This document shows, piece after piece, positions 1-64,000 of a stretch of DNA of 64,000 bases. Source of the stretch: a virus (lineage: Duplodnaviria; Caudoviricetes). The position numbers and the translations under genes were made by a program. Position 1 is the stretch's first letter. Every line of letters begins with the position of its first letter. The notes below the pieces were generated by a model. The model was not told the origin of the DNA. It did no database searches and saw nothing but the letters and a program-made list of their open reading frames with translations. The stretch is from positions 3,043 through 67,042 of IMG/VR virus record IMGVR_UViG_3300032292_000722. One strand, 5' to 3'.

Positions 1-1
1 T

Positions 2-88
2 GAATTAATCCATGGCAAATTGAAAAAAACTTTTGACCAACAACGCGTGTTAGATGAGAGATTGTTTGATACTATTTATGCAGGTTAA
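2..88 (+). CDS. 3' end of a hypothetical protein truncated by the window edge
   Basis: Open frame ELIHGKLKKTFDQQRVLDERLFDTIYAG ending in TAA at 86-88, inside hammerhead stem I. Confidence 0.5.
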   Translation, partial: ELIHGKLKKTFDQQRVLDERLFDTIYAG

Positions 89-135
89 CTGATGATGGAA
101 TGAATTTCCGAAACCACCTTCGGGTGGTCTTAACC
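83..135 (+). ncRNA. Type I hammerhead ribozyme HHR1
   Basis: GGTTAA(83-88) CTGATGA(89-95) T GGAA-tgaat-TTCC GAAA(110-113) CCACC-ttcg-GGTGG TC(128-129) TTAACC(130-135). Full conserved core, three helices, UUCG tetraloop, GUC cleavage triplet. Confidence 0.9.
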
Positions 136-149
136 AAAAAATTATAAAC

Positions 150-383
150 ATGGAAACATTAACATTAACACCAATGGATTCTTATCGTGCTTGCTCAATC
201 ATTGAACAATTTTGTGAAGATGTGCCGACTCCTAGAGAAAAAGTAGAGGCATGGGCTTATCTTATCAAGACAGGTGATTGTTGGCGATTACAAGGCTTTT
301 ACGGGCGCTTTGCATCTCAATTAATAGAGAATGGCATTATCGCATCGGACGGCGAAATTTTGACTGATTTAGATAATTATTAA
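150..383 (+). CDS. Conserved phage hypothetical protein (AWAYLIKTG..W.LQG.YGR motif)
   Basis: 77-aa ORF with A-rich leader; motif resembles a small-protein family common in aquatic phages. Confidence 0.8.
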   Translation: METLTLTPMDSYRACSIIEQFCEDVPTPREKVEAWAYLIKTGDCWRLQGFYGRFASQLIENGIIASDGEILTDLDNY

Positions 384-401
384 ACTATTAAATTAAACGA
401 A

Positions 402-494
402 ATGAAAAATTACAACTTTGATAAACTTGCCGCGTTCCTTCAATTAACTGCCGTTATTGTATCCATTATTTATGTAATTGTAAAACTAAATTAA
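402..494 (+). CDS. 30-aa single-transmembrane microprotein
   Basis: MKNYNFDKLAAFLQLTAVIVSIIYVIVKLN; fills the gap between two ORFs, A-rich leader, stop abuts next ATG. Confidence 0.55.
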   Translation: MKNYNFDKLAAFLQLTAVIVSIIYVIVKLN

Positions 495-495
495 A

Positions 496-768
496 ATGAA
501 AAATAAAATCCTGCAATCAATTTACAATCTAGCTTATTATTTGGATGATAAACTAGATTACATTAAAACTTATGATTACGAAACTGCTCCTTATTGTGGT
601 CATCATTACAATGGTCATAAAGGTAAATTCACCGCATCCGGTTATCATGAAGGTGATGGTGAATGCTATTGTAAATTTTTATATTGGGTAATTACAAAAT
701 CTACCGAGGATAAAACTTGGTATATGCAAACAAAAAAAAGATTCAATAAATATTATAAACGATTTTAA
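496..768 (+). CDS. Hypothetical protein
   Basis: 90-aa ORF in tightly packed + strand array. Confidence 0.7.
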   Translation: MKNKILQSIYNLAYYLDDKLDYIKTYDYETAPYCGHHYNGHKGKFTASGYHEGDGECYCKFLYWVITKSTEDKTWYMQTKKRFNKYYKRF

Positions 769-778
769 ATTAAACAAA

Positions 779-1042
779 ATGAAAAACAAAATACCAACGA
801 AAGTATTAGAAGGATGGATAAGCAAACTTTTAGAAGAATTTGACGCAGATGAATTATTTAAGATGCTAGCAAACGAATGCGATAAAAAACAAACTGCATA
901 TCTGCATGACGCAATTAAAGACGAATTAAGGCTACATGATACATATGTGATACAATGTACCAACTTAAATGATAAGCTAAAATTCGAGGCATTTATGGAC
1001 GATTACAAACCATTTTATAACGAACAATCTTTAATATTTTAA
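779..1042 (+). CDS. Hypothetical protein
   Basis: 87-aa ORF, A-rich leader. Confidence 0.75.
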   Translation: MKNKIPTKVLEGWISKLLEEFDADELFKMLANECDKKQTAYLHDAIKDELRLHDTYVIQCTNLNDKLKFEAFMDDYKPFYNEQSLIF

Positions 1043-1053
1043 AATTAAAAATC

Positions 1054-1437
1054 ATGGAAAACAAATTCGTAGTTGATTATGATAACAAAGTATTGACTTT
1101 GCATTATCAAGACCATATCTTTATGTTTGATTTAAATGCCGGTGACACAGGTGATTTTTGGCATGGATTTGAACTTAAAAATGGAACTAAACTAGATGTT
1201 AACTTTCATCAAGAAAGTGCAAATGATGAACCCTATTGCGAGATATGGGGTATTGGATATTTGCTTACTTGGGGTAAAGATGATGTCAGAGAATATTGCA
1301 CCCAACAAATAGATAGTATTGATGAATGTGAGATTCTAGGTAATCCTATAAATTACTTTGGAGTGGAACCTATCAATATCCCATGGATGAATGCATTTGA
1401 ATTAGATAAACAATTTACAAACTTTAAAATTAGATAA
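1054..1437 (+). CDS. Hypothetical protein
   Basis: 127-aa acidic ORF, A-rich leader. Confidence 0.75.
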   Translation: MENKFVVDYDNKVLTLHYQDHIFMFDLNAGDTGDFWHGFELKNGTKLDVNFHQESANDEPYCEIWGIGYLLTWGKDDVREYCTQQIDSIDECEILGNPINYFGVEPINIPWMNAFELDKQFTNFKIR

Positions 1438-1438
1438 A

Positions 1439-1672
1439 ATGGAAAAATACATTGACGCAACACCGAAAGGAACTTTTTACATTAATGAATTAGCCTGCGA
1501 GCTTGCTGATTTATTTATACAGCACACCTATGAACATACTACCGAGGTGATTTGGGAAGATGATGGTGATGGTGGTAGCAGGTACACTGAATTCATACAG
1601 GAACAATTTGATGCCATGCATGACAAGATTGAATCTTACTTATTAAGAAATCAATTGACTAAGGTTAACTGA
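1439..1672 (+). CDS. Hypothetical protein; stop codon lies in the HHR2 core
   Basis: 77-aa ORF ending AAG GTT AAC TGA; TGA(1670-1672) is part of CTGACGA. Confidence 0.75.
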   Translation: MEKYIDATPKGTFYINELACELADLFIQHTYEHTTEVIWEDDGDGGSRYTEFIQEQFDAMHDKIESYLLRNQLTKVN

Positions 1673-1718
1673 CGATGGGTAAATCCTTGAAACGAGCTAG
1701 CAATGGCTCGTATTAACC
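1663..1718 (+). ncRNA. Type I hammerhead ribozyme HHR2
   Basis: GGTTAA(1663-68) CTGACGA(1669-75) T-GGG-taaa-TCC-TT GAAA(1689-92) CGAGCTA-gcaa-TGGCTCG TA(1711-12) TTAACC(1713-18). GNRA loop on stem III, GUA triplet, weak stem II. Confidence 0.75.
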
Positions 1719-1731
1719 AAAAATAAAGATT

Positions 1732-2262
1732 ATGAACATTGAACTTAAAAGTTTCAAGCACTATCAAAAGCTAAGTGATGAAACCTATTGCTTTACTGCT
1801 AATATCTATGTCAATGGTATTAAATGCGGAACCGCTGAGAATCGTGGGATTGGTGGCGAAACAGATTATTCTAGTGACAGAAGGATGGGTAGCGATGAAC
1901 TTATTAAACAAGCCGAACAATATTGTCTTGGCTTACCTAGTGAAACATTGGTAATGGGTGACCGAACGATTACCTTGAACATGAATCTATGTAACTACAT
2001 TGACAATTTTGTAGATGGATTGGTGAAAGCCAAGTACAAAGAAAAAGATGCTCAAAAACTGCGTAAAGAAATGCTTAGTGGCATTCTTATAGGCGATGAC
2101 GAGAAGTACGCTAAAATAGGCTTCAAAATCCCTTTAAGCGATGTTATGGCAAAGCATCCGGAATACTTTCAGAAAACTTTAAAAGAAATGCTAGTTAAAC
2201 ATGGCAAAAATGGGAGCCGATTATTAAATACCAACATACCAAAACATTTTTTACCTAGTTAG
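1732..2262 (+). CDS. Conserved phage hypothetical protein
   Basis: 176-aa ORF starting 19 nt after the predicted HHR2 cleavage site. Confidence 0.85.
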   Translation: MNIELKSFKHYQKLSDETYCFTANIYVNGIKCGTAENRGIGGETDYSSDRRMGSDELIKQAEQYCLGLPSETLVMGDRTITLNMNLCNYIDNFVDGLVKAKYKEKDAQKLRKEMLSGILIGDDEKYAKIGFKIPLSDVMAKHPEYFQKTLKEMLVKHGKNGSRLLNTNIPKHFLPS

Positions 2263-2302
2263 GTTAACGAGGGGTGCGCATTCGTAAAACGCACATTTTT
2301 TT
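2262..2302 (+). other. GGTTAAC-led H-type pseudoknot or terminator-like element
   Basis: ACGAG(2267-71)/TTCGT(2281-85) and GTGCG(2274-78)/CGCAC(2290-94) interleave as a pseudoknot; followed by T7(2296-2302). Confidence 0.45.
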
Positions 2303-2436
2303 AAAAATTATGACTTATCCCTAACAGTGGGGCAAAATTTATTTTTTAAAATTTAAAACAAAAAAGTTACCATATTATTTAATCTATTTTGCTCAATTTA
2401 AAACAAACTAAATTTATAATTATTAAATTATCTAAA

Positions 2437-2604
2437 ATGAAAACCATCAAAAAACTACAAAATCAAATCAAAGCTCTTAACAAAAAATTAGAACTAAACC
2501 AAGCTAAAAATGTCTACGCTGTAATGGGGAAGATTAAAAAATTAAAAGAACAATTGCAGGTAGAAATAGACAATCACAATTGGGAATCATATCTATCAGA
2601 GTAA
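2437..2604 (+). CDS. Coiled-coil hypothetical protein
   Basis: ATG at 2437 with A-rich leader preferred over the upstream TTG start in the ORF track. Confidence 0.65.
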   Translation: MKTIKKLQNQIKALNKKLELNQAKNVYAVMGKIKKLKEQLQVEIDNHNWESYLSE

Positions 2605-2623
2605 ATTAATTAAATTAATTTAT

Positions 2624-2654
2624 TTTGCTGTAACCATAATGATACATATATTTG
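2624..2654 (+). promoter_or_regulatory. Bacteroidota sigma70-type promoter
   Basis: TTTG(2624-27), 19-nt spacer, TATATTTG(2647-54). Confidence 0.75.
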
Positions 2655-2677
2655 TCCTCAAACTAAAAAAAATAACT

Positions 2678-2824
2678 ATGAAACTATTAATTAAAGAAAC
2701 CTTAATTTTTGTATTTGAAATGCTGAAATTCTTTTTCATTAGCGTCCCGCTTGCTTGTTGCGTGTATTTTACGGCGCACCTTTATTTTGAATTTAAAAGA
2801 TTATGCCATGGAAAAAACAGCTAA
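2678..2824 (+). CDS. Small membrane protein
   Basis: MKLLIKETLIFVFEMLKFFFISVPLACCVYFTAHLY..., hydrophobic stretch, downstream of promoter. Confidence 0.6.
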   Translation: MKLLIKETLIFVFEMLKFFFISVPLACCVYFTAHLYFEFKRLCHGKNS

Positions 2825-3044
2825 GAAACTACTATGCGAAACATTCTTTAAGATGTTTAAGAGCGAAGCTTTGCCTAACCTAGATATGGAAGATTTTATA
2901 GCCATGTGGCAAGCATTAGCCGATAAATGGGGAGTAATTAAATCCGATAAAGAATGGGATGAATTTGCAGAAGAGATTAACTGCGTAGCATCCAACAGAG
3001 AAAACTATTTTAACGAAATTTTTGATAAACATTTTAACAATTAA
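2808..3044 (+). CDS. Hypothetical protein
   Basis: Probable start MEKTAKK at 2808. Confidence 0.65.
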   Translation: MEKTAKKLLCETFFKMFKSEALPNLDMEDFIAMWQALADKWGVIKSDKEWDEFAEEINCVASNRENYFNEIFDKHFNN

Positions 3045-3047
3045 ATT

Positions 3048-3254
3048 ATGCAAAAAGAAACAACGACCCACTATTTGCACATGCAAGAAGATGGGCAGTA
3101 CATTACTTTACAACTACCTTTTACTATTATGCCTAATGTAGGAGATTACGTTAGCTTTATTGACGAGATTGGTGAAACACAATTTTTGATAGTAAGTAAA
3201 AGATTATTTAATCAAGCAACCAACAATTTAGTAATAACATTAAAAAACATATAA
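3048..3254 (+). CDS. Hypothetical protein
   Basis: 68-aa ORF in array. Confidence 0.7.
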   Translation: MQKETTTHYLHMQEDGQYITLQLPFTIMPNVGDYVSFIDEIGETQFLIVSKRLFNQATNNLVITLKNI

Positions 3255-3265
3255 AAAAAACAATT

Positions 3266-3469
3266 ATGGCAAAGTATCAATTAATGGAAAAAACAGAAAA
3301 CAATGGAGAAGTATGGTATTACATTCTAAAAGAAGATGGATTTTCAGTAAAAAATAGTTGGACAATGAAATTAGAAAATGCAGAAGAAATGTTTGAAGAA
3401 ATTAAAAAAGGTAAATCTACTGAACCTATTATTAAAACATTAAAAACAATAGAAGTAAATGAAGACTAA
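3266..3469 (+). CDS. Hypothetical protein
   Basis: 67-aa ORF in array. Confidence 0.7.
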   Translation: MAKYQLMEKTENNGEVWYYILKEDGFSVKNSWTMKLENAEEMFEEIKKGKSTEPIIKTLKTIEVNED

Positions 3470-3662
3470 ACAAATTAGTGTATCAGAATACGCATCTAAA
3501 ATTGACCCAAATCATTTTAGAGCAAATAGAAAAAATCCTAATGCACAATTATCACAGCAGGCAATTAAATATAGATTGAATCATAACATGCATTTGCCAG
3601 AAGTATTGAAATATAATAAAGTAGGCAAGGTGCATGTTTTAACCGTAGATGTAAACTTTTAA
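3459..3662 (+). CDS. Hypothetical protein, possibly HTH DNA-binding
   Basis: ISVSEYA...LSQQAIKYRL helix pattern. Confidence 0.55.
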   Translation: MKTKQISVSEYASKIDPNHFRANRKNPNAQLSQQAIKYRLNHNMHLPEVLKYNKVGKVHVLTVDVNF

Positions 3663-3672
3663 ATTAAACAAA

Positions 3673-3903
3673 ATGATAAACACTGAAGATGTTCTAGGCA
3701 AACCAATAGAAGTTGCTAACTTTACTACTTTTGCAGATTTCACCCCATTTGAAAGGCAGATGATAATGGCTGAACTATATCATAATGCATGGTATGACCA
3801 AGAAAGATTTGAGGAAATGTATGAACTTTATAATCAATGGGCTAATAACCCCGTTAAGGAATGTAAATTTATAATCCCCGAAAATAATGATGATGAAAAA
3901 TAA
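3673..3903 (+). CDS. Hypothetical protein
   Basis: 76-aa ORF in array. Confidence 0.7.
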   Translation: MINTEDVLGKPIEVANFTTFADFTPFERQMIMAELYHNAWYDQERFEEMYELYNQWANNPVKECKFIIPENNDDEK

Positions 3904-4069
3904 ATATGAGATAGGACAGAACTATATTCTTAACTTAGAAAATGAGCAGTTAAGAGAAAGAATAAAGGAATTAGTCGCTCAGTTTAATGAATTAAAAAAG
4001 AAATATGAATCCAAAGAAAGAATACCAATGGCACAGAGCAAAGGGGAAAATGCAGTTATTCAAGAATAA
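3887..4069 (+). CDS. Coiled-coil hypothetical protein
   Basis: 60-aa ORF, LENEQLRERIKEL heptads. Confidence 0.6.
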   Translation: MMMKNKYEIGQNYILNLENEQLRERIKELVAQFNELKKKYESKERIPMAQSKGENAVIQE

Positions 4070-4199
4070 AGTATCTATTAGAGAATATAATTATTATGAT
4101 GCGTATAATCGTAGAAGAATGTTACGGATATGGGATGCAGAAGTTAAGCCCAATGGTAAAGATGAATATTATTTAATTATTAAGCCTAATTTAGACTAA
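4050..4199 (+). CDS. Hypothetical protein
   Basis: Probable start MQLFKNK at 4050. Confidence 0.55.
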   Translation: MQLFKNKVSIREYNYYDAYNRRRMLRIWDAEVKPNGKDEYYLIIKPNLD

Positions 4200-4356
4200 T
4201 AATATCTATATCTCCTTCGGGAAGTAAATCCAATTCTTTTATCATTACAACTTCCATGTTCTTAAACTGATTGAGAACTTCAAGTAAAGACTCGGCATAG
4301 ACCAATTTAGTTAGGTTTATGCCGTTTTTTTTGAAATATACTCGGTATGCTCTCAT
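4186..4356 (-). CDS. 56-aa hypothetical protein
   Basis: MRAYRVYFKKNGINLTKLVYAESLLEVLNQF...; ATGA overlap with the upstream stop. Confidence 0.6.
   Translation of the reverse strand: MRAYRVYFKKNGINLTKLVYAESLLEVLNQFKNMEVVMIKELDLLPEGDIDIISLN
4293..4332 (+). terminator. Intrinsic terminator of the early array
   Basis: CGGCATAGACC/GGTTTATGCCG 11-bp stem followed by T8. Confidence 0.7.
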
Positions 4357-4628
4357 TTACTGCCGTCTTGAAGTGGTTCGTGGTCAGTAGATTGGTCAAT
4401 TCTTCTATATCCTTCTTTCCATAATATCTTAGTTAATGTAACAGACTTTCTTATAATCATTTCCTCTGAATCTTTTGGATTCAATATATGCAAAAGTTCA
4501 TGTATTAAAACTTCAAGGTGTTTCTTTGATTTTAGCCTACTATCAATTTCTATAATACCATCACTTGAGGCTATGCCGTAGGCTTGTTCCTTCCCTAGTT
4601 TTCGGTATATAATTTTGATGCGTGCCAC
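4353..4628 (-). CDS. HExxH metallopeptidase-like small protein
   Basis: EVLIHELLH motif; probable GTG start at 4628 next to the upstream stop. Confidence 0.65.
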   Translation of the reverse strand: MARIKIIYRKLGKEQAYGIASSDGIIEIDSRLKSKKHLEVLIHELLHILNPKDSEEMIIRKSVTLTKILWKEGYRRIDQSTDHEPLQDGSK

Positions 4629-4629
4629 A

Positions 4630-5637
4630 TTAAACAATTTTTCCTTTAAAGATACGCTTATTGTTGAATTCAAAGTCTTCGCCGTTGGTATCAAGTTCTA
4701 CTTCAGCAAAACCATGATTCCACTTATTTAGAGGCATATAGGCGGGGTGTAATTCACTTAGGCAACCCAATGACCATGTAGTTACCATTTTGCCCGTAAG
4801 GGTCGGTTCTGTATGCTCGGAGGTTTGATGATTATGCCCTTGGAAAGTGCTGACCTTTGCTTTAAGGAATAATCCTCTAGCTGGGTTTACGGGAGCTGAT
4901 ATACCACCTACATATTCGTGACCATGAATTCCCCAAAGGTTATTTAATTTCATTGGTCTTTTATCTCCTATGATTTCTATGCCTCTGGCTCTTGCCTTAA
5001 TGATATTTTCAAATTCAAACTCTTCTATGCCCACTAATTCACCGGCTTTCTCGTAAAGGAAATGTTCGTATCGTTCCTCGTGGTTTCCAATTTTGAAATA
5101 TATTTTGCACTTTAATTCCTTCTCAAAGATATCAAACAAGGCTTTGAATGTATCTAGTTCTAGCTTGAAGTTTCTTTTCTTGGGGTCTTTGATGAATCTG
5201 CTAAGTCTATGGCAGTCAATGGTATCTCCATTTAAAAGTAAAGCGTCAGGTTTACTTTTCTTGGCATAATGTAAAGCTGCCGTTATTGCATCTATGCTAT
5301 GGTATGGTACATGAATGTCCGAAAGGATTAAAACTTTCTTATGCCCTTTGAAGATGTATGGTTCAAATGCTGTTTCATCTGATTTAGGAAGATTGTAAGG
5401 ATTGTATGGTCTAGCTTCGGCTTTTATAAATTCACTATTTTGGATAGTTTTTTTTGACCTATGTATGTTTCCATTTTTACCTTCAATGTATCTTAAAGAA
5501 GACCTAGCCCGTTCTTCATTTATGAATGTTAGATTATTTTCTGCGTACATTATCCTAGCTAATTTCTTAGTAGGCATGTCGGGGTGTTTGGCTCGGTAGG
5601 TTTTTGCGATTAGGCTGTTCCCGTTGTTGGATGGCAT
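4630..5637 (-). CDS. Calcineurin-like metallophosphoesterase with N-terminal extension
   Basis: SDIHVP, LNGDTID, GNHE, HGHE, GHNH metal-binding motifs. Confidence 0.85.
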   Translation of the reverse strand: MPSNNGNSLIAKTYRAKHPDMPTKKLARIMYAENNLTFINEERARSSLRYIEGKNGNIHRSKKTIQNSEFIKAEARPYNPYNLPKSDETAFEPYIFKGHKKVLILSDIHVPYHSIDAITAALHYAKKSKPDALLLNGDTIDCHRLSRFIKDPKKRNFKLELDTFKALFDIFEKELKCKIYFKIGNHEERYEHFLYEKAGELVGIEEFEFENIIKARARGIEIIGDKRPMKLNNLWGIHGHEYVGGISAPVNPARGLFLKAKVSTFQGHNHQTSEHTEPTLTGKMVTTWSLGCLSELHPAYMPLNKWNHGFAEVELDTNGEDFEFNNKRIFKGKIV

Positions 5638-5642
5638 ATATT

Positions 5643-6113
5643 TTATTTGTATGGAGAATAGTGTGGTTTTCCATCAACTCTAGTCGCCTTTAAAATTTGT
5701 TTTCTTTGCTTACCGGTACTTTCATAAGAAACATGAACCCAATCTGGGTTTTCATTGGTACCAAATTCCCAAATTAATTGGTCAAATTCTAAATTATCCT
5801 TGATGTAATTAAATACCATTTTATTGGTAACCCCATTTGCACTACCATCCATATCAATATCAATAGCCTCACCTGTGCTATGCTGTGATGTGGGTGATGC
5901 CCCTTTCGTGCAAGCATTAAGTTCTTTAGACCTATATCCCGAACTGATGTGAATAGGACAACGAAAATTGTTTCTTATTTTTTCAAATACATTTTCTGCT
6001 AACAATTTAAAGTTAGCTATATGTTCCTCTGTTGGCATGTTTGATATGCCTTGACGCTTGGCAGTTTCGCTACGAATTACTTCTGCTAAGTCTAAGTGTT
6101 CTGAAAGTTTCAT
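5643..6113 (-). CDS. Endolysin, peptidase M15 family
   Basis: SSGYRS..LN, SQH..GEAIDID, WVHVS motifs. Confidence 0.85.
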   Translation of the reverse strand: MKLSEHLDLAEVIRSETAKRQGISNMPTEEHIANFKLLAENVFEKIRNNFRCPIHISSGYRSKELNACTKGASPTSQHSTGEAIDIDMDGSANGVTNKMVFNYIKDNLEFDQLIWEFGTNENPDWVHVSYESTGKQRKQILKATRVDGKPHYSPYK

Positions 6114-6114
6114 A

Positions 6115-6216
6115 TTATCTTATTTGGATGTAAAAAAAACATATTAAAACTGCCCATAAAAATGTAGCAAAAATAAATAATTTTTCTTCGTAATCTTTTT
6201 GTTTATTATGCTTCAT
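6115..6216 (-). CDS. 33-aa signal-anchor microprotein in the lysis cassette
   Basis: MKHNKQKDYEEKLFIFATFLWAVLICFFYIQIR; stop abuts the endolysin ATG. Confidence 0.5.
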   Translation of the reverse strand: MKHNKQKDYEEKLFIFATFLWAVLICFFYIQIR

Positions 6217-6424
6217 TTTTTTTCCATATTTTTTCAGCTGCGGTTAAGCCTAGACAAGCTGCTGCTAATCCAGCAATAGCATAAACAAGAGCTTCAGAAG
6301 GAGCTTTGTTTAATTCGCTAAAAGAATTATGATATGTTGTAACGCATAAAGTTATAGTGCAAATAAAACCACACAATCTCTTCATGCTTAATCTATTATT
6401 ATCTTCAGTAAAAAATTGTTTCAT
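6206..6424 (-). CDS. Holin-like two-TM protein
   Basis: Two hydrophobic helices, basic C-terminus, upstream of endolysin. Confidence 0.6.
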   Translation of the reverse strand: MKQFFTEDNNRLSMKRLCGFICTITLCVTTYHNSFSELNKAPSEALVYAIAGLAAACLGLTAAEKIWKKNEA

Positions 6425-6801
6425 TTTAATTTATTTTTATATTCTAATACTGCTAATCTTTGCTTAATTTCTGCCCTTTCTGTTGCTGCTGCTTCTTTTA
6501 TATTAGTCATTCTTTCAACTATTTCCATTTTCATATCTGCTCTACTTTGTGCCGCCGCCGCTCTGATTGCTTCCATTTCAATCGTTGTACCCTGTGGCGG
6601 GATAGCTTTATTTTCAGCAGTTACTACAACCGCAACTTTATTATTTAAAATAGTTATTTGATTATTTAAAGTGCTTACTTGGGTAAGTAACCAACCAATA
6701 GCCGAAACACAAATAGGCAATAAGACAAAGACTAGCTTTTCAACTAACCCACCCTTGCTTTGGTTTGCAGCTAATTGATTTGATATTTCCTCTTGTGTCA
6801 T
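6421..6801 (-). CDS. Membrane-anchored coiled-coil protein (lysis region)
   Basis: One TM segment (LVFVLLPICVSAIGWLL) followed by a coiled coil. Confidence 0.65.
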   Translation of the reverse strand: MTQEEISNQLAANQSKGGLVEKLVFVLLPICVSAIGWLLTQVSTLNNQITILNNKVAVVVTAENKAIPPQGTTIEMEAIRAAAAQSRADMKMEIVERMTNIKEAAATERAEIKQRLAVLEYKNKLK

Positions 6802-6908
6802 TATTTTTTAGGTGTTTTTGGTTTTACAGATTTAGCTTTTGGCTTTACTTCTGCTACTACTTCTTTTTTCTTAAAAAAACTTATGATTTTATTTATTAAC
6901 TTTTTCAT
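6801..6908 (-). CDS. 35-aa Lys-rich microprotein
   Basis: MKKLINKIISFFKKKEVVAEVKPKAKSVKPKTPKK; TAATG coupling to the next gene. Confidence 0.55.
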   Translation of the reverse strand: MKKLINKIISFFKKKEVVAEVKPKAKSVKPKTPKK

Positions 6909-7460
6909 TTAAAATAATTTTTTATATAAGCCTAAGCTTATTTGATTTGTGGTAAAATTGAGGATGTAAACCTCATTCTGTTTCTTGTAATTTAAACCAA
7001 CTCCTGCCCCTATCTTATTATCAAAACGTCTAATATCACCTATTAGCCCTATAAAAAGCTCATTCTTAGGCTTGTGGTAGATGTCCTTAGTAATTGTGAT
7101 GGTTTTTTCGGAAAGATTGGCTACATATGACCTTCCTATGATTCTATTTTGTGTAATAGTATCTTGAATATATACGCTGTTATCTGCATTTATCTGTAAA
7201 GTATCTGAATAAGCCTTGATTGTATTGTAGTCATTGACAATGTAAGTAGTGTCATGTACTTCATCAATTTGGTAGAGAGTATCTAAAACGACAAAAGGGA
7301 TGTCATTCCCTTTCTTGTATTTTTTTATTGTATCGTGCTTTATTATTGTGTCTATCTTGGTGATAACTTTAGTGCCACCTCCTCCATTATTAGGGGCTAA
7401 AACAAAAAATAGCACCACAACGATAAGCGCTAAGATTAATATGTTTTTAATTGTTGCCAC
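6909..7460 (-). CDS. Spanin-like membrane-anchored protein
   Basis: N-terminal TM, DT-rich periplasmic region, aromatic beta-strand C-terminus, lysis context. Confidence 0.5.
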   Translation of the reverse strand: MATIKNILILALIVVVLFFVLAPNNGGGGTKVITKIDTIIKHDTIKKYKKGNDIPFVVLDTLYQIDEVHDTTYIVNDYNTIKAYSDTLQINADNSVYIQDTITQNRIIGRSYVANLSEKTITITKDIYHKPKNELFIGLIGDIRRFDNKIGAGVGLNYKKQNEVYILNFTTNQISLGLYKKLF

Positions 7461-7632
7461 GTTTTTTTATCTCCTTAAACTTAAAATAATAATACCTTAT
7501 TGCAAACGAACCAGAACAAATACCAATTAAACTAGCAACTAAGCTAATATATGGCTGAATTGTAGTCATAGATACAGCAGCACTTAATAAACTTACAGAT
7601 GCAGATACGTCAGCCAATGTGTTATTTCCCAT
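7447..7632 (-). CDS. Holin-like small membrane protein
   Basis: 61 aa, two hydrophobic segments, basic tail. Confidence 0.55.
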   Translation of the reverse strand: MGNNTLADVSASVSLLSAAVSMTTIQPYISLVASLIGICSGSFAIRYYYFKFKEIKKRGNN

Positions 7633-7645
7633 GTCAAATTTTTAC

Positions 7646-7653
7646 CAAATATA
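7646..7653 (-). promoter_or_regulatory. -7 box TATATTTG
   Basis: CAAATATA on + strand upstream of the lysis genes. Confidence 0.55.
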
Positions 7654-7675
7654 GCCAATAATTAAATAAATTTAC

Positions 7676-7900
7676 TTATATTGTCCACTTTTTTTCCGGA
7701 CAAGCGTCTGCTCCTACCGGTGAGAACACCTTGGCGCTCGTAGTACATCCACATTTGCCACAATAATCGCGTATAGTAGATTGCACCCAAAACTCACAAT
7801 TAGTACATATTCCAAGCCTTTGTTCAGCTATTATCTTTTGCTCTTCTGTTGGATTAAAAGCAGTCGCATAGGATATTAAAATTTCTTTTAGTTTGTTCAT
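7676..7900 (-). CDS. Small Cys-rich metal-binding protein
   Basis: CTNC...CGKCGC...CPEKKW. Confidence 0.7.
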   Translation of the reverse strand: MNKLKEILISYATAFNPTEEQKIIAEQRLGICTNCEFWVQSTIRDYCGKCGCTTSAKVFSPVGADACPEKKWTI

Positions 7901-8688
7901 TTTTTAAAGTATTTTTTATAGTAGTTTTCGTTAAATTTGAAAGCATTTATATTAATGTACTTGTAATATTTATCGTAGGTATCTTCTAATTCTTTTGATG
8001 TTATTGGTTTTAATGGTTCTGTTGGAATATCGCCTGATGCTTTTTTATGGTTTTCAAAATTGTCTGGATTGTCTATATCACCACTTTGTTTATGCCCAGC
8101 TACCTCTGATGGGTCGCCCCAATTAAAGCAATAAGATGGCAAATAATCTTTATTATGCTCATCTAACTGACCTTCATCTCTTAGCTTAGTGTACCAACTT
8201 AAACCTTCAAATCCTGTTTTATCCACTCTAAAGCCTATCTCCCTTATTTTATCCATTTTAATAATAACGCTAGCTTCCATTGTATTCATTACCAATTCAA
8301 GCTTATCTTGTGTAGCAAAAAAGCTCATCTCTGGCTTCCACGCATCTTTACCATTAGCCTCTATGCCATCTACTGCTTGTTGCAAATGCCATGGAAGGTA
8401 AATATCATCATCATCTGCTAGCATAAAATAATCACCCGTAGCATGAGTAACTGCATCTCTACATATTTGCCCGCGATTCTCGTATGGATTACCGGTTAGA
8501 TAGTCTATATCATTATTAATTATAATTACTGCTGGGTCTTGAAAAGCTAATTCATACGGATTTTCTTTATCAGTATTAAATATTATTAACTCTTTATTTG
8601 GATATGTCTGAGCATAAAACTGTGATAATATTCTTCTCACGCAATAATACCTTCTGTAGCTAGTACAAACAAAACTTACTTTTTTCAT
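7897..8688 (-). CDS. Glycosyltransferase family 2
   Basis: VSFVCTSY.R...ELIIFNTD...YFMLADDDDIY GT-A motifs. Confidence 0.85.
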   Translation of the reverse strand: MKKVSFVCTSYRRYYCVRRILSQFYAQTYPNKELIIFNTDKENPYELAFQDPAVIIINNDIDYLTGNPYENRGQICRDAVTHATGDYFMLADDDDIYLPWHLQQAVDGIEANGKDAWKPEMSFFATQDKLELVMNTMEASVIIKMDKIREIGFRVDKTGFEGLSWYTKLRDEGQLDEHNKDYLPSYCFNWGDPSEVAGHKQSGDIDNPDNFENHKKASGDIPTEPLKPITSKELEDTYDKYYKYININAFKFNENYYKKYFKK

Positions 8689-10139
8689 TAATTGTTTTTT
8701 ATATTAAATGGATAAAAATTAAGGTCATGGTTTTCATAATTTGCATTAGGAAAATCTATGCCTTCTATTGGTAAAGAAATATGGTTTAATCCGACTACTC
8801 GACAATCTTTTCTTAAATATGTTAACTCTAAAGTATTTGGATAATTGTTTTCGCCAATTGGTATAAAACTATGGCAATTATTATTTTCATGAACATGAAC
8901 AATATGGTGCGTTTTACTTAAATTTTTAAGACCTTCCAAAACTGCTGGGTTGGTAAATATATCATGCACTTCAATAACAATTTGTTTTATATTATTTAAA
9001 TAATTTACAAATTCAGAACTTAATAGATTCCATTCCCCTCCTTCTATGTCTAATTTTAAAAATATATTTTTGTAATTTTGTACATATTCTAATAAATTAT
9101 TTGTACTATCAATGTTTTTATTAATATAAATCATTTTATCTGGGAAACAAATATGATTAAAATTTTCAGAATCAAAGATTACGCCATTTATATTATATTT
9201 TTTCATAAAATCATATTCAAAAGAAATATCTGGACCAACCCCTCCTGATATTATAAAGTCATAATCATATCCATCAACAATAACATAACCACCATCCCTA
9301 TTAACACCTAGTCTAGTTTTAGCATTAACTGGATTGTGCATTATTAAATTTTCAAGTATAGCTAAATCATTTTTATTTATATGCGTTCTTATTTTTTCAT
9401 AAAAATAAATCATCTTAACATTTTCTTTATTATAATGAAATGGCGCTGTAAAACTACTTGCCCAGCCTCCATGATACCCATAACAATAATAAAATATAAG
9501 TTTTTTATTTAAATTATTATTCATTGCGCCAGCTAGATGTGATGTCCCAGTATCACCGCCTATGTAATATTCGCAATCTGCTAGATGTTGTAAATTATCT
9601 TTGAAATCATTTGATATTTTAAACCCATTTATTGAAATATTTTCTGGCAAATAATCTTTTATACAAATATATTTTTCATAATCATTAAATTTTTCGCTTG
9701 AATAATCATTAATAATATCTTGTAAAAGTTCGTTAGAGAAGTTTCTTTCTGTATTATAATGAGCATCTATTAATGGGAATATACATATTTTTTTCTTTAA
9801 ATTATAATTTGAAGACATCTCAATTAAATCAAAATGATTTTCTCTAAAACTCCAAATTTCAACAAACCCTGCAAAGTCATAATTACCAATACTTTTGGAA
9901 ATATAATCCGAATTTTCCATTATAAAATCTCTAAATATTCTTACATAATCTTTATCATTTTGCAAAGCTGAATCAGGAACGTAAAACTTTATATTTGGAT
10001 TATTATTGACTTTTCTCATATACGCCAATACATTTAATGTTGCAATTAAATCACCCATTTTTAACAAGCCACCAAACTGATGACCTTTTATATTAATAAC
10101 AACATCGCCATCCTTATATAATTCATTTACTAATGACAT
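8688..10139 (-). CDS. Fusion of a GT9-like glycosyltransferase and an FkbM/Methyltransf_22-like methyltransferase
   Basis: N-half MGDLI...YIGGDTGTSHLA (GT9 signature); C-half RLG...DGGY, SGGVG.DISFE, LKLDIEGGEW. Confidence 0.7.
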   Translation of the reverse strand: MSLVNELYKDGDVVINIKGHQFGGLLKMGDLIATLNVLAYMRKVNNNPNIKFYVPDSALQNDKDYVRIFRDFIMENSDYISKSIGNYDFAGFVEIWSFRENHFDLIEMSSNYNLKKKICIFPLIDAHYNTERNFSNELLQDIINDYSSEKFNDYEKYICIKDYLPENISINGFKISNDFKDNLQHLADCEYYIGGDTGTSHLAGAMNNNLNKKLIFYYCYGYHGGWASSFTAPFHYNKENVKMIYFYEKIRTHINKNDLAILENLIMHNPVNAKTRLGVNRDGGYVIVDGYDYDFIISGGVGPDISFEYDFMKKYNINGVIFDSENFNHICFPDKMIYINKNIDSTNNLLEYVQNYKNIFLKLDIEGGEWNLLSSEFVNYLNNIKQIVIEVHDIFTNPAVLEGLKNLSKTHHIVHVHENNNCHSFIPIGENNYPNTLELTYLRKDCRVVGLNHISLPIEGIDFPNANYENHDLNFYPFNIKNN

Positions 10140-10141
10140 AA

Positions 10142-10789
10142 CTATAGCCCTTTATAATTTGTATTTATTTCTAATAAATCTTGTTTTTCTTTTAGCCATG
10201 TTGCTGACCCATGATGCCAAGCAAAATCTCTTAATTCTTGTAATGAGGCATTTGATTCAATATTTAATTTTTTTAATTTATTATGAACTATTGTATCGTC
10301 AAAATCAATTGTACAATCTAAGCCTATATATTCTTTTAAATATTTACTAAAAAAATTAGGTCCAAGCCATGTATAGGAAATATTATTATAAATATGTTCT
10401 AACATAGGATGATTTTTTTTAAAACCAAATAATGAGTGGCAAATGGTTGGGTCATTATCCCAATGATTAAGATGTATATAGCCGTCTTTGTCATCTAATT
10501 TTAACTCAGAAAATGGCTTAAATACTTCATAATCACAATCTACATGCAAACCCCCATATGCATAAATTATATATAATCTCATTACATGCGCTATATTTAC
10601 CCAATCTTTATCTTTTAAAAATTTATTTTTTAATTCTACTAATTTTTCAGGCAATTCTGGTAAATTATCATTATCCCAAAATATATATTCATAATCTGGG
10701 TTCATTTCTTTTACTTTTTGAGAAAGCATTTTATCTCTTTCTGTAATATGATATGGACCAATCCATATTTGATGTATAATTTTTTCCAT
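10142..10789 (-). CDS. GT32 (Och1/Sur1-like) DxD glycosyltransferase
   Basis: KIIHQIWIG...YGGLHVDCD. Confidence 0.8.
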   Translation of the reverse strand: MEKIIHQIWIGPYHITERDKMLSQKVKEMNPDYEYIFWDNDNLPELPEKLVELKNKFLKDKDWVNIAHVMRLYIIYAYGGLHVDCDYEVFKPFSELKLDDKDGYIHLNHWDNDPTICHSLFGFKKNHPMLEHIYNNISYTWLGPNFFSKYLKEYIGLDCTIDFDDTIVHNKLKKLNIESNASLQELRDFAWHHGSATWLKEKQDLLEINTNYKGL

Positions 10790-11718
10790 TATATTAACTT
10801 TGATTTTTTTTCTAGTTTTTGAATAATTTCATAATATTTTTTAGATGCAGTGCCTTCTTTAATTTCCAAATTTTTATTATAAGGAAGTTCATTCATGTAA
10901 AGTGCTTTATAAAATAATCCACCTGCTGCGTCTGTGACCCCAGCGTTGTGGAAGATATTTAATCTATCCCAATCAGCTTCTGTACTTGTTGCCCATGCAA
11001 ATTCTAAATCTGGGTGGCAAATGCTTTCGTAGCCTAATTTCCAGCCATTCCAAAGTACGGCCCACATATCTGAACACCATATTTGTAGTTCATGGTATGA
11101 TGGATTTGCTGCTTTCTTTTCGTTGTTTATGTCGGTAATTTCTTTGAATAATCTTTCGCAATCTTTTTCTACATTAGCCCAAAATTGAGCGTTGATTCCT
11201 TTCATTAAGTATTGAGCGCCTATTGCATTTAGTTCGTTATCTTTTACTAATTGCTTGTCTATGTCTACTATCTCGCACATTTTATCTAATATGTCTTCTC
11301 CTTTGGAAATTATGTAGTCATGTCCTATGTACCATCTGCAATCACTTCCGTACCATTTATTATCTTGAAGATATTGTTCCCAATTTATTGGTTTGGTAAA
11401 TACGATATCGCAGTCATGATAAAGTACGGCTTCATTCTCTATTTCCGGATACTTTGTAAAGTGTTGCTTTAATATGTTGGGACGGATGGAAGAAATGTAA
11501 TGTCTAGTTTCTCTAGTGTCATCATAAAAAAAGAATCTAGCAGGATAGCCATTAGCTAGCTTGCTGTATTCTTCTGGGATTTCGGCGTTCTGCTTCCAAC
11601 AAACAATATCTACTTGGTTAAGATTGATACCCATTTCAATAAAGTTATTCAACATTGTTTCGAGTTGCCAAGAATAATACTTTATTGCGGGCTGAGCGCA
11701 AATAAATCTTAGGTTCAT
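10789..11718 (-). CDS. GT-A glycosyltransferase, resembling HPAT/SERGT protein O-glycosyltransferases
   Basis: IRPNILKQHF...VLYHDCDIVF...WCSDMWAVLWNG; family assignment from recalled motif similarity only. Confidence 0.5.
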   Translation of the reverse strand: MNLRFICAQPAIKYYSWQLETMLNNFIEMGINLNQVDIVCWKQNAEIPEEYSKLANGYPARFFFYDDTRETRHYISSIRPNILKQHFTKYPEIENEAVLYHDCDIVFTKPINWEQYLQDNKWYGSDCRWYIGHDYIISKGEDILDKMCEIVDIDKQLVKDNELNAIGAQYLMKGINAQFWANVEKDCERLFKEITDINNEKKAANPSYHELQIWCSDMWAVLWNGWKLGYESICHPDLEFAWATSTEADWDRLNIFHNAGVTDAAGGLFYKALYMNELPYNKNLEIKEGTASKKYYEIIQKLEKKSKLI

Positions 11719-11729
11719 ACTTTTTTTAG

Positions 11730-11737
11730 CAAAGTTA
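11730..11737 (-). promoter_or_regulatory. -7 box TAACTTTG
   Basis: CAAAGTTA upstream of 11718, next to AATTAAATTAAT. Confidence 0.6.
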
Positions 11738-11756
11738 TTTAATTAAATTAATAAAC

Positions 11757-12134
11757 CTAATATTCTTTGTAAGATTTTTCTTCGGTTAGTTCTGAGCCGT
11801 ACTTGGCGTTGATTTGTTTTTTCATGATGGCTCTGACATCGTTTAATTGGTAAACCTCTCTAGCTAGTTCTACGAACTTTTCTCCAAAGTCTTTTTTGTG
11901 TTCGTGTTCTCTTAGATGGTCTTCTACTGCCCATAGTTTTTTGTTTATGGAGTATAGCTCTTGAACTAAAGGGTCTATTAAAATGACTGAGTGTTTCTTG
12001 TGGAGGGCGTTTTTTACCATTTTCCACTCTTTATCTATGTTTATAAGCTTTTCTGTATCGTGTATTAAAAGCTTTTTTATGGTTAGGATGGTATATTTGT
12101 CCACCACTTCACCGATGCTGACTTCTATTTTCAT
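11757..12134 (-). CDS. DUF6165-like helical protein (glycosyltransferase-associated)
   Basis: IEVSIGEVVDKYTILTIK...LW.VED.LR...F...F.ELAR.VY..ND.R...K..IN...GS...EEKSY. Confidence 0.8.
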   Translation of the reverse strand: MKIEVSIGEVVDKYTILTIKKLLIHDTEKLINIDKEWKMVKNALHKKHSVILIDPLVQELYSINKKLWAVEDHLREHEHKKDFGEKFVELAREVYQLNDVRAIMKKQINAKYGSELTEEKSYKEY

Positions 12135-12138
12135 GGGC

Positions 12139-12146
12139 CAAAGATA
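12139..12146 (-). promoter_or_regulatory. -7 box TATCTTTG, 4 nt before the ATG
   Basis: Minus strand TATCTTTG-GCCC-ATG; divergent intergenic region. Confidence 0.6.
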
Positions 12147-12208
12147 AGATTTTTACCATTAATCATTAATTTAATTAAATTAATTACTACTTTTACAAAA
12201 ATACTACT

Positions 12209-13570
12209 ATGCCTACAAGCTACCCTCTCTACAAAGATTCTGTCCGAAATTGGTTTCTGCAAAATGTCCCCTTAGATACTACTATATTAGATATTGGAGC
12301 AGGATGTGGTACTTATAGTGATTTGATTCGTGGTTATGGTTATAAAATGGATGCAGTAGAAATATGGGAACCATACATAAACCAATATGGGTTAAAGAAT
12401 AAGTATGGGTGGGTTTATGAAGAGAATATCCTTAAAATGCCCTTTGATGTACTTGGAGCCTATGATTTTTATATATTAGGTGATGTTTTGGAACATTTGT
12501 CTGTGGAAGATGCCCAATGGCTTATGAATTTTTTAAAGATAAAAGGTAAACAATATCTTGTTGCTGTTCCTTATGTAATGGAGCAAGGAGAGCATGAAGG
12601 CAATGTCCATGAAACCCATTTACAGCCTGACCTTACGCCTGAAATAATGCTAGAAAGGTATCCTGATTTAGAACTGCTTTATGGCAATAATTATTATGGT
12701 TATTATACAAATAAAAAACAAAAACATGAAAAAGCTTATGTCCTTTATGCTGATGATTCCTATTATGACCTTGTGGATGCTTGTTGTCGTTCCATTAGAA
12801 ATTTTAGTGATTACCCTATATATGTTTATATGCTTAATTCTTCTCAAAAGGTGAATGTGGCAAATACCATTACTAAAAGATGGGATTGTGATGTAATCCA
12901 CTTAAAGAAAAGAAATGACTACATAGATAGAGAAGATAAGCAGATATATAAGCTATTAATTGAAAGACCTAAAATTGTACGAGATGCTTTGAAATATGCT
13001 GAAGTTGTGGCTTATGTGGACACAGATAGTGTAGCTAGCCCATATGTAGATAGAATATTTGATTATTATAATGGCGCAGATATTTATCCGTTCTTTACAG
13101 CTGGTATTTATGATTATCTTATTATTAATGGGCGTGGTGGTGCCGCTAGTAGAGATGAAATGCATACTACTCTTGAGTATGAGGCTTGTAAATTATTTGA
13201 TGTGGACCAAAAAGAATCAAGAGAAAATTATAGGCAAACAGGATATTTTGTTTGTGGTCAAAAGTCTATATGGTTTTTAGATGAATGGGCGTGGATGTGT
13301 AACCACCCTAGAATATTAGAAGATAATGCAAAATACGCGAGCTTCAATGAAGAATCAATCATGAATATTTTACGCTGGAAGTACCGATTCCATAGAGGTA
13401 TGCCATTAGTTTATGTCAATGGATTACGCAAGGGGCTTGAGTTTAAAGGATATGAATACTTTATGGGTGAATGGTTTAAAGTGCCTGCACAAAAAGATGA
13501 TTTACTTTTTTACCATGGAGAAAAAGATATAAATAAGATTAATGAATTTATAGAATATTTAAAATTATAA
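12209..13570 (+). CDS. Class I SAM methyltransferase fused to a GT-A glycosyltransferase
   Basis: ILDIGAGCG, DAVE, LGDVLEHL in N-half; YVDTD DxD motif in C-half. Confidence 0.8.
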   Translation: MPTSYPLYKDSVRNWFLQNVPLDTTILDIGAGCGTYSDLIRGYGYKMDAVEIWEPYINQYGLKNKYGWVYEENILKMPFDVLGAYDFYILGDVLEHLSVEDAQWLMNFLKIKGKQYLVAVPYVMEQGEHEGNVHETHLQPDLTPEIMLERYPDLELLYGNNYYGYYTNKKQKHEKAYVLYADDSYYDLVDACCRSIRNFSDYPIYVYMLNSSQKVNVANTITKRWDCDVIHLKKRNDYIDREDKQIYKLLIERPKIVRDALKYAEVVAYVDTDSVASPYVDRIFDYYNGADIYPFFTAGIYDYLIINGRGGAASRDEMHTTLEYEACKLFDVDQKESRENYRQTGYFVCGQKSIWFLDEWAWMCNHPRILEDNAKYASFNEESIMNILRWKYRFHRGMPLVYVNGLRKGLEFKGYEYFMGEWFKVPAQKDDLLFYHGEKDINKINEFIEYLKL

Positions 13571-13572
13571 TT

Positions 13573-13776
13573 ATGACACCAAAAGAAAAAGCAAAAGAAT
13601 TATTTGATAAATTTTTGATGGAAATTCCAAATAATGAAATGTCATTAGAATATGAAGCATCAAGACAATGTGCATTAATAGCAGCAGATGAAGTAATAAA
13701 TACAATAATGTCAGTATATCAACCTGAAACAAAAGCATTTTGGTTTGAAGTTAAACAAGAAATAGAAGCATTATGA
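13573..13776 (+). CDS. Conserved Bacteroidota phage small protein
   Basis: MTPKEKAKEL...W.EVKQEIE pattern. Confidence 0.75.
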   Translation: MTPKEKAKELFDKFLMEIPNNEMSLEYEASRQCALIAADEVINTIMSVYQPETKAFWFEVKQEIEAL

Positions 13777-15809
13777 AGATAGTTTATTTAGCTCCTCACC
13801 TCAGCACAGGTGGATGCCCACAATTTATTTTAAAGCGTATTCAATCTTTGCTTACACATACCGAAGGGAATGAGGTTTATGTCGTTGAGTATAGTTATCA
13901 TGGTGATGCTTATGTGGTACAAAGAAATGCCATAAAGCAATTGCTTGGTAAGAATTTTGGCGCACATTTTAGTACAAAAGTAGAAATTGCAGATTATATA
14001 GGTCTTATCAATCCTGATATAATTCATATAGATGAAATGTCTGAAAGATTAGACCAACATTTGATGAAAGCTTTGTATAAAAATGATAGAAAATGGTATA
14101 TCATTGAAACTTGTCATGATATTTCGTTTGTCCCAAGTACAAAGGTTTTTCACCCAGATTTGTTTATGTTCTGTAGCCCTTACCATGAAGATACATTTGC
14201 TGATTTGGAAAGTTTGTATGAAACAATAGAATACCCTGTTGATTTTAAAGTTATTGGTGGCAAAGAAAAGATTAAAGCTAAGATGCAATTAGGAATGGAC
14301 TTGAACAAAAAACATATTCTTAATGTTGGTTTATGGACTAAAGGTAAAAACCAAGGTGAGATGCTTGAGATAGCTAAAAAATATCCAGAAATGATGTTTC
14401 ATTCAGTAGGTAATCAAGCAGGTAATTTTGCAGATTATTGGCAGCCACTTATGGAAGATGTCCCACCTAATGTTAAGATATGGGGTGAGAGAGCAGATGT
14501 GGAATTGTTTATGACTGCGGCGGATGTTTTTATGTTTAATTCTACTTGGGAATGTAACCCATTAGTTTTGCGTGAAGCTATGGCGCATACGCTACCGATA
14601 GTGGCTAGAAACTTACCACAATATGGCGATATGTTTACCAAATACCTAGACCCTATTGATACAGATTTAAGAACTATTACTAGAAAATATAAAACTTCTA
14701 ACGATAAAAATTCAAGAGCATTTGCCTTAAAGCATGAAAAAGCTTATAAGGAACTTATGAAGGTGCCAATTAGAAAACAGCAAGTATCTATCACGCAACA
14801 CTTTGTCAATCAGCCATTCTTAGAGATTAAAGGTAATAGTGAGAGTGATTTTTTAGTTCAATTTTTAGACGAAAAAGGTAGTATATATTACCAAAATACG
14901 ATAAAAGCAAACCATTGGGTACGATTAAATAGGCAGTGGTACACAAAATGGAGGACAAAAGTTTTCGAGGGGAAAGACTTGATTTACAATAGTACCATGG
15001 ACTTGGAAGGTAAAAAAGTTTTTATAGCTATTGATAGCCGTAGTTTGGGTGATACGCTTGCATTTATTCCTTATTGTGAGGCGTTTAGGATAAAGCATAA
15101 TTGTGATGTGATTGTGTCGACTTTTTGGAATAAAATACTAGATTATCCCGATTTGGAGTTTGTAGAGCCGGGGACGATGGTTAATTGTTACGCTATGTAC
15201 ATGTTGGGTTATTTCCATGATTCTGATAAAGAACCAGTACCTGCAAATAAAGTTCCACTACAACAATGCGCCTCGAACGTTTTAGGGCTAGATTTTGAGG
15301 AGTTGGTACCAAGAGTAAGGGTGAACAGAGAAAGGCTGGATTTGGGCAGATATGTGACAATAGCGACTAATTCTACAGCACAATGCAAGTTTTGGACAAG
15401 GAGCGGATGGCAAACCGTTATAAATTACCTCCATTCTAAAGGGTATAGGGTAATCAATGTTTCCAAAGAAGCTAACCCATTTGATAATTGTGAACCTATA
15501 GCCGATACTTCAATTGAATATACCATGCAAGTAATTGCAGGGGCTGACTTTATGATTGGTTTGAGTTCAGGGCTTAGCTGGGCAGCCTTTGCTATTGGTA
15601 CCCATGTCGTGCTAATATCGAACTTTACAGCATCAGACTATGAATTCACTACAAAATGTACAAGGATTGTAAATACGAAGGTATGTCATGATTGTTGGTC
15701 AGAGCATAAGCTAGATTCTGCAAACTGGAATTGGTGTCCGCGAAACCAAAATTTCATTTGCCAAACGAGTATCACACCCGAAATGGTTATTCAGCAATTG
15801 CCTCTGTAA
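13773..15809 (+). CDS. GT4 glycosyltransferase fused to an Aah/TibC-like autotransporter O-heptosyltransferase domain
   Basis: N: PHLSTGG, GLWTKGKNQ, FNSTWECNPLVLRE; C: SRSLGDTLA, STAQCKFW, GLSSGLSW, CHDCW...WCPR...C Cys cluster. Confidence 0.8.
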   Translation: MKIVYLAPHLSTGGCPQFILKRIQSLLTHTEGNEVYVVEYSYHGDAYVVQRNAIKQLLGKNFGAHFSTKVEIADYIGLINPDIIHIDEMSERLDQHLMKALYKNDRKWYIIETCHDISFVPSTKVFHPDLFMFCSPYHEDTFADLESLYETIEYPVDFKVIGGKEKIKAKMQLGMDLNKKHILNVGLWTKGKNQGEMLEIAKKYPEMMFHSVGNQAGNFADYWQPLMEDVPPNVKIWGERADVELFMTAADVFMFNSTWECNPLVLREAMAHTLPIVARNLPQYGDMFTKYLDPIDTDLRTITRKYKTSNDKNSRAFALKHEKAYKELMKVPIRKQQVSITQHFVNQPFLEIKGNSESDFLVQFLDEKGSIYYQNTIKANHWVRLNRQWYTKWRTKVFEGKDLIYNSTMDLEGKKVFIAIDSRSLGDTLAFIPYCEAFRIKHNCDVIVSTFWNKILDYPDLEFVEPGTMVNCYAMYMLGYFHDSDKEPVPANKVPLQQCASNVLGLDFEELVPRVRVNRERLDLGRYVTIATNSTAQCKFWTRSGWQTVINYLHSKGYRVINVSKEANPFDNCEPIADTSIEYTMQVIAGADFMIGLSSGLSWAAFAIGTHVVLISNFTASDYEFTTKCTRIVNTKVCHDCWSEHKLDSANWNWCPRNQNFICQTSITPEMVIQQLPL

Positions 15810-15966
15810 CTTGAGCTTTGTCTAGGTCAATGGCTACTTTCTCAATAAATCCTAGTATTTCTTTACCATATTTAGTTGGTAATTGCTCGTTAGCATAGTT
15901 CATTAATACTTGAACTTGTTCTGCTGTTAATGATGGTACTGGTAATTGTTTAGTTTCTTGGTTCAT
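15787..15966 (-). CDS. 59-aa tail-fibre-adjacent protein
   Basis: MNQETKQLPVPSLTAEQVQVLMNYANEQLPTKYG...; has its own promoter. Confidence 0.65.
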   Translation of the reverse strand: MNQETKQLPVPSLTAEQVQVLMNYANEQLPTKYGKEILGFIEKVAIDLDKAQVTEAIAE

Positions 15967-15981
15967 ATATTTTTATTTTTG

Positions 15982-16012
15982 CAAAGATACTTAATTAATT
16001 TAATTATCCAAA
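15982..16012 (-). promoter_or_regulatory. Bacteroidota promoter
   Basis: Minus strand TTTG(16012-09), 19-nt spacer, TATCTTTG(15989-82). Confidence 0.75.
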
Positions 16013-16017
16013 TGTAG

Positions 16018-17445
16018 CTACAACCCTGCTTTGTTTAATCTTTCATTTAATTCTTGAATAGATTTTAATGGTTCTACAATTACCTTGCCATTATCATATG
16101 TTATATCTGTATTCATCATAAATTCATCTTTTCTTTCACCTATAACCATCCAAGATATTTCATCTGCTGAATTTGTATTTTGACTTTCTATGTAAATAAT
16201 ATTACCAATAACTTTCCCTTTTACTAAATCCCATCCGCTTTCATTTGTAGTAAAACATTGTACTTCTCTACATAATGCTTCAAAAGTACCATTAGTCATT
16301 GTAGATACTTCATCTATGTTAGCTTCTGCTTTACCATTTACTAAAGTAAGTTTGCCTCTATAAATCAAATCTGCTTGAGGTGATTCAACACTAATATGAC
16401 GCAAATTATGCGTTTCTTTTAAATTTGGAAGGGGATGTTGTATTAAAAATGGTTTTGTACCAGCAGATAAAACTCCTTCAACTGATAAATTTCCTAAACC
16501 AGTTAACAATGTAGCTATTTTTAATGTATCATTAGTAAGTGCATATATACATACATTTGCAGTTGTATAAGGGAATATAAATTTTCCAGAATCATTAATT
16601 CTTATTCTTTCTGCTAAAGCATTTGCTGATGCACCATTTGGTTTTGTCCAAAAACTTAAAAATCCACCATATAATCCAGCATCTGTTAATTGTATTCTTG
16701 CTTGAGGATAGGTAAACGCACTTCCATACCCAACCATATCTATTTTAACTCCATTATTTGAAGTTAATCCTAATGTAGATTCTGATGCTCCTGAATTTAT
16801 TGTTAATTTATAATCTGGAGTAATTGAACCAAGATTTGTATTTCCATCTCCTCTAATACTAAAATATGTAGTATTATTAGCAGCATTATTTACTCTAAAT
16901 GCTACATCTCCTGTTGTAGTACCCCCTCTAACTATTGCACCATAAGAAGAGCCAGATGTTGTATTTGCCCAAAAACTACCAGCCCAGTTTGCAGCTGTAC
17001 CAGTTACACTTAATTGGTCGCCTGTAGGAGTCATATTAATACCAATCGTACCAGTAGATTTAATAATCATTCTACCTGTATTATCTGTAGCTAATACAAA
17101 GTCAGTTGTATTAGCCGTTCCAATTGTACCATTATATGCACCTCCATTACCACTGCCCCATATAGTCCCTGTAGAACTAGCTACTGCAATGTTTAAATTA
17201 CCGCCAGTATTTATTATTTCAGCATATTGGTAACCTGTTGTAGCTCCTGTTGAACTAAATATTTTACCATTATTAGCACTTGTAAATGTAGTTTGACCAC
17301 TAACCAATAATGTACTACTAACCTTAGCTGTACCAGTTACTTCTAATTTATAACTACCACTAGGTGCTGCTCCTATTCCTACGTTGTTAGATGCGTCAGT
17401 TAGTATTGCTAAAGGAATTGTCCCTAATTTTTGTGTAAGCCCCAT
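16018..17445 (-). CDS. Tail fibre / receptor-binding protein 3
   Basis: NVGIG, RMII...G.IGI fibre repeats; C-terminal KPFLIQHP...RHISVESP..D.IYRG chaperone-like domain. Confidence 0.75.
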   Translation of the reverse strand: MGLTQKLGTIPLAILTDASNNVGIGAAPSGSYKLEVTGTAKVSSTLLVSGQTTFTSANNGKIFSSTGATTGYQYAEIINTGGNLNIAVASSTGTIWGSGNGGAYNGTIGTANTTDFVLATDNTGRMIIKSTGTIGINMTPTGDQLSVTGTAANWAGSFWANTTSGSSYGAIVRGGTTTGDVAFRVNNAANNTTYFSIRGDGNTNLGSITPDYKLTINSGASESTLGLTSNNGVKIDMVGYGSAFTYPQARIQLTDAGLYGGFLSFWTKPNGASANALAERIRINDSGKFIFPYTTANVCIYALTNDTLKIATLLTGLGNLSVEGVLSAGTKPFLIQHPLPNLKETHNLRHISVESPQADLIYRGKLTLVNGKAEANIDEVSTMTNGTFEALCREVQCFTTNESGWDLVKGKVIGNIIYIESQNTNSADEISWMVIGERKDEFMMNTDITYDNGKVIVEPLKSIQELNERLNKAGL

Positions 17446-17476
17446 ATTCTTTATTTTTTATTTGTAGCTACTTTGA

Positions 17477-17637
17477 TTCTAGTTTGATTAATCTATTTTG
17501 TTATAGGTTTGGTTTAATTACCATTTTTTTGTTATTTCATCATCAATTTTAATCTGTATAAATATTACTATTATAAAAAATAGTATTAATAGTATTGCTG
17601 ACATAATTTATTTGTTTTCTAGTTTGATTAATCTATT
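17477..17637. repeat. 21-bp direct repeat TTCTAGTTTGATTAATCTATT (17477-97, 17617-37)
   Basis: Second copy encodes the fibre-2 C-terminus (NRLIKLE); first copy is an orphan duplicate 140 bp away. Confidence 0.85.
17518..17604 (-). CDS. 28-aa transmembrane microprotein
   Basis: MSAILLILFFIIVIFIQIKIDDEITKKW; ATG 3 nt after the fibre-2 stop. Confidence 0.45.
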   Translation of the reverse strand: MSAILLILFFIIVIFIQIKIDDEITKKW

Positions 17638-18735
17638 AGATAGTTCTTCGTTTTTAACTGATAGTTCTTGAATAGCCTTAGTTAATAAAGCAATCATATG
17701 TGGATACCCAATAGCATCTGGAGTGCCATCTACTGCATATTGAACAAATTCTGTTAAACCTAAATCGTGTAAATCTTCGGCTATTAAACCAGCAAATTGA
17801 ATACCATATTCTTTTTCATTTTTACTTTTATAATAAACTGGTCTTAATTTCATTACTTCAATTAAGCCTTTGTCATAATCTATTATATCAGTTTTATATT
17901 TTAATGAGGAAATTGCTCTACCAAATGAACCATCACTATTTATATAACCATTTGCAGCAGCTGAAAATTGATTATTATAAGTTGGTGGTGAAAATAAATA
18001 TCCATCACCTCTTACAATAAAATAAGATGTATTATTTGCTCCGTTTGCTATTTGAAAACAATAGTCGCCACTTCCATTTCCTGCTAATATCTTTAAACCA
18101 TAAGAATTACCATTACCTGTATTTGCATTTCTAATAATCATTCCCCAATCTGCAACAGGTGCTAAATATGTATTGATTTGTCCATTTGATTCAACAGTCA
18201 TTCTTACATCGTAATTTGAACCTGTACCAAATCTAACTTGTGATATTGCACCTAATCTTAATTTAGCACTTGAACCACCTGTTGCTAAAATGTCATTGTT
18301 TTCATTTCTTGTAAAAAACATTTCAGCACCACTTGATGTTAATTGAAAATTTCCTAAAGAACCAGCTAATTCAAATCTATAGGCAGGACTACTTGTACCA
18401 ATACCTACATTACCTGATGAGGTTATGGTCATTCTTCTTGAACCTCCAGCACCAAATACTAAATTACCAGAGGCATTATTATTCCAAATTGATATACAAC
18501 CTGCATCTCTACCATCATAACCAATATCTCCTACTTGAGTACCTGCCGAGTTTCTAAATGCTATATAATTATCTACACCTGTTGGAGTTAATCTTAATAC
18601 TTCTCCACTTCCAGTAATAGTTGTAGTAGAACCATCATCTTGTATTAAGCTATTGCCTATGGTTGTACCTGTGGCTTTGAGAATATAATTGGTAGTGGTC
18701 AGTGGCGCAGTAGCCAAAATTGTGTTTAAACTCAT
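17608..18735 (-). CDS. Tail fibre 2 with peptidase S74 intramolecular chaperone
   Basis: GNVGIGT repeats; SSLKYKTDI...LRPVYY...GLIAEDL...LTKAIQEL. Confidence 0.85.
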   Translation of the reverse strand: MSLNTILATAPLTTTNYILKATGTTIGNSLIQDDGSTTTITGSGEVLRLTPTGVDNYIAFRNSAGTQVGDIGYDGRDAGCISIWNNNASGNLVFGAGGSRRMTITSSGNVGIGTSSPAYRFELAGSLGNFQLTSSGAEMFFTRNENNDILATGGSSAKLRLGAISQVRFGTGSNYDVRMTVESNGQINTYLAPVADWGMIIRNANTGNGNSYGLKILAGNGSGDYCFQIANGANNTSYFIVRGDGYLFSPPTYNNQFSAAANGYINSDGSFGRAISSLKYKTDIIDYDKGLIEVMKLRPVYYKSKNEKEYGIQFAGLIAEDLHDLGLTEFVQYAVDGTPDAIGYPHMIALLTKAIQELSVKNEELSNRLIKLENK

Positions 18736-18747
18736 CGTGTTTTATAT

Positions 18748-21700
18748 TTATTTTGTAGCTACAATTTTTTCTAATTCAATTATTTTGGTATTCATCTCTT
18801 GAATAGCTTTTACTAATACAGGAACTATTAATGAATAATCTACTCCTTGCATTCTTTCGCCATCCTTTTCTCCAACAACTGCATAAGGTATAATCTCTTG
18901 TAATTCGTGTGCAATTACACCATCCATTCTATGTTCAGTATTCTTAAATTTAAAATCATAAACTTTAATAGCAGAAATCTTTTCTAAACCTTTTATATCT
19001 TTGAAATCTTCTTTAATTCTATAATCAGAAGAAGTTGCATAAGTAGTATTTACTCCATTATTTGATGTTATACTACCTGTATCAGATGCACCTGCTGTAA
19101 ATAAATGATAGTAATAAGTACCACCATTACTTATTCCAACTGATTTAAAACAAAAACCACCGCTAACTGTTTGTTGTACTAAAACTCCATCTTGATTGGT
19201 TGTAGTAATTTGCATTCTAGCATTTTCACCACCTGATGCAGTTCTATTAATAAATACAAGACCTCCACTTGTAATAGCCATTTTTTGACTTCCATCTATA
19301 AACCATCTATACCCTAAAGTATTTGAATTATGAAAACATAAATCACCAGAAGCAATAATTGTATTTACACCTATTGTATGTTCATAAGCAGTACCAAAAA
19401 TGCCTGCTATTTTTAATCCACAATCCTCACTTCCTACATTATTTTTTATTCTAACAAATACATTATTTGAAGTAGGACTTGTATTTTGGATATCTACTGA
19501 TAGTGTTGAATCAACAGCTGCTGTACCAATTCCAAGCTGACCAGAACTAGTAATACGCATTCTTTCTGCAGGTCCTACTGCTGATTTATATGTTCCGAAG
19601 GTTAGTGCTACATCATAACCTCCAGCTGATGTTTCTGTCGCAATAGTTGCTGCATTATCCCCAATTCCAAAGTTGGCATTAGGAGCGAATGTAATTTGAG
19701 AACCTGTACCTGAAGCATTTGTATTTTGAATAAATAAAGGCTTAGATGTCCCAGCAACTGAGCTAACTAAATTTAACAAAGCAGTTGGACTTGTAGTTCC
19801 AATTCCCACATTTGTACCATTATCATAAATCAAACTATTACCAATTGCAGAGCTTGAGCTAAACTTAGCTACATAATTTGTTGTTCCACTACCACCAATT
19901 CCACTATAAGCTCCTACTGAATAAGAGTAAGCATAAACTACTACTATATCATTTAATTGACAAGCTGTTGCTAATATTATACTTGTACCATTGGTCGCAG
20001 TATATTCACTTTGAGCTAGATTTGAACCATTATAAAACACATCTATTAATCCTTGAGTATAACTAACACTAAATGTAGTTTGTGCAGCTGTCGCAGTAAA
20101 AGTAGTTATAGTTCTTAATGCGTTTGTTGGTAAATATGCCGTTAATAAATTATCAATCTCAACAATGTTACCAGCCGCCAAACCCGCTGCCATAACCACT
20201 GTTGTACCATCTGTCGCAGTAAAATCAGTACCATTAACAAACTTAACTCCATTCACAAACACATCTACCATTCCAAGATTGTAACCATTGGTAACAGTAA
20301 AAGTTGTTTGACCCGAAGTCGATGTAAAAGTCTGAACCGCTCTCGCTGATGTTGTTGAATTACCGCTTGTTCCTGAAGACCCTGATGTACCCGTTGAACC
20401 TGATGTGGCTGAAGTTCCAGAAGTACCTGTAGTACCCGATGTACCCGAAGTAGCTGACGTACCTGAAGTTCCCGTAGTACCCGCCGTTCCTGACGAACCC
20501 GATGTACCTGTAGTACCCGCCGTACCCGAAGTTCCTGACGAACCCGCTGAACCGCTTGAACCCGTTCCACCACTTGTTCCCGAAGAACCCGATGTACCAT
20601 CTGAACCAGACAAACCTGAAGACCCTGTTCCACCACTTGTTCCCGAGCTACCACTAGACCCTGATGTACCAGATGTTGTACCTACTGCTACACCAATTTG
20701 TTTTATGTTGGTAATTATTGAAGGAGCTGCTGGTATTGTTCCTGTTGCAGCTACTGCTGTTACTTGTACATCAGATGCATTTGCTTGAAAATAAACTTCA
20801 TAATAATCATTAGCATTTGCACTATCAATAATAGAAACGAATGGTAACTGCTTTGCACTTTGGCTTCTTAAACCTAAGATAGAATCAGTTCTAATAATAT
20901 TAGTACCATTTTTCCTTAACCAAATATTAACATCTGCACCTCCACCACCTGTATGTTCAATTTGTAATGAATATGCTATTTCATAGATACCAGTATGTTG
21001 AACAGTAATCTGTGAACCACTGAAAACAATACCATTACTATATTCATCATTTGTGTATGTGATTGCTGTTGGCGTATTTGCCGCTGTAACCACTTGAGTA
21101 GCTGTACTTGTAAACGCACCATACCAGTTAGCAATAGAAGCTCCTGATGAACCATCGATACCATTACGACCAGTAGTTCCTGAAGTACCCGATGTAGCTG
21201 ATGAACCCGAAGTTCCTGTCGTTCCCGATGAACCCGAAGTTCCTGTTGTTCCCGAAGTTGCCGAAGTTCCTGAGCTACCGCTTGACCCTGATGAGCCTGA
21301 CGTACCAGTCGTTCCCGATGTACCCGTAGTACCCGATGTACCCGAAGACCCTGTAGTTCCCGATGTTCCCGCTGTAGCAGAAGTACCTGAAGTACCTGAG
21401 CTACCATCTCCTCCACTTGCACCATCTAAGTTAACAGACCAAGCAGAATAAGTTCCGCTACCTACTGTTCTAGTTGGAGCTGCGAATGATAAAGAACCTG
21501 TTGCTGGATTATAAGCTGTAACCTCACACTCTTGGAAGTTGGTTGCGTCATAAACCACAATGATAGATTGAGCTACTGTATATGCTAATTGAGTACCTAC
21601 AGTTAAAGTTCCTGCATTACCCAATGTAAATGTTGTCGATGAAGTTGTGGCGTATCTGTCACCTTGTAAACCGCTTGTACCCGATGTTCCTGATGTTGCA

Positions 21701-22305
21701 GATGTTCCCGAAGTACCTGTCGTTCCCGATGTCGCTGAAGTCCCTGAGCTGCCTGATGTCCCCGAAGTTCCTGTTGTACCCGCAGTCCCTGAAGAACCCG
21801 CTGTGCCTGAAGTTCCCGTAGTACCCGAAGTCGCAGATGTGCCTGAAGAACCTGCCGTACCCGATGTTCCCGAAGTACCTGAAGTTCCCCCTGTACCATC
21901 TGTGGCTGATGTACCCGAAGTACCTGAAGTACCCGCTGTTGCCGATGTGCCTGAAGTTCCTGAAGAACCTGTTGTACCCGATGTTCCCGTTGTACCCGCC
22001 GTTCCAGAAGTGCCTGAAGTTCCTGCTGTCCCATCAGTTGCTGATGTACCCGATGTTCCTGATGAACCCGTTGTACCCGAAGTGCCTGAGCTGCCCGATG
22101 TACCTGTCGTTCCAGAGCTGCCCGAAGTTCCTGAAGTACCCGATGTACCCGATGTCGCTGATGTTCCCGAAGAACCAGAAGAGCCTGCCGTTCCAGAACT
22201 ACCTGATGAGAAGCTCGTAGCGGTTACAATACCATCAGTGGCTACAAGGACGCCATTAAGACCTCTTACCTTTAAATCGCCTGAAATTAATCCTTGTATT
22301 GCCAT
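18748..22305 (-). CDS. Long tail fibre 1 with Gly-Thr-Ser repeats and S74 chaperone
   Basis: Three (G-T/S-S/T)n blocks, GQTTF repeats, NVGIGT, SSDYRIKED...GVIAHELQE. Confidence 0.85.
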   Translation of the reverse strand: MAIQGLISGDLKVRGLNGVLVATDGIVTATSFSSGSSGTAGSSGSSGTSATSGTSGTSGTSGSSGTTGTSGSSGTSGTTGSSGTSGTSATDGTAGTSGTSGTAGTTGTSGTTGSSGTSGTSATAGTSGTSGTSATDGTGGTSGTSGTSGTAGSSGTSATSGTTGTSGTAGSSGTAGTTGTSGTSGSSGTSATSGTTGTSGTSATSGTSGTSGLQGDRYATTSSTTFTLGNAGTLTVGTQLAYTVAQSIIVVYDATNFQECEVTAYNPATGSLSFAAPTRTVGSGTYSAWSVNLDGASGGDGSSGTSGTSATAGTSGTTGSSGTSGTTGTSGTTGTSGSSGSSGSSGTSATSGTTGTSGSSGTTGTSGSSATSGTSGTTGRNGIDGSSGASIANWYGAFTSTATQVVTAANTPTAITYTNDEYSNGIVFSGSQITVQHTGIYEIAYSLQIEHTGGGGADVNIWLRKNGTNIIRTDSILGLRSQSAKQLPFVSIIDSANANDYYEVYFQANASDVQVTAVAATGTIPAAPSIITNIKQIGVAVGTTSGTSGSSGSSGTSGGTGSSGLSGSDGTSGSSGTSGGTGSSGSAGSSGTSGTAGTTGTSGSSGTAGTTGTSGTSATSGTSGTTGTSGTSATSGSTGTSGSSGTSGNSTTSARAVQTFTSTSGQTTFTVTNGYNLGMVDVFVNGVKFVNGTDFTATDGTTVVMAAGLAAGNIVEIDNLLTAYLPTNALRTITTFTATAAQTTFSVSYTQGLIDVFYNGSNLAQSEYTATNGTSIILATACQLNDIVVVYAYSYSVGAYSGIGGSGTTNYVAKFSSSSAIGNSLIYDNGTNVGIGTTSPTALLNLVSSVAGTSKPLFIQNTNASGTGSQITFAPNANFGIGDNAATIATETSAGGYDVALTFGTYKSAVGPAERMRITSSGQLGIGTAAVDSTLSVDIQNTSPTSNNVFVRIKNNVGSEDCGLKIAGIFGTAYEHTIGVNTIIASGDLCFHNSNTLGYRWFIDGSQKMAITSGGLVFINRTASGGENARMQITTTNQDGVLVQQTVSGGFCFKSVGISNGGTYYYHLFTAGASDTGSITSNNGVNTTYATSSDYRIKEDFKDIKGLEKISAIKVYDFKFKNTEHRMDGVIAHELQEIIPYAVVGEKDGERMQGVDYSLIVPVLVKAIQEMNTKIIELEKIVATK
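20350..22210 (-). repeat. Three blocks of degenerate 9-bp-period repeats encoding Gly-X-Y (about 20350-20680, 21130-21420, 21670-22210)
   Basis: Gly at every third residue, X/Y mostly Thr/Ser; synonymous codon variation. Confidence 0.85.
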
Positions 22306-22306
22306 C

Positions 22307-22822
22307 TTAAACGTATTTAAATTTTGTTGTATTCTTTAATTCCCCATTCAGCTTTCTATATAAATGTTTCTTAGTAACTCCAATTGTATTAGCTGCTGCT
22401 TGCACTCCTTCATAAAAAACTCCTGTTTCTGTATCTAATACAATTTTATTAAAAACAAAACCATTTTTTGCTCCGAAATCTCTTGCCGCTATTCTACCAC
22501 TTTCTCTAACTGCTTCACTAATTGGTCTTAATCCTATATCAAATGAATGCTGAATGTTTTCTGATTGAGTCATCCATTCCAAATTACATAGCATATTGTT
22601 TGCTTTATTACCATCCATATGGTTTACTTGCTCTTTGTTTTCTGGATTTGGGATATATGTTTGCGCCACTAATCTATGTACTCTATGCGTTTTACTTCCT
22701 ATTTTGACATAAACATAACCATCTGGTCTTTTAGTAGTTTTCATAAACCTCATAGTTTTCAATGAAAAAACTCTACCCTCAACAGTTACTAAATAGTCTA
22801 AATTGTCTTTTATCTGGCGCAT
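22307..22822 (-). mobile_element. Free-standing HNH homing endonuclease (NUMOD4-HNH type)
   Basis: YLVTVEGRVFS, HRVHRLVAQTYIPNP..K.QVNH.DGNK.NN...NLEW.T..EN..H. Confidence 0.85.
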
Positions 22823-22826
22823 AATA

Positions 22827-23354
22827 TTATTTAACTAGTATTCTAACAAATTCATTTAAGTAAAAAGGTACAGTAGATGCAACAGTTAAAGTTCCTGTTG
22901 ATGATGTCCATAATACTTGGTTTCCAGTTGGTGTGCCTGAAGTAAGGATGGCACCAACGTCTATTCCACCTCTTGATGCGTAAAGTAAAGTTGTATTTAC
23001 TGCTTCAGAGAATGTGATGCTAGCTGTTCCTTCTACTGCGAACTTAGAGTATTCACGAACGCCTTGTCCACCACCGCCCGGTACTACACTACCACCAGAG
23101 CTACCATTAGCTAATATTTCTTGTGCTATTGCTACTTTAGCCCCACAAAGAGCAAAGACGTAATTACTTACGCCGGGTACAGTGCTTATATTTTGGTCAA
23201 GACCATAATTCAAAGCTTTCCACTCCATATATAATTGAACTGCTTTTCTTGGGTCTATGGTGCCATTAAAAAATCCTTTTTCCTTTGGAATTGCATCATT
23301 CCATAAGTATTCAGATATTTTAGCTATTGATAATACTTGTGCTGGTGTTGGCAT
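22827..23354 (-). CDS. Putative virion/tail protein
   Basis: 175-aa ORF in the structural operon. Confidence 0.6.
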   Translation of the reverse strand: MPTPAQVLSIAKISEYLWNDAIPKEKGFFNGTIDPRKAVQLYMEWKALNYGLDQNISTVPGVSNYVFALCGAKVAIAQEILANGSSGGSVVPGGGGQGVREYSKFAVEGTASITFSEAVNTTLLYASRGGIDVGAILTSGTPTGNQVLWTSSTGTLTVASTVPFYLNEFVRILVK

Positions 23355-23364
23355 TACTATTTAT

Positions 23365-23883
23365 TTAGAAGAAATAACTTTGGTTTGTACTAATGAATGT
23401 CGCTCTGTTTAAAGCTGCTTGCGCACTGAAGATATCAGATGCAAAAGATATAGCTTGATATGCAGAATCTAATTCTACTCTAAGTATCATTTTTGTTTGA
23501 TACCAGTTAGTGCTTGCTGTTAGATTTGCATTTGCTACTTGGCTTTCAGTTAAACCATAATAGAAAGTTTCATTGTATGCTGTAAAGGCAAAGGATGTGG
23601 TTTTATTCGCCACCACCACATTTGCAGCTGTTAACCATTCAACAGTAACACTCAATGCTGTATCTTGAATTAATACATTTAAGCTAGTGGTTACATCCAC
23701 CAAAGCCCAATCAATATAATTAGTAGTAGTTCCTGCTGGTACTAAATAAGTACCATTTGATTGCAATAGATAAATTCTACGCTTAGTAATAGTTACATCT
23801 GAACCCGTTGAGGTATCAGTTAAAAAAATTAAATTAGGCGTGCCGCTATTCTGGGATGCGGTGAAATTTGGGGAGAGAGGCAT
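23365..23883 (-). CDS. Putative virion protein with N-terminal Ig/PKD-like strand pattern
   Basis: PNFTAS...FLTDTSTG pattern typical of PKD domain starts. Confidence 0.55.
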   Translation of the reverse strand: MPLSPNFTASQNSGTPNLIFLTDTSTGSDVTITKRRIYLLQSNGTYLVPAGTTTNYIDWALVDVTTSLNVLIQDTALSVTVEWLTAANVVVANKTTSFAFTAYNETFYYGLTESQVANANLTASTNWYQTKMILRVELDSAYQAISFASDIFSAQAALNRATFISTNQSYFF

Positions 23884-23900
23884 TATATTAAAATTTTACC

Positions 23901-23908
23901 CAAATATA
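23901..23908 (-). promoter_or_regulatory. -7 box TATATTTG
   Basis: CAAATATA upstream of 23883. Confidence 0.55.
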
Positions 23909-23925
23909 AGAAATTTATGGCTATA

Positions 23926-24090
23926 TTAGCCCATTTTTATTTTCTTCATAGCCCGAAGCTTGGTAACTCTTTCAGGAAGATTTTTACCCTTACTTGCTTT
24001 GTTCCATTCATCTACATTTACTCCTTTTCTTTCTAGCTCCTTTTTATGGATATTAAAGTAGGCTTCCTGAGCCTTTGATTTGTATGGCAT
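23926..24090 (-). CDS. 54-aa basic conserved phage microprotein
   Basis: MPYKSKAQEAYFNIHKKEL...; MP(F/Y)KSKAQ start is common in aquatic phages. Confidence 0.7.
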   Translation of the reverse strand: MPYKSKAQEAYFNIHKKELERKGVNVDEWNKASKGKNLPERVTKLRAMKKIKMG

Positions 24091-24095
24091 TATCT

Positions 24096-27000
24096 TTAAT
24101 TTGGAATTTTCTTTAAATTTTCAATTATCTTACCTCTTAAACTATCATATTTTTGACCACGCAATCTTTTGGTTATTTCATTTATTCTTTTTGCCTTTTC
24201 TTCTTTAGATACATTTTGTCTAAGTCCGGGAATACCAAGTTCAAATTGTTCCCATGCCCTATCAAGTGTTTCCCCTGAAGGACGTCTTTTAATAACTTCT
24301 CCCATAGGATAGAATCCTTTACCTTCTTTAGTATCAAAAGATGTTGCAGCAGTTTTAATAAGTCCGGGTTCTACCATGTCTGCTATTTTTTTAGCCATAA
24401 TATCACTTGCTTTATCTGTAAAATCAACATCTTTTTTCTTAGGATTTGCTATGTCTGTTACTAGTTTACCAAGTTGAACAGATGCACCATATTGTAAAAA
24501 ATTTAAAAATGGATTATTAGCTGCTATTTCAGCATCTGCTTCAATATAAGATTTTATAAAAGATTGGTCTTTTTCCTTTTTTTTATGTGCCGTTTCTGCT
24601 CCACTAATTATACTTTCATATTCAGGAATATGGACTAAAACTTTTGGAACATGTACACCCATAATTTCATATGACCCGTCCTCATTTTTCTCAATTTCTT
24701 TGTACGCATAATATCCTAAAGCATAAAACGCCATACCCATAGTTCCTAACTGTAACGATTTACCTAATAATTCAGCTTGAGCTTCTGTTAAATTTTCAGT
24801 TCCCTTAAATATAAGTTGTGCGATGCCCGGATATGATTCTCCTCCTAAGCCCGGTAATTTACCTTTGCCTTTAGTTTCAGTTTCTGATTTACCCAATAAA
24901 CTTCTTATTATGCCATATTTAGTAGCAAAAGCTCTTCCTACCCAGTTAACAGGGATTTTTACAATTGGCAATTCTGATTGAGCAATTTTTCCAACTAACC
25001 CTGTATTTTGAGTAAATTGTCTAAATTTATCAACAAATTTATTGTCATTCATTAAAATAGCCCATTTACCATGTAATAACGCTAATCTATTTATTTTTTC
25101 AATTACATCTTCATTAGTTACATCATAACTATCATATTCTTCTTGTAATGCTTTTTTCTGTTTTTTGGTTAAATTAGGCTCATCCAACTTTTCAGTAATT
25201 TCAGCCATTTTAGTTAAATTATATACCATTTGTTGTTCATGAGCATATACAAACTCAGGATTTTTAATAAAAGATTTAATGAATCCATGTGAACGTCCCG
25301 GTATTTCAAGAAAACTTCCTGATGCATTAAGCTCATCGTACATTATTGGTCTACCGTATAATAATTCTTTAGTATCAACACCAGACATTATTTCTTTAAA
25401 ATTAGTAGAAGAAAAGTTTCTAATCCATTCTGAATAATATTTAGCTATAGAACTCCATTTTGGGTCACCCCAAATAGATTGTTTTTCTCTAATGCTTTTT
25501 GGAGTTAAACCATAAACTAATTTACCAATTGCAAATTTTAAAGGTTTTAAAGCAATTAATTGATGCGCAACAACTGCCGATAATTTAACCATTGTTATAG
25601 GATAAGATAATACAGCAGCTCTTTGCCATCTTAATAATTTATCCCCAATTCTTTCTACTATTGGCTCATTCCCCAACATATCTTGGCGTCTTCCTTCTTG
25701 CCATTTAAATTGTTGCTTTGCTACTTCTTTTTGTGCCAATTCATATTTTTCTACCCTTTCTCTTAAAGTACCCTTAGATTTATCTAGTGATTTTTTTATA
25801 TTATTGTATTGAGCAGATAATAACATTGGTTCTAATTGTCCTGCTTTATTTACTCTAGTTAAAATGTGGTTTATTACATCTTCTTTTGTAAAATCTGGCA
25901 ATACGTCTTTTATATCTTCTAATACATTTTGTACTAATTCGTCAAATTTAACAATACCTTGGTAAACTTTTTCAGCTGCTATTTTAGATAATTCAACAGC
26001 AATTTTAGGGTCAAAACCAGCTGTTGCTTGACCACCTAATTTTTTTAAATTATCTAATGCCTTCGTAACTCTTTCATTAGATTTCTTAATTGTTTCACTA
26101 GTTTTTTCTGCTCTTTCTGCTTTTTTTACTTCATTTGATTTTTCCTGCAAATCTTTTAGTTTTTGATTTTCAATCATTAACTTAGCAGTTTCTTCTCTAG
26201 ATTTCTCTAAATCTAATTTAGCTTCTTCTAATTTTGCTCTAGATTCTTTTATTTGATTATAAGCGTCTTTTACTTCTTGCTCTTGCTCTGGTGTTAATTC
26301 ATCAATACCTTTTGATGCTTTATATTCATCCATCATATCAAGTATTGTAAGTTCTTTATTAACCCACAATTGTCTTAATCTAAAAATAGTACTTGCTGTA
26401 CGACCAATTTGTTTATTAGCCATTGCATTGTCCATCATTTCATTTTGAACTTGTAATATTTCCTTTTGATATTCTTGTATTTTTTTAGGATTCTTGGTGT
26501 TAATAATCTCTTGCTGCAGTTCATTTTCTCTTCCTTTTAATCTAGCTAAATCATACATTAAGATAGCTTGGTCAAATTCATTACCTTGCTTAGTTGTTAA
26601 TAATCTTTCTCTAGTTTCTCTAGCTAAATTTGGATTTAATTTAATTTTATCTTTAACTTTTTGAATTACATTTTCCAAGTTAGTATCTTCCAATTTAGAT
26701 GTAATTTGGTCTAAAGCATCTAATCCAAATTTATTACCAACAAATGCATCATTTACAACATTTGCCATTTTGATATAACTATCATCTGCTCCTTCAGGAA
26801 TAAAAACTTCTGTAGGTTTTTTAGATATATCTTCAGATAATATTTTCTTTTTAGCCTTAAACTCGCTTTTACCTAAAATATCATCAAACATCTTTTTTAA
26901 TTCAGGAGTCAATTCTTTTCCTGTCAAAGAATTATATACTGATTTAAAAGCTTCAGTTATTGTTTGTAATACTTTTTGGAATTCTGCACTAAATCCTTTT

Positions 27001-30000
27001 GCTCCTTGTGTATGATATTTTTCCCAAGATTCTGCTATAAACTCTTGTACATCTCTGTATTGCTTGTTTGTTTTACCATTTTTGAATTCATCATTACCTT
27101 TTATAAGTTCATCTACTGTTATATTACTATCAGTAGCTTTATTAAATTCTTCAACAATGGTTTGGGTATATTTTTTACCTATTTCATTCCCTTCTTTTGA
27201 ACCATTAATTATTTCGACTACCGTAGGGTGCATTATTTCATGAGTAATTGCAACTACAGCTTTCCCTTTATCTTTAGCTTTATTGAATTCTCTTAAAGCT
27301 TCTATGATATTTTTACCATTTTCTATTCTGTATTGTGCATTTGCCTTTTGTTTTAATGCATAATCATATTCACCTTTTTTTGAAATAATTTCACCTTCTT
27401 TGCGGAATCTTCTGATTGATTCATATTGCCCTAATGCACCGCTTAAATCACTTGAAGATGGTTGACTTAAATCTATATCTTTCTTTAATTTATATGATGG
27501 TTTTGTTGTAGTTGTTACACCAAAACCTTCTGTAGCTATTTGTCCTTCTTTTGGCAGTCTTCCTTCTATGCCTTGATTTTCACCATATGTTCTAAATGTT
27601 TTATCAAATATATCAATATTTACAGGCGAACCATCAACTGTTTTAATAGCAAATGGATAAGAAGGATGACCCAAATCTTTTTCAAAAAATACAGGGCTAG
27701 TCACTTTTAATGCCGCATAAGCATCTCCTGTTTTTAACCCTTTTAAGAAATCTTCTTGACCTATATCAGCAAACATTTTATCTATTCCTTTTCCTGTTGC
27801 CTTATATATTCCTTTTTTTAATTGTGTAGCATCAAAATACTCAACTCCAGTATAACCCATATCACGCATCATGGTTGTAACTATCTGATTAGCATCCTTA
27901 ATAAGTGCAGCTCTAAAATTCTCATACGAGGTCTTGGCTTCACTCATTGTTTGCCCATCAGCCATTCTTCCGCTTTTAAGATAGTTATTGAATAATTCAA
28001 TTACACTATCTGCATTTCTTGTATTACCAATGCTATAAACACTTTTTACTGCATTTATTAACCCATCATACCCTTCCTTATTTTTTGCGTACGATAATAA
28101 AGTATTTACAAAACCAACTTTTGCAGAAAGAGATGATTTATGTTTTAAATTATCACCTTTACCTATTACTATAACGCCCGGTTTTGGGTTATCTGGCATT
28201 GTTACAGTAACTTTTTCCCCCGCTTTATTTGTTACTACCCATTGATTTTTATTAGGTCCTTTTTCAACTATAAATGTACCCTCATCAAAACTCTCTGGTA
28301 ATTTTATTCCATTATTTTTGAAAAGAGAACGATTTGATTGAGTTGAAAAAGCGCCTGCTGATTGAGGATTTACCGATGCTCCCATTTTACCTTTTTCACC
28401 ACCATTAAGAGGATAAAAAACACCCCCATCAAAACTACCTATCTTTTTACCATCATGATAAATATCTCCTACAAATAAATCATCCCAATGTGTAATTGCA
28501 AATGTAAAATCTTCAAGCGATTCTTTTGGTGATATTATTTTAACTCTTCCACTTTTAATTGCTTTATCTGCTGATTTTTTGTCAAAAGATGGTCTTTTTA
28601 CTATACCAGAATTACCATACACTGTAGGTTGATATAACGCACCTTTTTCTTTAGTACCCTTCCCTATTCCAACCCACTCTGATAATGTATTAGTAGCCGT
28701 AAGACCTGCTTTTTTTAAGTTTTCATGTATCTTACTTAACATTGCATTTACAGGCTCTATGTCTTCTTTTGGAACCCCAAAATCTTCAATTTGTGTTTTA
28801 ATATCTTTTTCAATAGATGGTTCTAAATCTGACTTTACTTTATTTACAAATTCTTGTTGTAATTTTTTTGCCTGCTCCCATGTATTAACGTATGGAGTTT
28901 TTTTAAGTAATTCATTTACATTACCAAATTTACCAACTCTTTTATATAAAGTATTTGGGTCACCTCCGTCATATGCCATAGCAATAACATCTGGTTCTCC
29001 ATTATTATAATCTTTATATAATTCATAATCCCATGTTTTAGGGGCTTCAGCTCTATCAAACTTTACTTTTGCTACTGGAACAAAACCAAATTGAGAATAA
29101 ATATTTGTTAAACGAGTGTCATAATGGTCAAGAGAAACCCCACCATCTTTTACTGCATTTACAAGCAATTGTGCAACTCTATTTTTACCTTCACCGTATG
29201 AAAATACGGATATAATATCTCCATCTTTTGTAATAGCTACTCCAGCCTTACCATCATTGGTTAAAAATAATCTTGAATTTTTATATTCTTCTATTGGGTA
29301 TACAAATACACTAGATGAGTGTTTGTTACCTTTTAAAGATTTAGATATTGCTTTATGAAATTGTTCAGCAGAATTTATTTCAGAAAATGAATCATCAAAT
29401 ATTGCATTTGGCAATACTTTTTTAATTTCTGCTGCTTCCGAATCTGGAATCGATATTTTCTTTACAGTGGTGACATCTCTGACAACTCTATCGCTTTTTC
29501 CCACGACATATCTGGATGGCGCTCCAAGTCCGACCTCAGCGCCTTTTCCACTAGGTTCAAGTCCTCCCATTTCGCTGCCAATAGCTGCTCCTGTGTCTTT
29601 TCCGTTACCTTGTTTTTTGGTTCCATTTTGTAAAATTAGTTTATTTTCTTGTAATTCCTTATTTTTTATTATTTCAGACGGTTTATAAGCCATTAATTGG
29701 TCAGGAGTGTAATTTCTTAACATTTCAACAGATGTAACCTCTACAGGCGTCCCATCCTGCTCTGTTATAGCAAATATCCTTTCCCCATTACTACGCCTTC
29801 TTTCAGCTTCTAATGTGCTTTCTATTGGCTCGCCTTTTTCTTCTAAATCTAATGGTATTAATTCTTTTACTTCAGATGGTTTAACTTTTTTTAATGCAGA
29901 TAATTCTGCATCATATTTAGCATTAATTAAAGCTTCATTAGCAACAATTGGAGTCATTTTGTTAATCTCTTTGTCAGTAAACCCATATTGTTTCAAATCA

Positions 30001-32237
30001 GATTCTAGCTTCTTGGTTATCATAGCTGGAACTCCTTTCTTTAAATTATTTAACTCTTCTGTTCTTTTATTTTCTATATCTACTTCAGTTGGTTTAACTT
30101 CTACCTTACCACTTTCTAAAGAAGATAATTTTTTATCATTAAATTTTACTTCGGCAGTAAAATTAGTTATATCTTCAAGTTGAATCCATACAGTACCTAC
30201 TGTAACTCCATCAGCATTTTTTCCTCTTATTTCAAGTAATTTTACTTGTTTAATATCAGTAGGCATTTCACCACCAAATGATTCTTCTTTGATAGATTCT
30301 ATTGGTATGTTTGGAGCTTGTTCTTCTACAGGTGCTGCTCTATTTAATGTATATTTCTTAGGTACAAAGTCACCATTATTATCCTTTTCTATAATTTCAA
30401 CTGGTTTAACTTCTTCTTTTGGTAATTCTTCAATAGAAATAAATTCTGTACTTTTATCTTTATTATATTTATTACCAGTTAATTCATCGGTTTCAACATC
30501 ATATACTGGCTTACCTTTATTTAAATCATTAATTTTATTATCAATAGATTCTATTTGTTCTTTATAAACAGGCTTAACGCTATCGTCTTTAGTTTTAGAT
30601 TCTTCTACTAATTTATTTTTTTTCTGTATAAGACCTATTTGAGATGCCTCTGCTTCTGGGGATAATCCCGGCATAGCTTTATCTGCTGCTTCTTTATAAC
30701 CATCAATATCAGAAGATACCTTTTCAGCAACTTCAACAGGTATATTACCTATATTTACATTTGCTTTTAATACATTATCTATGTCTTGCTTTGGAACATC
30801 TCTTAGTGCATATTTAATTCCAGATTGTACAACTTTTGGTAAATTTAATAACCCAACCGCACCCATAGTACTAATATGTAATAAAGCACCTACTGTAGCA
30901 TTTTCTGCAAAATCAAGTGCAGAATTTCCTAATATTTCTTGAGGTGTTTCTCCATATTTACTAGTTACCCCAGCAACTACTTTTTTACCGGCTTCTGTGG
31001 CGGATACAATAGTTCCAACTTTAATAGCAGATTTTAATGTATTTTCAATACCACTTCTTAAAACTGATTTTGCTGTTGGATTTATTACTCTAGATGCTGG
31101 CATCATAAAAGCAGTATTCTCAACCAACCCTGCTATTTCTCCTAATGTTTGTCCAGAACTAGCTTCTTCCATTGCATCTACATCAGAAATACCAGTATTG
31201 CCAGATTTAAGAATTTCATACCTGCGCATAATTTCTTTTTGCACACCTTGGCTAGCCATATCTTGAGCATTGAAAGCCCATGCCATTACAGCAGGCAATC
31301 CTGCCATAGATAACCCACCGGTTTCTGGGGCTACAGCAGCTAATCCTGCCCCTACAGTTGTTCCAGCTATAGTCTTTGCTACCATTGGACCAGCCCCTCC
31401 TAAAAACTCACCATAAGCCCCTAATTTATCAGGAGCTTCTCCAATATAACCTTCTTTACCAATTTTTGTTTTTGATTGATTTTTTACCCATTCAACTTTT
31501 TGTTCTGGCGACATGCCAACAAATTCAGCTGCTTCATTATTAGCATTTATTGAATTGTTAAAACCACTTTGTAATGAACTCCAAAATCCTGTAGTTTTTT
31601 TAAGTCCTAACTTATCATTAGTTTTATCAACACCTAAGACGGCATCTCCATTTTCTACTTTAGTCTTTAATTCTGCAATTTGTTTATTGTATAAAGGTGA
31701 ACCTTCAGGAGCATCTATATTATTATTCTTAAAATAATTTACAGCTGTATTTTTAATTGCAATTTCTGTATCGGCTTTCTTTTTAGCAGCTCTTATTGGG
31801 GCAGCTGCTTTATATAATACATCCTCAGCCATTTCTTTTGGCTTAGTAAATCTAGTATTATCAGAAGTAGATTTAACAAACATTGCATCTGGCATTGTTT
31901 GTTTATACCATTCTGTTACATTATCTTTTGGTAATTGTGATTGTATAGGGGAAGATACTTCTCCAGAAAGATTGCCAATTTGGTCTTTTTTTTTTACTGG
32001 TTCTACAAAAGTCAAAGAATCTATAAATTCATTTTTTGGCTTTTTAAAATCAGAAAAATTTTCAATTAATACATCATGAACTTTGCCAGCATAAGTTTTA
32101 TCTGTAGAAAGTTTTTTATAAAAATCTTGTTCACCTAATTTAAAATCATCAAAATTAGATGATAAAATATCATATACTTTTTTCTTATAAGGTTGCTCTT
32201 GAACTGGCCCTGTAGATATAACTTCTTCTTCTATCAT
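24096..32237 (-). CDS. Giant internal virion (ejection) protein, polyvalent type, with GNAT-like and HExxH domains
   Basis: 2713 aa; FHKAI...Y...RLFL..DG.AG.AI..DGDI.SVF...GG..LD.YD..L..IY..FGF (about 28960-29400); HEIMH at 27228-27242. Confidence 0.7.
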   Translation of the reverse strand: MIEEEVISTGPVQEQPYKKKVYDILSSNFDDFKLGEQDFYKKLSTDKTYAGKVHDVLIENFSDFKKPKNEFIDSLTFVEPVKKKDQIGNLSGEVSSPIQSQLPKDNVTEWYKQTMPDAMFVKSTSDNTRFTKPKEMAEDVLYKAAAPIRAAKKKADTEIAIKNTAVNYFKNNNIDAPEGSPLYNKQIAELKTKVENGDAVLGVDKTNDKLGLKKTTGFWSSLQSGFNNSINANNEAAEFVGMSPEQKVEWVKNQSKTKIGKEGYIGEAPDKLGAYGEFLGGAGPMVAKTIAGTTVGAGLAAVAPETGGLSMAGLPAVMAWAFNAQDMASQGVQKEIMRRYEILKSGNTGISDVDAMEEASSGQTLGEIAGLVENTAFMMPASRVINPTAKSVLRSGIENTLKSAIKVGTIVSATEAGKKVVAGVTSKYGETPQEILGNSALDFAENATVGALLHISTMGAVGLLNLPKVVQSGIKYALRDVPKQDIDNVLKANVNIGNIPVEVAEKVSSDIDGYKEAADKAMPGLSPEAEASQIGLIQKKNKLVEESKTKDDSVKPVYKEQIESIDNKINDLNKGKPVYDVETDELTGNKYNKDKSTEFISIEELPKEEVKPVEIIEKDNNGDFVPKKYTLNRAAPVEEQAPNIPIESIKEESFGGEMPTDIKQVKLLEIRGKNADGVTVGTVWIQLEDITNFTAEVKFNDKKLSSLESGKVEVKPTEVDIENKRTEELNNLKKGVPAMITKKLESDLKQYGFTDKEINKMTPIVANEALINAKYDAELSALKKVKPSEVKELIPLDLEEKGEPIESTLEAERRRSNGERIFAITEQDGTPVEVTSVEMLRNYTPDQLMAYKPSEIIKNKELQENKLILQNGTKKQGNGKDTGAAIGSEMGGLEPSGKGAEVGLGAPSRYVVGKSDRVVRDVTTVKKISIPDSEAAEIKKVLPNAIFDDSFSEINSAEQFHKAISKSLKGNKHSSSVFVYPIEEYKNSRLFLTNDGKAGVAITKDGDIISVFSYGEGKNRVAQLLVNAVKDGGVSLDHYDTRLTNIYSQFGFVPVAKVKFDRAEAPKTWDYELYKDYNNGEPDVIAMAYDGGDPNTLYKRVGKFGNVNELLKKTPYVNTWEQAKKLQQEFVNKVKSDLEPSIEKDIKTQIEDFGVPKEDIEPVNAMLSKIHENLKKAGLTATNTLSEWVGIGKGTKEKGALYQPTVYGNSGIVKRPSFDKKSADKAIKSGRVKIISPKESLEDFTFAITHWDDLFVGDIYHDGKKIGSFDGGVFYPLNGGEKGKMGASVNPQSAGAFSTQSNRSLFKNNGIKLPESFDEGTFIVEKGPNKNQWVVTNKAGEKVTVTMPDNPKPGVIVIGKGDNLKHKSSLSAKVGFVNTLLSYAKNKEGYDGLINAVKSVYSIGNTRNADSVIELFNNYLKSGRMADGQTMSEAKTSYENFRAALIKDANQIVTTMMRDMGYTGVEYFDATQLKKGIYKATGKGIDKMFADIGQEDFLKGLKTGDAYAALKVTSPVFFEKDLGHPSYPFAIKTVDGSPVNIDIFDKTFRTYGENQGIEGRLPKEGQIATEGFGVTTTTKPSYKLKKDIDLSQPSSSDLSGALGQYESIRRFRKEGEIISKKGEYDYALKQKANAQYRIENGKNIIEALREFNKAKDKGKAVVAITHEIMHPTVVEIINGSKEGNEIGKKYTQTIVEEFNKATDSNITVDELIKGNDEFKNGKTNKQYRDVQEFIAESWEKYHTQGAKGFSAEFQKVLQTITEAFKSVYNSLTGKELTPELKKMFDDILGKSEFKAKKKILSEDISKKPTEVFIPEGADDSYIKMANVVNDAFVGNKFGLDALDQITSKLEDTNLENVIQKVKDKIKLNPNLARETRERLLTTKQGNEFDQAILMYDLARLKGRENELQQEIINTKNPKKIQEYQKEILQVQNEMMDNAMANKQIGRTASTIFRLRQLWVNKELTILDMMDEYKASKGIDELTPEQEQEVKDAYNQIKESRAKLEEAKLDLEKSREETAKLMIENQKLKDLQEKSNEVKKAERAEKTSETIKKSNERVTKALDNLKKLGGQATAGFDPKIAVELSKIAAEKVYQGIVKFDELVQNVLEDIKDVLPDFTKEDVINHILTRVNKAGQLEPMLLSAQYNNIKKSLDKSKGTLRERVEKYELAQKEVAKQQFKWQEGRRQDMLGNEPIVERIGDKLLRWQRAAVLSYPITMVKLSAVVAHQLIALKPLKFAIGKLVYGLTPKSIREKQSIWGDPKWSSIAKYYSEWIRNFSSTNFKEIMSGVDTKELLYGRPIMYDELNASGSFLEIPGRSHGFIKSFIKNPEFVYAHEQQMVYNLTKMAEITEKLDEPNLTKKQKKALQEEYDSYDVTNEDVIEKINRLALLHGKWAILMNDNKFVDKFRQFTQNTGLVGKIAQSELPIVKIPVNWVGRAFATKYGIIRSLLGKSETETKGKGKLPGLGGESYPGIAQLIFKGTENLTEAQAELLGKSLQLGTMGMAFYALGYYAYKEIEKNEDGSYEIMGVHVPKVLVHIPEYESIISGAETAHKKKEKDQSFIKSYIEADAEIAANNPFLNFLQYGASVQLGKLVTDIANPKKKDVDFTDKASDIMAKKIADMVEPGLIKTAATSFDTKEGKGFYPMGEVIKRRPSGETLDRAWEQFELGIPGLRQNVSKEEKAKRINEITKRLRGQKYDSLRGKIIENLKKIPN

Positions 32238-32243
32238 TATTTA

Positions 32244-33614
32244 TTAATTTAGATTTGATGCGCCCGGTTTTTTCTTTTTAGTTACCCCTAATCCAGATGC
32301 TTTATATTTGCTTCCAGAAACTTTATTTAAAATAGTAGACCTTACATCACCTGTTAATAGTTTTGCATTTTTCCAATCATACTTACCTGTTTCTTTACCA
32401 TTTTTATCTAAAGTTGAATAAGCTACAAATACATCATTACCTTTTCTTCCAAATGCTGGATTTAATGGAACTTTCTTTGTTTCATATGGAAGATTTGGGT
32501 CTGTTGCCATAATATCATATTCAATTGCATCTTTTGGAACAATAACTTCTTTTATATATTCATCTGCAACTTTAGGACCAAATGTCAATTCTGTTAAATC
32601 AGTTCTTTCTCGGATAGGTTTTTTTGTATCACTATCGTCTATATATTTATCAATTGAACCGCCGGCAGCATTTGCAGTATTTTCGGCAGCTATTGCAGCT
32701 CTTTGATTTCTTCCTGCCTCAGCTCTATTAAATATTTTTGTTTCATAAGCCTCTGTTTTACCACCTCCTGATAATTTGTCTACAATAGGAGCTTCTGCTA
32801 AAGTGTGCGCTAAAAATACACCTTCTCTATTTTTAGGCATTTCTTCATTAGTTCTTTCTTTATATATTTTACCAAGTTTTGCAACTTCTGCTGCATCATT
32901 TAATATATAATCAGCATATTTTTGCGCGCCTATTTTTGTTAACATACCCCTTGAAATTTCTTTCAATTCATTTAAATCGGGATAGTGTTTAATAAAATAT
33001 TTTTCTTCTTTGTTTCCCGGTAATGTTTTAGTATAATAATCATCAGGTTTGTCCCCCGGATTTTGTGTAACACTTCTTAATTGGTCTTTATATTTAACGG
33101 GGTCCCATGCATCAAATATTTTAATTCTAGCTGTGTCCGGGGCAATATATCCTGCTCCGTATGGTAAAGTTGCATCTCTCATAACTTCTAAATCACCATC
33201 AATTTGTAAGCCTTTTGCATATTGCTGACCTGTGAATGTTTTATATGCTTTAACTTCTGCTGTTTTTTGTTTAGACCCTTCTAAAAAACTTTGTAATTCT
33301 TTAAAACCAGATTCTAAAGTGCTTTGTGCGTCATAACCATATTTAGAAGGATTATTTATTTGCTCTTTATTTTTAATAGCAAACCCCTTCACTTCATTTA
33401 ATTTTTCGGTAAACATTCTTCTTTCTTGTTCACCAATACCAGCTGTGTTTAATGATTTCTCCCAATCTTTATAATATTTATCTAATGCTTCAGCTTTAGC
33501 TTGTTGATGCTGGATTTCTTGGATAGCATATTGTGTTGGCTTAGATGAAAAATCTACTGCAACATTACCACTTCTATATGGATTGATTCCTGTTAATAAA
33601 CCTGTTGATGCCAT
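32244..33614 (-). CDS. Putative internal virion/ejection protein
   Basis: Helical, between a gp14-like gene and the giant protein; probable start MASTG at 33614. Confidence 0.6.
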   Translation of the reverse strand: MASTGLLTGINPYRSGNVAVDFSSKPTQYAIQEIQHQQAKAEALDKYYKDWEKSLNTAGIGEQERRMFTEKLNEVKGFAIKNKEQINNPSKYGYDAQSTLESGFKELQSFLEGSKQKTAEVKAYKTFTGQQYAKGLQIDGDLEVMRDATLPYGAGYIAPDTARIKIFDAWDPVKYKDQLRSVTQNPGDKPDDYYTKTLPGNKEEKYFIKHYPDLNELKEISRGMLTKIGAQKYADYILNDAAEVAKLGKIYKERTNEEMPKNREGVFLAHTLAEAPIVDKLSGGGKTEAYETKIFNRAEAGRNQRAAIAAENTANAAGGSIDKYIDDSDTKKPIRERTDLTELTFGPKVADEYIKEVIVPKDAIEYDIMATDPNLPYETKKVPLNPAFGRKGNDVFVAYSTLDKNGKETGKYDWKNAKLLTGDVRSTILNKVSGSKYKASGLGVTKKKKPGASNLN

Positions 33615-33616
33615 TA

Positions 33617-34378
33617 TTAAAATGTTTTTGTTGGTTTCCAATATTTACTGTAATCTATCTTTGGTGAATCAGTAAATTTACCATAAGGAGAACCAATTGT
33701 ACCACCAAAACCTAAATCTGTATTTACAGCAGTTGTATTTGCAACGTTGCCAGCACCTTTAAACGCTCCTGCCCCAGCAAGACTACCAATATTACTTACT
33801 CCTTGCCCTACCATTTGCATACCTGCATTATATCTTTCGCCAGCTGCTTGCGCTTTCATTTGTTCTAATTGCAATTGTCGATTATACGGAGTCATTTTAT
33901 TAATATCAAATTGTCTTTGATAATCACCTGATTTAAGCTGAGTAGCTTGACCAAATTGACCAAGTCTTTGTTGTCTTGAGGCTTCCGCTTGTGCGCCTAA
34001 ATTCTGCATAGCACTCATTTGATTAGCTTGTAAACGACCTATACCGCCTATAGCAGACCTTCTATCCTGCAATGCATTAATACCTTGAGCAGTTGCTCTT
34101 TGGGCATTCATTGCACCTAGTTGATATTGTTGAGATTGATAAGGATTTTCTTTATATCTATTCATTGCCTCTTGATAATATGTATCAATGGACTTATCTG
34201 GTTTATATAATGGACTATTTTTTGCTTGTGCTTCTAAAGCATTTTGCGCTTTTTTTTGCTGCTTGCTTGCGTTAATCATTGATGCCGCGCCCATCCCTGC
34301 TCCGGCTAATGCAGAAGCTCCAGCTATTGCTGTTGCTGCAGTTACAGTTCCTGTTACTCCTAATGCTATGAAACTCAT
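33617..34378 (-). CDS. Putative ejection protein (Gly/Ala-rich N-terminus, Gln-rich helices)
   Basis: Composition and position typical of podovirus small ejection proteins. Confidence 0.6.
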   Translation of the reverse strand: MSFIALGVTGTVTAATAIAGASALAGAGMGAASMINASKQQKKAQNALEAQAKNSPLYKPDKSIDTYYQEAMNRYKENPYQSQQYQLGAMNAQRATAQGINALQDRRSAIGGIGRLQANQMSAMQNLGAQAEASRQQRLGQFGQATQLKSGDYQRQFDINKMTPYNRQLQLEQMKAQAAGERYNAGMQMVGQGVSNIGSLAGAGAFKGAGNVANTTAVNTDLGFGGTIGSPYGKFTDSPKIDYSKYWKPTKTF

Positions 34379-34869
34379 AATTCTATTTTTTTAGTTTCTT
34401 CTAATACTTTTAAATATTCTTGTTTAATATCAGTTCCAGTTAAATAATTAATATGAGGCTCTAATATTTTATCTTCTATTGATTCAACTATCTTTTCTAT
34501 TTCATTTTCACTTAAATCATTGTATTCAGATTTCATTCCATCTATTTTGTGAAATGTAGTCCAAATACAATCTTCTAATATATATAAAACTCTCCTTGTA
34601 CCGGGTTTTGTTATATTAGTATATGGCGCTGTTATTTCAATCCATTCATTCCCGTCTATTGAAACTGCAACTTTACCATAAGATACTATATAAGGATGTT
34701 CTGTTTTGTGAACCTTGCTTGTTATCAAAGACCCAGCAGGCATAAAAATCTCCCTTATATACATCCCATCAGTAAACATATGAGTAGTAAGACAATGAAC
34801 TGGCTCGCAATTTTCTAACATAGCTACTTCTAGCTCATCTAATCTATCATCGTTTTCCCTAATAATCAT
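34375..34869 (-). CDS. Cupin-fold protein
   Basis: HMFTDGMYIREIFMPAG...SKVHKTEH...PGTRR. Confidence 0.75.
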   Translation of the reverse strand: MIIRENDDRLDELEVAMLENCEPVHCLTTHMFTDGMYIREIFMPAGSLITSKVHKTEHPYIVSYGKVAVSIDGNEWIEITAPYTNITKPGTRRVLYILEDCIWTTFHKIDGMKSEYNDLSENEIEKIVESIEDKILEPHINYLTGTDIKQEYLKVLEETKKIEL

Positions 34870-35420
34870 TATCGGTTGTTCAATGGTGAATTAATATATT
34901 TAGTCGTTGCGCTGTTCAAATATACGAAAGAATTTGCACTTGCTTTCTCAAATTTTATGACCATATAATTACCCTTTAAGCTATCGCCCTCCACAAGGCC
35001 TCCGGGGCTGCTAGAATCCCTTAAAAATGATGCTTGATATTCAGCCTCCAAAGTCACAAAATCAGACTCTAAAAGCAAGCTTGTTTGCTTTGTGGCAATC
35101 CCCCCAGTATTCATTTGGGTATATATTAATGGGCAAGCCCATGTTGCATTCCCCGTTTCCATAACCGAAATCCATGTCTTTTTATCTAATGAATTTGTGT
35201 TAAAAACATTGGTTATTGAAGCACTATATTGCGTGCCGTAGAAATTACAATAAGGCGTAGTCCCATGTTGCCAAATTTGACCATTTTTAAAGGTAAATAA
35301 GGTTACATTAACTTCCCCCATAAATTCTGGGAAATATGTATAAAAAGACTCAAATGCATTAGCGTTTTCGTCAAATGAAATGGTAAATGGCGGTTGGTAA
35401 AAAGATGGAGTTGTTGGCAT
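34869..35420 (-). CDS. Separately encoded C-terminal part of the tail muzzle/stabilisation protein
   Basis: TISFDE...FESFY.Y.PE.M....FTFKNG.IW.H...NFYG.QY...FN...KTW matches the usual C-terminus of crAss-like muzzle proteins. Confidence 0.65.
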   Translation of the reverse strand: MPTTPSFYQPPFTISFDENANAFESFYTYFPEFMGEVNVTLFTFKNGQIWQHGTTPYCNFYGTQYSASITNVFNTNSLDKKTWISVMETGNATWACPLIYTQMNTGGIATKQTSLLLESDFVTLEAEYQASFLRDSSSPGGLVEGDSLKGNYMVIKFEKASANSFVYLNSATTKYINSPLNNR

Positions 35421-35437
35421 TTTTATTTATTTTTTAT

Positions 35438-37615
<2,178 letters not shown>

Positions 37616-37640
37616 TTTATTATTTTAATTCATTTTTAAT

Positions 37641-40600
37641 TTATACAACACACGCTGTATTGCAAGTTGCATTTCCATATGAAAGATTTAAGTTTACATC
37701 AATAGTCCCTATTGAAGTAGAGCTAACTACATAATAAACACCTAATCCATCTCCATTATTATAATAATAATTATTTATTAAAGGTGTCGATGAAAATCCT
37801 ATTAAACCAACATTTAACAGTGTACAAGTATTACAAGCATATCTTGTTACATTATAATAATAACCCGGATTTGTTGTTGTTGTTGTTTGTGCTGGACATG
37901 CAGTACACCCTGCGCCTACTTTATTCATTAAGCTTGTTCCAATTCCACCCGGCTTATTGTATTCAACCCAACCTAAAGTAGAAATATATAAGTAATATCT
38001 TCCTGCTGGTAGTGGATTAAATGAAGTAGCACTTATAGATACAGAGTTACAAATATTTGTTCCACCTGTATAAACAATAGCTACAATAGTACTTCCTCCA
38101 CCAGCACACAATACTGTATAAGATGTGCCTACTCTCAATACAGGAGCAGAAGTTGTTGTGGTAGTAGATGGAGCTACTGTTGTTGTTGATGTTGTAGGGG
38201 CTGCCGTTGTTGTTGTTGTTGTAGGCGGAATTATATAAGCAGTACCACCATTATAATTACAATTATTATATCTTGTAATTTCCTCTAAAGCTATTATATA
38301 TTTGTTGGTATTTGCATCAAATACTCCATAAATACAAGGGTCACCTGTATAAATAGAATCTGGATTATATCTATTATTTAAATCTTTTCTATAAGCAGCA
38401 GTTCTTGCAACAAAAAATGCATTCATCTTATTAATAATACTAATAGGAGTTATACCATCTTGACTTAACCTACAAACTACCCCTCTAAAATTGTCTACAA
38501 AATAGTCAGCAAAATTATTCCAAGCTAAACTTGTTGCTGCATCACCAATACCATAATCACCTGCGTAATATTGTATTTTATTGATTAATTGATTACTATT
38601 TGCTTGCAATGGATTTCCAGTTACATCTTTAACAATTTGAGTTAAAATAGGCACATTACCTACTTTAAATTGCTGATAAACTTTTAAATATCTATCTCTA
38701 ACATGCAATCTTAAAATATCACCAAATGTTCTATCGTATTCATCAAAATCTTCATAATAAAACCTATTGGTTGCATTTAGATTAGTATTTGATTGGTATG
38801 CTTGCCCGAATCTTATTACGGTTGGGAAATATGTTTGCGCAGCATTTTCATCTATTACAGATGGTCTTCCGTTGCTATTTGTAATTAAATTAATGTTATC
38901 ACTAAAACTTGACTCAATAATTTCAATTTGCTTATCTTTTACAATATCAAAATTAAATTCCATTGGTGAAATATATACTTTATTATTTGCATTATTATCA
39001 TTTTGCGATGTACATACTAACCATATTTTTGAATTTGCTGGAACTACAAATCTTTTATTTATTTCAAATTGCGTTTCTATATTTTGAACTAAATTATTTA
39101 CCTCTGTAGGTAATAATGAAATTGTATATTTAGGAGTTAAAGGAACTAAATTTGTTAAAACCAAAGCATAACATGAAAATGTTGATGTGCCATCTGATTT
39201 TAAATTTAATGTTCCAGTAATTGATATTACCTTTTCTACATTTGATTTATTCCAAAAGAAATACCCAGCCGTCGCCCATGTTGGGGCAACACCAGCCGTT
39301 AAACTAACATATACATTTGCTTGTGTTTGTATTCTATATGATGCATTTTCTATTATTCTAGTTAATGGGATAGGGAATGATGATGTTTTTATATCATTAG
39401 CCCCTATTGTTTCAACATCCCAATTAGTTGAAGCAAAAGTATAATTATCACTATATGGTACTTGTCTAAGTCTATAAAATAAATCCCCATTTGTTACTGA
39501 AACTACAGTTCCTCCATTAGATAATTTAGCTAATCCACAATGGAATCTGCTATCTGTACCGGGGTTACCAATACCATATTGTTTACCAAATTCATAGAAA
39601 AATCTTTGGTCCGATGAAGCATTTGTTACATAATTATATAATAAAATTTCATAATGTTGCCAATTTGCAGTTCCGGGGAAATCAAAATCAACCCCAATAT
39701 CATTATTTGGATACCTTATTTTTAAGAAATTACCAGTTGCAGTATATGTATTATTATCTACTGGTCCAGAATCCCAAATTTTATTATATTCAATACTAGC
39801 TTGTGTTCCAACAATTTCATAATCAAATTGCAGAGGTAAAACTATTGCATTATTTTCAACATCATATCTGCGAATAAATTTAATTCTATCCCCATCTGTA
39901 TAATTATAAGAAACAACATTTTGTGTTGAACTTATTGCTTCATTATAAACTTGTATATTCGCAATTCCAATATATAAATATCTTGAATTATCAACTGCAT
40001 TTGTAATACCTGCATAAGCTGATTCGCTTACCCAACATAATCTTTTATTATAAGTAGTATTATTTGACCTTAATACTTGATAATAATAAGCATACAAAGG
40101 TGGTTGATTAAATATTGACAAATATATTTGTGGGAATCCATTTGACGAAATGCTTATATCTCTTTGAGGCGTATTAATTGTACCGCCAGCTGAAGTTTGC
40201 GCACCAATTGTTCTTCCTTGAGCATCAAAATATTGTATGGCATATTGATAACCTGAATCCCAAACATTAGCAAATCTTGTATTATCCGAATCTGCAATTG
40301 GAAAAGTTTTAAATGCCGTTGAAGTTAATACAAACCCGCTTGCAAGGGACATGGTTAACTTATTACCAACTATAGAACCAACTTGAGTGTATCCCTTTAC
40401 AGCCATAGCAGCGGAAATGCCATTCAATATACTACTAACTGTATGTGTATTTGATATCGTAGATATTGAATACGATACACTTAAATCTGTAGCTAAATTT
40501 GAAGAGAATGAATTTATATAATACCCGCCTGTAGCATTGTTTAAGGTAGTAACATTACCATCAACCCCATTTGTTCCTGTACCATATAAATATAAATTCA

Positions 40601-41732
40601 TAATAGTACCTCTCCCGCTGTCACTACCATTTACAGTTGCAAAAAATAACAACCCTGCTTGTTCATAATAAAATGCTGTTTCCCCAGTTGTTTGAGATAC
40701 AGCTAAGCTCATTTTAGTTTTATCATACCCTTCTAGTATTCCTGCATATAACAAAACATTACCATTTGCCAATTCCCCCGCATTTGCTCTTTGAGGAACC
40801 CAATCTTGCAATTGAGTACTTTCAATAACATCAATTTGTACATATATAGCATCATTATAAAACTTGAAATTATATATATCATTATCTGATATTACTAAAC
40901 CTTCTTTATCTAATGATTTAATTAAATACCAATCACTTGTTATACCATTTGTTGTTTCTCTAAATGAAATTTCAATAGCTTTTACATCTGGTCCACCAGT
41001 TGAAAAATTAACTGATATTCTTGCATTATTTGATGCAGTATTATCTGTTAATGATAATGATGGCTGCTGAGGTAATGGCACTATACTTTTTGAACTCCAT
41101 ACTGATTTTTCGTTATTATCATAAACATATCTATAGCAAAATTGAAATAATTTATTACGAAGATTGTTAATAGTAATTGTAGTGTCATTTTCATAAACTA
41201 CTTGAGGCGGCATAATTGGAGGAGCTTTTGCAACAAGCAAATATTCTAATTTCCAATTTGAACCATATATATTTTTAACATTTAAACTTTTGGGCGGATT
41301 ATAACCATCATTAAAAAATAAAATATCACCTTCAATATCTCTATAAAAAATATTTATTGATAAAACTTTATATGATGGATTAAAATTTAAAATATCAATA
41401 TTATTGCTATCTGTTTTACTTTTCAATACTGTAGTTATTGATTGACTATTTAAATCATAATATATGATTGAATTAAATCCACCACTATTCCATAAAAAAT
41501 AATATGCTCTATTTCTAACTTTATCAGCATAGAAACCAATAACCTTATTTGCACCTGTTGGTGCATTATAAGAAATTAAAGTATTACCAAGTATATTTGA
41601 TACTACTTTATCTTGACCTGCGCCTTGGGCATCTTTTGTTATGTTTGTAGCATCAATATAGTCGTTATTGCTTACTCTATATTCAGCATCGTCTAAATTT
41701 AACTTTCCACTAAAAGGAGTGTTTATTATCAT
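37641..41732 (-). CDS. Tail muzzle/stabilisation protein (N-terminal part) with a mucin-like C-terminal appendage
   Basis: GKLNLDD...DY.DA.N, LRNKLFQF.YRYVY, YDRTFG.I..L, Q..YAGDYGI; ends with TTTTAAP and Cys-rich modules. Confidence 0.75.
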   Translation of the reverse strand: MIINTPFSGKLNLDDAEYRVSNNDYIDATNITKDAQGAGQDKVVSNILGNTLISYNAPTGANKVIGFYADKVRNRAYYFLWNSGGFNSIIYYDLNSQSITTVLKSKTDSNNIDILNFNPSYKVLSINIFYRDIEGDILFFNDGYNPPKSLNVKNIYGSNWKLEYLLVAKAPPIMPPQVVYENDTTITINNLRNKLFQFCYRYVYDNNEKSVWSSKSIVPLPQQPSLSLTDNTASNNARISVNFSTGGPDVKAIEISFRETTNGITSDWYLIKSLDKEGLVISDNDIYNFKFYNDAIYVQIDVIESTQLQDWVPQRANAGELANGNVLLYAGILEGYDKTKMSLAVSQTTGETAFYYEQAGLLFFATVNGSDSGRGTIMNLYLYGTGTNGVDGNVTTLNNATGGYYINSFSSNLATDLSVSYSISTISNTHTVSSILNGISAAMAVKGYTQVGSIVGNKLTMSLASGFVLTSTAFKTFPIADSDNTRFANVWDSGYQYAIQYFDAQGRTIGAQTSAGGTINTPQRDISISSNGFPQIYLSIFNQPPLYAYYYQVLRSNNTTYNKRLCWVSESAYAGITNAVDNSRYLYIGIANIQVYNEAISSTQNVVSYNYTDGDRIKFIRRYDVENNAIVLPLQFDYEIVGTQASIEYNKIWDSGPVDNNTYTATGNFLKIRYPNNDIGVDFDFPGTANWQHYEILLYNYVTNASSDQRFFYEFGKQYGIGNPGTDSRFHCGLAKLSNGGTVVSVTNGDLFYRLRQVPYSDNYTFASTNWDVETIGANDIKTSSFPIPLTRIIENASYRIQTQANVYVSLTAGVAPTWATAGYFFWNKSNVEKVISITGTLNLKSDGTSTFSCYALVLTNLVPLTPKYTISLLPTEVNNLVQNIETQFEINKRFVVPANSKIWLVCTSQNDNNANNKVYISPMEFNFDIVKDKQIEIIESSFSDNINLITNSNGRPSVIDENAAQTYFPTVIRFGQAYQSNTNLNATNRFYYEDFDEYDRTFGDILRLHVRDRYLKVYQQFKVGNVPILTQIVKDVTGNPLQANSNQLINKIQYYAGDYGIGDAATSLAWNNFADYFVDNFRGVVCRLSQDGITPISIINKMNAFFVARTAAYRKDLNNRYNPDSIYTGDPCIYGVFDANTNKYIIALEEITRYNNCNYNGGTAYIIPPTTTTTTAAPTTSTTTVAPSTTTTTSAPVLRVGTSYTVLCAGGGSTIVAIVYTGGTNICNSVSISATSFNPLPAGRYYLYISTLGWVEYNKPGGIGTSLMNKVGAGCTACPAQTTTTTNPGYYYNVTRYACNTCTLLNVGLIGFSSTPLINNYYYNNGDGLGVYYVVSSTSIGTIDVNLNLSYGNATCNTACVV

Positions 41733-41735
41733 TTT

Positions 41736-42506
41736 TTATGCCTTAACAGTCATTCTTTGATTGTCTAAATTTTGTTCGTAAGCTTGCATTAAGTACAATG
41801 GCTTAAATTGAGCGTTAGCAATTCTTCTTTGATTATAAAATTCTTGCTTTCTATCTCTTTTGTCACCTAAGTTTCCTTTTCTAGTACTTGGCATAGATGC
41901 TATATCTCTCCAAGCTAAAAATGATAATAATGCCTCTCTAAATTGAATAGGTATTCTAAATGGTTCATCTGGGTTTCCGCTAGATAAATATTCTATCATC
42001 AAATAAGAATAATAAAAATATTGATTTAAAAGAACCACTCCATTAGAATCGTCTATATTAAATGAGCCTACAAATGGCGAACCACTTGGTAATCCATAAA
42101 TGTTTTGAAATCCATATCCATCCCAATAATTAAACCATAAAGGCATATCAGATTGATACCAAGTAGCTAATGTATTATCTTGAGTTAAAGCAAGTCTGTC
42201 TGGCTGCTGGTCTGCATAATAAGTCATTTTGTTATTAAACTTCAAAGGAATAATTTCACCTACCGAGTTTAATACGCCTATCTTAGTATAGCTAATGTAA
42301 TCATTAGGCAGTTGAGCAGTATAGTTTGTTGTATCAATTGGTATCTTAACCGTTCTGATTTTATAAAAAAAATCTAGGCCAAGCTTTTCCATGCCCCTTA
42401 CTGCTATATTATATAATTTAGCATATTTGTGGACTGATTGTTCACTTTCATCAATGTAATCATTGATTACTGAATCTATTGTTATATAATTTCTTGCTTG
42501 TGACAT
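41736..42506 (-). CDS. Tail ring / tubular protein
   Basis: LPNDYISYTK.G, YLSSG.....IP....EAL pattern; crAss-like synteny. Confidence 0.6.
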   Translation of the reverse strand: MSQARNYITIDSVINDYIDESEQSVHKYAKLYNIAVRGMEKLGLDFFYKIRTVKIPIDTTNYTAQLPNDYISYTKIGVLNSVGEIIPLKFNNKMTYYADQQPDRLALTQDNTLATWYQSDMPLWFNYWDGYGFQNIYGLPSGSPFVGSFNIDDSNGVVLLNQYFYYSYLMIEYLSSGNPDEPFRIPIQFREALLSFLAWRDIASMPSTRKGNLGDKRDRKQEFYNQRRIANAQFKPLYLMQAYEQNLDNQRMTVKA

Positions 42507-42508
42507 TT

Positions 42509-42781
42509 TTAATTATTTGTTGCGTAAGCTAATATATCATTATGACGAATTAAGAAATGCAGTTCATCGTTTAATAAAATGGCCTCCCCAGCTCCTTTGA
42601 TATGGAAAATAACATCATCTTTCTTTGCTTCCATTTTTACTTTAGCTGTGCCTTTTCCAGTAGAAACTACTTTAGCCTTACAGCTTCTCTCTATGTAGTT
42701 TTCAGGTAAAAATAACCCTCCCTCTGTAACACCTTCCGCCATAAATGGCTTTACTAAAACAAAATCTCTAATTGGTTTCAT
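42509..42781 (-). CDS. groES: Co-chaperonin GroES (Cpn10)
   Basis: MKPIRDFVLVKP...TEGGLFLP...KVVSTGKG...DILA. Confidence 0.85.
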   Translation of the reverse strand: MKPIRDFVLVKPFMAEGVTEGGLFLPENYIERSCKAKVVSTGKGTAKVKMEAKKDDVIFHIKGAGEAILLNDELHFLIRHNDILAYATNN

Positions 42782-42785
42782 ATTA

Positions 42786-43415
42786 TTAGTTGTTGTTATC
42801 TACGCCATCGTTTGATGTGTCTATTGGTCTTGACCTTTCAAAGGCTAACTGAGCTTTGATATACTCTACCATAATAGGCACATAATCATCTGGTATAATT
42901 AATGTTGAATTTAAATCGCTTGAATCACCACCACTAACCATTCTAACATTAGCTTTATAGGCAGTTAATGGTATTCCTGTACTCATATAAACCTCTTGAC
43001 CTTGTGGCCAATAAACTACTTTATTTTGAATTGGTCTTAATGTATCTTGATAACCTACTTGATTCATACTCAATGGCACTGCGCCAAAAGATGTTGGAGT
43101 TTTGCTATTGCTAAACTGCAATGTAGCTATTCCCTCATTTTTGCCTAATGCTACTGGTATTTGTGGTAAAGTAAATTTGAATGTAGTATTATCTACTTGT
43201 GTTATTGTCAAGCTAGAATAACTAGTATAAAATGAATTGTTTACATAAGCAACACCATCCATTTGAATACTATCTGTATAATTTTTTTTAGCAGCTACCC
43301 CAATGGCATCGTTAAGCCATTGATTAACTTGATTAAAAGTTATACTAGAGTCATCTGATGGTTGCCCATTATAGATTTGTCTTAATATTCTTTCTATAAA
43401 TGTTTTTCTAGTCAT
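42786..43415 (-). CDS. Ring / head-tail adaptor protein
   Basis: 209 aa, helical N-terminus, structural synteny. Confidence 0.55.
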   Translation of the reverse strand: MTRKTFIERILRQIYNGQPSDDSSITFNQVNQWLNDAIGVAAKKNYTDSIQMDGVAYVNNSFYTSYSSLTITQVDNTTFKFTLPQIPVALGKNEGIATLQFSNSKTPTSFGAVPLSMNQVGYQDTLRPIQNKVVYWPQGQEVYMSTGIPLTAYKANVRMVSGGDSSDLNSTLIIPDDYVPIMVEYIKAQLAFERSRPIDTSNDGVDNNN

Positions 43416-44080
43416 TATTGTCCTTGTTGAGTTACTTGATTAGCATATTGCTGTAGTTGCCCATCTTGCAAGTTTAACCCTATTAATTTTAATGCACGAG
43501 CTATTATTTCCAACAAATCTACATCAGCCCATACTGGTTGAACGCTTGACGCAGAATTATAAACAGGTCTACCACTTACTGTAGTATAAGCCCAAACTAT
43601 TGATGGAGCTTCCTTGATATAGTTCAAGGTAACAGTTCCAATTGTTATTGGATAAAATTGAAATCCAGTACTAGTAATCATATAAATAGGATTAGTAGCT
43701 ACGGGGTCAATTGTGCTATTATAATAAGAATATAAGCTATCTTGTTGAGTATATCTAACTCTTTGTAATGTAGATGTCAATAAACTATCAGCCTGAAGAT
43801 AATCGCCCGGATAAACTACCGCACCAGTGCCAGCATTGACTGCAAGTGATGCAGTTGCAAGCAAAGGAGTAAGTCTTTGTCTTATATTTTGATTTTGACT
43901 ATAATTAATTCTAGCTTGTGGTCTTCCGGGTTGGTATTGCTGAAACTCTCCTAATAAATAATCTTGATATGAAACCTGTGCTTGATTTATAGTCAGATTA
44001 AATTCTGATGGAGTTAAATAGCCATTTTGCGCTTTATTAATTGCAAATTGGCATATCTGATACATATCATTAACATTCAT
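43415..44080 (-). CDS. Ring / head-tail connector protein
   Basis: INKAQNGYLTPSEFN..INQAQ, NYIK.P....WAY; probable start MNVND at 44080. Confidence 0.65.
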   Translation of the reverse strand: MNVNDMYQICQFAINKAQNGYLTPSEFNLTINQAQVSYQDYLLGEFQQYQPGRPQARINYSQNQNIRQRLTPLLATASLAVNAGTGAVVYPGDYLQADSLLTSTLQRVRYTQQDSLYSYYNSTIDPVATNPIYMITSTGFQFYPITIGTVTLNYIKEAPSIVWAYTTVSGRPVYNSASSVQPVWADVDLLEIIARALKLIGLNLQDGQLQQYANQVTQQGQ

Positions 44081-44097
44081 TGAAATAAGTTGTACAA

Positions 44098-44105
44098 CAA
44101 ATATA
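44098..44105 (-). promoter_or_regulatory. -7 box TATATTTG
   Basis: CAAATATA 18 nt upstream of 44080. Confidence 0.6.
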
Positions 44106-44117
44106 CGAAAAAGATAC

Positions 44118-44152
44118 AAAAAAGCCCCGTAATTTTTAGGTTACAGGGCTTC
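44118..44152 (-). terminator. Intrinsic terminator
   Basis: Minus strand AAGCCCTGTAA/TTACGGGGCTT stem followed by a T tract. Confidence 0.7.
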
Positions 44153-44173
44153 TTTTATTTAGAGGGGGAAAGA

Positions 44174-45067
44174 TTACATCAATTTCTTTAATTGCTCTAA
44201 AAAGGCCTTACTTTCATCTTGAGGGTACATTGCAAATTCGACTAAATAATTTTGCGGTTTTTTGTCAGATGGTATCTTACAAATATAACCTCCATTATTT
44301 GACCAATAAGCTGAACCTCTTTTTGTAGTAGTGTCAATTTTATTATCAATTAAAGCTTTTTTAACTATAAATGCTATTTCAACTTCTTTAGAACCAGCGC
44401 TTTGCATAAACTTATTAGGTTGAGCTTCAGCGTAAAGTTCGTAGTCATTTCTTAATGCATCCATTGATTTAGGCATTCCTAATTCATCCGTAAATGCAAT
44501 TCCCAAGAAATTAGAGTGCTTACGCATTTCTTCCTCGCTTGCCAATGAAGCGTATTTAATTGCTTCAACTTTAGCGACTCTTTTAGCTCTTTCAAGCTCT
44601 GCTGTTCTTTGTGGATTCCATTGAAAGAATGTAATTTTTCTAGTACCTTTTTTGTTAGGATTATCTAGATTAGCGTTACATAGATTTAAAAACTCAAGAG
44701 CTTCTACGTCATATTCAGCTACTCTTAATACTCTTCTGTCAAAAATTAAGCTTCTTCTGTTTTGTTCAACGAATGATTTTTCAAGTCCTTTTTGGTCTTC
44801 TACCCAAATACTTGGATAACCTCTCAAAAGTCTTATTCTTTCCATTCTACCTTTCTTTTCATTCCAAACATCGTCAATACCTTCCATATGGTATCTACCA
44901 TTTTTCTTGGTATCTGACAATTTGAAAATCTTGAAAGTTGTTGCTGTATTAGATGAAAAGGATTCCTGCATAGCTTGTGCAGCCTCATCATTTTGTCTTT
45001 GTACTTTTACTTCACCTTGTTGTGAATAGTTAGCATCTGCTAAACCTACTGCCTTTAAACGAGCCAT
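44174..45067 (-). CDS. Conserved head-module protein downstream of the capsid gene
   Basis: 297 aa, crAss-like synteny. Confidence 0.6.
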   Translation of the reverse strand: MARLKAVGLADANYSQQGEVKVQRQNDEAAQAMQESFSSNTATTFKIFKLSDTKKNGRYHMEGIDDVWNEKKGRMERIRLLRGYPSIWVEDQKGLEKSFVEQNRRSLIFDRRVLRVAEYDVEALEFLNLCNANLDNPNKKGTRKITFFQWNPQRTAELERAKRVAKVEAIKYASLASEEEMRKHSNFLGIAFTDELGMPKSMDALRNDYELYAEAQPNKFMQSAGSKEVEIAFIVKKALIDNKIDTTTKRGSAYWSNNGGYICKIPSDKKPQNYLVEFAMYPQDESKAFLEQLKKLM

Positions 45068-45089
45068 AAATGGTTATTTTTTAATGTTT

Positions 45090-45126
45090 AAAAAAGGTAG
45101 GAGCAATCAATAAAGTTGCCCCTACC
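45090..45126 (-). terminator. Intrinsic terminator after the major capsid gene
   Basis: Minus strand GGTAGGGGCAA/TTGCTCCTACC stem followed by T6. Confidence 0.75.
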
Positions 45127-45145
45127 CGATTATTTTGGTAACAAA

Positions 45146-46558
45146 TTAGTTACCTTGAACGATGATAAATTGGTTTGCTGCACAAACACGAGTACCTCTG
45201 TAGGTAATCATCGCGATTTGATTAGTCATTGTACCATCTGTAGGGTTTGGAGAACCACCACCATATTGCCATACGCGAATACCGTTACCAACAGTACCAC
45301 CTTGAGGAGGTTGTTGATACATAATAGTGATATTCTTGTAAACTTGAGCGGTTTTCGCATCCTTAGTTTCACCCATTGGATAGATTAATCCGAAATTACG
45401 GAAGTAATCTACATTTGGAGTTAAACCAGTAGTAACCTCAGTGTTGAATTGAGCGTACTTCTTTACAGATAATAAATATCCATCGATGAAGATTTCTTGG
45501 AAACCATAAGCAACAGAAGCCTCTTTTGACTTCTCGCCTTGTCCATAAACGAAAGCACCAGCTGGGTAAGCAGCGAAGATACCATCAGAGAAATCTTGTC
45601 TTTGGAAGATGTCAGTTAACCAAGCAGATTGCTTAGCACAACCATTAACGTCCATGATACGAGTAATCTCATGTAATTTAGCGATATCTAATGTACCCGG
45701 AGTGTAACCAACAGTTTCACCGTCAGCAACAACTTTAGGAATGATACCTACTGAACCTTGAGAGTTAGAATCAATTGCGCTGTTATTTTGTAAATTACCA
45801 CGCATTAATTTTGCTTCTACGTTGTTTTTGAAACGAACAAGAGTCTTATACATACCTTTGTAAGTAAACGCAGTAACGCCATTTTGAGCCATATCTGGAG
45901 ATACAGGGAACTCATAATATGTTTCAGCCATTTGCGCTAAGTCGGTGTTAGACCAACCATCACGAATTTCTGTTACATAGTTATCATATCTTTCGTCCAA
46001 TTGGATTAAAGGATTGATAGCTTGAGAAGCTTCACCAGCATCTGCGTCACCACCGAATAATAAAACCTCACCAGCTAATAATGAACCAGAACCAGCTGAT
46101 TGGAAGCCTTGAGTAGTTTGCTTAGGAGCAACTACAAAAGTGAATGCATTAGGAACAGAATCATCGATACTTACGATAACACCCTCAATGTTTGAAGATG
46201 CAACACGCAAAGTTTCATTAACTCTTAAAGGAGATTGAGTACCATTGTTATAGTAAGCTTCTTGTCCTAAAGTTAATGTAACAGAAGCGCCAGCTGCAGC
46301 AGCAACTGTGCTATTGTTTGTAACACCCGGCATTAATTTACCGCGGTTTTCAAACCAGAAGTAGTTTAAGTTTTTAACTTCTTCCATGCCGCTATGAGCA
46401 GCTAACCACCATGTAAAATCTTCATTGCCATACTTTTGAGTGTATTGCTTGTAGTACTGTGGAGTTAATAATTGTAGGTCAACCATAAGTTGCCTATTCT
46501 GGGTTTGCAACGAGATTGAACCCGGCTGCAAAATATTTGAGGTAGGTATTCCTGCCAT
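45146..46558 (-). CDS. Major capsid protein
   Basis: 470 aa after the scaffold, biased codon usage, own terminator, crAss-like pattern. Confidence 0.8.
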   Translation of the reverse strand: MAGIPTSNILQPGSISLQTQNRQLMVDLQLLTPQYYKQYTQKYGNEDFTWWLAAHSGMEEVKNLNYFWFENRGKLMPGVTNNSTVAAAAGASVTLTLGQEAYYNNGTQSPLRVNETLRVASSNIEGVIVSIDDSVPNAFTFVVAPKQTTQGFQSAGSGSLLAGEVLLFGGDADAGEASQAINPLIQLDERYDNYVTEIRDGWSNTDLAQMAETYYEFPVSPDMAQNGVTAFTYKGMYKTLVRFKNNVEAKLMRGNLQNNSAIDSNSQGSVGIIPKVVADGETVGYTPGTLDIAKLHEITRIMDVNGCAKQSAWLTDIFQRQDFSDGIFAAYPAGAFVYGQGEKSKEASVAYGFQEIFIDGYLLSVKKYAQFNTEVTTGLTPNVDYFRNFGLIYPMGETKDAKTAQVYKNITIMYQQPPQGGTVGNGIRVWQYGGGSPNPTDGTMTNQIAMITYRGTRVCAANQFIIVQGN

Positions 46559-46608
46559 GATATTTAGTTTTTATTTTTTTTGCGCCTCCTCCAAAGGCAA
46601 ATATCAAG

Positions 46609-47769
46609 TTACGAACTAAAAGCCCATTCTGCCATTCTTAGCCTTTCAGCTTCGGTGCCATTTAGGTCTGGTTTCGCTCCTTGAGGAGTGGGGCTTTGGT
46701 TGATATTTATATTCCCGTTTTTCTTTAAATGAGCCAACAATCTTTGAGATGCTGCTTCATTTGCTATTTTTGAGAAGATTTTTTCACGATTCTCAAGCAG
46801 ATATTTATCTGCCATTATTTGTTGAACTTTTGGTTTGCCATCCTCGGAGAACCATCTATTCTCAAAATATGAGTCACTATCAAAATCCGTCAAATCATTC
46901 TTCATTGCCAATCTTTCATCTTCAGCCACATTAAATGAAATCGGTATTTCGACATCCTCGTCTTTTACCGAAACATTGAATCCACTAAAGGATTGGAAAT
47001 CAGAATCAAGTGTTTTTTCATAAATCGACCTTGCTTGTTGCATAATCTCAAATTCCTCTTGAGATTCAGCTTCTCTTCCAGCCTCATTATAAATATCAGG
47101 TAACTTTATTTCACTTTTTAATTTTTCCAGCTCTGGTCTAATCACTTTCGCTTCAATCATCAATTTTCGTTCTGCGTAATCTACTTGCGATTGCCATGTT
47201 TTTACTTTCCCAGCATAATCCTCATCAGATTCATCATAACCTTGTTCAGGCTTTAAAGGTACGAAATGTTGGTCATAAAACAAAAGCTCAACATCATCTG
47301 CTGATAAGTCTTTGTATTTATTCTTAATATTCGTTTTAACAATTTCAGCAGCCAAGTCTGGCGTTAATTCTGAACTCGTTAATTTTTCTAACCTTTTTTG
47401 CTGATTTAAGATTTCATAAACATCATCAGCTTTGCCTTCTCTAATGGCATCGAATAACGACTTGCTTACATCATCTTTAAATTCAAAACTTGGCTGTTCT
47501 TTGAGTTTCTTAAACTCTTGTTCAGCTTGCTCTACGCTATCATAACCAAATCTTTCTTTTACAAATTGATTTGAGTCAAATGATTGAGTAGATACTGCTT
47601 CCTCTACTTTTGTTTCCTCTTGTGGAGGAGGAGCTGCTTGTGCTAACTCATTTGGTGCAGTAGGGGCTACTTCTACTTGCTGTTGCACTTGTGGTGCATT
47701 TTCATCCGAAAACGGATTGTAACCTTCTGCCAGCGTAATTGGCGCTGACATGTCTGTATTATCTGGCAT
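46609..47769 (-). CDS. Scaffolding-like acidic protein
   Basis: Acidic, coiled coil, between portal and capsid genes. Confidence 0.7.
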   Translation of the reverse strand: MPDNTDMSAPITLAEGYNPFSDENAPQVQQQVEVAPTAPNELAQAAPPPQEETKVEEAVSTQSFDSNQFVKERFGYDSVEQAEQEFKKLKEQPSFEFKDDVSKSLFDAIREGKADDVYEILNQQKRLEKLTSSELTPDLAAEIVKTNIKNKYKDLSADDVELLFYDQHFVPLKPEQGYDESDEDYAGKVKTWQSQVDYAERKLMIEAKVIRPELEKLKSEIKLPDIYNEAGREAESQEEFEIMQQARSIYEKTLDSDFQSFSGFNVSVKDEDVEIPISFNVAEDERLAMKNDLTDFDSDSYFENRWFSEDGKPKVQQIMADKYLLENREKIFSKIANEAASQRLLAHLKKNGNININQSPTPQGAKPDLNGTEAERLRMAEWAFSS

Positions 47770-47794
47770 AAATGCTTATTTGGTTTCTATTTTA

Positions 47795-48061
47795 TTAGTC
47801 TATAACTATAGTACCACTATTGTTAATGGTAATTACATAATCAACTGTTGTATCAGTTAATAAATGTACGCCATACCAATTTGTCCCGTCACCGTAAATT
47901 GGCTGCTTTGACTTGCTGCTACTAAATAATTTATTAGCAGTAGTCAGGGTGGATGTTGTAGCGTAAACTATTTGTGTCCCTTGTGATGTTGCGACATAAC
48001 CTGCTTCGCTTGCTGTTGGGTATGTATTTTTTGATAATACATATGCTATTAAATTTGCCAT
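47795..48061 (-). CDS. Small beta-rich virion protein
   Basis: 88 aa, Thr/Ser-rich, in the head module. Confidence 0.6.
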   Translation of the reverse strand: MANLIAYVLSKNTYPTASEAGYVATSQGTQIVYATTSTLTTANKLFSSSKSKQPIYGDGTNWYGVHLLTDTTVDYVITINNSGTIVID

Positions 48062-48080
48062 TTTTTATCTTTTTTAAATA

Positions 48081-48485
48081 TTAAGGTGCTGCTGTTGTTG
48101 TGGTAGTAGGCGCTGCCGTTGTCGTTGTTGTTGTATTACCTTGTAATAACAAATATTTACCAATAATACCAAATTCAACAATACCAGCTGCTGCAATAGA
48201 TGAAACATCTGTTTTTGTTGATAAATTTACCCCTAAAACTGTAACCCAGTTAATTGGAACTTCTGGCGCAGGTGATAATTGCCCTGTAATAGAACCATCA
48301 TCGTTAGTAGTGCTGAAACTAACTGTTCCAGATGTACCCACAAATTGTACTACCGCAGAATCCCATCCAGATAAATCTTGGTAAAAATTATTATTAGCAT
48401 TAAAAGAATCTGTTGCATCTACAACTGTGCTAATTTTTGAACTAAATTTCTGTAGTCTTATTAAAAGTTTACTTACCGTTGCCAT
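48081..48485 (-). CDS. Beta-sandwich virion protein with a TTTTAAP tail
   Basis: C-terminus GNTTTTTTAAPTTTTTAAP. Confidence 0.7.
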   Translation of the reverse strand: MATVSKLLIRLQKFSSKISTVVDATDSFNANNNFYQDLSGWDSAVVQFVGTSGTVSFSTTNDDGSITGQLSPAPEVPINWVTVLGVNLSTKTDVSSIAAAGIVEFGIIGKYLLLQGNTTTTTTAAPTTTTTAAP

Positions 48486-48507
48486 TTTATTTATTTTTTA
48501 TTTTATT

Positions 48508-50889
48508 TTATTGTTGTTGCATTTGTTGTTGTTCCATCATCATTTGCTCGTCTTCTGGCGAGCCTTGTTGATTTCCCATTTGTTGTTGTTCCATTTGTTG
48601 TTGTTCTAGCGCTTGTTGTCTTTGCTGATTTTGAACTGCTATCGGAATTTCAACATTTTGTAACATATCGCTAATTAATTGCTGTAACTCAACAGGGACT
48701 GGTATATTAGCTTTAGCTAAATCAAACATGCCCTGTAAAACAATTTGTTTTTCTTTTCCAAAATTAGTCTTTTCAAGTAATACCGCATCACCTTGAGCTT
48801 TAGCTTGCATACTTGCTTGTTGAATTTCAGCGTTTTGTTCGCTATTTGCTTGAGCTTTTTCTTGCTCTGTTTTTATATATCTTTTTTGAGCTTGTCTAAA
48901 ATATAGCTCAGCTAATGGTACATTTTCTTTTGCAATTCTCATTGCTTTGAAAGGGTCTAAATATATTATTAATTGAGGGTTTGATGCAATAGCATTATTC
49001 ATCATAGCTTGCAAATTTGCTATCTCTACTTCTGTTGGTAACATTCTTACTGTTGCAACAAAATTCCTATCTTTTACATCTTCTTGTTTTAACAAATCTC
49101 TATATCTTTTAGCGCCATATGTTACGCTTTTATTCAATAAACAAGCTATTTTTTTACAGCTTTCTTCCATTACATAAATATATGCGTCATACATATATTC
49201 AGTAGCATTATTAGCTAAAACTCTTGAAGCCTCAATATTTGATGCAGCAACTCTTGGCTGTGCAGCTTGATTCATTAAATTAGGGTCTTCCCCTAACTCA
49301 TCTTTTAGTACTTGATAATGGAATTGGTATAATTGAATTAAAGCTTGCAATTGTGGTGCAAAACCAGTATTAGCTAATTCTGTAATTGGCACTGGTATTC
49401 TATTACCCTCAGCATCTCTACCGCGATAATATAGCTTACCAGTTTGCTCCCATATTTTTTGAACTTCTAATGGTTTTACAGAATCGCCTAAGCCCAAATC
49501 AAGTTCTTGCAATGCGTCAACATCAATTGAAGCGCCCGCTGGTACCATCTTAGCTACCATTTGTTGTATCTTCAATCTAGCTAAAATCATTTGCTCAATA
49601 GGCTCTTCTATTTTTTCAGGTACAGCCACATTACGCATATCGTATGGGTCGTACATATAAAAACTATATGAAAATTCTGCGTTACCAATTTCTTTAGGGT
49701 CTTGAGGACGAATCATATTTTTCTTGATTCCCCAATGAATCATTTTTTGAGTAACAGGACAATATACGCCTTCGTATATATTCCATTTTTTTTCTTCTAA
49801 ATATTCTTGATTTTCATCAATTTTTTCAGGTTTGCCTTTTCTTATAATAGTGCTACCATTCTTTTTAGTTTTGGTAACTGTATATCCATCAGAATCTAAT
49901 GTTTTAATTTCAAATTTCATTAAATCAATGTTCCATTCATCATAAGGTCTTAACCAAGAAACATTCCAATCTTGCATCCACTTAATCTTATCTGTTAATT
50001 GGTATTCCTTACATGACTGAGCTAACATAAATATATCTTCTTCAGATAATGTACCGCCTGCTGCAATGCTATATCTAGCTCTTATTTCACTTATTTTCAT
50101 AGACAAAATATGTCCACGATATGTTGTATCTCTAAAATCAGGAAAATCAGAATATGAGTAAATTGCATTTTCTGGACGAATCCATTGAACATGAACTTCT
50201 CCTTCTTCATCCATCCAAGTATATGTACACACTAATCCAACTTCTGCTGAATCATGTAATAATCTTTGTTTTAAAACATCGTTCCACCCATTAGCTTCTA
50301 ATACATTATTGCATCCGATGCTATATTGTATTTCTTCTGGTAAATGATTAAATTCAGAAATCCATTGGTCTAATTCGTCTTTATCTTCTGCTACAAATTG
50401 GTCTTTGGGTATAATTGGAATACCTGACGCTTGCTGTAACATTGCAAGAGTTTCTTTATTTTGATATATAAACTCAACTTCATCAGCTGCATTTTTTTTC
50501 AACATTGCTGATGCGCTATCTGTTGCAACAACTGTAACTTTTTCTTTTCTACTCATCCATGAACCAACTAATCTTGCAACAATTGTATTACCAATAATAA
50601 TTGATTTCCAATTTATATTTACAAAGTTAGCTTTGCTGTTCATTTCCAAACGGTCCATAAACACACTCATGTCTATTTTACCATTTGCAATTTGTCTATT
50701 TTTTCTAAATCTATTATTTCTTAACCAAAAATATGTTTGGTTACCGTATATTGTAGAGTAGATGCTTTGCGCAACATTTTTACCGTACATGTAATCTTTC
50801 TTAGAAGATACATCGGTAGTAATTTGAAACTTTTTTAAAGCTTCTCCATTACTATTTGCTGCTGATATTGATAAAGGACTATCTGCCAA
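48508..50889 (-). CDS. Portal protein (TTG start)
   Basis: 793 aa directly after the terminase, Gln-rich C-terminal barrel. Confidence 0.8.
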   Translation of the reverse strand: MADSPLSISAANSNGEALKKFQITTDVSSKKDYMYGKNVAQSIYSTIYGNQTYFWLRNNRFRKNRQIANGKIDMSVFMDRLEMNSKANFVNINWKSIIIGNTIVARLVGSWMSRKEKVTVVATDSASAMLKKNAADEVEFIYQNKETLAMLQQASGIPIIPKDQFVAEDKDELDQWISEFNHLPEEIQYSIGCNNVLEANGWNDVLKQRLLHDSAEVGLVCTYTWMDEEGEVHVQWIRPENAIYSYSDFPDFRDTTYRGHILSMKISEIRARYSIAAGGTLSEEDIFMLAQSCKEYQLTDKIKWMQDWNVSWLRPYDEWNIDLMKFEIKTLDSDGYTVTKTKKNGSTIIRKGKPEKIDENQEYLEEKKWNIYEGVYCPVTQKMIHWGIKKNMIRPQDPKEIGNAEFSYSFYMYDPYDMRNVAVPEKIEEPIEQMILARLKIQQMVAKMVPAGASIDVDALQELDLGLGDSVKPLEVQKIWEQTGKLYYRGRDAEGNRIPVPITELANTGFAPQLQALIQLYQFHYQVLKDELGEDPNLMNQAAQPRVAASNIEASRVLANNATEYMYDAYIYVMEESCKKIACLLNKSVTYGAKRYRDLLKQEDVKDRNFVATVRMLPTEVEIANLQAMMNNAIASNPQLIIYLDPFKAMRIAKENVPLAELYFRQAQKRYIKTEQEKAQANSEQNAEIQQASMQAKAQGDAVLLEKTNFGKEKQIVLQGMFDLAKANIPVPVELQQLISDMLQNVEIPIAVQNQQRQQALEQQQMEQQQMGNQQGSPEDEQMMMEQQQMQQQ

Positions 50890-50906
50890 TTGAGTGTATT
50901 TTGTGT

Positions 50907-50914
50907 CAAATATA
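50907..50914 (-). promoter_or_regulatory. -7 box TATATTTG
   Basis: CAAATATA upstream of the portal gene. Confidence 0.6.
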
Positions 50915-50944
50915 CTAAATATTAAGAATTTAGTAAAATTTTAA

Positions 50945-52993
50945 TTAATTAAACACAGGAACATAACTTTTTACAAGCGCTTCTCTCTTGATTTGTTTTT
51001 GGACCGGTTCCATTAAACATACAATTAACATTAAAAAGGAAACGGTAATATCATAGTCAGTTCTATTGTTTGGGTCGAATTTTTTTGCATCTTCAAGCAA
51101 ATTTTCAAAATCTATTGAATCAATATGTGATTCAAAATACATAATCCCCACATCAGTTTGTTTTGTCAAGCTAAACGGCGTAGTAGGAAATCCTTTGTGT
51201 CTGTCAGCTGTTTCTCTTTTTGAAGGGTCAATTGTTGAAAGCGGGTATGAACCAAGATAGCCCACCCTTCCCCTATCTCTAAAATATGATAGATAATCAT
51301 CACTATTATGCTCATACCAAGCTTGATAGCCATAAAATTCAGCTGCTAAAAGAACTTGTTCATGTAGGGTTTCCTTAATTTGTGGTCTGCCGTAAAGATG
51401 ACCAATTGCTTTCCCAGTATTTTCTGGATTTAATAAATCATACCTTCTGCCAATCCAAGCTGATGCCTTTGAACCATATTTACCACCTTGACTATTACTA
51501 TAGCCATCAATTGCTATTGCGCCATCAGATACCCTACTTGGCTTTCTAGTTTTTACATCGTAAGTATGCTTGTTTTCTTCGCCTGCTTGTGGGAACTGAG
51601 TTATAACCCAATGGAAATCCTCTTCTTTATCATTTATCTCTCGCCACCTAACTACTTGGTCAATATCTCTATAAAATATTACATGACGCTTGAGTTTAGG
51701 ATTTTCTTTTAAATAAGACTCTCTTGCCCCAATATTCATTACATTAAAAATACACTTATCTGAATCTGTACTAAAAGCTTCGTCTATGGTAAGAGGCTCT
51801 TTTCTAATACGAGCAGATAATGCTCTTTGATTATTTTTTACTGTGTCCCTGTCGGCTAAAATTTGAGCCAAAGTTTTTTCTTCATCTGGATGCCCAAAAT
51901 CGTCAAAATTTCTTGTACGCTTTGCAGACATGAAGAATCGATAAAGACCGCTAGAAGTAGTTCCATTATCTTGTCGTTTTTCTTGATTACTTTCTTCCCA
52001 TAATAATTTAAAGGCATCTTGAACACCATCTTTTTCAGTTGTAAGTTTCTCTACTGTAGTGGTATATAATGCTTTACCAATAATTTGTCCTTCGTCATCT
52101 AGCAAACAATAACGCACAACCTCGTGTCTGTCATACACATTAACCTCTGTGGTTTTACCGCACTCGTCTGCTACATATCTATGGAGTTTTTGTCCATCAT
52201 AGGCAACAGTATCTGCTGACTGATGGTCAATAACTGAACCTAATTCATCTTTGTCTACATTTTCCTCTGCCTTCTTACCCCTTACGTTTGTCTTTTGGAA
52301 TCTCATTTCAGACTTTGGATTTACCCCCAAAGACATATCATATTCTGGTCTAAAAAACTTGGGGAGTCGTCTAAATGGATTAACTACTGTCTTGGCAAAG
52401 AATTTTTTAGCATCAGAGCCTGTTTTAGACTGAATACCGCCGTTTGTCATCTTTGTCCTTGTAGTATATTCAGTTACAAATAAACCAGCTACAAATGACT
52501 TACCAAACCTTCTTTTGGTCACCTCAAGCATCCCCATACATAATGGGTCCTGAATACAATATTCCATAAAATAGAACTTTTCTAAATCTGGCATCCTAAA
52601 CTTTGGATAACCAATATCAATTGACCACCATTGCAAGTATAAATAGTGTAACCCAGTCAAATAAGTAGGCACCCCATTATTCATATACCAAAATCCATTC
52701 AATCTTCTATCCCACTCTTGCCTTTTGAATTCCTCTAATTTTTCATCGTAAAATTCAAGCTCATCGTCTTTTTTCTTTTTATCAAACTCATCCCACTTCT
52801 TCATTGTGTCGGCATACCAACTTGGCATCGGTATTCTTTTCCAATATTGCTCGCTTATATTTTTATCTCTCTCGTAAACACCCCTAAATTCTAATTGTTT
52901 GGTAATTATATTATAAACATATCCATCTGGAGGAAGATTACACTTCAATCCTTGGATATCTATAATAGTCCCACCTTCAATTTTTTCGTACAT
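50945..52993 (-). CDS. terL: Terminase large subunit
   Basis: KRRFGKS Walker A, YVADECGK Walker B, C-terminal RNase H-like IDGY...YD..VS. Confidence 0.9.
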   Translation of the reverse strand: MYEKIEGGTIIDIQGLKCNLPPDGYVYNIITKQLEFRGVYERDKNISEQYWKRIPMPSWYADTMKKWDEFDKKKKDDELEFYDEKLEEFKRQEWDRRLNGFWYMNNGVPTYLTGLHYLYLQWWSIDIGYPKFRMPDLEKFYFMEYCIQDPLCMGMLEVTKRRFGKSFVAGLFVTEYTTRTKMTNGGIQSKTGSDAKKFFAKTVVNPFRRLPKFFRPEYDMSLGVNPKSEMRFQKTNVRGKKAEENVDKDELGSVIDHQSADTVAYDGQKLHRYVADECGKTTEVNVYDRHEVVRYCLLDDEGQIIGKALYTTTVEKLTTEKDGVQDAFKLLWEESNQEKRQDNGTTSSGLYRFFMSAKRTRNFDDFGHPDEEKTLAQILADRDTVKNNQRALSARIRKEPLTIDEAFSTDSDKCIFNVMNIGARESYLKENPKLKRHVIFYRDIDQVVRWREINDKEEDFHWVITQFPQAGEENKHTYDVKTRKPSRVSDGAIAIDGYSNSQGGKYGSKASAWIGRRYDLLNPENTGKAIGHLYGRPQIKETLHEQVLLAAEFYGYQAWYEHNSDDYLSYFRDRGRVGYLGSYPLSTIDPSKRETADRHKGFPTTPFSLTKQTDVGIMYFESHIDSIDFENLLEDAKKFDPNNRTDYDITVSFLMLIVCLMEPVQKQIKREALVKSYVPVFN

Positions 52994-52995
52994 AA

Positions 52996-53379
52996 TTATA
53001 TTCTTTTACCAGCCAACTCACCAACGGCATCAGCCATATTCTCTGGAGAAAATGGTTTTTTATTAACTTGAACTACCTCTTTTTTATCAGTTACTTCTTG
53101 ATTTATTCCAGCTAATACTTCTAATGCCTTTATTGAAGCAGAAATTGTTCCCGCATCCACCCATATCTTTTGCAATCTCTCAAAAGTCTTAATCTTAGGG
53201 TCATCAATATCAATAGCTGTAAGACTAGTTTTATTCAATAACTCAGCCATCTCATTAGCCTTTCTATTTAAGGCATGATATAGCTTACCAATACCATCTT
53301 GCTCGTAATAAGCATTTCTGCCTTGTAAATAGGCAATTTGCTTTTCTAAATCCTTTATTTTATCTAATTCTACAGACAT
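52996..53379 (-). CDS. Possible terminase small subunit
   Basis: Helical 127-aa ORF immediately upstream of terL. Confidence 0.45.
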   Translation of the reverse strand: MSVELDKIKDLEKQIAYLQGRNAYYEQDGIGKLYHALNRKANEMAELLNKTSLTAIDIDDPKIKTFERLQKIWVDAGTISASIKALEVLAGINQEVTDKKEVVQVNKKPFSPENMADAVGELAGKRI

Positions 53380-54050
53380 TCTAATTCTTTTAATTGTTTT
53401 GCATCTGATTTATTATACCCAACCAAAAAATCACCATTCTCAACCAATGCTGTCATATTACCATCTATGGCTATAATCTCATTTCTATCGTTACCTTCTG
53501 GATAATATCTTAATCTAATAATTCTTCCTTCTGTTCCATCGTCATTTTGATATATAATCTCATAATCACTTGAAATTACGGTATTAACTGCTCTGCCTTT
53601 TAACTCGCCACTAGTTATGTATAGTTTATTATTCATTACTTCTGGCTCTATGCCCTCAAGCATACCATTGTATGGCTTAAATATTCTTAATGCTGTAACA
53701 AAATTATTTAGAGCGTTCCATATGGAACCTTTTCCTTCTCTCCACATAAAACATTCTTCGATTGGTATTGAGAAATATTGAATATCTGAAGAAGCTTCAG
53801 TAGTAGGTCTTTGATAATTAAAAATCTTATAAGTATCATGAGTAGCATTATGATGGATAAGTATTTCAGCCCCAGTAGGTATGTCTTTAGAATCGACAAC
53901 TTCAGCATTAACCGGTTTAACATATCGCATATTGAAATTGTCATATACTCTTTCTAATTTAATTTTTGTACCATCTTTAAATGTATGACTATTTTTACTT
54001 TCTAAATCAACCTTAATGATTACCCTATTACTTGGAGCTTTCAATTTCAT
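53370..54050 (-). CDS. GroES-like protein with C-terminal extension
   Basis: MKLKAPSNRVIIKVD...G..I.L...AEVV...GAEILIHH resembles the Cpn10 fold. Confidence 0.55.
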   Translation of the reverse strand: MKLKAPSNRVIIKVDLESKNSHTFKDGTKIKLERVYDNFNMRYVKPVNAEVVDSKDIPTGAEILIHHNATHDTYKIFNYQRPTTEASSDIQYFSIPIEECFMWREGKGSIWNALNNFVTALRIFKPYNGMLEGIEPEVMNNKLYITSGELKGRAVNTVISSDYEIIYQNDDGTEGRIIRLRYYPEGNDRNEIIAIDGNMTALVENGDFLVGYNKSDAKQLKELECL

Positions 54051-54068
54051 AGTTTAATTAATTTAATA

Positions 54069-54138
54069 CAAATGTAGCGCTAATTTAATTAATTTAATAT
54101 TTTTTCAAAAATAAATTCCTAATAATTGCTTATATTTG
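54069..54138. promoter_or_regulatory. Divergent promoters
   Basis: Minus strand TACATTTG(54076-69); plus strand TATATTTG(54131-38). Confidence 0.65.
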
Positions 54139-54177
54139 TTGAAACAATTTTATAAAAAAAAATAAAAACCAAAAAAA

Positions 54178-54525
54178 ATGGCAAATCACTTATCGGTTTA
54201 TGTTTATCGTAGAAATCAATACGACTTAAACAACCCAAACGGTACACCTGCGACATCTGGTGTATTATTCTCACTACCTACGGTTGGCTTACAAGTTCAA
54301 CCTACTACTGTGGTAGCAAATGGAGTACAAATGAATTCATTAATTCTTATGTACCCTAGTGGTCTTAATCAACCAGCTGAAAAATTATATAGTGCTGCAA
54401 CAGTTGCACAGATAATTACAGCTATTAATGGTGGTGGTATTGTTACAACTACAACTACTACAGCAGCACCAACTACAACAACCACTGCAGCTCCAACAAC
54501 AACAACCACAACTGCAGCACCTTAA
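54178..54525 (+). CDS. Putative capsid decoration protein with mucin tail (paralogue A)
   Basis: RNQY...NGTPATSG...VANGV.MNS...P.GLNQ followed by (TTTTTAAP)x3. Confidence 0.7.
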   Translation: MANHLSVYVYRRNQYDLNNPNGTPATSGVLFSLPTVGLQVQPTTVVANGVQMNSLILMYPSGLNQPAEKLYSAATVAQIITAINGGGIVTTTTTTAAPTTTTTAAPTTTTTTAAP

Positions 54526-54553
54526 TTTAAAAAACAATTAAAAAAATAAAAAA

Positions 54554-54817
54554 ATGGCAACAATAGTATCAATTACAGCATATCAAAGAAATCAATATGC
54601 TTTATTAAACTCTAACGGAACTCCAGCAACATCTGGTATTTCTTACGGATTCCCAGTAACTGCATTTGCAGCTTACCCAGCACCTGCTAATACTGTAGCT
54701 AACGGAGTAACTATGAATTCAATAGTCGAAGTAGCACCTACTGGTTTAAACCAAGTACCCGTATTATTTTATACGACTTCTACTGTAGCACAGATTAATT
54801 CTGCAGCAAACGCTTAA
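54554..54817 (+). CDS. Putative capsid decoration protein (paralogue B, no tail)
   Basis: Same motifs as paralogue A. Confidence 0.7.
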   Translation: MATIVSITAYQRNQYALLNSNGTPATSGISYGFPVTAFAAYPAPANTVANGVTMNSIVEVAPTGLNQVPVLFYTTSTVAQINSAANA

Positions 54818-54823
54818 TGAATT

Positions 54824-54855
54824 AGCCCCTATTTATTTAGGGGCTTTTTTATTTT
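54824..54855 (+). terminator. Intrinsic terminator
   Basis: AGCCCCTA/TAGGGGCT stem followed by a T tract. Confidence 0.75.
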
Positions 54856-54970
54856 CTTTATGTACTGTTTTTAGGTTCTTGTAGATTCTTTCAGAGTCTT
54901 CAATTTTACCATTAGCTGCGGCAATAGCAATTGCTAACCTTCTTAGTTTTTTTGCGGCTTTATTATTCAT
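54833..54970 (-). CDS. 45-aa basic microprotein
   Basis: MNNKAAKKLRRLAIAIAAANGKIEDSERIYKNLK... Confidence 0.55.
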   Translation of the reverse strand: MNNKAAKKLRRLAIAIAAANGKIEDSERIYKNLKTVHKENKKAPK

Positions 54971-54979
54971 ACATTTATT

Positions 54980-55099
54980 TTATCTGCCCTGCCCTCTGTA
55001 TTGTTTTGGACGGGGTGAATGTTTGTTATAAGATTTTTTTGCTCTTCCTGATTTTTTCGTTCCAAATGTAACCTTGGATGAATTTGTAAGTTTTGCCAT
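54980..55099 (-). CDS. 39-aa basic microprotein ending YRGQGR
   Basis: MAKLTNSSKVTFGTKKSGRAKKSYNKHSPRPKQYRGQGR; TAATG coupling. Confidence 0.75.
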   Translation of the reverse strand: MAKLTNSSKVTFGTKKSGRAKKSYNKHSPRPKQYRGQGR

Positions 55100-55323
55100 T
55101 ATTGTTTGTTTTTAAAATAATCTTTATCTAATTCCCCGCCGTCCATTTTATTGGGGTAAACAAGTATGTCGTCATCGTAAAAGTTCCGCACCATGCCATT
55201 GTGGTATAATATGACTTTCCAAACAGTGTTTGTGTCTGAGCCGTAGTCGAGCCATGCGATTGCTTTTCCATATCCAAGTGGGGTTTCAACATCTATTGTA
55301 TTTTTTAATTCGTGAATATACAT
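55099..55323 (-). CDS. Conserved phage hypothetical protein
   Basis: V.TPLG.G.AI...DYG......W.V motif. Confidence 0.75.
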   Translation of the reverse strand: MYIHELKNTIDVETPLGYGKAIAWLDYGSDTNTVWKVILYHNGMVRNFYDDDILVYPNKMDGGELDKDYFKNKQ

Positions 55324-55661
55324 TAAATTTGGTTTTCATCTGATTTACTAGATAATAATTGTAAACTTGTAACTCTAGCGTGAAGCTGCGCCACTGTTTC
55401 CTTTGTTTTATCATTAAGATATGTTTTTGCTTCTGGCTTCCCTTCCATGTAAATCAAAGTACCTTTTTTAAGATAGTTGGCTACATTGGTTTTGTCAGTC
55501 CAGTAAGCGCAAGAAACCCAAGTTGTTTTATCTACATCTTGTCCTTGTTGGTTTTTAAACTTTTCGCTGTAAGCCATTGAAAAATTAATTACTGTTTTTT
55601 CATTTACATTGTTTACTGTTGCATCTTGTCCTAATCTTCCGATTACTGAAATTCTAATCAT
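55323..55661 (-). CDS. ssb: Single-stranded DNA-binding protein
   Basis: IGRLGQDA...FSMA...TTWVSC..W...YLKKG..IY.EG OB fold. Confidence 0.9.
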   Translation of the reverse strand: MIRISVIGRLGQDATVNNVNEKTVINFSMAYSEKFKNQQGQDVDKTTWVSCAYWTDKTNVANYLKKGTLIYMEGKPEAKTYLNDKTKETVAQLHARVTSLQLLSSKSDENQI

Positions 55662-55678
55662 TGTGTTTTGTTTTATTG

Positions 55679-57538
55679 TTAAAAATTAATTTCTGTTCCA
55701 TTATCATCTTTGTAAGGCGTCCAATTATCAAATGTTTTTTGTACTGACGCATCGGGTCTTAAAATTATATTTTTATCATTTATAATTTTTTGTAATGAAT
55801 CCAATCCATTGAATAAAAATCTTCTAGTTTGAAAATACATTTGAAATAAAATAAATCCTTTCTTACCAACAATCTTTTGTCTTCTAATCTTTTTGCTATG
55901 AAATTCACAAGATGGATTACTAGGGTCTGTTTGAGCAAAGGGTCTATGATATACAAGGATATTATCTAGTTTATTGTTCCACATTGCACCATCAGTTAAA
56001 TCAAACACATCTGGGCAAGGATAGTTACCATCAGATGCTTTTACCATTTTAACAGGGTGAGCAATTATCCAAAAGAAAATATTGTTTATCTGCGCAAATC
56101 TTGAGAACACAGACAATACCCATTCAAGATATTTATCACTTCTTGAAAATTTTTGATATTCGTTTGTCAATTGGTTAAAAGGGTCAATGTCTACGCCATC
56201 AACATTCTCTTTCACAATTAACTCTAAAAATACTTCCATCACATATTGTGGAGTAGGCGAAACATCTTTAGGATAAACATAAAATATATGCTTACATACT
56301 AAATCGTAAACATATTCATAAACTTGTTTAGATGGTCTATGTGGATTTGCAGGACTACAATCACATCCTAAAATAATCTCTACAAAATCATGGTAATATT
56401 CTTCTGGTGGGTTATCTTCTGGTGAAAATGTAGCAAACTTTTCTCCGTATAACATTATACGCATAGCTTGGTACCATTTTTTAAACGAAGATTTACCATA
56501 GTTACCAATACCAGTAAGAACTGTAATCTCTCCTCTCTTTGGTTTAAACTTGTCATCCAAATCGGGTACTCCAATACCATCTACTTTAGCATATCCTTCA
56601 TCATAAATTCTTAAAGCTTGTTCTTTTACATCAATTCCGTAAATAACATCTTTCAGTTTTAATCCTTCATCAAATACAGCTTTCTCTACCTCTATTTCCT
56701 TTTTAGAAACCTTATCAACTAATATTTCTTTATCAAATGATGCACTTCCAAAGTTTTTTGAATTTGCCTTGTATGCAGAACGTATTGCCCTATCTGCCTC
56801 ACTTTTTGTAAACTCAGAATTCGTAATAAACTCTGTATGAATCATAGAATTTGCTGCAGTTTCATTTATACCAAAACGACAACAAGCTGATGCTAATTTA
56901 AATATAAAATTATTTCTTTCCCCCGTAACAAAAGCCTCATTTTTATTAGATAACCAAGTTAAAACATTCTTAAATATTTTTTGGTCATCATCGTTTTTCT
57001 CATAAACAACAACCTTTTCAGTTTTTTTAATCTTCTTAAAAATTTCAGCTTTGTCGTTTATGTAAATTTCCGAGTCGTAACTCTCATAACATACTCTGCT
57101 TTGGTTAATTCCGCTTCGGTCAATTTCTGGAAACACTTCTTGTAATGCTTGGAAATGTTCTCTATGTTTTTCACCATTTGCTACTTTTACCAAAGCTTTT
57201 AATCCATTACCAGATGGGCTAATCCAACAAGCAAAAACAAATGGATGTGAAATAATTTCATTTTGCTTATCTCTAAGCTCAAATACGTTGTCAAAATCTA
57301 AAACTATGTACCCACTATGCTTAATTAACTGAGCATCAGTTCTATCAGGGCCAAATTTACCACTAAAACACACCGAAGGAAGGTTTAGTTTTATCTTATT
57401 TGCTTTTTCTTTATCAATTGTTCCTCTAATTTCAGATACGGTTGATTTGCTTTTACCTTCTTGTATTCTTTTTAACGCGGCTTCAACAGAAATGTAATTT
57501 GGTTCCTTAGAAAAGATGTTTTTAAAAATTGTTATCAT
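55679..57538 (-). CDS. Primase-associated SF4 helicase (VirE/BT4734-like N-terminus, PriCT, T7 gp4-like helicase)
   Basis: LPSVCFSG, DFD, WISPSGNGLK, GERNN..F.LA, TGIGNYGKS, IDPFNQL, IIAHP.K. Confidence 0.85.
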   Translation of the reverse strand: MITIFKNIFSKEPNYISVEAALKRIQEGKSKSTVSEIRGTIDKEKANKIKLNLPSVCFSGKFGPDRTDAQLIKHSGYIVLDFDNVFELRDKQNEIISHPFVFACWISPSGNGLKALVKVANGEKHREHFQALQEVFPEIDRSGINQSRVCYESYDSEIYINDKAEIFKKIKKTEKVVVYEKNDDDQKIFKNVLTWLSNKNEAFVTGERNNFIFKLASACCRFGINETAANSMIHTEFITNSEFTKSEADRAIRSAYKANSKNFGSASFDKEILVDKVSKKEIEVEKAVFDEGLKLKDVIYGIDVKEQALRIYDEGYAKVDGIGVPDLDDKFKPKRGEITVLTGIGNYGKSSFKKWYQAMRIMLYGEKFATFSPEDNPPEEYYHDFVEIILGCDCSPANPHRPSKQVYEYVYDLVCKHIFYVYPKDVSPTPQYVMEVFLELIVKENVDGVDIDPFNQLTNEYQKFSRSDKYLEWVLSVFSRFAQINNIFFWIIAHPVKMVKASDGNYPCPDVFDLTDGAMWNNKLDNILVYHRPFAQTDPSNPSCEFHSKKIRRQKIVGKKGFILFQMYFQTRRFLFNGLDSLQKIINDKNIILRPDASVQKTFDNWTPYKDDNGTEINF

Positions 57539-58287
57539 TATTCAGAAATTGGTTTAAAGGCGTTTCTAGCGGTTTCTAATTCGTTTTGATACTTATTATC
57601 AATTCTATGAGAAAGTGTCTTATTTTGGCTAATTTTAAGCTCAAATAAGCCTTTCCACCCATTTGCCATAGATTGTTTTATAATTTCAATAGCATTTTCA
57701 CAATTTTTACCAGATAACCTAACTAAATCATCAAATGCAGCTTGTTCACTTTGAACTGTTTTATAATTAAATTTAAATTGCTTGCTTTTGTAATCTTTCC
57801 ATAAATCCCAATATTCTATAATTTCTTCCCCAACAAATGAAATTTTAATTTTTTTTGTCCCTTTAACCATATCCTTATCCATATCCTTATCCATATCCTT
57901 ATCCATATCCTTACGCCCTTGTAAGGGCCTTGTAAGGGGCTTATTTTGCTTATCTAGCAAATTATTTTTTTCAAGCAATATGATTATACTATTATGCGCT
58001 CTATTGTCTGGATTTAAACCAGAAGGGTACTGAAATTCAATAAAAGAAGGTATAAACCACTTATTACCTTTATCAAAAATTATAATCTTTTCATCAAAAC
58101 TTTTAATAGCCTCTTTCAAATCAATTTTTTCTCCTATTCTTATCTGTGCTACGTCAATATCAACTTGCCATATACCTGCGTGGTCACAATCATCACAAAT
58201 ATATAGCCAAAGGAGCTTATAAGCCCCTTGTAAGCCCCTTATAAAAGGTTTTTTCCACTTTTCAGTATCAGTAAATCTCTTAGCCAT
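57538..58287 (-). CDS. Replication initiator (helicase-loader-like) protein
   Basis: KRFTDTEKW...LW.YI.D.CDHAG N-terminus, KDMD repeat linker, SMANGWKGLF C-terminus. Confidence 0.7.
   Translation of the reverse strand: MAKRFTDTEKWKKPFIRGLQGAYKLLWLYICDDCDHAGIWQVDIDVAQIRIGEKIDLKEAIKSFDEKIIIFDKGNKWFIPSFIEFQYPSGLNPDNRAHNSIIILLEKNNLLDKQNKPLTRPLQGRKDMDKDMDKDMDKDMVKGTKKIKISFVGEEIIEYWDLWKDYKSKQFKFNYKTVQSEQAAFDDLVRLSGKNCENAIEIIKQSMANGWKGLFELKISQNKTLSHRIDNKYQNELETARNAFKPISE
57866..57940. repeat. 12-bp tandem repeats (CCATATCCTTAT) plus CCTT-GT-AAGG quasi-palindromes inside the initiator gene
   Basis: Read directly; related GCCCCTTGTAA/GCCCCTTATAA tandem at about 58223-58244. Confidence 0.7.
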
Positions 58288-58296
58288 TTTCTTAAA

Positions 58297-58494
58297 TTAA
58301 TCATTAATAAAATCAGTGTCCATTGCTCTATTTATCTTCGCTAAATTTGTATCAGATAAATTCATTATCCTCTGAATAAAAATAGAATAAAGTGTAGGGT
58401 ATGGTATTTCTGTTTTTCTTGAAAGCCAAGCTAGTGGCCTTTCTTCTTGTTCAAGATAAAGAAGTATCTCATCTTTTACATTTTGTTTTTCCAT
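58297..58494 (-). CDS. Cro-like helix-turn-helix protein
   Basis: LAWLSRKTEIPYPTLY...LS..NL.KI. Confidence 0.75.
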   Translation of the reverse strand: MEKQNVKDEILLYLEQEERPLAWLSRKTEIPYPTLYSIFIQRIMNLSDTNLAKINRAMDTDFIND

Positions 58495-58513
58495 AAATAA
58501 TTTGATTGAGGCA

Positions 58514-58597
58514 CAAAGTAATAACTAATATTTTTAATTACAAAATTTATTTTTTTAAAATTATATTTTATTTATTTAATTTAATTAATTAGCTTTG
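58514..58597. promoter_or_regulatory. Divergent promoters flanking the HTH gene
   Basis: Minus strand TTTG(58544-41), 19 nt, TTACTTTG(58521-14); plus strand TAGCTTTG(58590-97). Confidence 0.6.
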
Positions 58598-58600
58598 CAA

Positions 58601-58732
58601 ATGGAAAACAGAGAACTAATATACGAAATGGCTAAAAGATTAGATTTAGTTATTGAAGTTTGGAAGGAAGGTAAATATATCGGCAAATTTAGATACATAA
58701 ATAATAAACTGCACAAATGGAAAGATGGATAA
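58601..58732 (+). CDS. 43-aa hypothetical protein
   Basis: MENRELIYEMAKRLDLVIEVWKEGKYIGKFRYINNKLHKWKDG. Confidence 0.6.
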   Translation: MENRELIYEMAKRLDLVIEVWKEGKYIGKFRYINNKLHKWKDG

Positions 58733-58911
58733 CCGAAGATGAAATAATGCACAGGATTAAAAATCATCCTGACTTAACTAAAGATGATAAAGAAGATTTT
58801 TACTTTGACATACAGATGTTATACATTGGTAAAAAAGGTCAAGAAAAATTAGATAAAGTAGTAATTAAAAATCAAGAAAGAAATAAAATAAAAAAAGATG
58901 GCATACAATAG
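58717..58911 (+). CDS. Hypothetical protein
   Basis: 64-aa ORF overlapping both neighbours. Confidence 0.6.
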   Translation: MERWITEDEIMHRIKNHPDLTKDDKEDFYFDIQMLYIGKKGQEKLDKVVIKNQERNKIKKDGIQ

Positions 58912-59443
58912 TACAATAATAACAAAGAAAAAGCGTTGTGTTAATTGTGGCAATATTGATTATTGGTTTTCCAAAAAGATGTGTAAACAATGCGCCACAG
59001 TACATTCTACGCAAAAGAGATTAGAAGAATTTGAAGATGATACAGAAAGTTTTCAGAATCTTGTTCAAGACCTTGACCATGTATTTAGCCAATACATTAG
59101 AAATAGATATGCAGATAAAACAAGCATCGTTGAATGTTATACTTGTGGTAAAAAACATACAATTGCAGAAATACAATGTGGTCATTTTATGGGTAGGTCA
59201 AATTTAAGCACTAGATGGATGGAACAAAATTGCAGACCACAATGTATGGAATGTAATTACTTTAAAACTGGTAATATAGAAGAATTTGAATACAAATTAC
59301 ACGAAGAAAATAATGCTATAGTTGAATATTTAAGAGAAACAGCTAGGCAAACAGCAAAACCTACAAAAGATGAGCTAAAAGGCTTAATCCTAGAATATAG
59401 GGCAAAGCTAAACTTGGTAAAAAAGAAATTTATTGAAAAATAA
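58898..59443 (+). CDS. ninG: NinG/Rap-family Holliday junction endonuclease
   Basis: D.VFSQYIR, CYTCG, CGHFMGR, TRW...NC..QC..CN...GN. Confidence 0.85.
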   Translation: MAYNSTIITKKKRCVNCGNIDYWFSKKMCKQCATVHSTQKRLEEFEDDTESFQNLVQDLDHVFSQYIRNRYADKTSIVECYTCGKKHTIAEIQCGHFMGRSNLSTRWMEQNCRPQCMECNYFKTGNIEEFEYKLHEENNAIVEYLRETARQTAKPTKDELKGLILEYRAKLNLVKKKFIEK

Positions 59444-59490
59444 TTTATATTTTTACGGTGGTTATCATAGTTTGTAGATTTAGTAGTTTA

Positions 59491-59522
59491 GCCCCATGTT
59501 TTAGAATGACATGGGGTTTTTT
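59491..59522 (+). terminator. Intrinsic terminator
   Basis: GCCCCATGT/ACATGGGGT stem followed by T6. Confidence 0.75.
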
Positions 59523-59747
59523 ATCGCTCAAACATGAGCCGATTATCAGTCATTTACGGCTCAAAGTTGCTTTATTAGGTAACTTTTATGATTGATAAGT
59601 TTACTATTAGAGAACTTTGTAACCAATTTGGGAACATTTATTCGTACTAAAAAGTGTGATTAACTTACATAAATTGGTAGTGATAAAGTAAAGCTGATAC
59701 TTGACTAGACCTCCCCTTGTCGTAAAGCTATAACTTGACTAAATGAC

Positions 59748-59813
59748 AAAAAAAGGCTCCCAAGTAGAAACTTAGGAGCGATACCAGTTAAACCTTTAAC
59801 TATGTCTTATGCG
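59748..59813 (-). ncRNA. Candidate ~65-nt small RNA
   Basis: TATATTTG(59825-18) promoter; no ATG; terminator GCTCCTAAG/CTTGGGAGC with a G-U pair valid only on the - strand, then T7. Confidence 0.5.
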
Positions 59814-59871
59814 GATACAAATATATACAAAAATTTAATTAAATTTATTTTTTTAATTAAATTAATTAAAT

Positions 59872-59879
59872 TAATTTTG
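59872..59879 (+). promoter_or_regulatory. -7 box TAATTTTG
   Basis: Upstream of the recombination operon, preceded by AATTAAATTAAT repeats. Confidence 0.55.
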
Positions 59880-59895
59880 TTCCAAAACACACAAT

Positions 59896-60093
59896 ATGGC
59901 AAGAAGTATTTCTCCCGATTCGGTTTCCAGTAAGGTAGCCGATTTAACATTAGGCGAACATCTTAGATTAAACAACCCATACACATCTGTAATGGTTATG
60001 GTATCCAATTTAAAGAAAAAAGAAGCCCACAAAGATAAATTATTTAAGATTAAAGCTACTGACAATACTACTACTGTAACCAGAATAAAATAA
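59896..60093 (+). CDS. Small putative DNA-binding protein
   Basis: 65 aa, first gene of operon. Confidence 0.65.
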   Translation: MARSISPDSVSSKVADLTLGEHLRLNNPYTSVMVMVSNLKKKEAHKDKLFKIKATDNTTTVTRIK

Positions 60094-60102
60094 ACCAATA
60101 TT

Positions 60103-60465
60103 ATGCATATACAAACGATTAACTACACTAGAACATTTAATTTAGGAAACTATTCTTCTGAAAAAATTGGCGTTGAATTTGCTCTTAACGAGGGAGAGTC
60201 TGCTACAAAGGCTCTTGACTATGCAAGAGAACTTGTGGAAGAATATCACAAGCAAAATGTAATTAAATTAAAAGATTTAAACGAATTCTACCAAGAAGTT
60301 CCAGATGAAATTATTCCTACCCAATCTAAAAAATCTTTAGCTGAAAAAACAATAGAGTTTATCAATGCCTGCAATACTAAAGAAGAGTTAAGGGCTTGGG
60401 AATTAATGGCTAAAAATAATCCAGAGGTATTGGAAGTATATAACGCAAAACATAAATCTTTATAA
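60103..60465 (+). CDS. Hypothetical recombination-associated protein
   Basis: RTFNLGNYSSEKIG motif; precedes the exonuclease. Confidence 0.7.
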   Translation: MHIQTINYTRTFNLGNYSSEKIGVEFALNEGESATKALDYARELVEEYHKQNVIKLKDLNEFYQEVPDEIIPTQSKKSLAEKTIEFINACNTKEELRAWELMAKNNPEVLEVYNAKHKSL

Positions 60466-60467
60466 CT

Positions 60468-61196
60468 ATGAATTGGAATGAAACACTAATCAGAGCAAGC
60501 TCTGTAGGATATATAATGACCGAACCAGTAACCAAAGCGGACAAAGAAGCTGGGTTACTTTCTAAGACCGCACAAAGACATTTGCTTGATGTTTATATTT
60601 CTAATAAGTATAATAGGAGTAAAGATATTCAAACAAAGCAAATGAAAAAAGGCATTGAAGTAGAGCAAGAATCGATTGATTTATTGTCTATGTTCTTAAA
60701 AAAACCTTTTACCAAAAATACGGAAAGATTTTCAAATAAATACATAACAGGTTTGCCAGATATTATTGATGATGGAATTATTGATATTAAATCTAGTTAT
60801 GACCTATGGACATTCTTAGGAAATATCCCAGACAAGCTTGATAATTTATACTATTGGCAAATGATGTCATATATGTGGCTGACGGGTAAAACTAAAGCTA
60901 CTATTGCTTATTGCCTTGTAAATACACCAGACAATATTATCCAACAAGAGAAGTATTACTTACTCAAAAAGTTAGATGTAATTTCAGAAGAAAGCCCAGA
61001 ATTTGTAAGAGAAGCTATGAAGCTAGAATTAAACATGAAATTTGATGATATAGCTATGGAAGAAAGAATACTAATGTATGACGTTAGTAGAAACGAAGAT
61101 GATATTTTACGCATTGAGCAAAAAGTAGAAAAAGCAAGAGAATTTTTACAAGATATTGAAAACACCCACAAAAACTTTAATAATGGCAAAATCTAA
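60468..61196 (+). CDS. YqaJ/lambda-exonuclease-like nuclease
   Basis: RASS.G, M.KGIE.E, G.PD...DIKSS, YYWQ...YM.L. Confidence 0.85.
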   Translation: MNWNETLIRASSVGYIMTEPVTKADKEAGLLSKTAQRHLLDVYISNKYNRSKDIQTKQMKKGIEVEQESIDLLSMFLKKPFTKNTERFSNKYITGLPDIIDDGIIDIKSSYDLWTFLGNIPDKLDNLYYWQMMSYMWLTGKTKATIAYCLVNTPDNIIQQEKYYLLKKLDVISEESPEFVREAMKLELNMKFDDIAMEERILMYDVSRNEDDILRIEQKVEKAREFLQDIENTHKNFNNGKI

Positions 61197-61461
61197 AAAA
61201 GAAAAACAATTAAACCTCCCGCAAGATGCACAACCACTAGACGGATGTGATTTCTGTATGCAATTTGATTATGACGAACCTCATGTAATTGGCGCAAGCG
61301 AAGATGCTGATGGAGTTTTAGAATTAGTAATCAAAGCTTATTTAGATGCAGGCTTAACTTTTGTATGCCCAACTACACAAAAGAAATTAAGAATATACGC
61401 TAGACCATTATCAGATAAAGGAAAAGAAATTCTAAATCAACAAAAGGAAGTTAAAAATTAA
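61183..61461 (+). CDS. Hypothetical protein
   Basis: Probable start MAKSKK at 61183. Confidence 0.65.
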   Translation: MAKSKKEKQLNLPQDAQPLDGCDFCMQFDYDEPHVIGASEDADGVLELVIKAYLDAGLTFVCPTTQKKLRIYARPLSDKGKEILNQQKEVKN

Positions 61462-61464
61462 CGA

Positions 61465-61842
61465 ATGAAATACTCTTCAAGTTTTAGTCACGATTTAAAC
61501 TTTGGAGAAAAGGCAGAAGATTGGCTTAATAATTTATTTAACAATGGTAAGCTTATCGAAGTAAAAAGCGATAGGCTAATACATAAAACTGGTAATTTAT
61601 ATATTGAATATAAATCTAGAAATAAACCAAGCGGATTGGCTACCACTACGGCTAACTATTGGATATACAGAATGGATGTGCTTGATGCTGCTATTTTATT
61701 ACCAACCGAATCGTTAAAAAAAGTATGTAGAGTATATTATAAAAACAATGAGTTTAAAATGAAAGGAGGGGATAACAATACTTCCGAAGGATTTTTAATA
61801 CCACTAATAAGATTGCTAAATGATTTAGCATTATTAAAATAA
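61465..61842 (+). CDS. PD-(D/E)xK nuclease-like protein
   Basis: DL.FGE.AE...IEVKSD...TGNLYIE...KPSGL.TT.A.YW. Confidence 0.75.
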   Translation: MKYSSSFSHDLNFGEKAEDWLNNLFNNGKLIEVKSDRLIHKTGNLYIEYKSRNKPSGLATTTANYWIYRMDVLDAAILLPTESLKKVCRVYYKNNEFKMKGGDNNTSEGFLIPLIRLLNDLALLK

Positions 61843-61843
61843 A

Positions 61844-62128
61844 CTAAGATTTTTTATGAGCATTGGCAAACTTGCGAGCAGCTTCAACGCTACCGAAACC
61901 CCAAGCTTTTAATGCTAACGCTTTCCTTGTTGGTTCACCATTAGGTTTTTTCATTGCTCCCATCATTCCTGAAAAACGAGCTGCAAAAGAAACTCTGCGA
62001 GGATTAACGCCAGATTTAACCGGAGCTTTTAAATTGCCACCAGTTTCAGAATTATAAGATGCTCTGCCTTTAGCGTTTAATCCGCCTTCAGGATTTTTAC
62101 CTTCTTTACGTTGCCAAGCTCCAGCCAT
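61844..62128 (-). CDS. DUF6321-like basic phage protein
   Basis: AWQRKEGKNP.GGLN.KGR.SY...NLK.PV...RR.SF.AR. Confidence 0.8.
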   Translation of the reverse strand: MAGAWQRKEGKNPEGGLNAKGRASYNSETGGNLKAPVKSGVNPRRVSFAARFSGMMGAMKKPNGEPTRKALALKAWGFGSVEAARKFANAHKKS

Positions 62129-62130
62129 AA

Positions 62131-62286
62131 CTATTTTTTTTCTTCTGATTTAATTTTCTTTTCTTGCTTTAACATTTCTGGAGTTGGTTTTTTACCACTT
62201 CCTTTGTTAGCACGAATATTATCCCATAAACCGCGTGGAGAATACGAGCCATCTGCTCGCTTCATCATTTTTAATTTACTTTTCAT
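62131..62286 (-). CDS. 51-aa basic microprotein
   Basis: MKSKLKMMKRADGSYSPRGLWDNIRANKGSGKKPT... Confidence 0.7.
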   Translation of the reverse strand: MKSKLKMMKRADGSYSPRGLWDNIRANKGSGKKPTPEMLKQEKKIKSEEKK

Positions 62287-62287
62287 A

Positions 62288-62659
62288 TTACTTTAAACTT
62301 AATAAATACAATGTTTCAGCTATTAATGTAGCAATTTCATCTACTTGATTTTGAACCCAAGATTCTTGATAAATTTCTTTTCTTTCTTCTTGAATTGTCT
62401 TGTATAAAGATTTAAAATATTTAACTACTTGTTCTGAGTTTTTATAATCTGCTGGGCTATCAATTTGATAATGCATAGGTCTATCGTAAATACCACTTAC
62501 GCTTTCTACTAATCCATCTGTTAAACCAAGGATACCATCATAAAATTTACCCAAGGCTTTATGAACAGCATATGAATCGGTTTGATGGTGCCAAACAACG
62601 GCTTGTTCAAATGAATCTTTAAGATAAGATACAAAGTATGAGAATTTTTCTTCAGCCAT
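62288..62659 (-). CDS. DUF5856-like ferritin-fold protein
   Basis: HHQT.SYA.HKAL..FYD.I..L.D.LVE...G. Confidence 0.8.
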   Translation of the reverse strand: MAEEKFSYFVSYLKDSFEQAVVWHHQTDSYAVHKALGKFYDGILGLTDGLVESVSGIYDRPMHYQIDSPADYKNSEQVVKYFKSLYKTIQEERKEIYQESWVQNQVDEIATLIAETLYLLSLK

Positions 62660-62686
62660 AATATAAAATTTTAGCTAAGATACGAA

Positions 62687-62962
62687 TTATTTCCAATTCT
62701 CTGACTTCCATATAGCCAAATCTAGACCTTTTAAATTTTCAGGGGGTGCTGGTAAGAAATTAGCTATTTCTTCCAAATTTGGGGCCTCTGTGTGATAAGG
62801 AGGCATATTCTTGAAAGGAGCGCCTCTTTTAACTTGCTTTTCGCCATAATTGTCCATTAAATAATTTAACACAGATTGCGCCGATGTCAAATTCTGCTCT
62901 TTTTGAATCATATCCAACTTATATAAGTCAAATCTAACTCCAATTGGTTTGCTTTTTGCCAT
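62687..62962 (-). CDS. Ribbon-helix-helix DNA-binding protein
   Basis: MAKSKPIGVRFD...L..I.......SAQ.VLN.L strand-helix-helix pattern. Confidence 0.6.
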   Translation of the reverse strand: MAKSKPIGVRFDLYKLDMIQKEQNLTSAQSVLNYLMDNYGEKQVKRGAPFKNMPPYHTEAPNLEEIANFLPAPPENLKGLDLAIWKSENWK

Positions 62963-62972
62963 AAATTTTATT

Positions 62973-63821
62973 TTAAAATGCTTCGCAACTTTCTGCGCAA
63001 CCATCTAGTTTATCAAACATTGTTAATTGTCTTAATTCTGCTTGACTCATTTTTGCCAATTTTCTTATATCAAGAACAGATTTATTTTCTCTATAAAAAT
63101 TAAAAGGAGGTACTCTATCGTTATCTCTTGGATTAAAATCTCCATATTTTTTTTCCATCTCTTCCCACCATTCAAAACTTTTTGGATTTCTTAGCATATT
63201 ACGAGCTAATCTAGGGAAGTCTTTTTTCCAACAATTATCGCAATTACCTTCATCTGGGTGTATATCTAAATCAAACGATTGTTTATCCCACCATTCTTTT
63301 ACCATCTGCTTAGTAATTCTATAATCTACAAATGGATAAATAATTTTATCATTATTTTTATTTACTCTTTTAGGTTCGTCAATCCTAATACCCAATGCTT
63401 TATAATAATCATTCCAACCTATTGACCTTAAATAACTTTCAATTGGCTTAGTTTTCAGTTGATTACTACAAAAAGGAACTCCAGAAGCAGGAACGCCCAA
63501 AACTGAAATCATTTTTTCAAATGGTTCACCTTTTCTACTTGCTGTTTCATATGTAACAATTTTATGAGAAGTTTTATACCCTTTTCTTGATAAAAGCTCA
63601 CCTTCATCAGAAAACCTTTCAGATTCTACCCAAATAATAGGTATATTCCATTCTTGAGAACATTCATCTACAAAAAATAAAGTTTTTTCCGCTTCTTTCC
63701 CAGTGTTTGCAAAAACAACAATTTTTTCCCAATTATTTCTATCGTCCCATTCATTAAATAAATACCACAACATATAACCAGAAGTCCTTCCTCCACTAAA
63801 AGATATTAGCAACTTTTTCAT
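62973..63821 (-). CDS. PAPS reductase (PP-loop) family protein
   Basis: ISFSGGRTS, FANTG.E, CS..LK, GIR.DE..R, GNC..C, C.ESC. Confidence 0.85.
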   Translation of the reverse strand: MKKLLISFSGGRTSGYMLWYLFNEWDDRNNWEKIVVFANTGKEAEKTLFFVDECSQEWNIPIIWVESERFSDEGELLSRKGYKTSHKIVTYETASRKGEPFEKMISVLGVPASGVPFCSNQLKTKPIESYLRSIGWNDYYKALGIRIDEPKRVNKNNDKIIYPFVDYRITKQMVKEWWDKQSFDLDIHPDEGNCDNCWKKDFPRLARNMLRNPKSFEWWEEMEKKYGDFNPRDNDRVPPFNFYRENKSVLDIRKLAKMSQAELRQLTMFDKLDGCAESCEAF

Positions 63822-63831
63822 ATAAAATATT

Positions 63832-63872
63832 TGTAGCTACAAAGATAGGACAAATTTACCAATGTAGCTACA
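63832..63872 (-). promoter_or_regulatory. Promoter TATCTTTG(63847-40) bracketed by two TGTAGCTACA palindromes (63832-41, 63863-72)
   Basis: Read directly from the sequence. Confidence 0.65.
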
Positions 63873-64000
63873 CTATATACACTATTATACCCCCTATAAC
63901 CCTATCCCCCTACCATGCATAACACTAGCAATAGCATGCCCATACCACCACATAAACCATACCACCAAGACCATGTAACCAACCACCTCCATAACCCACC

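Follow-up and report, generated by a model that had tools for sequence, protein, structure and literature searches.

An early transcript of approximately 4.9 kb in a Caudoviricetes phage probably carries five self-cleaving type I hammerhead ribozymes that split it into six pieces. The window referred to below is the whole stretch of DNA that was analyzed (64,000 nt, positions 3,043 to 67,042 of IMG/VR record IMGVR_UViG_3300032292_000722); other coordinates are those of the 67-kb genome. The phage was identified from its terminase, portal and primase genes. Its large terminase matched Flavobacteriia phages only, and a host within the Flavobacteriia is very likely.

We infer a single message, beginning at a promoter-like site (genome 395-425) and ending at a terminator-like hairpin (window 2274-2302). 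Each hammerhead would fold once the 3′ strand of its stem I had been transcribed and would cut after C17 or A17, giving pieces of 1, 2, 3, 1, 6 and 1 genes. With the 5′-OH and 2′,3′-cyclic phosphate ends that hammerhead cleavage leaves, the 3′ end of an upstream piece would be a compact ribozyme composed of stems II and III and terminated by the cyclic phosphate, and the downstream piece would begin with 5′-OH UUAACCAA..., an A-rich leader devoid of a Shine-Dalgarno sequence. The length of this leader to the ATG would be 19-21 nt, except downstream of hammerhead 3, where it would be 9 or 45 nt. Independent stability and translation of each piece would be the likely benefit.

Five hammerheads on one strand of an early operon

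The original prediction had placed two type I hammerheads and a third GGTTAAC junction in an early operon. The coordinates of both elements and all three junctions were confirmed on the sequence, and the type I assignment was borne out by the core, the fold, the model scores and the covariation of the family. A full descriptor identified five copies in the 67-kb genome compared with 0.03 in shuffles, all of them on the + strand (Table 1). These copies lie within 3.8 kb of one early operon, separating gene blocks of 1, 2, 3, 1, 6 and 1; two are in the window and the other three just upstream of it. A covariance model seeded only from the copies of other phages (R1) recovered exactly the same five (66-39 bits, E 8e-13 to 1e-6), the next best match in the genome being at E=3.8. 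Hammerhead 4 scored 66 bits (E 8e-13) and hammerhead 5 scored 53.7 bits (E 5.6e-10), the latter with its non-standard stem II closing pair flagged. The core-plus-stem-I pattern was found twice in the window, where 0.03 occurrences were expected; GGTTAAC alone showed no enrichment (7 found, 7.2 expected).

Table 1 Features of the hammerhead array and adjoining genes
Feature	Coordinates	Strand	Parts or basis
Hammerhead 1	genome 967-1027	+	descriptor, model R1
Hammerhead 2	genome 1428-1479	+	descriptor, model R1
Hammerhead 3	genome 2123-2188	+	descriptor, model R1
Hammerhead 4, type I	genome 3125-3177; window 83-135	+	sequence reading, fold, descriptor, model R1
Hammerhead 4, stem I and core	window 83-88/130-135 (stem I); 89-95 (core CUGAUGA); 96 (extra U)	+	sequence
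Hammerhead 4, stems II and III	window 97-100/106-109 (stem II); 110-113 (GAAA); 114-118/123-127 (stem III, UUCG loop)	+	sequence
TAA stop of 312-aa DUF932 gene	window 86-88	+	inside stem I 5′ strand, GGT TAA register 83-88
Leader UUAACCAAAAAAUUAUAAAC, 20 nt	window 130-149	+	predicted cleavage product, ahead of ATG 150
Six-gene segment	window 150-1672	+	ORFs 150-383, 402-494, 496-768, 779-1042, 1054-1437, 1439-1672
TGA stop of ORF 1439-1672	window 1670-1672	+	core U4-G5-A6, +7 register
Hammerhead 5, type I	genome 4705-4760; window 1663-1718	+	sequence reading, fold, descriptor, model R1
Hammerhead 5, stem I and core	window 1663-1668/1713-1718 (stem I); 1669-1675 (core CUGACGA); 1689-1692 (GAAA)	+	sequence
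Hammerhead 5, stem III	window 1693-1699/1704-1710 (GCAA loop); U1711-A1712	+	sequence
Leader UUAACCAAAAAUAAAGAUU, 19 nt	window 1713-1731	+	predicted cleavage product, ahead of ATG 1732
Third GGTTAAC site	window 2262-2302	+	GGTTAAC heptamer 2262-2268, hairpin, T run

The Rfam models (RF00163, RF00008, RF02275-7 and RF03152) were searched against three sequences: the window as a whole, the initial 2.7 kb of it and the initial 6 kb of the genome. No hammerhead match was obtained in the window at the gathering thresholds, and neither window copy was reported as a hammerhead at E<=10. The best match was to the RAGATH-1 hammerhead (RF03152), which scored 23.6 bits (cut-off 56.3) on hammerhead 1 only, while hammerheads 2-5 had no Rfam hammerhead match even at E<=10. 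Our own descriptor and model were used in place of the Rfam models.

None of the 15 core positions is altered in any of the five copies, and C3-U4-G5-A6-N7-G8-A9...G12-A13-A14, the A15.1-U16.1 pair and H17 (not G) are present throughout. The catalytic strings read CUGAUGA/GAAA/GUC in hammerhead 4 and CUGACGA/GAAA/GUA in hammerhead 5. Loops cap stems II and III, and both ends of the RNA, 5′ and 3′, lie in the open helix I. The three-way junction is the minimum-energy fold of hammerhead 4, whose predicted cut after C129 (U128-C129) falls 20 nt before its downstream ATG; the predicted cut of hammerhead 5, after A1712, falls 19 nt before the next one. At 10.1-11.1, where Perreault et al. (2011) used a standard pair directly beside the core as a criterion, hammerhead 1 has G-C and hammerheads 2-4 have G-C after one extra U. 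Stem II of hammerhead 5 is weak, this position being occupied by U.U or, in the alternative register, by G.U, and judging from its sequence this copy may be slow, given the non-standard pair. The orthologue of hammerhead 5 in a related contig (L126) has a perfect 4-bp stem II. Such degradation, together with the lack of Rfam hammerhead matches for the window copies, is what decaying relics that no longer cleave might display, but this reading is very improbable in view of the intact cores, the compensatory changes that keep stems II and III, and the stem lengths, which are exactly conserved family-wide.

Bacteroidota-type promoter-like sites bracket the operon (genome 395-425 and window 2624-2654), in agreement with the early operon proposed originally; three such sites were found compared with 0.4 expected. 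One match is internal (genome 4140-4171), indicating that there could be more than one transcript. The DUF932 ORF enters the window from upstream (L001:2192-3130; DUF932 E 3.9e-15). Within the six-gene segment between hammerheads 4 and 5, the junctions measure 1-18 nt and contain no ribozyme, and the sole family match is phrog_3908, of unknown function.

The third GGTTAAC site, previously listed alongside the two hammerhead junctions, is a terminator-like operon end and not a hammerhead. The TAG stop (window 2260-2262) that ends ORF 1732-2262 overlaps GGTTAAC at 2262-2268, and a hairpin GUGCG/CGCAC (2274-2278/2290-2294) and a T7 run (2296-2302) follow. A degenerate hammerhead was rejected at this site, which gave no R1 match even at E<=10, has no TTAACC downstream, folds no better than shuffles (z -0.31) and is absent in L126. 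The 330-nt leader between GGTTAA (genome 447) and TTAACC (genome 744) was also considered as a giant or split ribozyme and rejected, as it has no CUGANGA core, no model or Rfam match, and a fold z of 0.17 relative to shuffles.

Covariation and stem I across the family

The hammerhead family is widespread in viral contigs. When the core and stem I alone were held constant, 133/181 copies formed both remaining stems and had a UH site, compared with 7/3,620 shuffled interiors. Covariation in stems II and III is massive across the family: among 129 distinct copies, 99.2% of cells were paired, and 480 double-sided changes were observed versus 129 in shuffles, with 0/500 shuffles reaching the observed value. 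Stem I measures exactly 6 bp in 145/147 copies and stem II measures 4 bp in 127/181, and the flanks are conserved (A(-1) in 96%, the following AA in 89% and 75%). Loop II is conserved and UNANU-like, and unpaired A residues flank helix I. The stem lengths and flanking A residues fit a putatively tertiary-stabilised, fast-cleaving hammerhead type. Viroid CChMVd hammerheads, which are type III ribozymes, have an extra residue between A9 and G10.1. A similar extra residue, a U after A9, occurs in hammerheads 2, 3 and 4 and in 13/136 family copies (about 10%), although the present family is type I, not type III.

Copies within a contig are on one strand in 72/72 loci. Raw-pattern matches in Haemophilus, Providencia, Shewanella, Pasteurella, Marinobacter and Compostibacillus gave no model score at E<=0.001, indicating that the raw pattern alone over-calls and that a wide host range is unsupported. 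A family member is found in a cultured pair, Flavobacterium phage vB_FspP_elemoA_7-9A on Flavobacterium sp. BAL314, where a 35-aa ORF is annotated over the ribozyme; this copy occupies positions 17287-17350 of NC_055852.1 on the minus strand.

Stem I GGUUAA/UUAACC is common to all five copies of the array, despite unrelated stem III sequences. The fixed leader proposed originally does not extend to the family, in which UUAACC is one stem I variant among many. GGUUAA as an intrinsic ribozyme requirement was rejected, since many other sequences occur once stem I is left free; among the matches listed in that search, GGUUAA accounts for approximately one sixth of contigs. The proposal that stem I originated by target-site duplication at a palindromic GGTTAACC insertion site was dropped because it leaves non-palindromic stem I variants such as GUAACA/UGUUAC unexplained.

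Hammerheads and their leaders might instead serve at the DNA level, as homology blocks or selfish cassettes for the gain, loss and shuffling of early genes, with RNA cleavage being secondary. Stem I is identical in 22% of within-contig pairs versus 1.7% between contigs, and in 5/5 copies here with stem III unrelated. Furthermore, a 21-nt leader occurs in duplicate (genome 1023-1043 and 1273-1293), and L126 has neither hammerhead 4 nor the following 77-aa gene, the 5′ half of its pre-DUF932 hammerhead being 97% identical to hammerhead 4 here and not to hammerhead 3. This role is nevertheless doubtful: the covariation and intact core across hundreds of copies reflect selection on the RNA fold, the shared block amounts to ~13 nt + 8 nt, and the argument draws on one comparison pair. 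It is compatible with the preferred explanation that the early transcript is segmented by cleavage.

The identity of stem I in all five copies here and in several other arrays, as well as the chemical compatibility of the ends known from established hammerhead chemistry, would also suit ligation or circularisation, in which the 5′-OH UUAACC end pairs with the next GGUUAA and is re-joined by the ribozyme or RtcB to yield circular or spliced mRNAs. We consider this extremely improbable, as a stem I duplex of -4 to -6 kcal/mol must close loops of 0.4-1.6 kb, 78% of within-contig pairs differ in stem I (in a set not selected for stem I), and such products were sought by Perreault et al. and none was found (PMC3088659).

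Stop codons and leaders at the ribozyme edges

The contact of upstream stop codons with the ribozyme, claimed for the window junctions, is genuine and was seen throughout the family. Upstream ORFs terminate no more than a few bases from the hammerhead 5′ edge, mostly in two frames, with stops clustering at -3, -2, +1, +3 and +7 and none deeper inside the ribozyme. In two independent sets, approximately two-thirds of copies have the stop at a position from -3 to +7 relative to the beginning of stem I. The +3 register of hammerhead 4 was found in 40/154 family copies and the +7 register of hammerhead 5, where ORF 1439-1672 ends as GTT AAC TGA (window 1664-1672), in 25/154 and 21/138 copies of two sets. 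Stops were distributed over the three frames as 54/52/15 (p=6e-6) and 42/68/13 (p=1e-8) in two sets. In approximately one-third of copies the stops are 4-90 nt upstream, and the cultured-phage hammerhead is ~68 nt from the annotated upstream stop.

The invariant A(-1), G(0) and A(5), together with the core U-G-A, supply stops in two of the three frames, and upstream ORFs would thus simply run into the ribozyme. An ORF would also need to end before the scissile bond, since ribosomes would otherwise run off a stop-less fragment. We read the stop contact as tight packing combined with this need to stop before the cut site. It could alternatively reflect translation-gated cleavage, in which a terminating ribosome melts the ribozyme and cutting takes place only when the upstream ORF is unoccupied, coupling mRNA segmentation to translation. 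A ribosome at a stop between -3 and +7, the position seen in two-thirds of copies in both sets, would by its footprint size cover stem I and the core, and stem I is weak (-4 to -6 kcal/mol). Gating is unlikely, however, because packing plus built-in stops gives the same geometry, the contact is dispensable (as in the one-third of copies with more distant stops and in the cultured phage), stop-codon occupancy is brief, and folding can take place in the gaps between ribosomes or ahead of the leading one. As the stop overlap is explained by invariant hammerhead bases, it provides no specific support for ribosome gating. It is quite unlikely that the embedded stop is a sensor of upstream translation which determines when or to what extent cutting occurs and what becomes of the downstream gene, or, in a variant, that the shared helix I lets pieces re-join or genes shuffle.

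The A-rich, Bacteroidota-style leaders described originally were recovered across the family: G is nearly absent from them, and A peaks at -3, -6, -12 and -13, the same positions at which A stimulates initiation in Flavobacterium johnsoniae (PMC6847099). Such an A-rich, G-poor leader fits Shine-Dalgarno-less initiation in Bacteroidota. The leader at window 130-149 contains no Shine-Dalgarno sequence, and that at 1713-1731 is identical in L126. Upon cleavage, the predicted unpaired probability of the first 8 nt of leader 130-149 rises from 0.78 to 0.96, whereas the predicted accessibility of the -14..-1 region is nearly flat (0.90 vs 0.90-0.93), indicating that any translational gain from unmasking is modest at most. 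Strong unmasking of the ribosome-binding region by cleavage was accordingly rejected, the large change being confined to those first 8 nt.

Relation to known hammerhead arrays

The layout had been put forward as undescribed, but clustered hammerheads flanking small phage genes were reported in 2011. Perreault et al. (2011) described prophage operons in which single genes are flanked by several hammerheads, proposed processing into single-gene mRNAs, and found cleavage of tandem phage hammerheads both in vitro and in vivo (PMC3088659). A 2017 review noted that phage hammerheads flank small non-conserved ORFs (PMC6155905), and the role of bacterial and phage hammerheads is regarded as an open question (PMC6155905, PMC6765202). 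The present array shares with these clusters the same-strand hammerheads between small, non-conserved ORFs of a phage operon and the proposed processing of a long transcript into single- or few-gene mRNAs (PMC3088659; PMC6155905, PMC6765202). The distance to the start codon is likewise short, the ribozyme being 13 nt before it in the HF1/HF2 example. In contrast, those papers do not contain the exact 6-bp open stem I with conserved A flanks, the frame bias or the Bacteroidota-type leader; stop codons go unmentioned in them, and the term 'stop codon' occurs 0 times in PMC3088659.

Likeness to RAGATH-1 (RF03152) extends to type I topology, a short open stem I, the CUGAUGA...GAAA core and a long stem III, whereas the extra upstream hairpin of RAGATH-1 has no convincing match here. 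In the type I hammerheads of RNA mycoviruses (Lopez-Galiano et al. 2026, PMC13725137), as here, the ribozyme spans nearly the whole short intergenic region, the cut lies a few nt before the next start, and a role in downstream-ORF expression is proposed. Those elements belong to eukaryotic RNA viruses, have a proposed IRES-like role and in many cases a helix II that is short or missing, in contrast to the DNA phage, the bacterial leader without Shine-Dalgarno sequence and the fixed 4-bp helix II in the present case.

The phage hammerhead-array layout has therefore been known since 2011, and this genome is a clean, well-supported new example of it: the five copies form a tidy array, in a host group that does not use Shine-Dalgarno pairing for translation. 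Genome annotators miss these hammerheads, and Rfam thresholds do not catch them. The family statistics on helix lengths, built-in stops, the depleted third frame and the leader make vague ideas testable, and in the cultured pair elemoA_7-9A / BAL314, cleavage, mRNA stability and translational coupling are directly measurable.

Structural identity of the early-region hammerheads

Both window elements predicted to be type I hammerheads read as such on re-examination of the sequence, and every coordinate of the original prediction was correct. Each runs from an open 6-bp stem I (GGUUAA/UUAACC) through CUGANGA, a short stem II, GAAA and a stem III closed by UUCG or GCAA to UC or UA and the predicted cut, located 20 nt (hammerhead 4) or 19 nt (hammerhead 5) before the next ATG. 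The core plus stem I pattern occurred twice in the window versus 0.03 times expected; GGTTAAC alone was not enriched there. A stricter descriptor returned five copies from the whole genome (0.03 in shuffles), spanning 3.8 kb on one strand. All five shared stem I, and their stem III sequences were unrelated. Hammerheads 2–4 had one extra U after A9, also found in ~10% of the family. The stem II closing pair of hammerhead 5 was non-standard, and its orthologue in the related contig L126 (CAIMDI010000011.1) had a perfect 4-bp stem II.

Positions of hammerheads and promoter-like matches
Feature	Genome	Window	Strand	Basis and placement
Hammerhead 1	967-1027		+	Descriptor; upstream of window
Hammerhead 2	1428-1479		+	Descriptor; upstream of window
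Hammerhead 3	2123-2188		+	Descriptor; upstream of window
Hammerhead 4	3125-3177	83-135	+	Descriptor
Hammerhead 5	4705-4760	1663-1718	+	Descriptor
Promoter-like match	395-425			Pattern; before array
Promoter-like match	4140-4171	1098-1129		Pattern (TTTG, 20 nt, TATGTTTG); inside ORF 1054-1437
Promoter-like match	5666-5696			Pattern; after array

No Rfam hammerhead family matched at its own threshold, and at E ≤ 10 the sole hammerhead match was RAGATH-1 on hammerhead 1 (23.6 bits). The structure was therefore tested independently. A scan of viral contigs that required the core and stem I but left the interiors unconstrained matched at least 120 contigs, several with arrays of three to five copies. 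Both stems and the UH site were formed by 133 of the 181 distinct matches listed, versus 7 of 3,620 shuffled interiors. When a covariance model was built from a seed of 18 copies, all taken from other phages and none from this genome, it recovered exactly the five copies here (66–39 bits; next best match E = 3.8). Across 129 distinct aligned copies, 99.2% of cells were paired, two-sided changes numbered 480 versus ~129 in shuffles and all four Watson-Crick pair types occurred in stems II and III; this alignment was fitted to the model and is hence tilted toward structure, the free-interior test being the unbiased control. The hammerhead observation is confirmed and extended.

Family architecture and placement between genes

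A second family set was collected with a query leaving stem I free. Stem I sequence differed widely between phages, GGUUAA being only the commonest version. Of 147 copies, 145 had a stem I of precisely 6 bp, and 127 of the 181 matches listed had a 4-bp stem II. An unpaired A preceded stem I (96%), AA followed it (89% and 75%), and a U-N-A-N-U-like loop II was constant across the family. A tertiary contact like those responsible for the speed of natural hammerheads may underlie these constant features.

Among the 154 listed copies of the GGUUAA set, 147 adjoined the end of an upstream ORF that was 30 codons or longer, the first base of the stop lying at +3 (TAA in stem I; 40 copies), +7 (UGA of the core; 25), -2 (UAG using A-1 and G0; 21) or -3 to -9 (~45). 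The independent set, assembled without stem I selection (138 copies, 82 dereplicated contigs), had stop peaks at -3 (21), -2 (21), +1 (8), +3 (13) and +7 (21); no stop lay deeper within the element. In about one third of these copies the upstream stop lay farther upstream; in Flavobacterium phage vB_FspP_elemoA_7-9A, ~68 nt separated the hammerhead from the annotated upstream stop. In the two sets after dereplication, frame usage was strongly uneven, at 54/52/15 (p = 6e-6) and 42/68/13 (p = 1e-8), the depleted frame being that in which the ribozyme sequence supplies no stop. The cut-to-ATG distance was 18–27 nt in most GGUUAA-set copies and 19–40 nt in the wider family. The proposed contact with stop codons thus held in both sets, but it reads as a family-wide packing rule. 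An ORF would have to terminate before the scissile bond, and upstream ORFs would run into stops that invariant ribozyme bases provide in two frames. Ribosome gating of cleavage, as originally proposed, is neither required by this rule nor in conflict with it, and is unsupported at present.

Leaders were nearly devoid of G, with A peaks at -3 (75%), -6 (61%), -12 (86%) and -13 (73%), positions measured as positive determinants in Flavobacterium johnsoniae (PMC6847099). In folding predictions for the four short-leader copies, the unpaired probability of the first 8 nt rose from 0.46–0.86 to 0.95–0.99 on cleavage, and the -14 to -1 stretch was open already in the precursor; the family-wide change was from 0.60 to 0.69. 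Because mainly the first 8 nt would be freed, unmasking is predicted to be modest, and independent ends and independent decay of the pieces appear the likelier benefit.

The 21-nt leader TAACCAATTAAATTAAAAAAA was duplicated exactly at genome 1023-1043, after hammerhead 1, and 1273-1293, before a hammerhead-free gene; the repeat may have been left behind when a hammerhead was lost, or it may be a leader motif that functions independently. TAACCAA occurred 7 times versus 1.6 expected in the first 6 kb, with no enrichment in the rest of the genome. After hammerhead 3 (genome 2183-2230), the DUF932 gene could start at ATG 2192 or 2228, 9 or 45 nt past the cut, with a small hairpin (GUGG-AGUCA-CCAC) between these choices; alternative starts at 9 or 44–45 nt recurred in other phages.

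Operon context, relatives and host

The Bacteroidota-type promoter pattern (TTTG, 17–21 nt, TAnnTTTG) had three full matches versus 0.4 expected. The match inside the array could be chance or an internal promoter splitting a six-gene segment. Apart from one DUF932 protein, the genes between the ribozymes were small ORFs that belong to no known family, and such small-ORF surroundings are the context described for prokaryotic hammerheads (PMC6155905). Following the third GGTTAAC site, a weak hairpin resembling a terminator, with a run of seven T (window 2274-2302), closed the array. The GGTTAAC site itself, originally grouped with the two hammerheads, is not a hammerhead: it gave no match to the family model, and nothing similar was found at the operon end of the related L126. 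Between the first promoter-like site and the first ATG, a ~330-nt stretch (genome 432-765) had a G+C of 0.40–0.42, above its surroundings. It starts with GGTTAA (447-452), contains a 64-aa ORF (493-687) and ends in UA-UUAACCAA (743-751), 21 nt before the ATG, a layout like that of a hammerhead leader but with the hammerhead itself missing. The stretch had no Rfam or family-model match and folded no better than shuffles.

L126, 76–87% identical in nucleotides to this early region, was binned in a 'Candidatus Taylorbacteria' MAG and is almost certainly a mis-binned phage contig. In L126 the hammerheads that precede the DUF932 gene and the last gene were retained. Hammerhead 4 and the following 77-aa gene were missing, with a terminator-like hairpin in their stead, and the 5' half of its DUF932-proximal ribozyme was that of hammerhead 4. 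These differences suggest recombination between copies and cassette-like gain and loss, a non-exclusive role at the DNA level. On its reverse strand, a half hammerhead-like motif (CUGAUGA-U-GGAUG-loop-CAUCC-GAAAC) lay at ~745-790 of the reverse complement; neither stem I nor stem III could be recognised, and the motif may have decayed from a full copy or represent another architecture. Other hammerhead contigs labelled as Streptomycetaceae or beta-proteobacterium MAGs had Bacteroidota-like leaders without Shine-Dalgarno sequences.

The cultured vB_FspP_elemoA_7-9A carried one family member (49 bits) within its own small-gene array. Its gp68 (35 aa; NC_055852.1 17275-17382, or 1476-1583 of region L269) is annotated directly over the hammerhead on the opposite strand, opposite also to all neighbouring genes, and is probably not a real gene. 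The window covers bases 3043-67042 of the single 67,042-nt contig studied here, which carries genes for a portal protein, a large terminase and a primase/helicase. The terminase matched 87 cultured-phage records, each at <30% identity; 86 were phages of Flavobacteriia hosts (Flavobacterium, Cellulophaga, Tenacibaculum, Maribacter), and the one remaining record, from an uncultured virus, named no host. The left end of the contig (genome 1-200) was strongly G/T-rich (GC skew 0.72; GGT/TGG-rich short words) and could represent a terminus of the genome or a repeat region.

Precedent and significance

The layout had been considered undescribed. However, single genes flanked by multiple hammerheads in prophage operons were published by Perreault et al. 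in 2011, who proposed processing into operon-length or gene-length mRNAs, reported array cleavage in vitro and in vivo and pointed to one ribozyme, with a mapped 5' end, that lies 13 nt ahead of a start codon (PMC3088659). Later reviews regarded the function of such hammerheads as unsolved (PMC6155905, PMC6765202), and a 2026 paper described type I hammerheads filling intergenic UTRs directly before ORFs in RNA viruses (PMC13725137). Processing of the phage transcript by these predicted ribozymes is plausible and has precedent. The finding is valuable chiefly for the family-level rules and for a cultured phage system in which to test them.

Follow-up and report, generated by a model that had tools for sequence, protein, structure and literature searches.

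A type I hammerhead ribozyme with an extra uridine between A9 and G10.1, one of five copies near the left end of a phage genome

What does a hammerhead ribozyme do at the end of a phage gene, and is it still a hammerhead when an extra base is inserted into its core? Both questions are raised by a locus, here called HHR1, near the start of the window, the 64,000-nt stretch of DNA analysed. The IMG/VR virus record to which the window belongs has inverted terminal repeats and is 67,042 bp long, the window covering positions 3043-67042. Bacterial and phage hammerheads of type I, including clusters flanking small phage ORFs, are established (PMC3088659, PMC6155905, PMC13725137), and cleavage of polycistronic RNA by clustered phage hammerheads has been documented both in vitro and in E. 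coli (PMC3088659, PMC6155905, PMC6765202); the processing of polycistronic transcripts is the usual role proposed for them, as yet unproven (PMC6765202). The locus offers a clean example for this old open question: five copies would punctuate one early operon, with the ribozyme incorporating the upstream stop codon and the start codon that comes next lying about 20 nt past the predicted cut, and relatives that carry an ordinary terminator at the same junction supply a natural comparison of 'cut and read on' with 'stop'.

The HHR1 RNA (window 83-135, + strand) reads GGUUAA / CUGAUGA / U / GGAA-UGAAU-UUCC / GAA / ACCACC-UUCG-GGUGGU / C / UUAACC, and its ends lie in stem I, which makes it a type I hammerhead. 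The elements listed below were read from the sequence and, for stems II and III, also from the predicted fold, the cut being placed by hammerhead numbering (window positions).

82, + strand: unpaired A directly 5' of stem I, conserved (A in 130/137 family members)
83-135, + strand: HHR1, complete type I hammerhead ribozyme with stem I open (sequence, lowest-energy fold and compensatory changes in orthologues)
83-88, + strand: stem I 5' strand GGUUAA, pairing with UUAACC at 130-135, 6 bp
89-95, + strand: catalytic core C3 U4 G5 A6 U7 G8 A9 (CUGAUGA)
96, + strand: extra unpaired U in the gap between A9 and G10.1
97-109, + strand: stem II GGAA/UUCC, 4 bp (97-100 with 106-109), and loop II UGAAU (101-105)
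110-112, + strand: core G12 A13 A14
113-128, + strand: stem III (113-118 with 123-128), comprising A15.1-U16.1 and CCACC/GGUGG, with a UUCG tetraloop
129, + strand: C17; predicted cut 129/130, which would leave a 2',3'-cyclic phosphate on 129 and a 5'-OH on 130
136-137, + strand: AA directly 3' of stem I, conserved (A+1 in 136/137 and A+2 in 114/137 family members)

This inventory agrees with a first-pass annotation of the same DNA, which had reported all conserved core bases (CUGAUGA, GAAA, GUC), a 6-bp stem I, a single unpaired U between A9 and G10.1, and a 5-bp GC-rich stem III with a UUCG loop, the last helix reaching 6 bp when A15.1-U16.1 is counted. The hammerhead three-way junction is the minimum free energy fold of 83-135 and also of 70-150. 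HHR1 contains (i) the core C3-A9, (ii) G12 A13 A14 together with the A15.1-U16.1 pair (A113-U128), and (iii) a non-G N17 (C129), and departs from the canonical spacing, in which G10.1-C11.1 follows directly after A9, in that U96 stands between A95 and G97, the position of the classical A9/G10.1 metal-binding site. Reading U96 as a second N7 base or as position 10.1 was considered for HHR1 and rejected, G8-A9 and C11.1-G12 leaving it partnerless. An insertion at this place is a known tolerated deviation (PMC3705267), so membership among the hammerheads is still allowed. A descriptor that required the core and a non-G N17, and set minimum lengths of 5 bp for stem I, 3 bp for stem II and 4 bp for stem III, found two sites in the window, HHR1 and a second copy (HHR2), versus a single site in 200 windows simulated with matching dinucleotide composition, and no site in 1.1 Mb of reversed control DNA. 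On this evidence HHR1 is a real, well-supported hammerhead, type I hammerheads as such being already known.

The relation of HHR1 to described families is distant in score and close in architecture. Rfam at the gathering threshold reported no hammerhead in the window or in 13 loci rich in canonical relatives, that is, copies in which the extra base is absent, and HHR1 matched no Rfam hammerhead family even at E<=10. Canonical relatives reach 15-20 bits against RF00163 (Hammerhead_1), below its cut-off of 34, and sister copies and relatives 19.6-28.6 bits against RF03152 (RAGATH-1-hammerhead), below its cut-off of 56.3. RF03152 gives the best Rfam score for the canonical relatives and two sister copies, and the likeness comprises type I topology, a short A/U-rich stem I, a G-A-C-U-U start of stem II and a long stem III; the conserved 5' hairpin and AUAAAAU linker of the RAGATH-1 model are absent here, the corresponding stretch being the end of a coding sequence, aligned with gaps. 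The bacterial and phage type I hammerheads (Perreault et al. 2011, PMC3088659; PMC6155905; RF00163) share with the present family the core, the three-helix junction, the open stem I and the stable, long stem III, and likewise occur in intergenic regions of phage operons, with neighbouring copies flanking small genes of unknown function. The family differs from them in its sub-threshold RF00163 scores, its very regular architecture and its lack of the pseudoknot reported for many bacterial members, and HHR1 in one extra core base. A pairing of loop II with the flanks was sought in all five copies of the genome; the candidates, of 3-5 nt and at inconsistent distances, were rejected by eye. Since Rfam misses every tested copy of this very abundant phage architecture at threshold, phage annotation pipelines will overlook the family.

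A model built from HHR1 alone retrieved four further copies in the same genome (E 3e-14 to 4e-8), giving five in total, all on the + strand and within the first 4.8 kb, three of them upstream of the window.

Genome 967-1027, + strand: HHR-a, without the extra U; stem II GGCC/GGCC
Genome 1428-1479, + strand: HHR-b, with the extra U
Genome 2123-2188, + strand: HHR-c, with the extra U; core CUGAGGA
Window 83-135, + strand: HHR1, with the extra U
Window 1663-1718, + strand: HHR2, core CUGACGA; U1676-U1688 at 10.1/11.1; 8-bp stem III with a GCAA loop; predicted cut after A1712

Stem I, GGUUAA/UUAACC, is common to all five, and stems II and III vary in sequence and length and remain paired; N7 is U, C or G among these copies and any of the four bases across the wider family. 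The same unpaired U had earlier been claimed for HHR2 as well, a reading that the second strand of stem II does not bear out: U1676 faces U1688 across the helix, the A9-to-G12 spacing is therefore canonical, and the base is better read, from the sequence of this copy and its relatives, as part of a U10.1-U11.1 mismatch that replaces G10.1-C11.1 than as a one-sided insertion. The same U-U arrangement is found in unambiguous register in other contigs (e.g., U-UGC-UAAUU-GCA-U), the substitution occurring in HHR2 and in copies from the related contigs L011, L050, L204 and L322; the HHR2 orthologue in L322 is near-identical and displays A-U at 10.2/11.2 where HHR2 has G-U. Hammerheads with a U10.1-U11.1 mismatch are a natural variant reported to be active (Perreault et al. 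2011, PMC3088659), and it is HHR2 that resembles them, whereas HHR1 differs in that its U has no cross-helix partner. In a wider sequence context the lowest-energy fold of HHR2 is not the hammerhead, and its activity is consequently less certain than that of HHR1.

The search pattern composed of the HHR1 stem I, the core and GAAA occurs in at least 120 viral contigs and in 49 bacterial-genome contigs, the latter from Bacteroidota, Pseudomonadota, Bacillota, Cyanobacteriota, Chloroflexota and others. When stems I and III were left unconstrained and the pattern specified only the core, with or without the extra U, a stem II of 4 bp and a U-N-A-N-U loop, it matched at least 120 contigs in the canonical form and at least 119 viral contigs in the extra-U form. 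Of these pattern matches, 108/116 canonical and 106/124 extra-U ones are flanked by a stem I of 6 bp, a properly formed stem III and a non-G N17; since the search pattern contained neither stem I nor stem III, the check is free of circularity. Covariation among homologues, which the first-pass annotation had named as a way of checking the motif, is extensive: among 115 aligned members 99.1% of the cells are paired and 336 cells are changed on both sides, none of 500 shuffles reaching that, and sliding the partner columns by 1-3 positions lowers the pairing to 21-43%.

The aligned relatives disclose a very uniform architecture. The A15.1-U16.1 pair is invariant (105/105 aligned relatives), stem I is exactly 6 bp long in 260 of the 264 members retrieved without a stem I constraint, with G-C as its outer pair, and an unpaired A caps it on each side (130/137 on the 5' side, 136/137 on the 3' side), with a second A beyond. 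Stem II comprises 4 bp across the family, loop II follows the consensus U-N-A-R-U, its U1 and U5 being invariant in 95/95 five-base loops, and N17 is C or A only. The hexamer GGUUAA/UUAACC was considered as a constrained sequence in itself and rejected, the search free of stem I having returned dozens of stem I sequences. A contact between stem I and loop II is needed for fast hammerhead cleavage at physiological Mg2+, and the bases that are candidates for such a tertiary interaction, A-1, A+1 and loop II U1/A3/U5, are near-invariant; judged from this invariance, the flanking A residues and the loop II bases likely form the stem I-loop II contact. A mutual-information scan for tertiary covariation returned lineage structure only, in addition to a link between the extra U and position 10.2 discussed below. 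The regular architecture (6-bp stem I, A/A caps, 4-bp stem II and U-N-A-R-U) was not found described in the literature examined, nor was the HHR1 sequence found in a text search of papers and of the PMC3088659 supplements.

HHR1 sits at the junction of two genes, in a region bounded by putative transcription signals, as follows.

Genome 396-425: promoter motif of the Bacteroidota type (TTG, 17-21 nt, TAnnTTTG), before the first early genes (motif match)
Genome 2228-3130, + strand: DUF932 gene, 300 aa, upstream of HHR1; its UAA stop is window 86-88, inside stem I (frame checked)
Window 150-383, + strand: DUF7417 gene, 77 aa, downstream of HHR1; ATG 20 nt past the predicted cut
Window 2262-2302, + strand: probable intrinsic terminator, comprising GGTTAAC, a hairpin GUGCG/CGCAC (2274-2278 with 2290-2294) and seven T (2296-2302) (motif match)
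Window 2625-2654 (genome 5667-5696): second promoter motif of the Bacteroidota type, just after the putative terminator (motif match)

The GGTTAAC of the terminator element lies at the stop codon of a 176-aa ORF, and the terminator scan missed the element because of its 11-nt loop; an alternative, earlier fold of 2262-2302, an H-type pseudoknot with ACGAG/UUCGU as second stem, is topologically feasible and thus possible. All five hammerheads lie between the promoter motif at genome 396-425 and the terminator-like hairpin at window 2274-2302, and they probably share one early operon closed by the 2262-2302 terminator, the boundaries being drawn at the level of motifs. The placement relative to the coding sequences recurs in the family: the next ATG lies 18-24 nt past the predicted cut in 103/137 members, and the stop codon of the upstream frame often falls inside stem I (UAA) or at the core U4-G5-A6 (UGA).

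Portal and large terminase genes are recognisable in the genome. With the large terminases of Flavobacterium, Cellulophaga, Tenacibaculum and Maribacter podophages, that of the present genome shares 27-29% identity, a similarity from which the host of this podophage-like genome is probably a member of the Flavobacteriia, and both promoter motifs fit a Bacteroidota host. No cultured phage matched the first 6 kb in a megablast search. A copy of the ribozyme was sought in three cultured or published terminase relatives (Flavobacterium phage elemoA, Manatee Spring podovirus and Cellulophaga phage phi38:1) and was absent from all three, so that the ribozyme does not mark their lineage. The leftmost 180 bases of the genome (L001 1-180, outside the window) are very G/T-rich and of low complexity (GGTGGGTTATGGAGGTGG...), unlike the remainder of this genome of 33% G+C. 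A hairpin GUGGAG(U/G)CACCAC follows directly 3' of HHR-c (L001 2189-2215), and also of the hammerheads in the related loci L384, L389 and L391.

Related phages permit the DUF932 junction itself to be compared. Anchoring on the DUF932 protein gave twelve usable loci, and a hammerhead at the end of the gene is kept in four of them. The raw sequences, given here, are better evidence than the MAFFT alignment, which misaligned stem II of the five orthologues.

L389 junction hammerhead: extra U present; stem II GGGGG/CCCCC
L385 junction hammerhead: extra U absent; stem II GCAU/AUGC; stem III with a C-G to U-A double change
L391 junction hammerhead: extra U absent; stem II GGCC/GGCC
L384 junction hammerhead: extra U absent; stem II GUCC/GGAC

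A G+C-rich hairpin resembling an intrinsic terminator, followed by a T run, replaces the ribozyme in L386, L387, L388, L390, L392 and L393 (at ~2376-2470 in each), and in L392 and L393 it comes directly after GGTTAA or GGCTAA. This replacement suggests that ribozyme and terminator are interchangeable at the DUF932 junction and that both define the end of a message, and fits a role of the ribozyme in forming transcript ends. Comparison with L322 adds a different aspect: similarity is high up to or within the ribozymes and collapses just after them (window 1-230 and 1560-1800; L001 860-1110), and HHR2 is 53/56 identical to its L322 copy with both flanking genes diverged, a pattern in which the ribozymes appear to mark the borders of swapped gene cassettes. 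L322 also contains, at 2172-2219, a partial hammerhead-like stretch (CUGAUGAUGGAA...UUCCGAAAC...GUC) with an extra U and without a matching stem I (13.5 bits, E 0.05), which may be a decayed copy.

How widely the extra U is distributed is best judged from the loci found by stem I, the least biased sample, in which the insertion was free to vary; here an extra U is present in 15 of 137 unique copies (~10%) and an extra G in one. Over all sets, the inserted base is U in 118, G in 2 and A in 1 of 121 cases. The extra U is always followed by G10.1 or A10.1, with a purine at 10.2: the purine is present in 118/118 unique extra-U copies (G in 105, A in 13) versus 170/294 canonical copies (58%), an association with a Fisher's exact test value of 4e-23, or of 5e-8 with one copy per stem I sequence. 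No mention of such a purine-10.2 rule was found in the literature examined. The extra U had been taken as a family trait on account of its presence in two copies, an inference that does not survive: HHR-a is without it, it is absent from three of the five DUF932-junction orthologues (HHR1 included), it occurs in about a tenth of the family, and HHR2 has a U-U mismatch instead. Conversely, the L322/L385 orthologue of the U-less HHR-a does have the extra U, and this mixed state among the orthologues of HHR1 and HHR-a indicates gain or loss between close relatives. Across the homologous sequences, then, U96 is a recurrent, tolerated polymorphism with a purine-10.2 rule and not a conserved or fixed family trait. 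Natural hammerheads thus frequently bear a single inserted base at the classical metal-binding site, and the insertion follows a simple rule of sequence.

The earlier comparison of U96 with the insertion of a viroid hammerhead holds. According to PMC3705267 and PMC1636495, which cite De la Pena and Flores (2001), the CChMVd(+) hammerhead is a natural, active ribozyme with one extra nucleotide, A10, at the same place between A9 and G10.1, where it slows cleavage moderately; C or G at position 10 is very harmful, and the A10U change makes cleavage 3-4 fold faster. The dominance of U among the natural insertions (118/121) agrees with this mutagenesis, in which U is the most active base (PMC3705267). 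The two systems differ in that CChMVd(+) is a type III hammerhead of a circular RNA replicon, its extra A also serving viroid folding, whereas HHR1 is a type I hammerhead encoded in phage DNA, with U as the extra base; in addition, the HHR1-type insertion, unlike that of CChMVd, is polymorphic among orthologues and tied to the 10.2 purine.

It is conceivable, if rather doubtful, that the extra-U hammerheads constitute a distinct, selected core variant and not neutral noise, in which the bulged U requires the purine at 10.2. One explanation may be that the U lies in the major groove and forms a U-purine-pyrimidine triple, through the Hoogsteen face, with the second base pair of stem II, much like the bulged U23 of HIV TAR. 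If true, the triple would reshape the A9/G10.1 metal site, with a metal-ion or folding dependence unlike that of canonical copies from the same operon. More simply, the purine rule may do no more than keep the extra U from mispairing with 11.2, which is then a pyrimidine.

As regards function, HHR1 is very probably a functional self-cleaving type I hammerhead of the early + strand operon, cutting the transcript in which it lies; we infer the cleavage, the extent of the operon and the benefit from the features described above, among which the fixed position (stop codon often in stem I or the core, ATG 18-24 nt past the cut) counted for this reading. On transcription of the operon, the RNA would fold into the three-way junction and cut itself after C129. 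The upstream piece would retain the DUF932 gene and end, with a 2',3'-cyclic phosphate, in the two hairpins that make up the compact ribozyme body; the downstream piece would begin with a 5'-OH and a 20-nt A-rich leader, followed by the DUF7417 gene. HHR1 and its four sisters would cut the long early transcript into about six shorter messages, whose separate stability or translation would be the benefit, and U96 would be a bulged base that the core tolerates, not a defining feature.

This reading has to be weighed against the view that HHR1 is decaying or disabled, U96 at A9/G10.1 abolishing or strongly slowing cleavage and leaving a structured spacer only. The location of the insertion in a metal-binding site, the absence of the U from three of the five junction orthologues, and the failure of HHR1 to match an Rfam hammerhead even at E<=10 would be in keeping with decay. 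However, the 118 unique extra-U copies represent 43 stem I sequences and 98 loci, and in every one of them the core is intact and the stems are compensated, a state that neutral decay would not maintain; the insertion is almost invariably U, the only base reported to raise CChMVd activity (PMC3705267), and the strictness of the purine-10.2 rule points towards selection on the variant. Decay is for these reasons an unlikely explanation of HHR1.

Two further proposals grant the structure and place its use elsewhere than in message cutting. According to one, the element is mainly a recombination boundary for cassette swaps or a protective structure at 3' ends, cleavage being incidental, and here the similarity to L322 that stops at the ribozyme, the near-identity of HHR2 (53/56) between diverged flanks, and the exact GGTTAAC...TTAACC ends common to many unrelated phages are what one would look for. 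A recombination signal, on the other hand, needs no invariant catalytic core, A15.1-U16.1 pair, non-G N17 or compensatory stems, and stem I is highly variable in the wider family, with dozens of sequences when left free, so that this role is quite improbable as the main one. The other proposal is ligation or circularisation, in which RtcB or the reverse hammerhead reaction would join the ends of the 1.58-kb RNA released by cuts at HHR1 and HHR2; from the chemistry, this RNA would indeed begin with a 5'-OH and end with a 2',3'-cyclic phosphate. No complementarity would bring these ends together, the ribozyme body remains on the upstream fragment after cleavage with a stem I of only 6 bp, family members are mostly single per locus, and the ATG spacing points to use as mRNA, all of which renders joining of the fragments highly improbable. 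Cutting of the early transcript by a functional HHR1 remains the preferred reading.

One further contig (L073, IMGVR_UViG_3300049491_000350) contains seven hammerheads in ~5 kb, each followed by a conserved 3' sequence of ~27 nt, AAAAGUSAGGYGCASACUAUAACAGGC, perhaps a further RNA element shared by the seven sites or else a leader common to them.

Follow-up and report, generated by a model that had tools for sequence, protein, structure and literature searches.

Among the closest described systems to the phage locus analysed here are TibC-TibA and Aah-AIDA-I of Escherichia coli (bacterial autotransporter heptosyltransferases, BAHT; TIGR04414, PDB 4RAP/4RB4; PMC4358343), with which one of its enzymes shares a sequence family. 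Those members of the TibC family that have been characterised glycosylate proteins; in TibC itself Asp-110 is the catalytic base, Thr-226, Lys-230 and Trp-305 contact the sugar, Cys-339, 342, 358 and 370 make up an iron finger, Arg-286 contacts the adenine N1 and is the basis of the choice of ADP-heptose as donor, and a thumb hairpin with a hydrophobic tip (Phe-265/Val-266) is needed for the dodecamer (PMC4358343). Glycosylation of phage particles by their own enzymes is described in the mycobacteriophages Che8, Corndog and Myrna, where phage-encoded enzymes glycosylate the C-termini of capsid and tail-tube proteins (Freeman 2023, Cell Host Microbe, as cited in PMC12619734 and PMC10877033). 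As far as these citing articles describe them, the mycobacteriophage systems resemble the present locus in that phage transferases act on the phage's own structural proteins, with C-terminal acceptor tails comparable to those of the 134-aa and 115-aa proteins discussed below; the two differ, however, in enzyme families, acceptor motifs, host phylum and habitat, and the mycobacteriophage glycosylation was shown experimentally, whereas here we infer it from the genes.

We analysed a window of 64,000 nucleotides from an uncultured freshwater phage of 67 kb, whose host phylum is probably Bacteroidota. A block of enzyme genes of about 8 kb (7897-15809) is located among the late, structural genes and adjoins those for the tail fibres. 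A sequence-only reading of this DNA had proposed there one O-glycosylation system matched to repeats in virion proteins, and the open reading frames it named were found at their positions. Six of its seven glycosyltransferase (GT) domains are well supported, namely GT2, GT32-type, two GT-A folds, GT4 and TibC/Aah-type, while the GT9-like domain stays tentative. None of the nine island proteins carries a membrane segment or a signal peptide, and there are no membrane-bound Gtr-type components among them. This solubility is a better fit to cytoplasmic modification of phage proteins than to modification of the host surface; soluble GTs also make lipid-linked and nucleotide-linked glycans, so that solubility alone is still compatible with a host glycan as target. 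Taking into consideration that, in a comparison covering hundreds of bacteria and phages, two separate co-occurrences, each with its own repeat type, are seen for the enzymes of this island, we regard virion self-glycosylation via two enzyme-acceptor pairs as the best reading of the sequence data and as a probable one. We found no paper describing a pairing of a TibC-like domain with Gly-Thr-Ser repeats or of phrog_4417 with poly-Thr.

The gene at 13773..15809 (+) encodes a 678-aa protein made up of a GT4 domain (about residues 90-330, with the family match at 170-290) and, fused to it, a protein O-glycosyltransferase domain of the TibC/Aah type. The latter is our candidate for the enzyme that glycosylates the Gly-Thr-Ser fibre. 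Residues 359-675 match TIGR04414 with 217.6 bits against a curated equivalog cutoff of 200, and the TibC structure 4rap matches the protein with an E value of 8e-41. In sequence comparison, the C-terminal domain belongs to a strongly supported sister clade of the adhesin-glycosylating TibC/Aah enzymes. The catalytic Asp (about residue 427), the Thr, Lys (about 539) and Trp (about 603) that contact the sugar and the four Cys of the iron finger (about 638, 641, 655 and 663) are kept across all the phage TibC-like homologues; in the clade-I alignment Asp, Lys and Trp never vary, and 46 of 47 sequences, the 678-aa protein included, have the Thr. The iron-finger pattern C-x2-C ... WCP ... C is also kept, with a last loop four residues shorter in the 678-aa protein.

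The phage domain departs from TibC and Aah in its thumb and in its adenine contact, two features that the autotransporter clade conserves and that TibC needs for activity or for donor choice. The tip of the beta-hairpin thumb aligns to gaps in the 678-aa protein, and the thumb segment has a median length of 41 residues in clade I versus 50 in clade II, the autotransporter clade. The Arg-286 equivalent is Thr in the 678-aa protein, and the Arg is kept in just 10/47 clade-I sequences versus 50/50 of clade II. Because the adenine-contacting Arg is lost, its sequence makes heptose doubtful as the donor sugar of the TibC-like domain; the ADP-heptose gene gmhA was found in none of 41 TibC-carrying phage records. 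A further difference from TibC/Aah is the fusion of the phage domain to GT4, extended in other phages by a GT-A domain and a methyltransferase.

These last two domains are found here in a separate 453-aa protein, MT453 (12209..13570, +), which was assigned by profile and AF2 model as an N-terminal SAM methyltransferase and a C-terminal GT-A glycosyltransferase. Of the two methyltransferase domains claimed by the sequence-only reading, the one at the MT453 N-terminus is solid (profile versus PDB 3cc8, E 4e-8), and the FkbM-type one gave an E value of 0.007, below the cutoff. The C-terminal half of MT453 has a GT6/GT8-like fold (AF2 pLDDT 89) with an invariant D271xD273. Relatives of MT453 occur in 67 of 80 related loci, many of them as fusions of about 1130-1180 aa, and in many phages the MT453 and GT4-TibC domains are joined in one chain. 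Between the two large enzyme genes lies a small ORF of 67 aa (13573..13776, +; phrog_21441, 2.8e-11). The DUF6165 protein was also confirmed (125 aa, 11757..12134, -; PF19662, 40.5 bits) and, being present in 39/80 related loci, is part of the conserved core.

Three further enzymes of the island are accessory. A GT2-family glycosyltransferase of 263 aa (7897..8688, -; PF00535, 33.3 bits against a cutoff of 23) occurs in only 3/80 related loci, and for the GT32-type DXD sugar-binding glycosyltransferase of 215 aa (10142..10789, -; PF04488, 38.5 bits) the count is 0/80. The 483-aa protein at 8688..10139 (-) would combine a GT9-like domain in its N-terminal part, for which the motif GGDTGTSHLAGA is a lead, with the FkbM-type methyltransferase; its comparison with viral GT9+FkbM clusters gave an Atlas score of 0.86, and relatives were found in none of the 80 related loci.

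Two tail-fibre genes adjoin the island, as had been read from the sequence. Beyond a 475-aa protein encoded between the enzyme and fibre genes (16018..17445, -; phrog_28536, 1e-7) lies a tail-fibre-like protein (17608..18735, -) with a C-terminal Peptidase_S74 intramolecular chaperone domain (PF13884) and matches to many tail-fibre PHROGs, and then a collagen-like fibre of 1185 aa (18748..22305, -), also with a C-terminal S74 chaperone domain. Pfam Collagen (PF01391) matches the latter with 1.2e-38 in six stretches, and these six segments consist of proline-free G-[TS]-[STA] repeats, which bears out the Gly-Thr-Ser fibre of the earlier reading. Of the 44 related phage loci whose flanks span 6 kb or more, 40 have a homologous Thr/Ser-rich Gly-X-Y fibre, at a median distance of 2.6 kb, with Thr at X in 60-90% and Ser at Y in 55-75% of the triplets.

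The TibC-like domain follows this repeat type. It was found in 17/79 whole viral records with (GTS)4 versus 1/48 (GPx)5 controls (p 0.0015) and, within fetched loci, in 10/120 GTS loci versus 0/117 controls, where these statistics count records and not independent events and the GPx controls are probably unlike the GTS records in habitat and GC content; against Thr-tract loci, the enrichment in GTS loci is a trend only (p 0.08-0.15). In bacterial genomes a Thr/Ser-collagen gene adjoins 22/30 enzymes of clade I versus 0/49 of clade II (p 3e-13), and for 15 of the bacterial clade-I enzymes it is at most 178 bp away. Methylobacter luteus carries a clean two-gene cassette of enzyme and Thr/Ser-collagen between housekeeping genes, laid out like aah-aidA. 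No autotransporter-linked locus was scored among clade I; Aah, by contrast, adjoins AIDA-I. Like TibC and Aah, the phage protein is a soluble cytoplasmic enzyme predicted to hyperglycosylate Ser/Thr of a long protein with repeats whose gene lies nearby; unlike theirs, an autotransporter beta-helix of strand-loop-strand repeats, its partner is a Thr/Ser-rich collagen-like repeat. Such repeats have known glycosylated counterparts, as the GXT repeats of Bacillus BclA carry O-glycans and mimivirus collagen is likewise glycosylated. The resemblance lies in Thr-containing Gly-X-Y surface filaments, which are heavily O-glycosylated in BclA and mimivirus collagen; the transferases, however, are others, and the fibre here is proline-free and sits on a phage tail.

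A second enzyme, p309 (309 aa, 10789..11718, -; phrog_4417, 1.9e-68), is our candidate for the enzyme that glycosylates the poly-Thr tracts. The domain called HPAT-like by the sequence-only reading has a GT-A fold in a confident AF2 model (pLDDT 95), and its DxD (D102xD104) and H257 do not vary across 30 sequences. In VIA-align comparisons with solved structures, p309 best matches glycogenin (Z 14.0), Skp1 alpha-galactosyltransferase (13.8), UGGT (13.6), LgtC (13.3) and GlyE (12.4), at 5-12% identity to these GT8-type folds, so that the model points to a GT8-like retaining GT-A fold. No Pfam or NCBIfam model, GT8 included, matched p309 at E <= 0.01, and its 2374 homologues are all unnamed and without a Pfam domain. 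No kinship of p309 to plant HPAT/SGT1 (GT95/GT96) was detected by Pfam (E <= 0.01), nor were GT95/GT96 chains among its Foldseek and VIA-align matches, the library consisting of solved structures with no predicted cellular ones; the HPAT-like label finds no support in these comparisons.

Several systems with a similar logic can be set beside p309. GlyE, glycogenin and Skp1 alpha-galactosyltransferase are GT8-type enzymes of the retaining kind, and several such enzymes modify proteins in the cytoplasm. GlyE (PDB 5gvv) is an example of the GT8 enzymes that follow GtfA/B on the streptococcal serine-rich repeat adhesins; the fold is alike and the acceptor is again a long hydroxyl-rich low-complexity repeat, Ser-rich there and poly-Thr for p309. 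For the plant HPAT (GT95) and SGT1 (GT96), the latter a peptidyl-Ser galactosyltransferase, the proposed logic is the same, with a GT-A enzyme starting O-glycans on extended hydroxyl-rich repeats. A virus-encoded parallel is A064R of chlorovirus PBCV-1 (A64R, PDB 2p6w), a multidomain protein that combines a methyltransferase with a pair of GT domains. Its GT-A domain matches p309 structurally (Z 10.9), and the two systems have in common a virus-encoded cytoplasmic multidomain GT-plus-methyltransferase, which in PBCV-1 builds and methylates virion-protein glycans. PBCV-1, however, infects a eukaryotic host, and the glycans of its major capsid protein are N-linked; only the fold is common, with no sequence kinship.

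The Thr tracts reported earlier in four ORFs of this genome are present, and both they and the Gly-Thr-Ser repeats are far beyond chance. The 725-aa protein at 35438..37615 (-), which lies in the structural module and had no family match in profile searches, has the form of beads on a string, with Cys-containing modules and (T5-8 xAP) linkers; we propose it as an acceptor of p309 and a putative virion component. A virion structural protein of 1363 aa (37641..41732, -; phrog_14478, 1e-57) has Thr-tract linkers near residues 1169-1197. The other two carry their tracts as C-terminal tails: T6AAPT5AAP in a 134-aa protein whose gene adjoins the portal gene (48081..48485, -) and (T5-6AAP)x3 in a 115-aa protein (54178..54525, +). 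These tails, of variable length, recur in 39/63 and 55/77 homologues of related phages, respectively, and the two proteins presumably belong to the virion.

The p309 family was found in 22/48 whole records with T6AAPT3 versus 0/48 controls (p 2e-8) and, inside loci, in 33/118 tract loci versus 0/120 and 0/117 controls (0/237); here, too, the statistics count records and not independent events. A tract-bearing ORF is directly adjacent to p309 in 32 of these 33 loci and on the same strand in all 33, and the median gap is 27 bp. The proteins that carry the tracts belong to 11 unrelated families, a major tail protein being one of these neighbours. Within the clade of this phage, p309 and tracts occur together in 14 records and are both missing from 4, and 1 incomplete record is discordant, no record having p309 without tracts; the TibC-like domain, by comparison, is in 13/13 complete genomes of the clade, tract-less ones included. 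These results show that the co-occurrence of GT genes with Thr/Ser-repeat genes is clearly positive for both repeat types. As it is split by repeat type, the island is not one pathway for all repeats, and the single matched system first proposed gives way to two separate enzyme-acceptor pairings.

Glycosyltransferases near fibre genes of aquatic phages are by default viewed as remodelling the host surface (PMC7029224), and the island enzymes could alter LPS, capsule or another envelope glycan, for instance to block superinfection or to aid progeny release, their proximity to the fibre merely marking an accessory-gene hotspot. GT2, GT4, GT9 and GT32 enzymes do commonly build envelope glycans, weak NCBIfam matches to such enzymes were obtained, and the accessory GTs differ between close relatives in the manner of serotype-type genes. 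We nevertheless consider this explanation unlikely, since it leaves unexplained why the TibC-like clade follows Thr/Ser Gly-X-Y repeats and not Gly-Pro-X fibres, why enzyme and collagen pair as a two-gene cassette on bacterial chromosomes, why p309 lies on the same strand beside poly-Thr ORFs of 11 unrelated families, and why p309 and Thr tracts co-vary inside one clade; in addition, the characterised TibC family glycosylates proteins (PMC4358343) and Gtr-type membrane components are absent. A target in the phage DNA, with some or all transferases glycosylating modified bases against restriction, is very improbable. There is ample precedent for phage GTs acting on DNA (review: PMC12619734), and a PAPS-reductase/PP-loop protein (62973-63821) could be a nucleic-acid modification enzyme; a hydroxymethylase or other base-modification partner, however, was not found among the scanned proteins, the TibC family and the repeat co-variation indicate protein acceptors, and the island sits among late, structural genes.

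Glycosylation could also be confined to the fibre, the poly-Thr tracts being plain flexible linkers and the acceptor of p309 being something else, for example a small molecule or the glycan as it grows. Here the p309 gene is flanked by the GT32-type gene and DUF6165, with no Thr-tract gene adjacent; its fold also occurs in many GTs that do not act on proteins, LgtC and WbbM among them; and about half of the Thr-tract records are without p309. Most of the latter, however, are short, fragmentary records, in the main less than 50% complete, and we see little chance that linkers alone account for adjacency in 32/33 loci across 11 tract-protein families against 0/237 controls, or for the joint gain and loss of p309 and tracts within the clade.

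The island would thus, under the preferred reading of virion self-glycosylation, be a phage-encoded cytoplasmic protein O-glycosylation system acting on the phage's own structural proteins. In one pair, the TibC-like domain would attach the initial sugar to Ser/Thr residues in the fibre's proline-free Gly-Thr-Ser segments, the fused GT4 and the GT-A domain of MT453 would extend the glycan, and the MT453 methyltransferase would probably methylate, and so cap, it. In the other, p309 would act on at least four proteins and glycosylate the poly-Thr sequences (T5-8 xAP) in their linkers and C-terminal tails. The lineage-variable accessories, GT2, GT32-type and GT9/FkbM-like, would diversify the glycan. 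What is observed are the identities of the domains, their catalytic residues, the solubility of the proteins and the way in which each enzyme co-varies with its repeat type across genomes; the sugar transfer, the sugars used and the order of the steps are what we infer. For the phage, such a coat may bring fibre stability, protease resistance, adhesion or masking.

The island at 7897-15809 had been taken, in the sequence-only reading, for a single O-glycosylation system matched to mucin-like proteins of the virion. The coordinates of its open reading frames (ORFs) were confirmed, and Pfam searches recovered the GT2 domain (7897-8688), the GT32-type DXD domain (10142-10789), DUF6165 (11757-12134) and, in the 678-aa protein (13773-15809, plus strand), GT4 together with GT9. 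In the same protein, NCBIfam assigned residues 359-675 to the Aah/TibC equivalog TIGR04414 (217.6 bits against a cutoff of 200), and TibC itself (PDB 4rap) matched at 8e-41. Of the domains proposed, the GT-A domain was also upheld; the GT9-like label of the 483-aa protein (8688-10139, minus strand) is kept tentative, since BLASTP of this protein against the TibC domain is not significant (E 0.77), and we describe it provisionally as GT9-like plus FkbM. No membrane segments or signal peptides were detected among the island proteins.

Single-sequence searches of the PDB with the 483-aa, 309-aa and 453-aa proteins returned only noise, and alignment profiles and AF2 models were required. Because neither the 309-aa protein (p309; 10789-11718, minus strand) nor the 453-aa protein (12209-13570, plus strand) had a useful family match, both were aligned with homologues from related phage loci (alignments A1 and A2) and then folded. 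The A1 profile had no match among PDB sequences; the p309 model is a confident GT-A fold (pLDDT 95) with invariant D102xD104 and H257, and its best solved matches are retaining enzymes of the GT8 type, namely glycogenin (Z 14.0), the Skp1 alpha-galactosyltransferase (13.8) and the UGGT catalytic domain (13.6), followed by LgtC (13.3) and GlyE (12.4). p309 corresponds to phrog_4417, and its family holds more than 2300 proteins, none of them annotated. The 453-aa protein combines a SAM methyltransferase (profile against 3cc8, 4e-8) with a second GT-A domain, in which D271xD273 is invariant.

The proposed acceptors, poly-Thr tracts in the ORFs at 35438, 37641, 48081 and 54178 and a fibre of G-[TS]-[STA] triplets, were found exactly as described. 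The fibre (1185 aa; 18748-22305, minus strand) matches Pfam Collagen at 1.2e-38 and ends in an S74 chaperone domain, and phrog_14478 identifies the 1363-aa Thr-tract protein as a structural component of the virion. GC content rises to 0.45 over the collagen-like repeats (profile 20001-22000), against about 0.32 elsewhere. The triplets are broken at regular places by Gly-to-Ala changes (GTSATSGTS), which may be designed kinks in the fibre helix.

The source record is 67,042 bp long, carries inverted terminal repeats and is rated 100% complete; the window covers its bases 3043-67042. The large terminase and portal are distant kin of Flavobacterium and Cellulophaga podophage counterparts (27-29% identity), and the two nearest bacterial-database matches of the TibC-like domain (58% identity) lie on short MAG contigs classified as Sediminibacterium and Chitinophaga; from these two kinds of kinship, the host is probably a freshwater member of the Bacteroidota. 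An M15 endolysin gene (5643-6113) flanks the island on one side and the tail-fibre genes on the other, and a nucleotide search with the island found no match among GenBank phages. Elsewhere, the structural module contains a giant ORF of 2713 aa (24096-32237, minus strand), whose sole family match is phrog_2563 at residues 965-1088 and whose position and size are reminiscent of the giant proteins that crAss-like and Cellulophaga phages package in their virions. A PAPS-reductase/PP-loop family protein (62973-63821, minus strand; 27.5 bits) is possibly a nucleic-acid or sulfur-related modification enzyme. Another record, IMGVR_UViG_3300032323_002596 (59.9 kb; loci L331 and L333), has no TibC gene and carries two terminase copies in opposite orientation; rather than bearing the genuine terminal repeats implied by its 'inverted terminal repeats' label, it looks like a fold-back artefact of assembly.

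At least 189 viral contigs encode the complete GT4-TibC fusion. Among 80 fetched loci, GT4-TibC was present in all 80, the 453-aa methyltransferase/GT-A protein in 67, p309 in 43 and DUF6165 in 39, while 3/80 had GT2 and none had the GT32-type or the 483-aa gene. By these counts, the island is a conserved core with lineage-variable accessories. The 453-aa protein is often joined with GT4-TibC in a single chain of about 1130-1180 residues. Pfam scans of the accessory-GT slot in relatives gave GT2, a DNA methylase, a GH19-like protein and unknowns, with no clear pattern, and this region is a general cargo hotspot; the methylase, of the C5 cytosine type, comes from one relative (L015:4509-5897) and the GH19-like protein, of the chitinase class I type, from another (L006:4619-5215). 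In the clade records behind loci L002-L015 and L319-L397, the TibC-like domain is 53-96% identical against 81-99% for the terminase, so that the pace at which the enzyme gene evolves or is exchanged is close to that of fibre genes.

The sequence-only reading had suggested looking across phages for co-occurrence of GT islands with Thr/Ser-repeat genes, and such co-occurrence was found for two distinct pairs. The first joins the TibC-like domain to Gly-Thr-Ser collagen-like repeats. Among the 44 related loci whose downstream flank reaches 6 kb or more, 40 contain a Thr/Ser-rich Gly-X-Y fibre gene, in every case convergent with that of the enzyme and a median of 2.6 kb away; across related loci, X is Thr in 60-90% of the fibre triplets and Y is Ser in 55-75%. 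In the reverse direction, viral contigs were retrieved by a (GTS)4 DNA pattern, and 17/79 of these records encode the TibC-like domain (36-58% identity, ORFs of 388-1449 residues), compared with 1/48 matched control records retrieved by (Gly-Pro-X)5 (GPx; p 0.0015), a control set whose habitats and GC content are probably not those of the test set. Thirteen of the 17 have the domain no more than 15 kb from the (GTS)4 site, and three have it adjacent; inside the fetched loci, it was found in 10/120 for GTS and 0/117 for GPx. These co-occurrence counts are of records and not of independent events, and most pattern-fetched records are fragments.

The association extends to bacteria. A single-protein search of bacterial genomes gave no relative, and a profile search with the TibC-like domain gave 432. 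A Thr/Ser-rich Gly-X-Y gene adjoins the enzyme gene for 22 of the 79 bacterial enzymes kept, within 178 bp in 15, and many of these partners are small lipoproteins with a signal peptide, a lipobox Cys, (GTS)n and an acidic tail. A quick IQ-TREE run on 97 domains (midpoint root for drawing only) gave a two-way split, with 100% SH-aLRT on both sides. Every one of the 17 phage enzymes and of the 22 repeat-adjacent bacterial ones falls in clade I; clade II contains Aah with enterobacterial, Burkholderia, Lentisphaerota and Bacillota enzymes, none of them repeat-adjacent, so that adjacency among bacterial enzymes is 22/30 in clade I against 0/49 in clade II (p 3e-13). In Methylobacter luteus, the pair forms an isolated two-gene cassette, with queA/mfd on one side and housekeeping genes on the other, in the same layout as aah-aidA. 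Cassettes of a gene for a small secreted or lipoprotein (GTS)n protein, which often has an acidic tail, and a clade-I enzyme were seen in L525:6869-9071 (M. luteus IMV-B-3098) and in loci L523, L524, L527, L531, L534-L537, L539, L540, L542-L544 and L547; they look like an undescribed glycoprotein system in culturable strains.

Comparison with the TibC structure paper (PMC4358343), from which the key residues were taken, shows what the phage enzymes keep and what they lose. Both clades keep the catalytic Asp, Lys-230, Trp-305 and the four iron-finger Cys without exception. Arg-286, which in TibC hydrogen-bonds adenine N1 and so explains the use of ADP-sugars (PMC4358343), is present in 50/50 autotransporter-clade enzymes but in only 10/47 from the phage/repeat clade; the window protein has Thr at this position. 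The tip of the beta-hairpin thumb is required for the TibC dodecamer and for activity (PMC4358343), and the phage-clade thumb is 9-10 residues shorter than that of TibC/Aah. gmhA was found in 0/41 TibC-carrying phage records, which says nothing on the ADP-heptose supply of the host. Given the kept catalytic residues on the one hand, and the loss of Arg-286, the short thumb and the lack of gmhA on the other, we take the phage enzyme as a relative and not as a confirmed heptosyltransferase: it is a true relative that, probably like TibC, hyperglycosylates a repetitive protein in the cytoplasm, it falls short of the full set of TibC/Aah group features, and its donor is probably other than ADP-heptose.

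The second pair joins p309 to poly-Thr tracts. p309 was found in 33/118 Thr-tract loci, compared with 0/120 for GTS and 0/117 for GPx; the Thr-tract set consists of viral contigs retrieved by a T6AAPT3 pattern, with obvious clade members left out. In whole records, the p309 profile matched 22/48 of the T6AAPT3 set and 0/48 GPx controls (p 2e-8). The tract-bearing ORF is on the same strand as p309 in 33/33 loci and is the adjacent gene (<1 kb) in 32/33, with a median gap of 27 bp. These ORFs range from 67 to 1106 residues and fall into 11 unrelated sequence families, one of which starts with a major tail protein domain. The pairing of the TibC-like enzyme with TTTTTAAP tracts was rejected, because only 5/48 Thr-tract records carry it, which is not significant against controls (p 0.2).

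In the window genome, the p309 gene is detached from its candidate Thr-tract substrates; in relatives, small proteins with T7AAPT7-type tails adjoin p309 or the GT4-TibC gene. Thr-tailed ORFs adjoin p309 homologues in loci L021, L023, L025, L029, L033, L037-L039, L041, L048, L056, L058, L060, L062, L065, L068, L072, L073 and L075. One family of 67-87 aa, just downstream of p309 in a group of 90-120-kb phages, starts with ...KAYVRFDGSGR... and ECCN and passes directly into T7AAPT7-type tails; another, between GT4-TibC and the fibre gene, reads MKTI...YAWDWVA.QLNLTI.GDYVPP and then T8. Both families could be minimal natural substrates. One p309 homologue (record behind L395; G191:C1:2753-3679) has an in-frame TGA, possibly from a pseudogene, a sequencing error or recoding.

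Gain and loss among close relatives (records with terminase 81-99% identical) separate the two pairs. Fourteen such records have both p309 and T6 tracts, four have neither (two of them 100% complete), one (77% complete) has tracts without p309, and p309 without tracts was seen in none (hypergeometric p about 0.001). All 13 complete genomes of this clade, also those without tracts, carry the TibC gene. No other result speaks as strongly as this double dissociation for a match of each enzyme to a repeat type of its own, and it turns the single matched system first proposed into two.

All support for the glycosylation readings is genomic. In the mechanism that we propose, the soluble island enzymes would act late in infection, in the cytoplasm, on freshly made structural proteins. 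The TibC-like domain would prime Ser/Thr along collagen-like segments, the GT4 and GT-A domains would lengthen the glycan (in this presumed order), and the fused methyltransferase would probably O-methylate a sugar, its likely acceptor. In many phages these four domains form one chain, which argues for a common substrate. p309 would prime the Thr tracts, and the GT2, GT32-type and GT9/FkbM-like proteins would diversify the glycans. Modification of the host surface by the island GTs, the default reading in the field, may still hold for the accessory GTs, but it leaves the repeat-specific co-variation and the bacterial cassettes unexplained, and we consider it unlikely. Glycosylation of the fibre alone seems to us just as improbable, weakened as it is by the adjacency of p309 to the tracts and by the within-clade data. 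Glycosylation of DNA, which has in its favour one PP-loop protein elsewhere in the genome and nothing besides, is far less probable than either.

To our knowledge, virion glycosylation by phage-encoded enzymes has been demonstrated for a few mycobacteriophages only. These are the known precedent (Freeman 2023, as cited in PMC12619734 and PMC10877033). Our literature searches found no paper in which enzymes of the TIGR04414 type are tied to collagen-like repeats, or poly-Thr proteins of phages to a GT family, and no relevant one on Thr-rich phage glycoproteins. We put forward, as plausible if not quite probable, two undescribed cytoplasmic O-glycosylation pathways run by many aquatic phages and by some bacteria: in one, a 'thumbless' sister clade to TibC/Aah that no longer reads ADP-sugars would hyperglycosylate proline-free Gly-Thr-Ser collagen-like helices, with sugars possibly replacing the stabilising role of hydroxyproline, and in the other an unnamed GT8-like family would turn poly-Thr linkers into mucin-like stalks. 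This genome contributes a small phage with the two systems side by side in one compact island, an explicit test of double dissociation, and the natural joint gain and loss of p309 and Thr tracts within a clade.

If these two pathways are real, a large share of the 'LPS-modifying auxiliary genes' beside phage fibre genes would be virion-glycosylation enzymes. Annotation would need correction both for the TibC-like domain, which pipelines would call 'autotransporter heptosyltransferase' despite its pairing with a collagen-like repeat, and for the wholly unannotated p309 family. The 67-kb phage would be a compact test model, with both pathways in an 8-kb island and natural relatives that lack one, and cassettes of the M. 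luteus type, a (GTS)n lipoprotein with a TibC-like enzyme, offer a culturable system for the chemistry. Should both pairings hold, glycosylated fibres and mucin-like linkers would be common in environmental phages, with a bearing on host recognition, particle stability, adhesion to mucus and particles, and the immune recognition of therapeutic phages.
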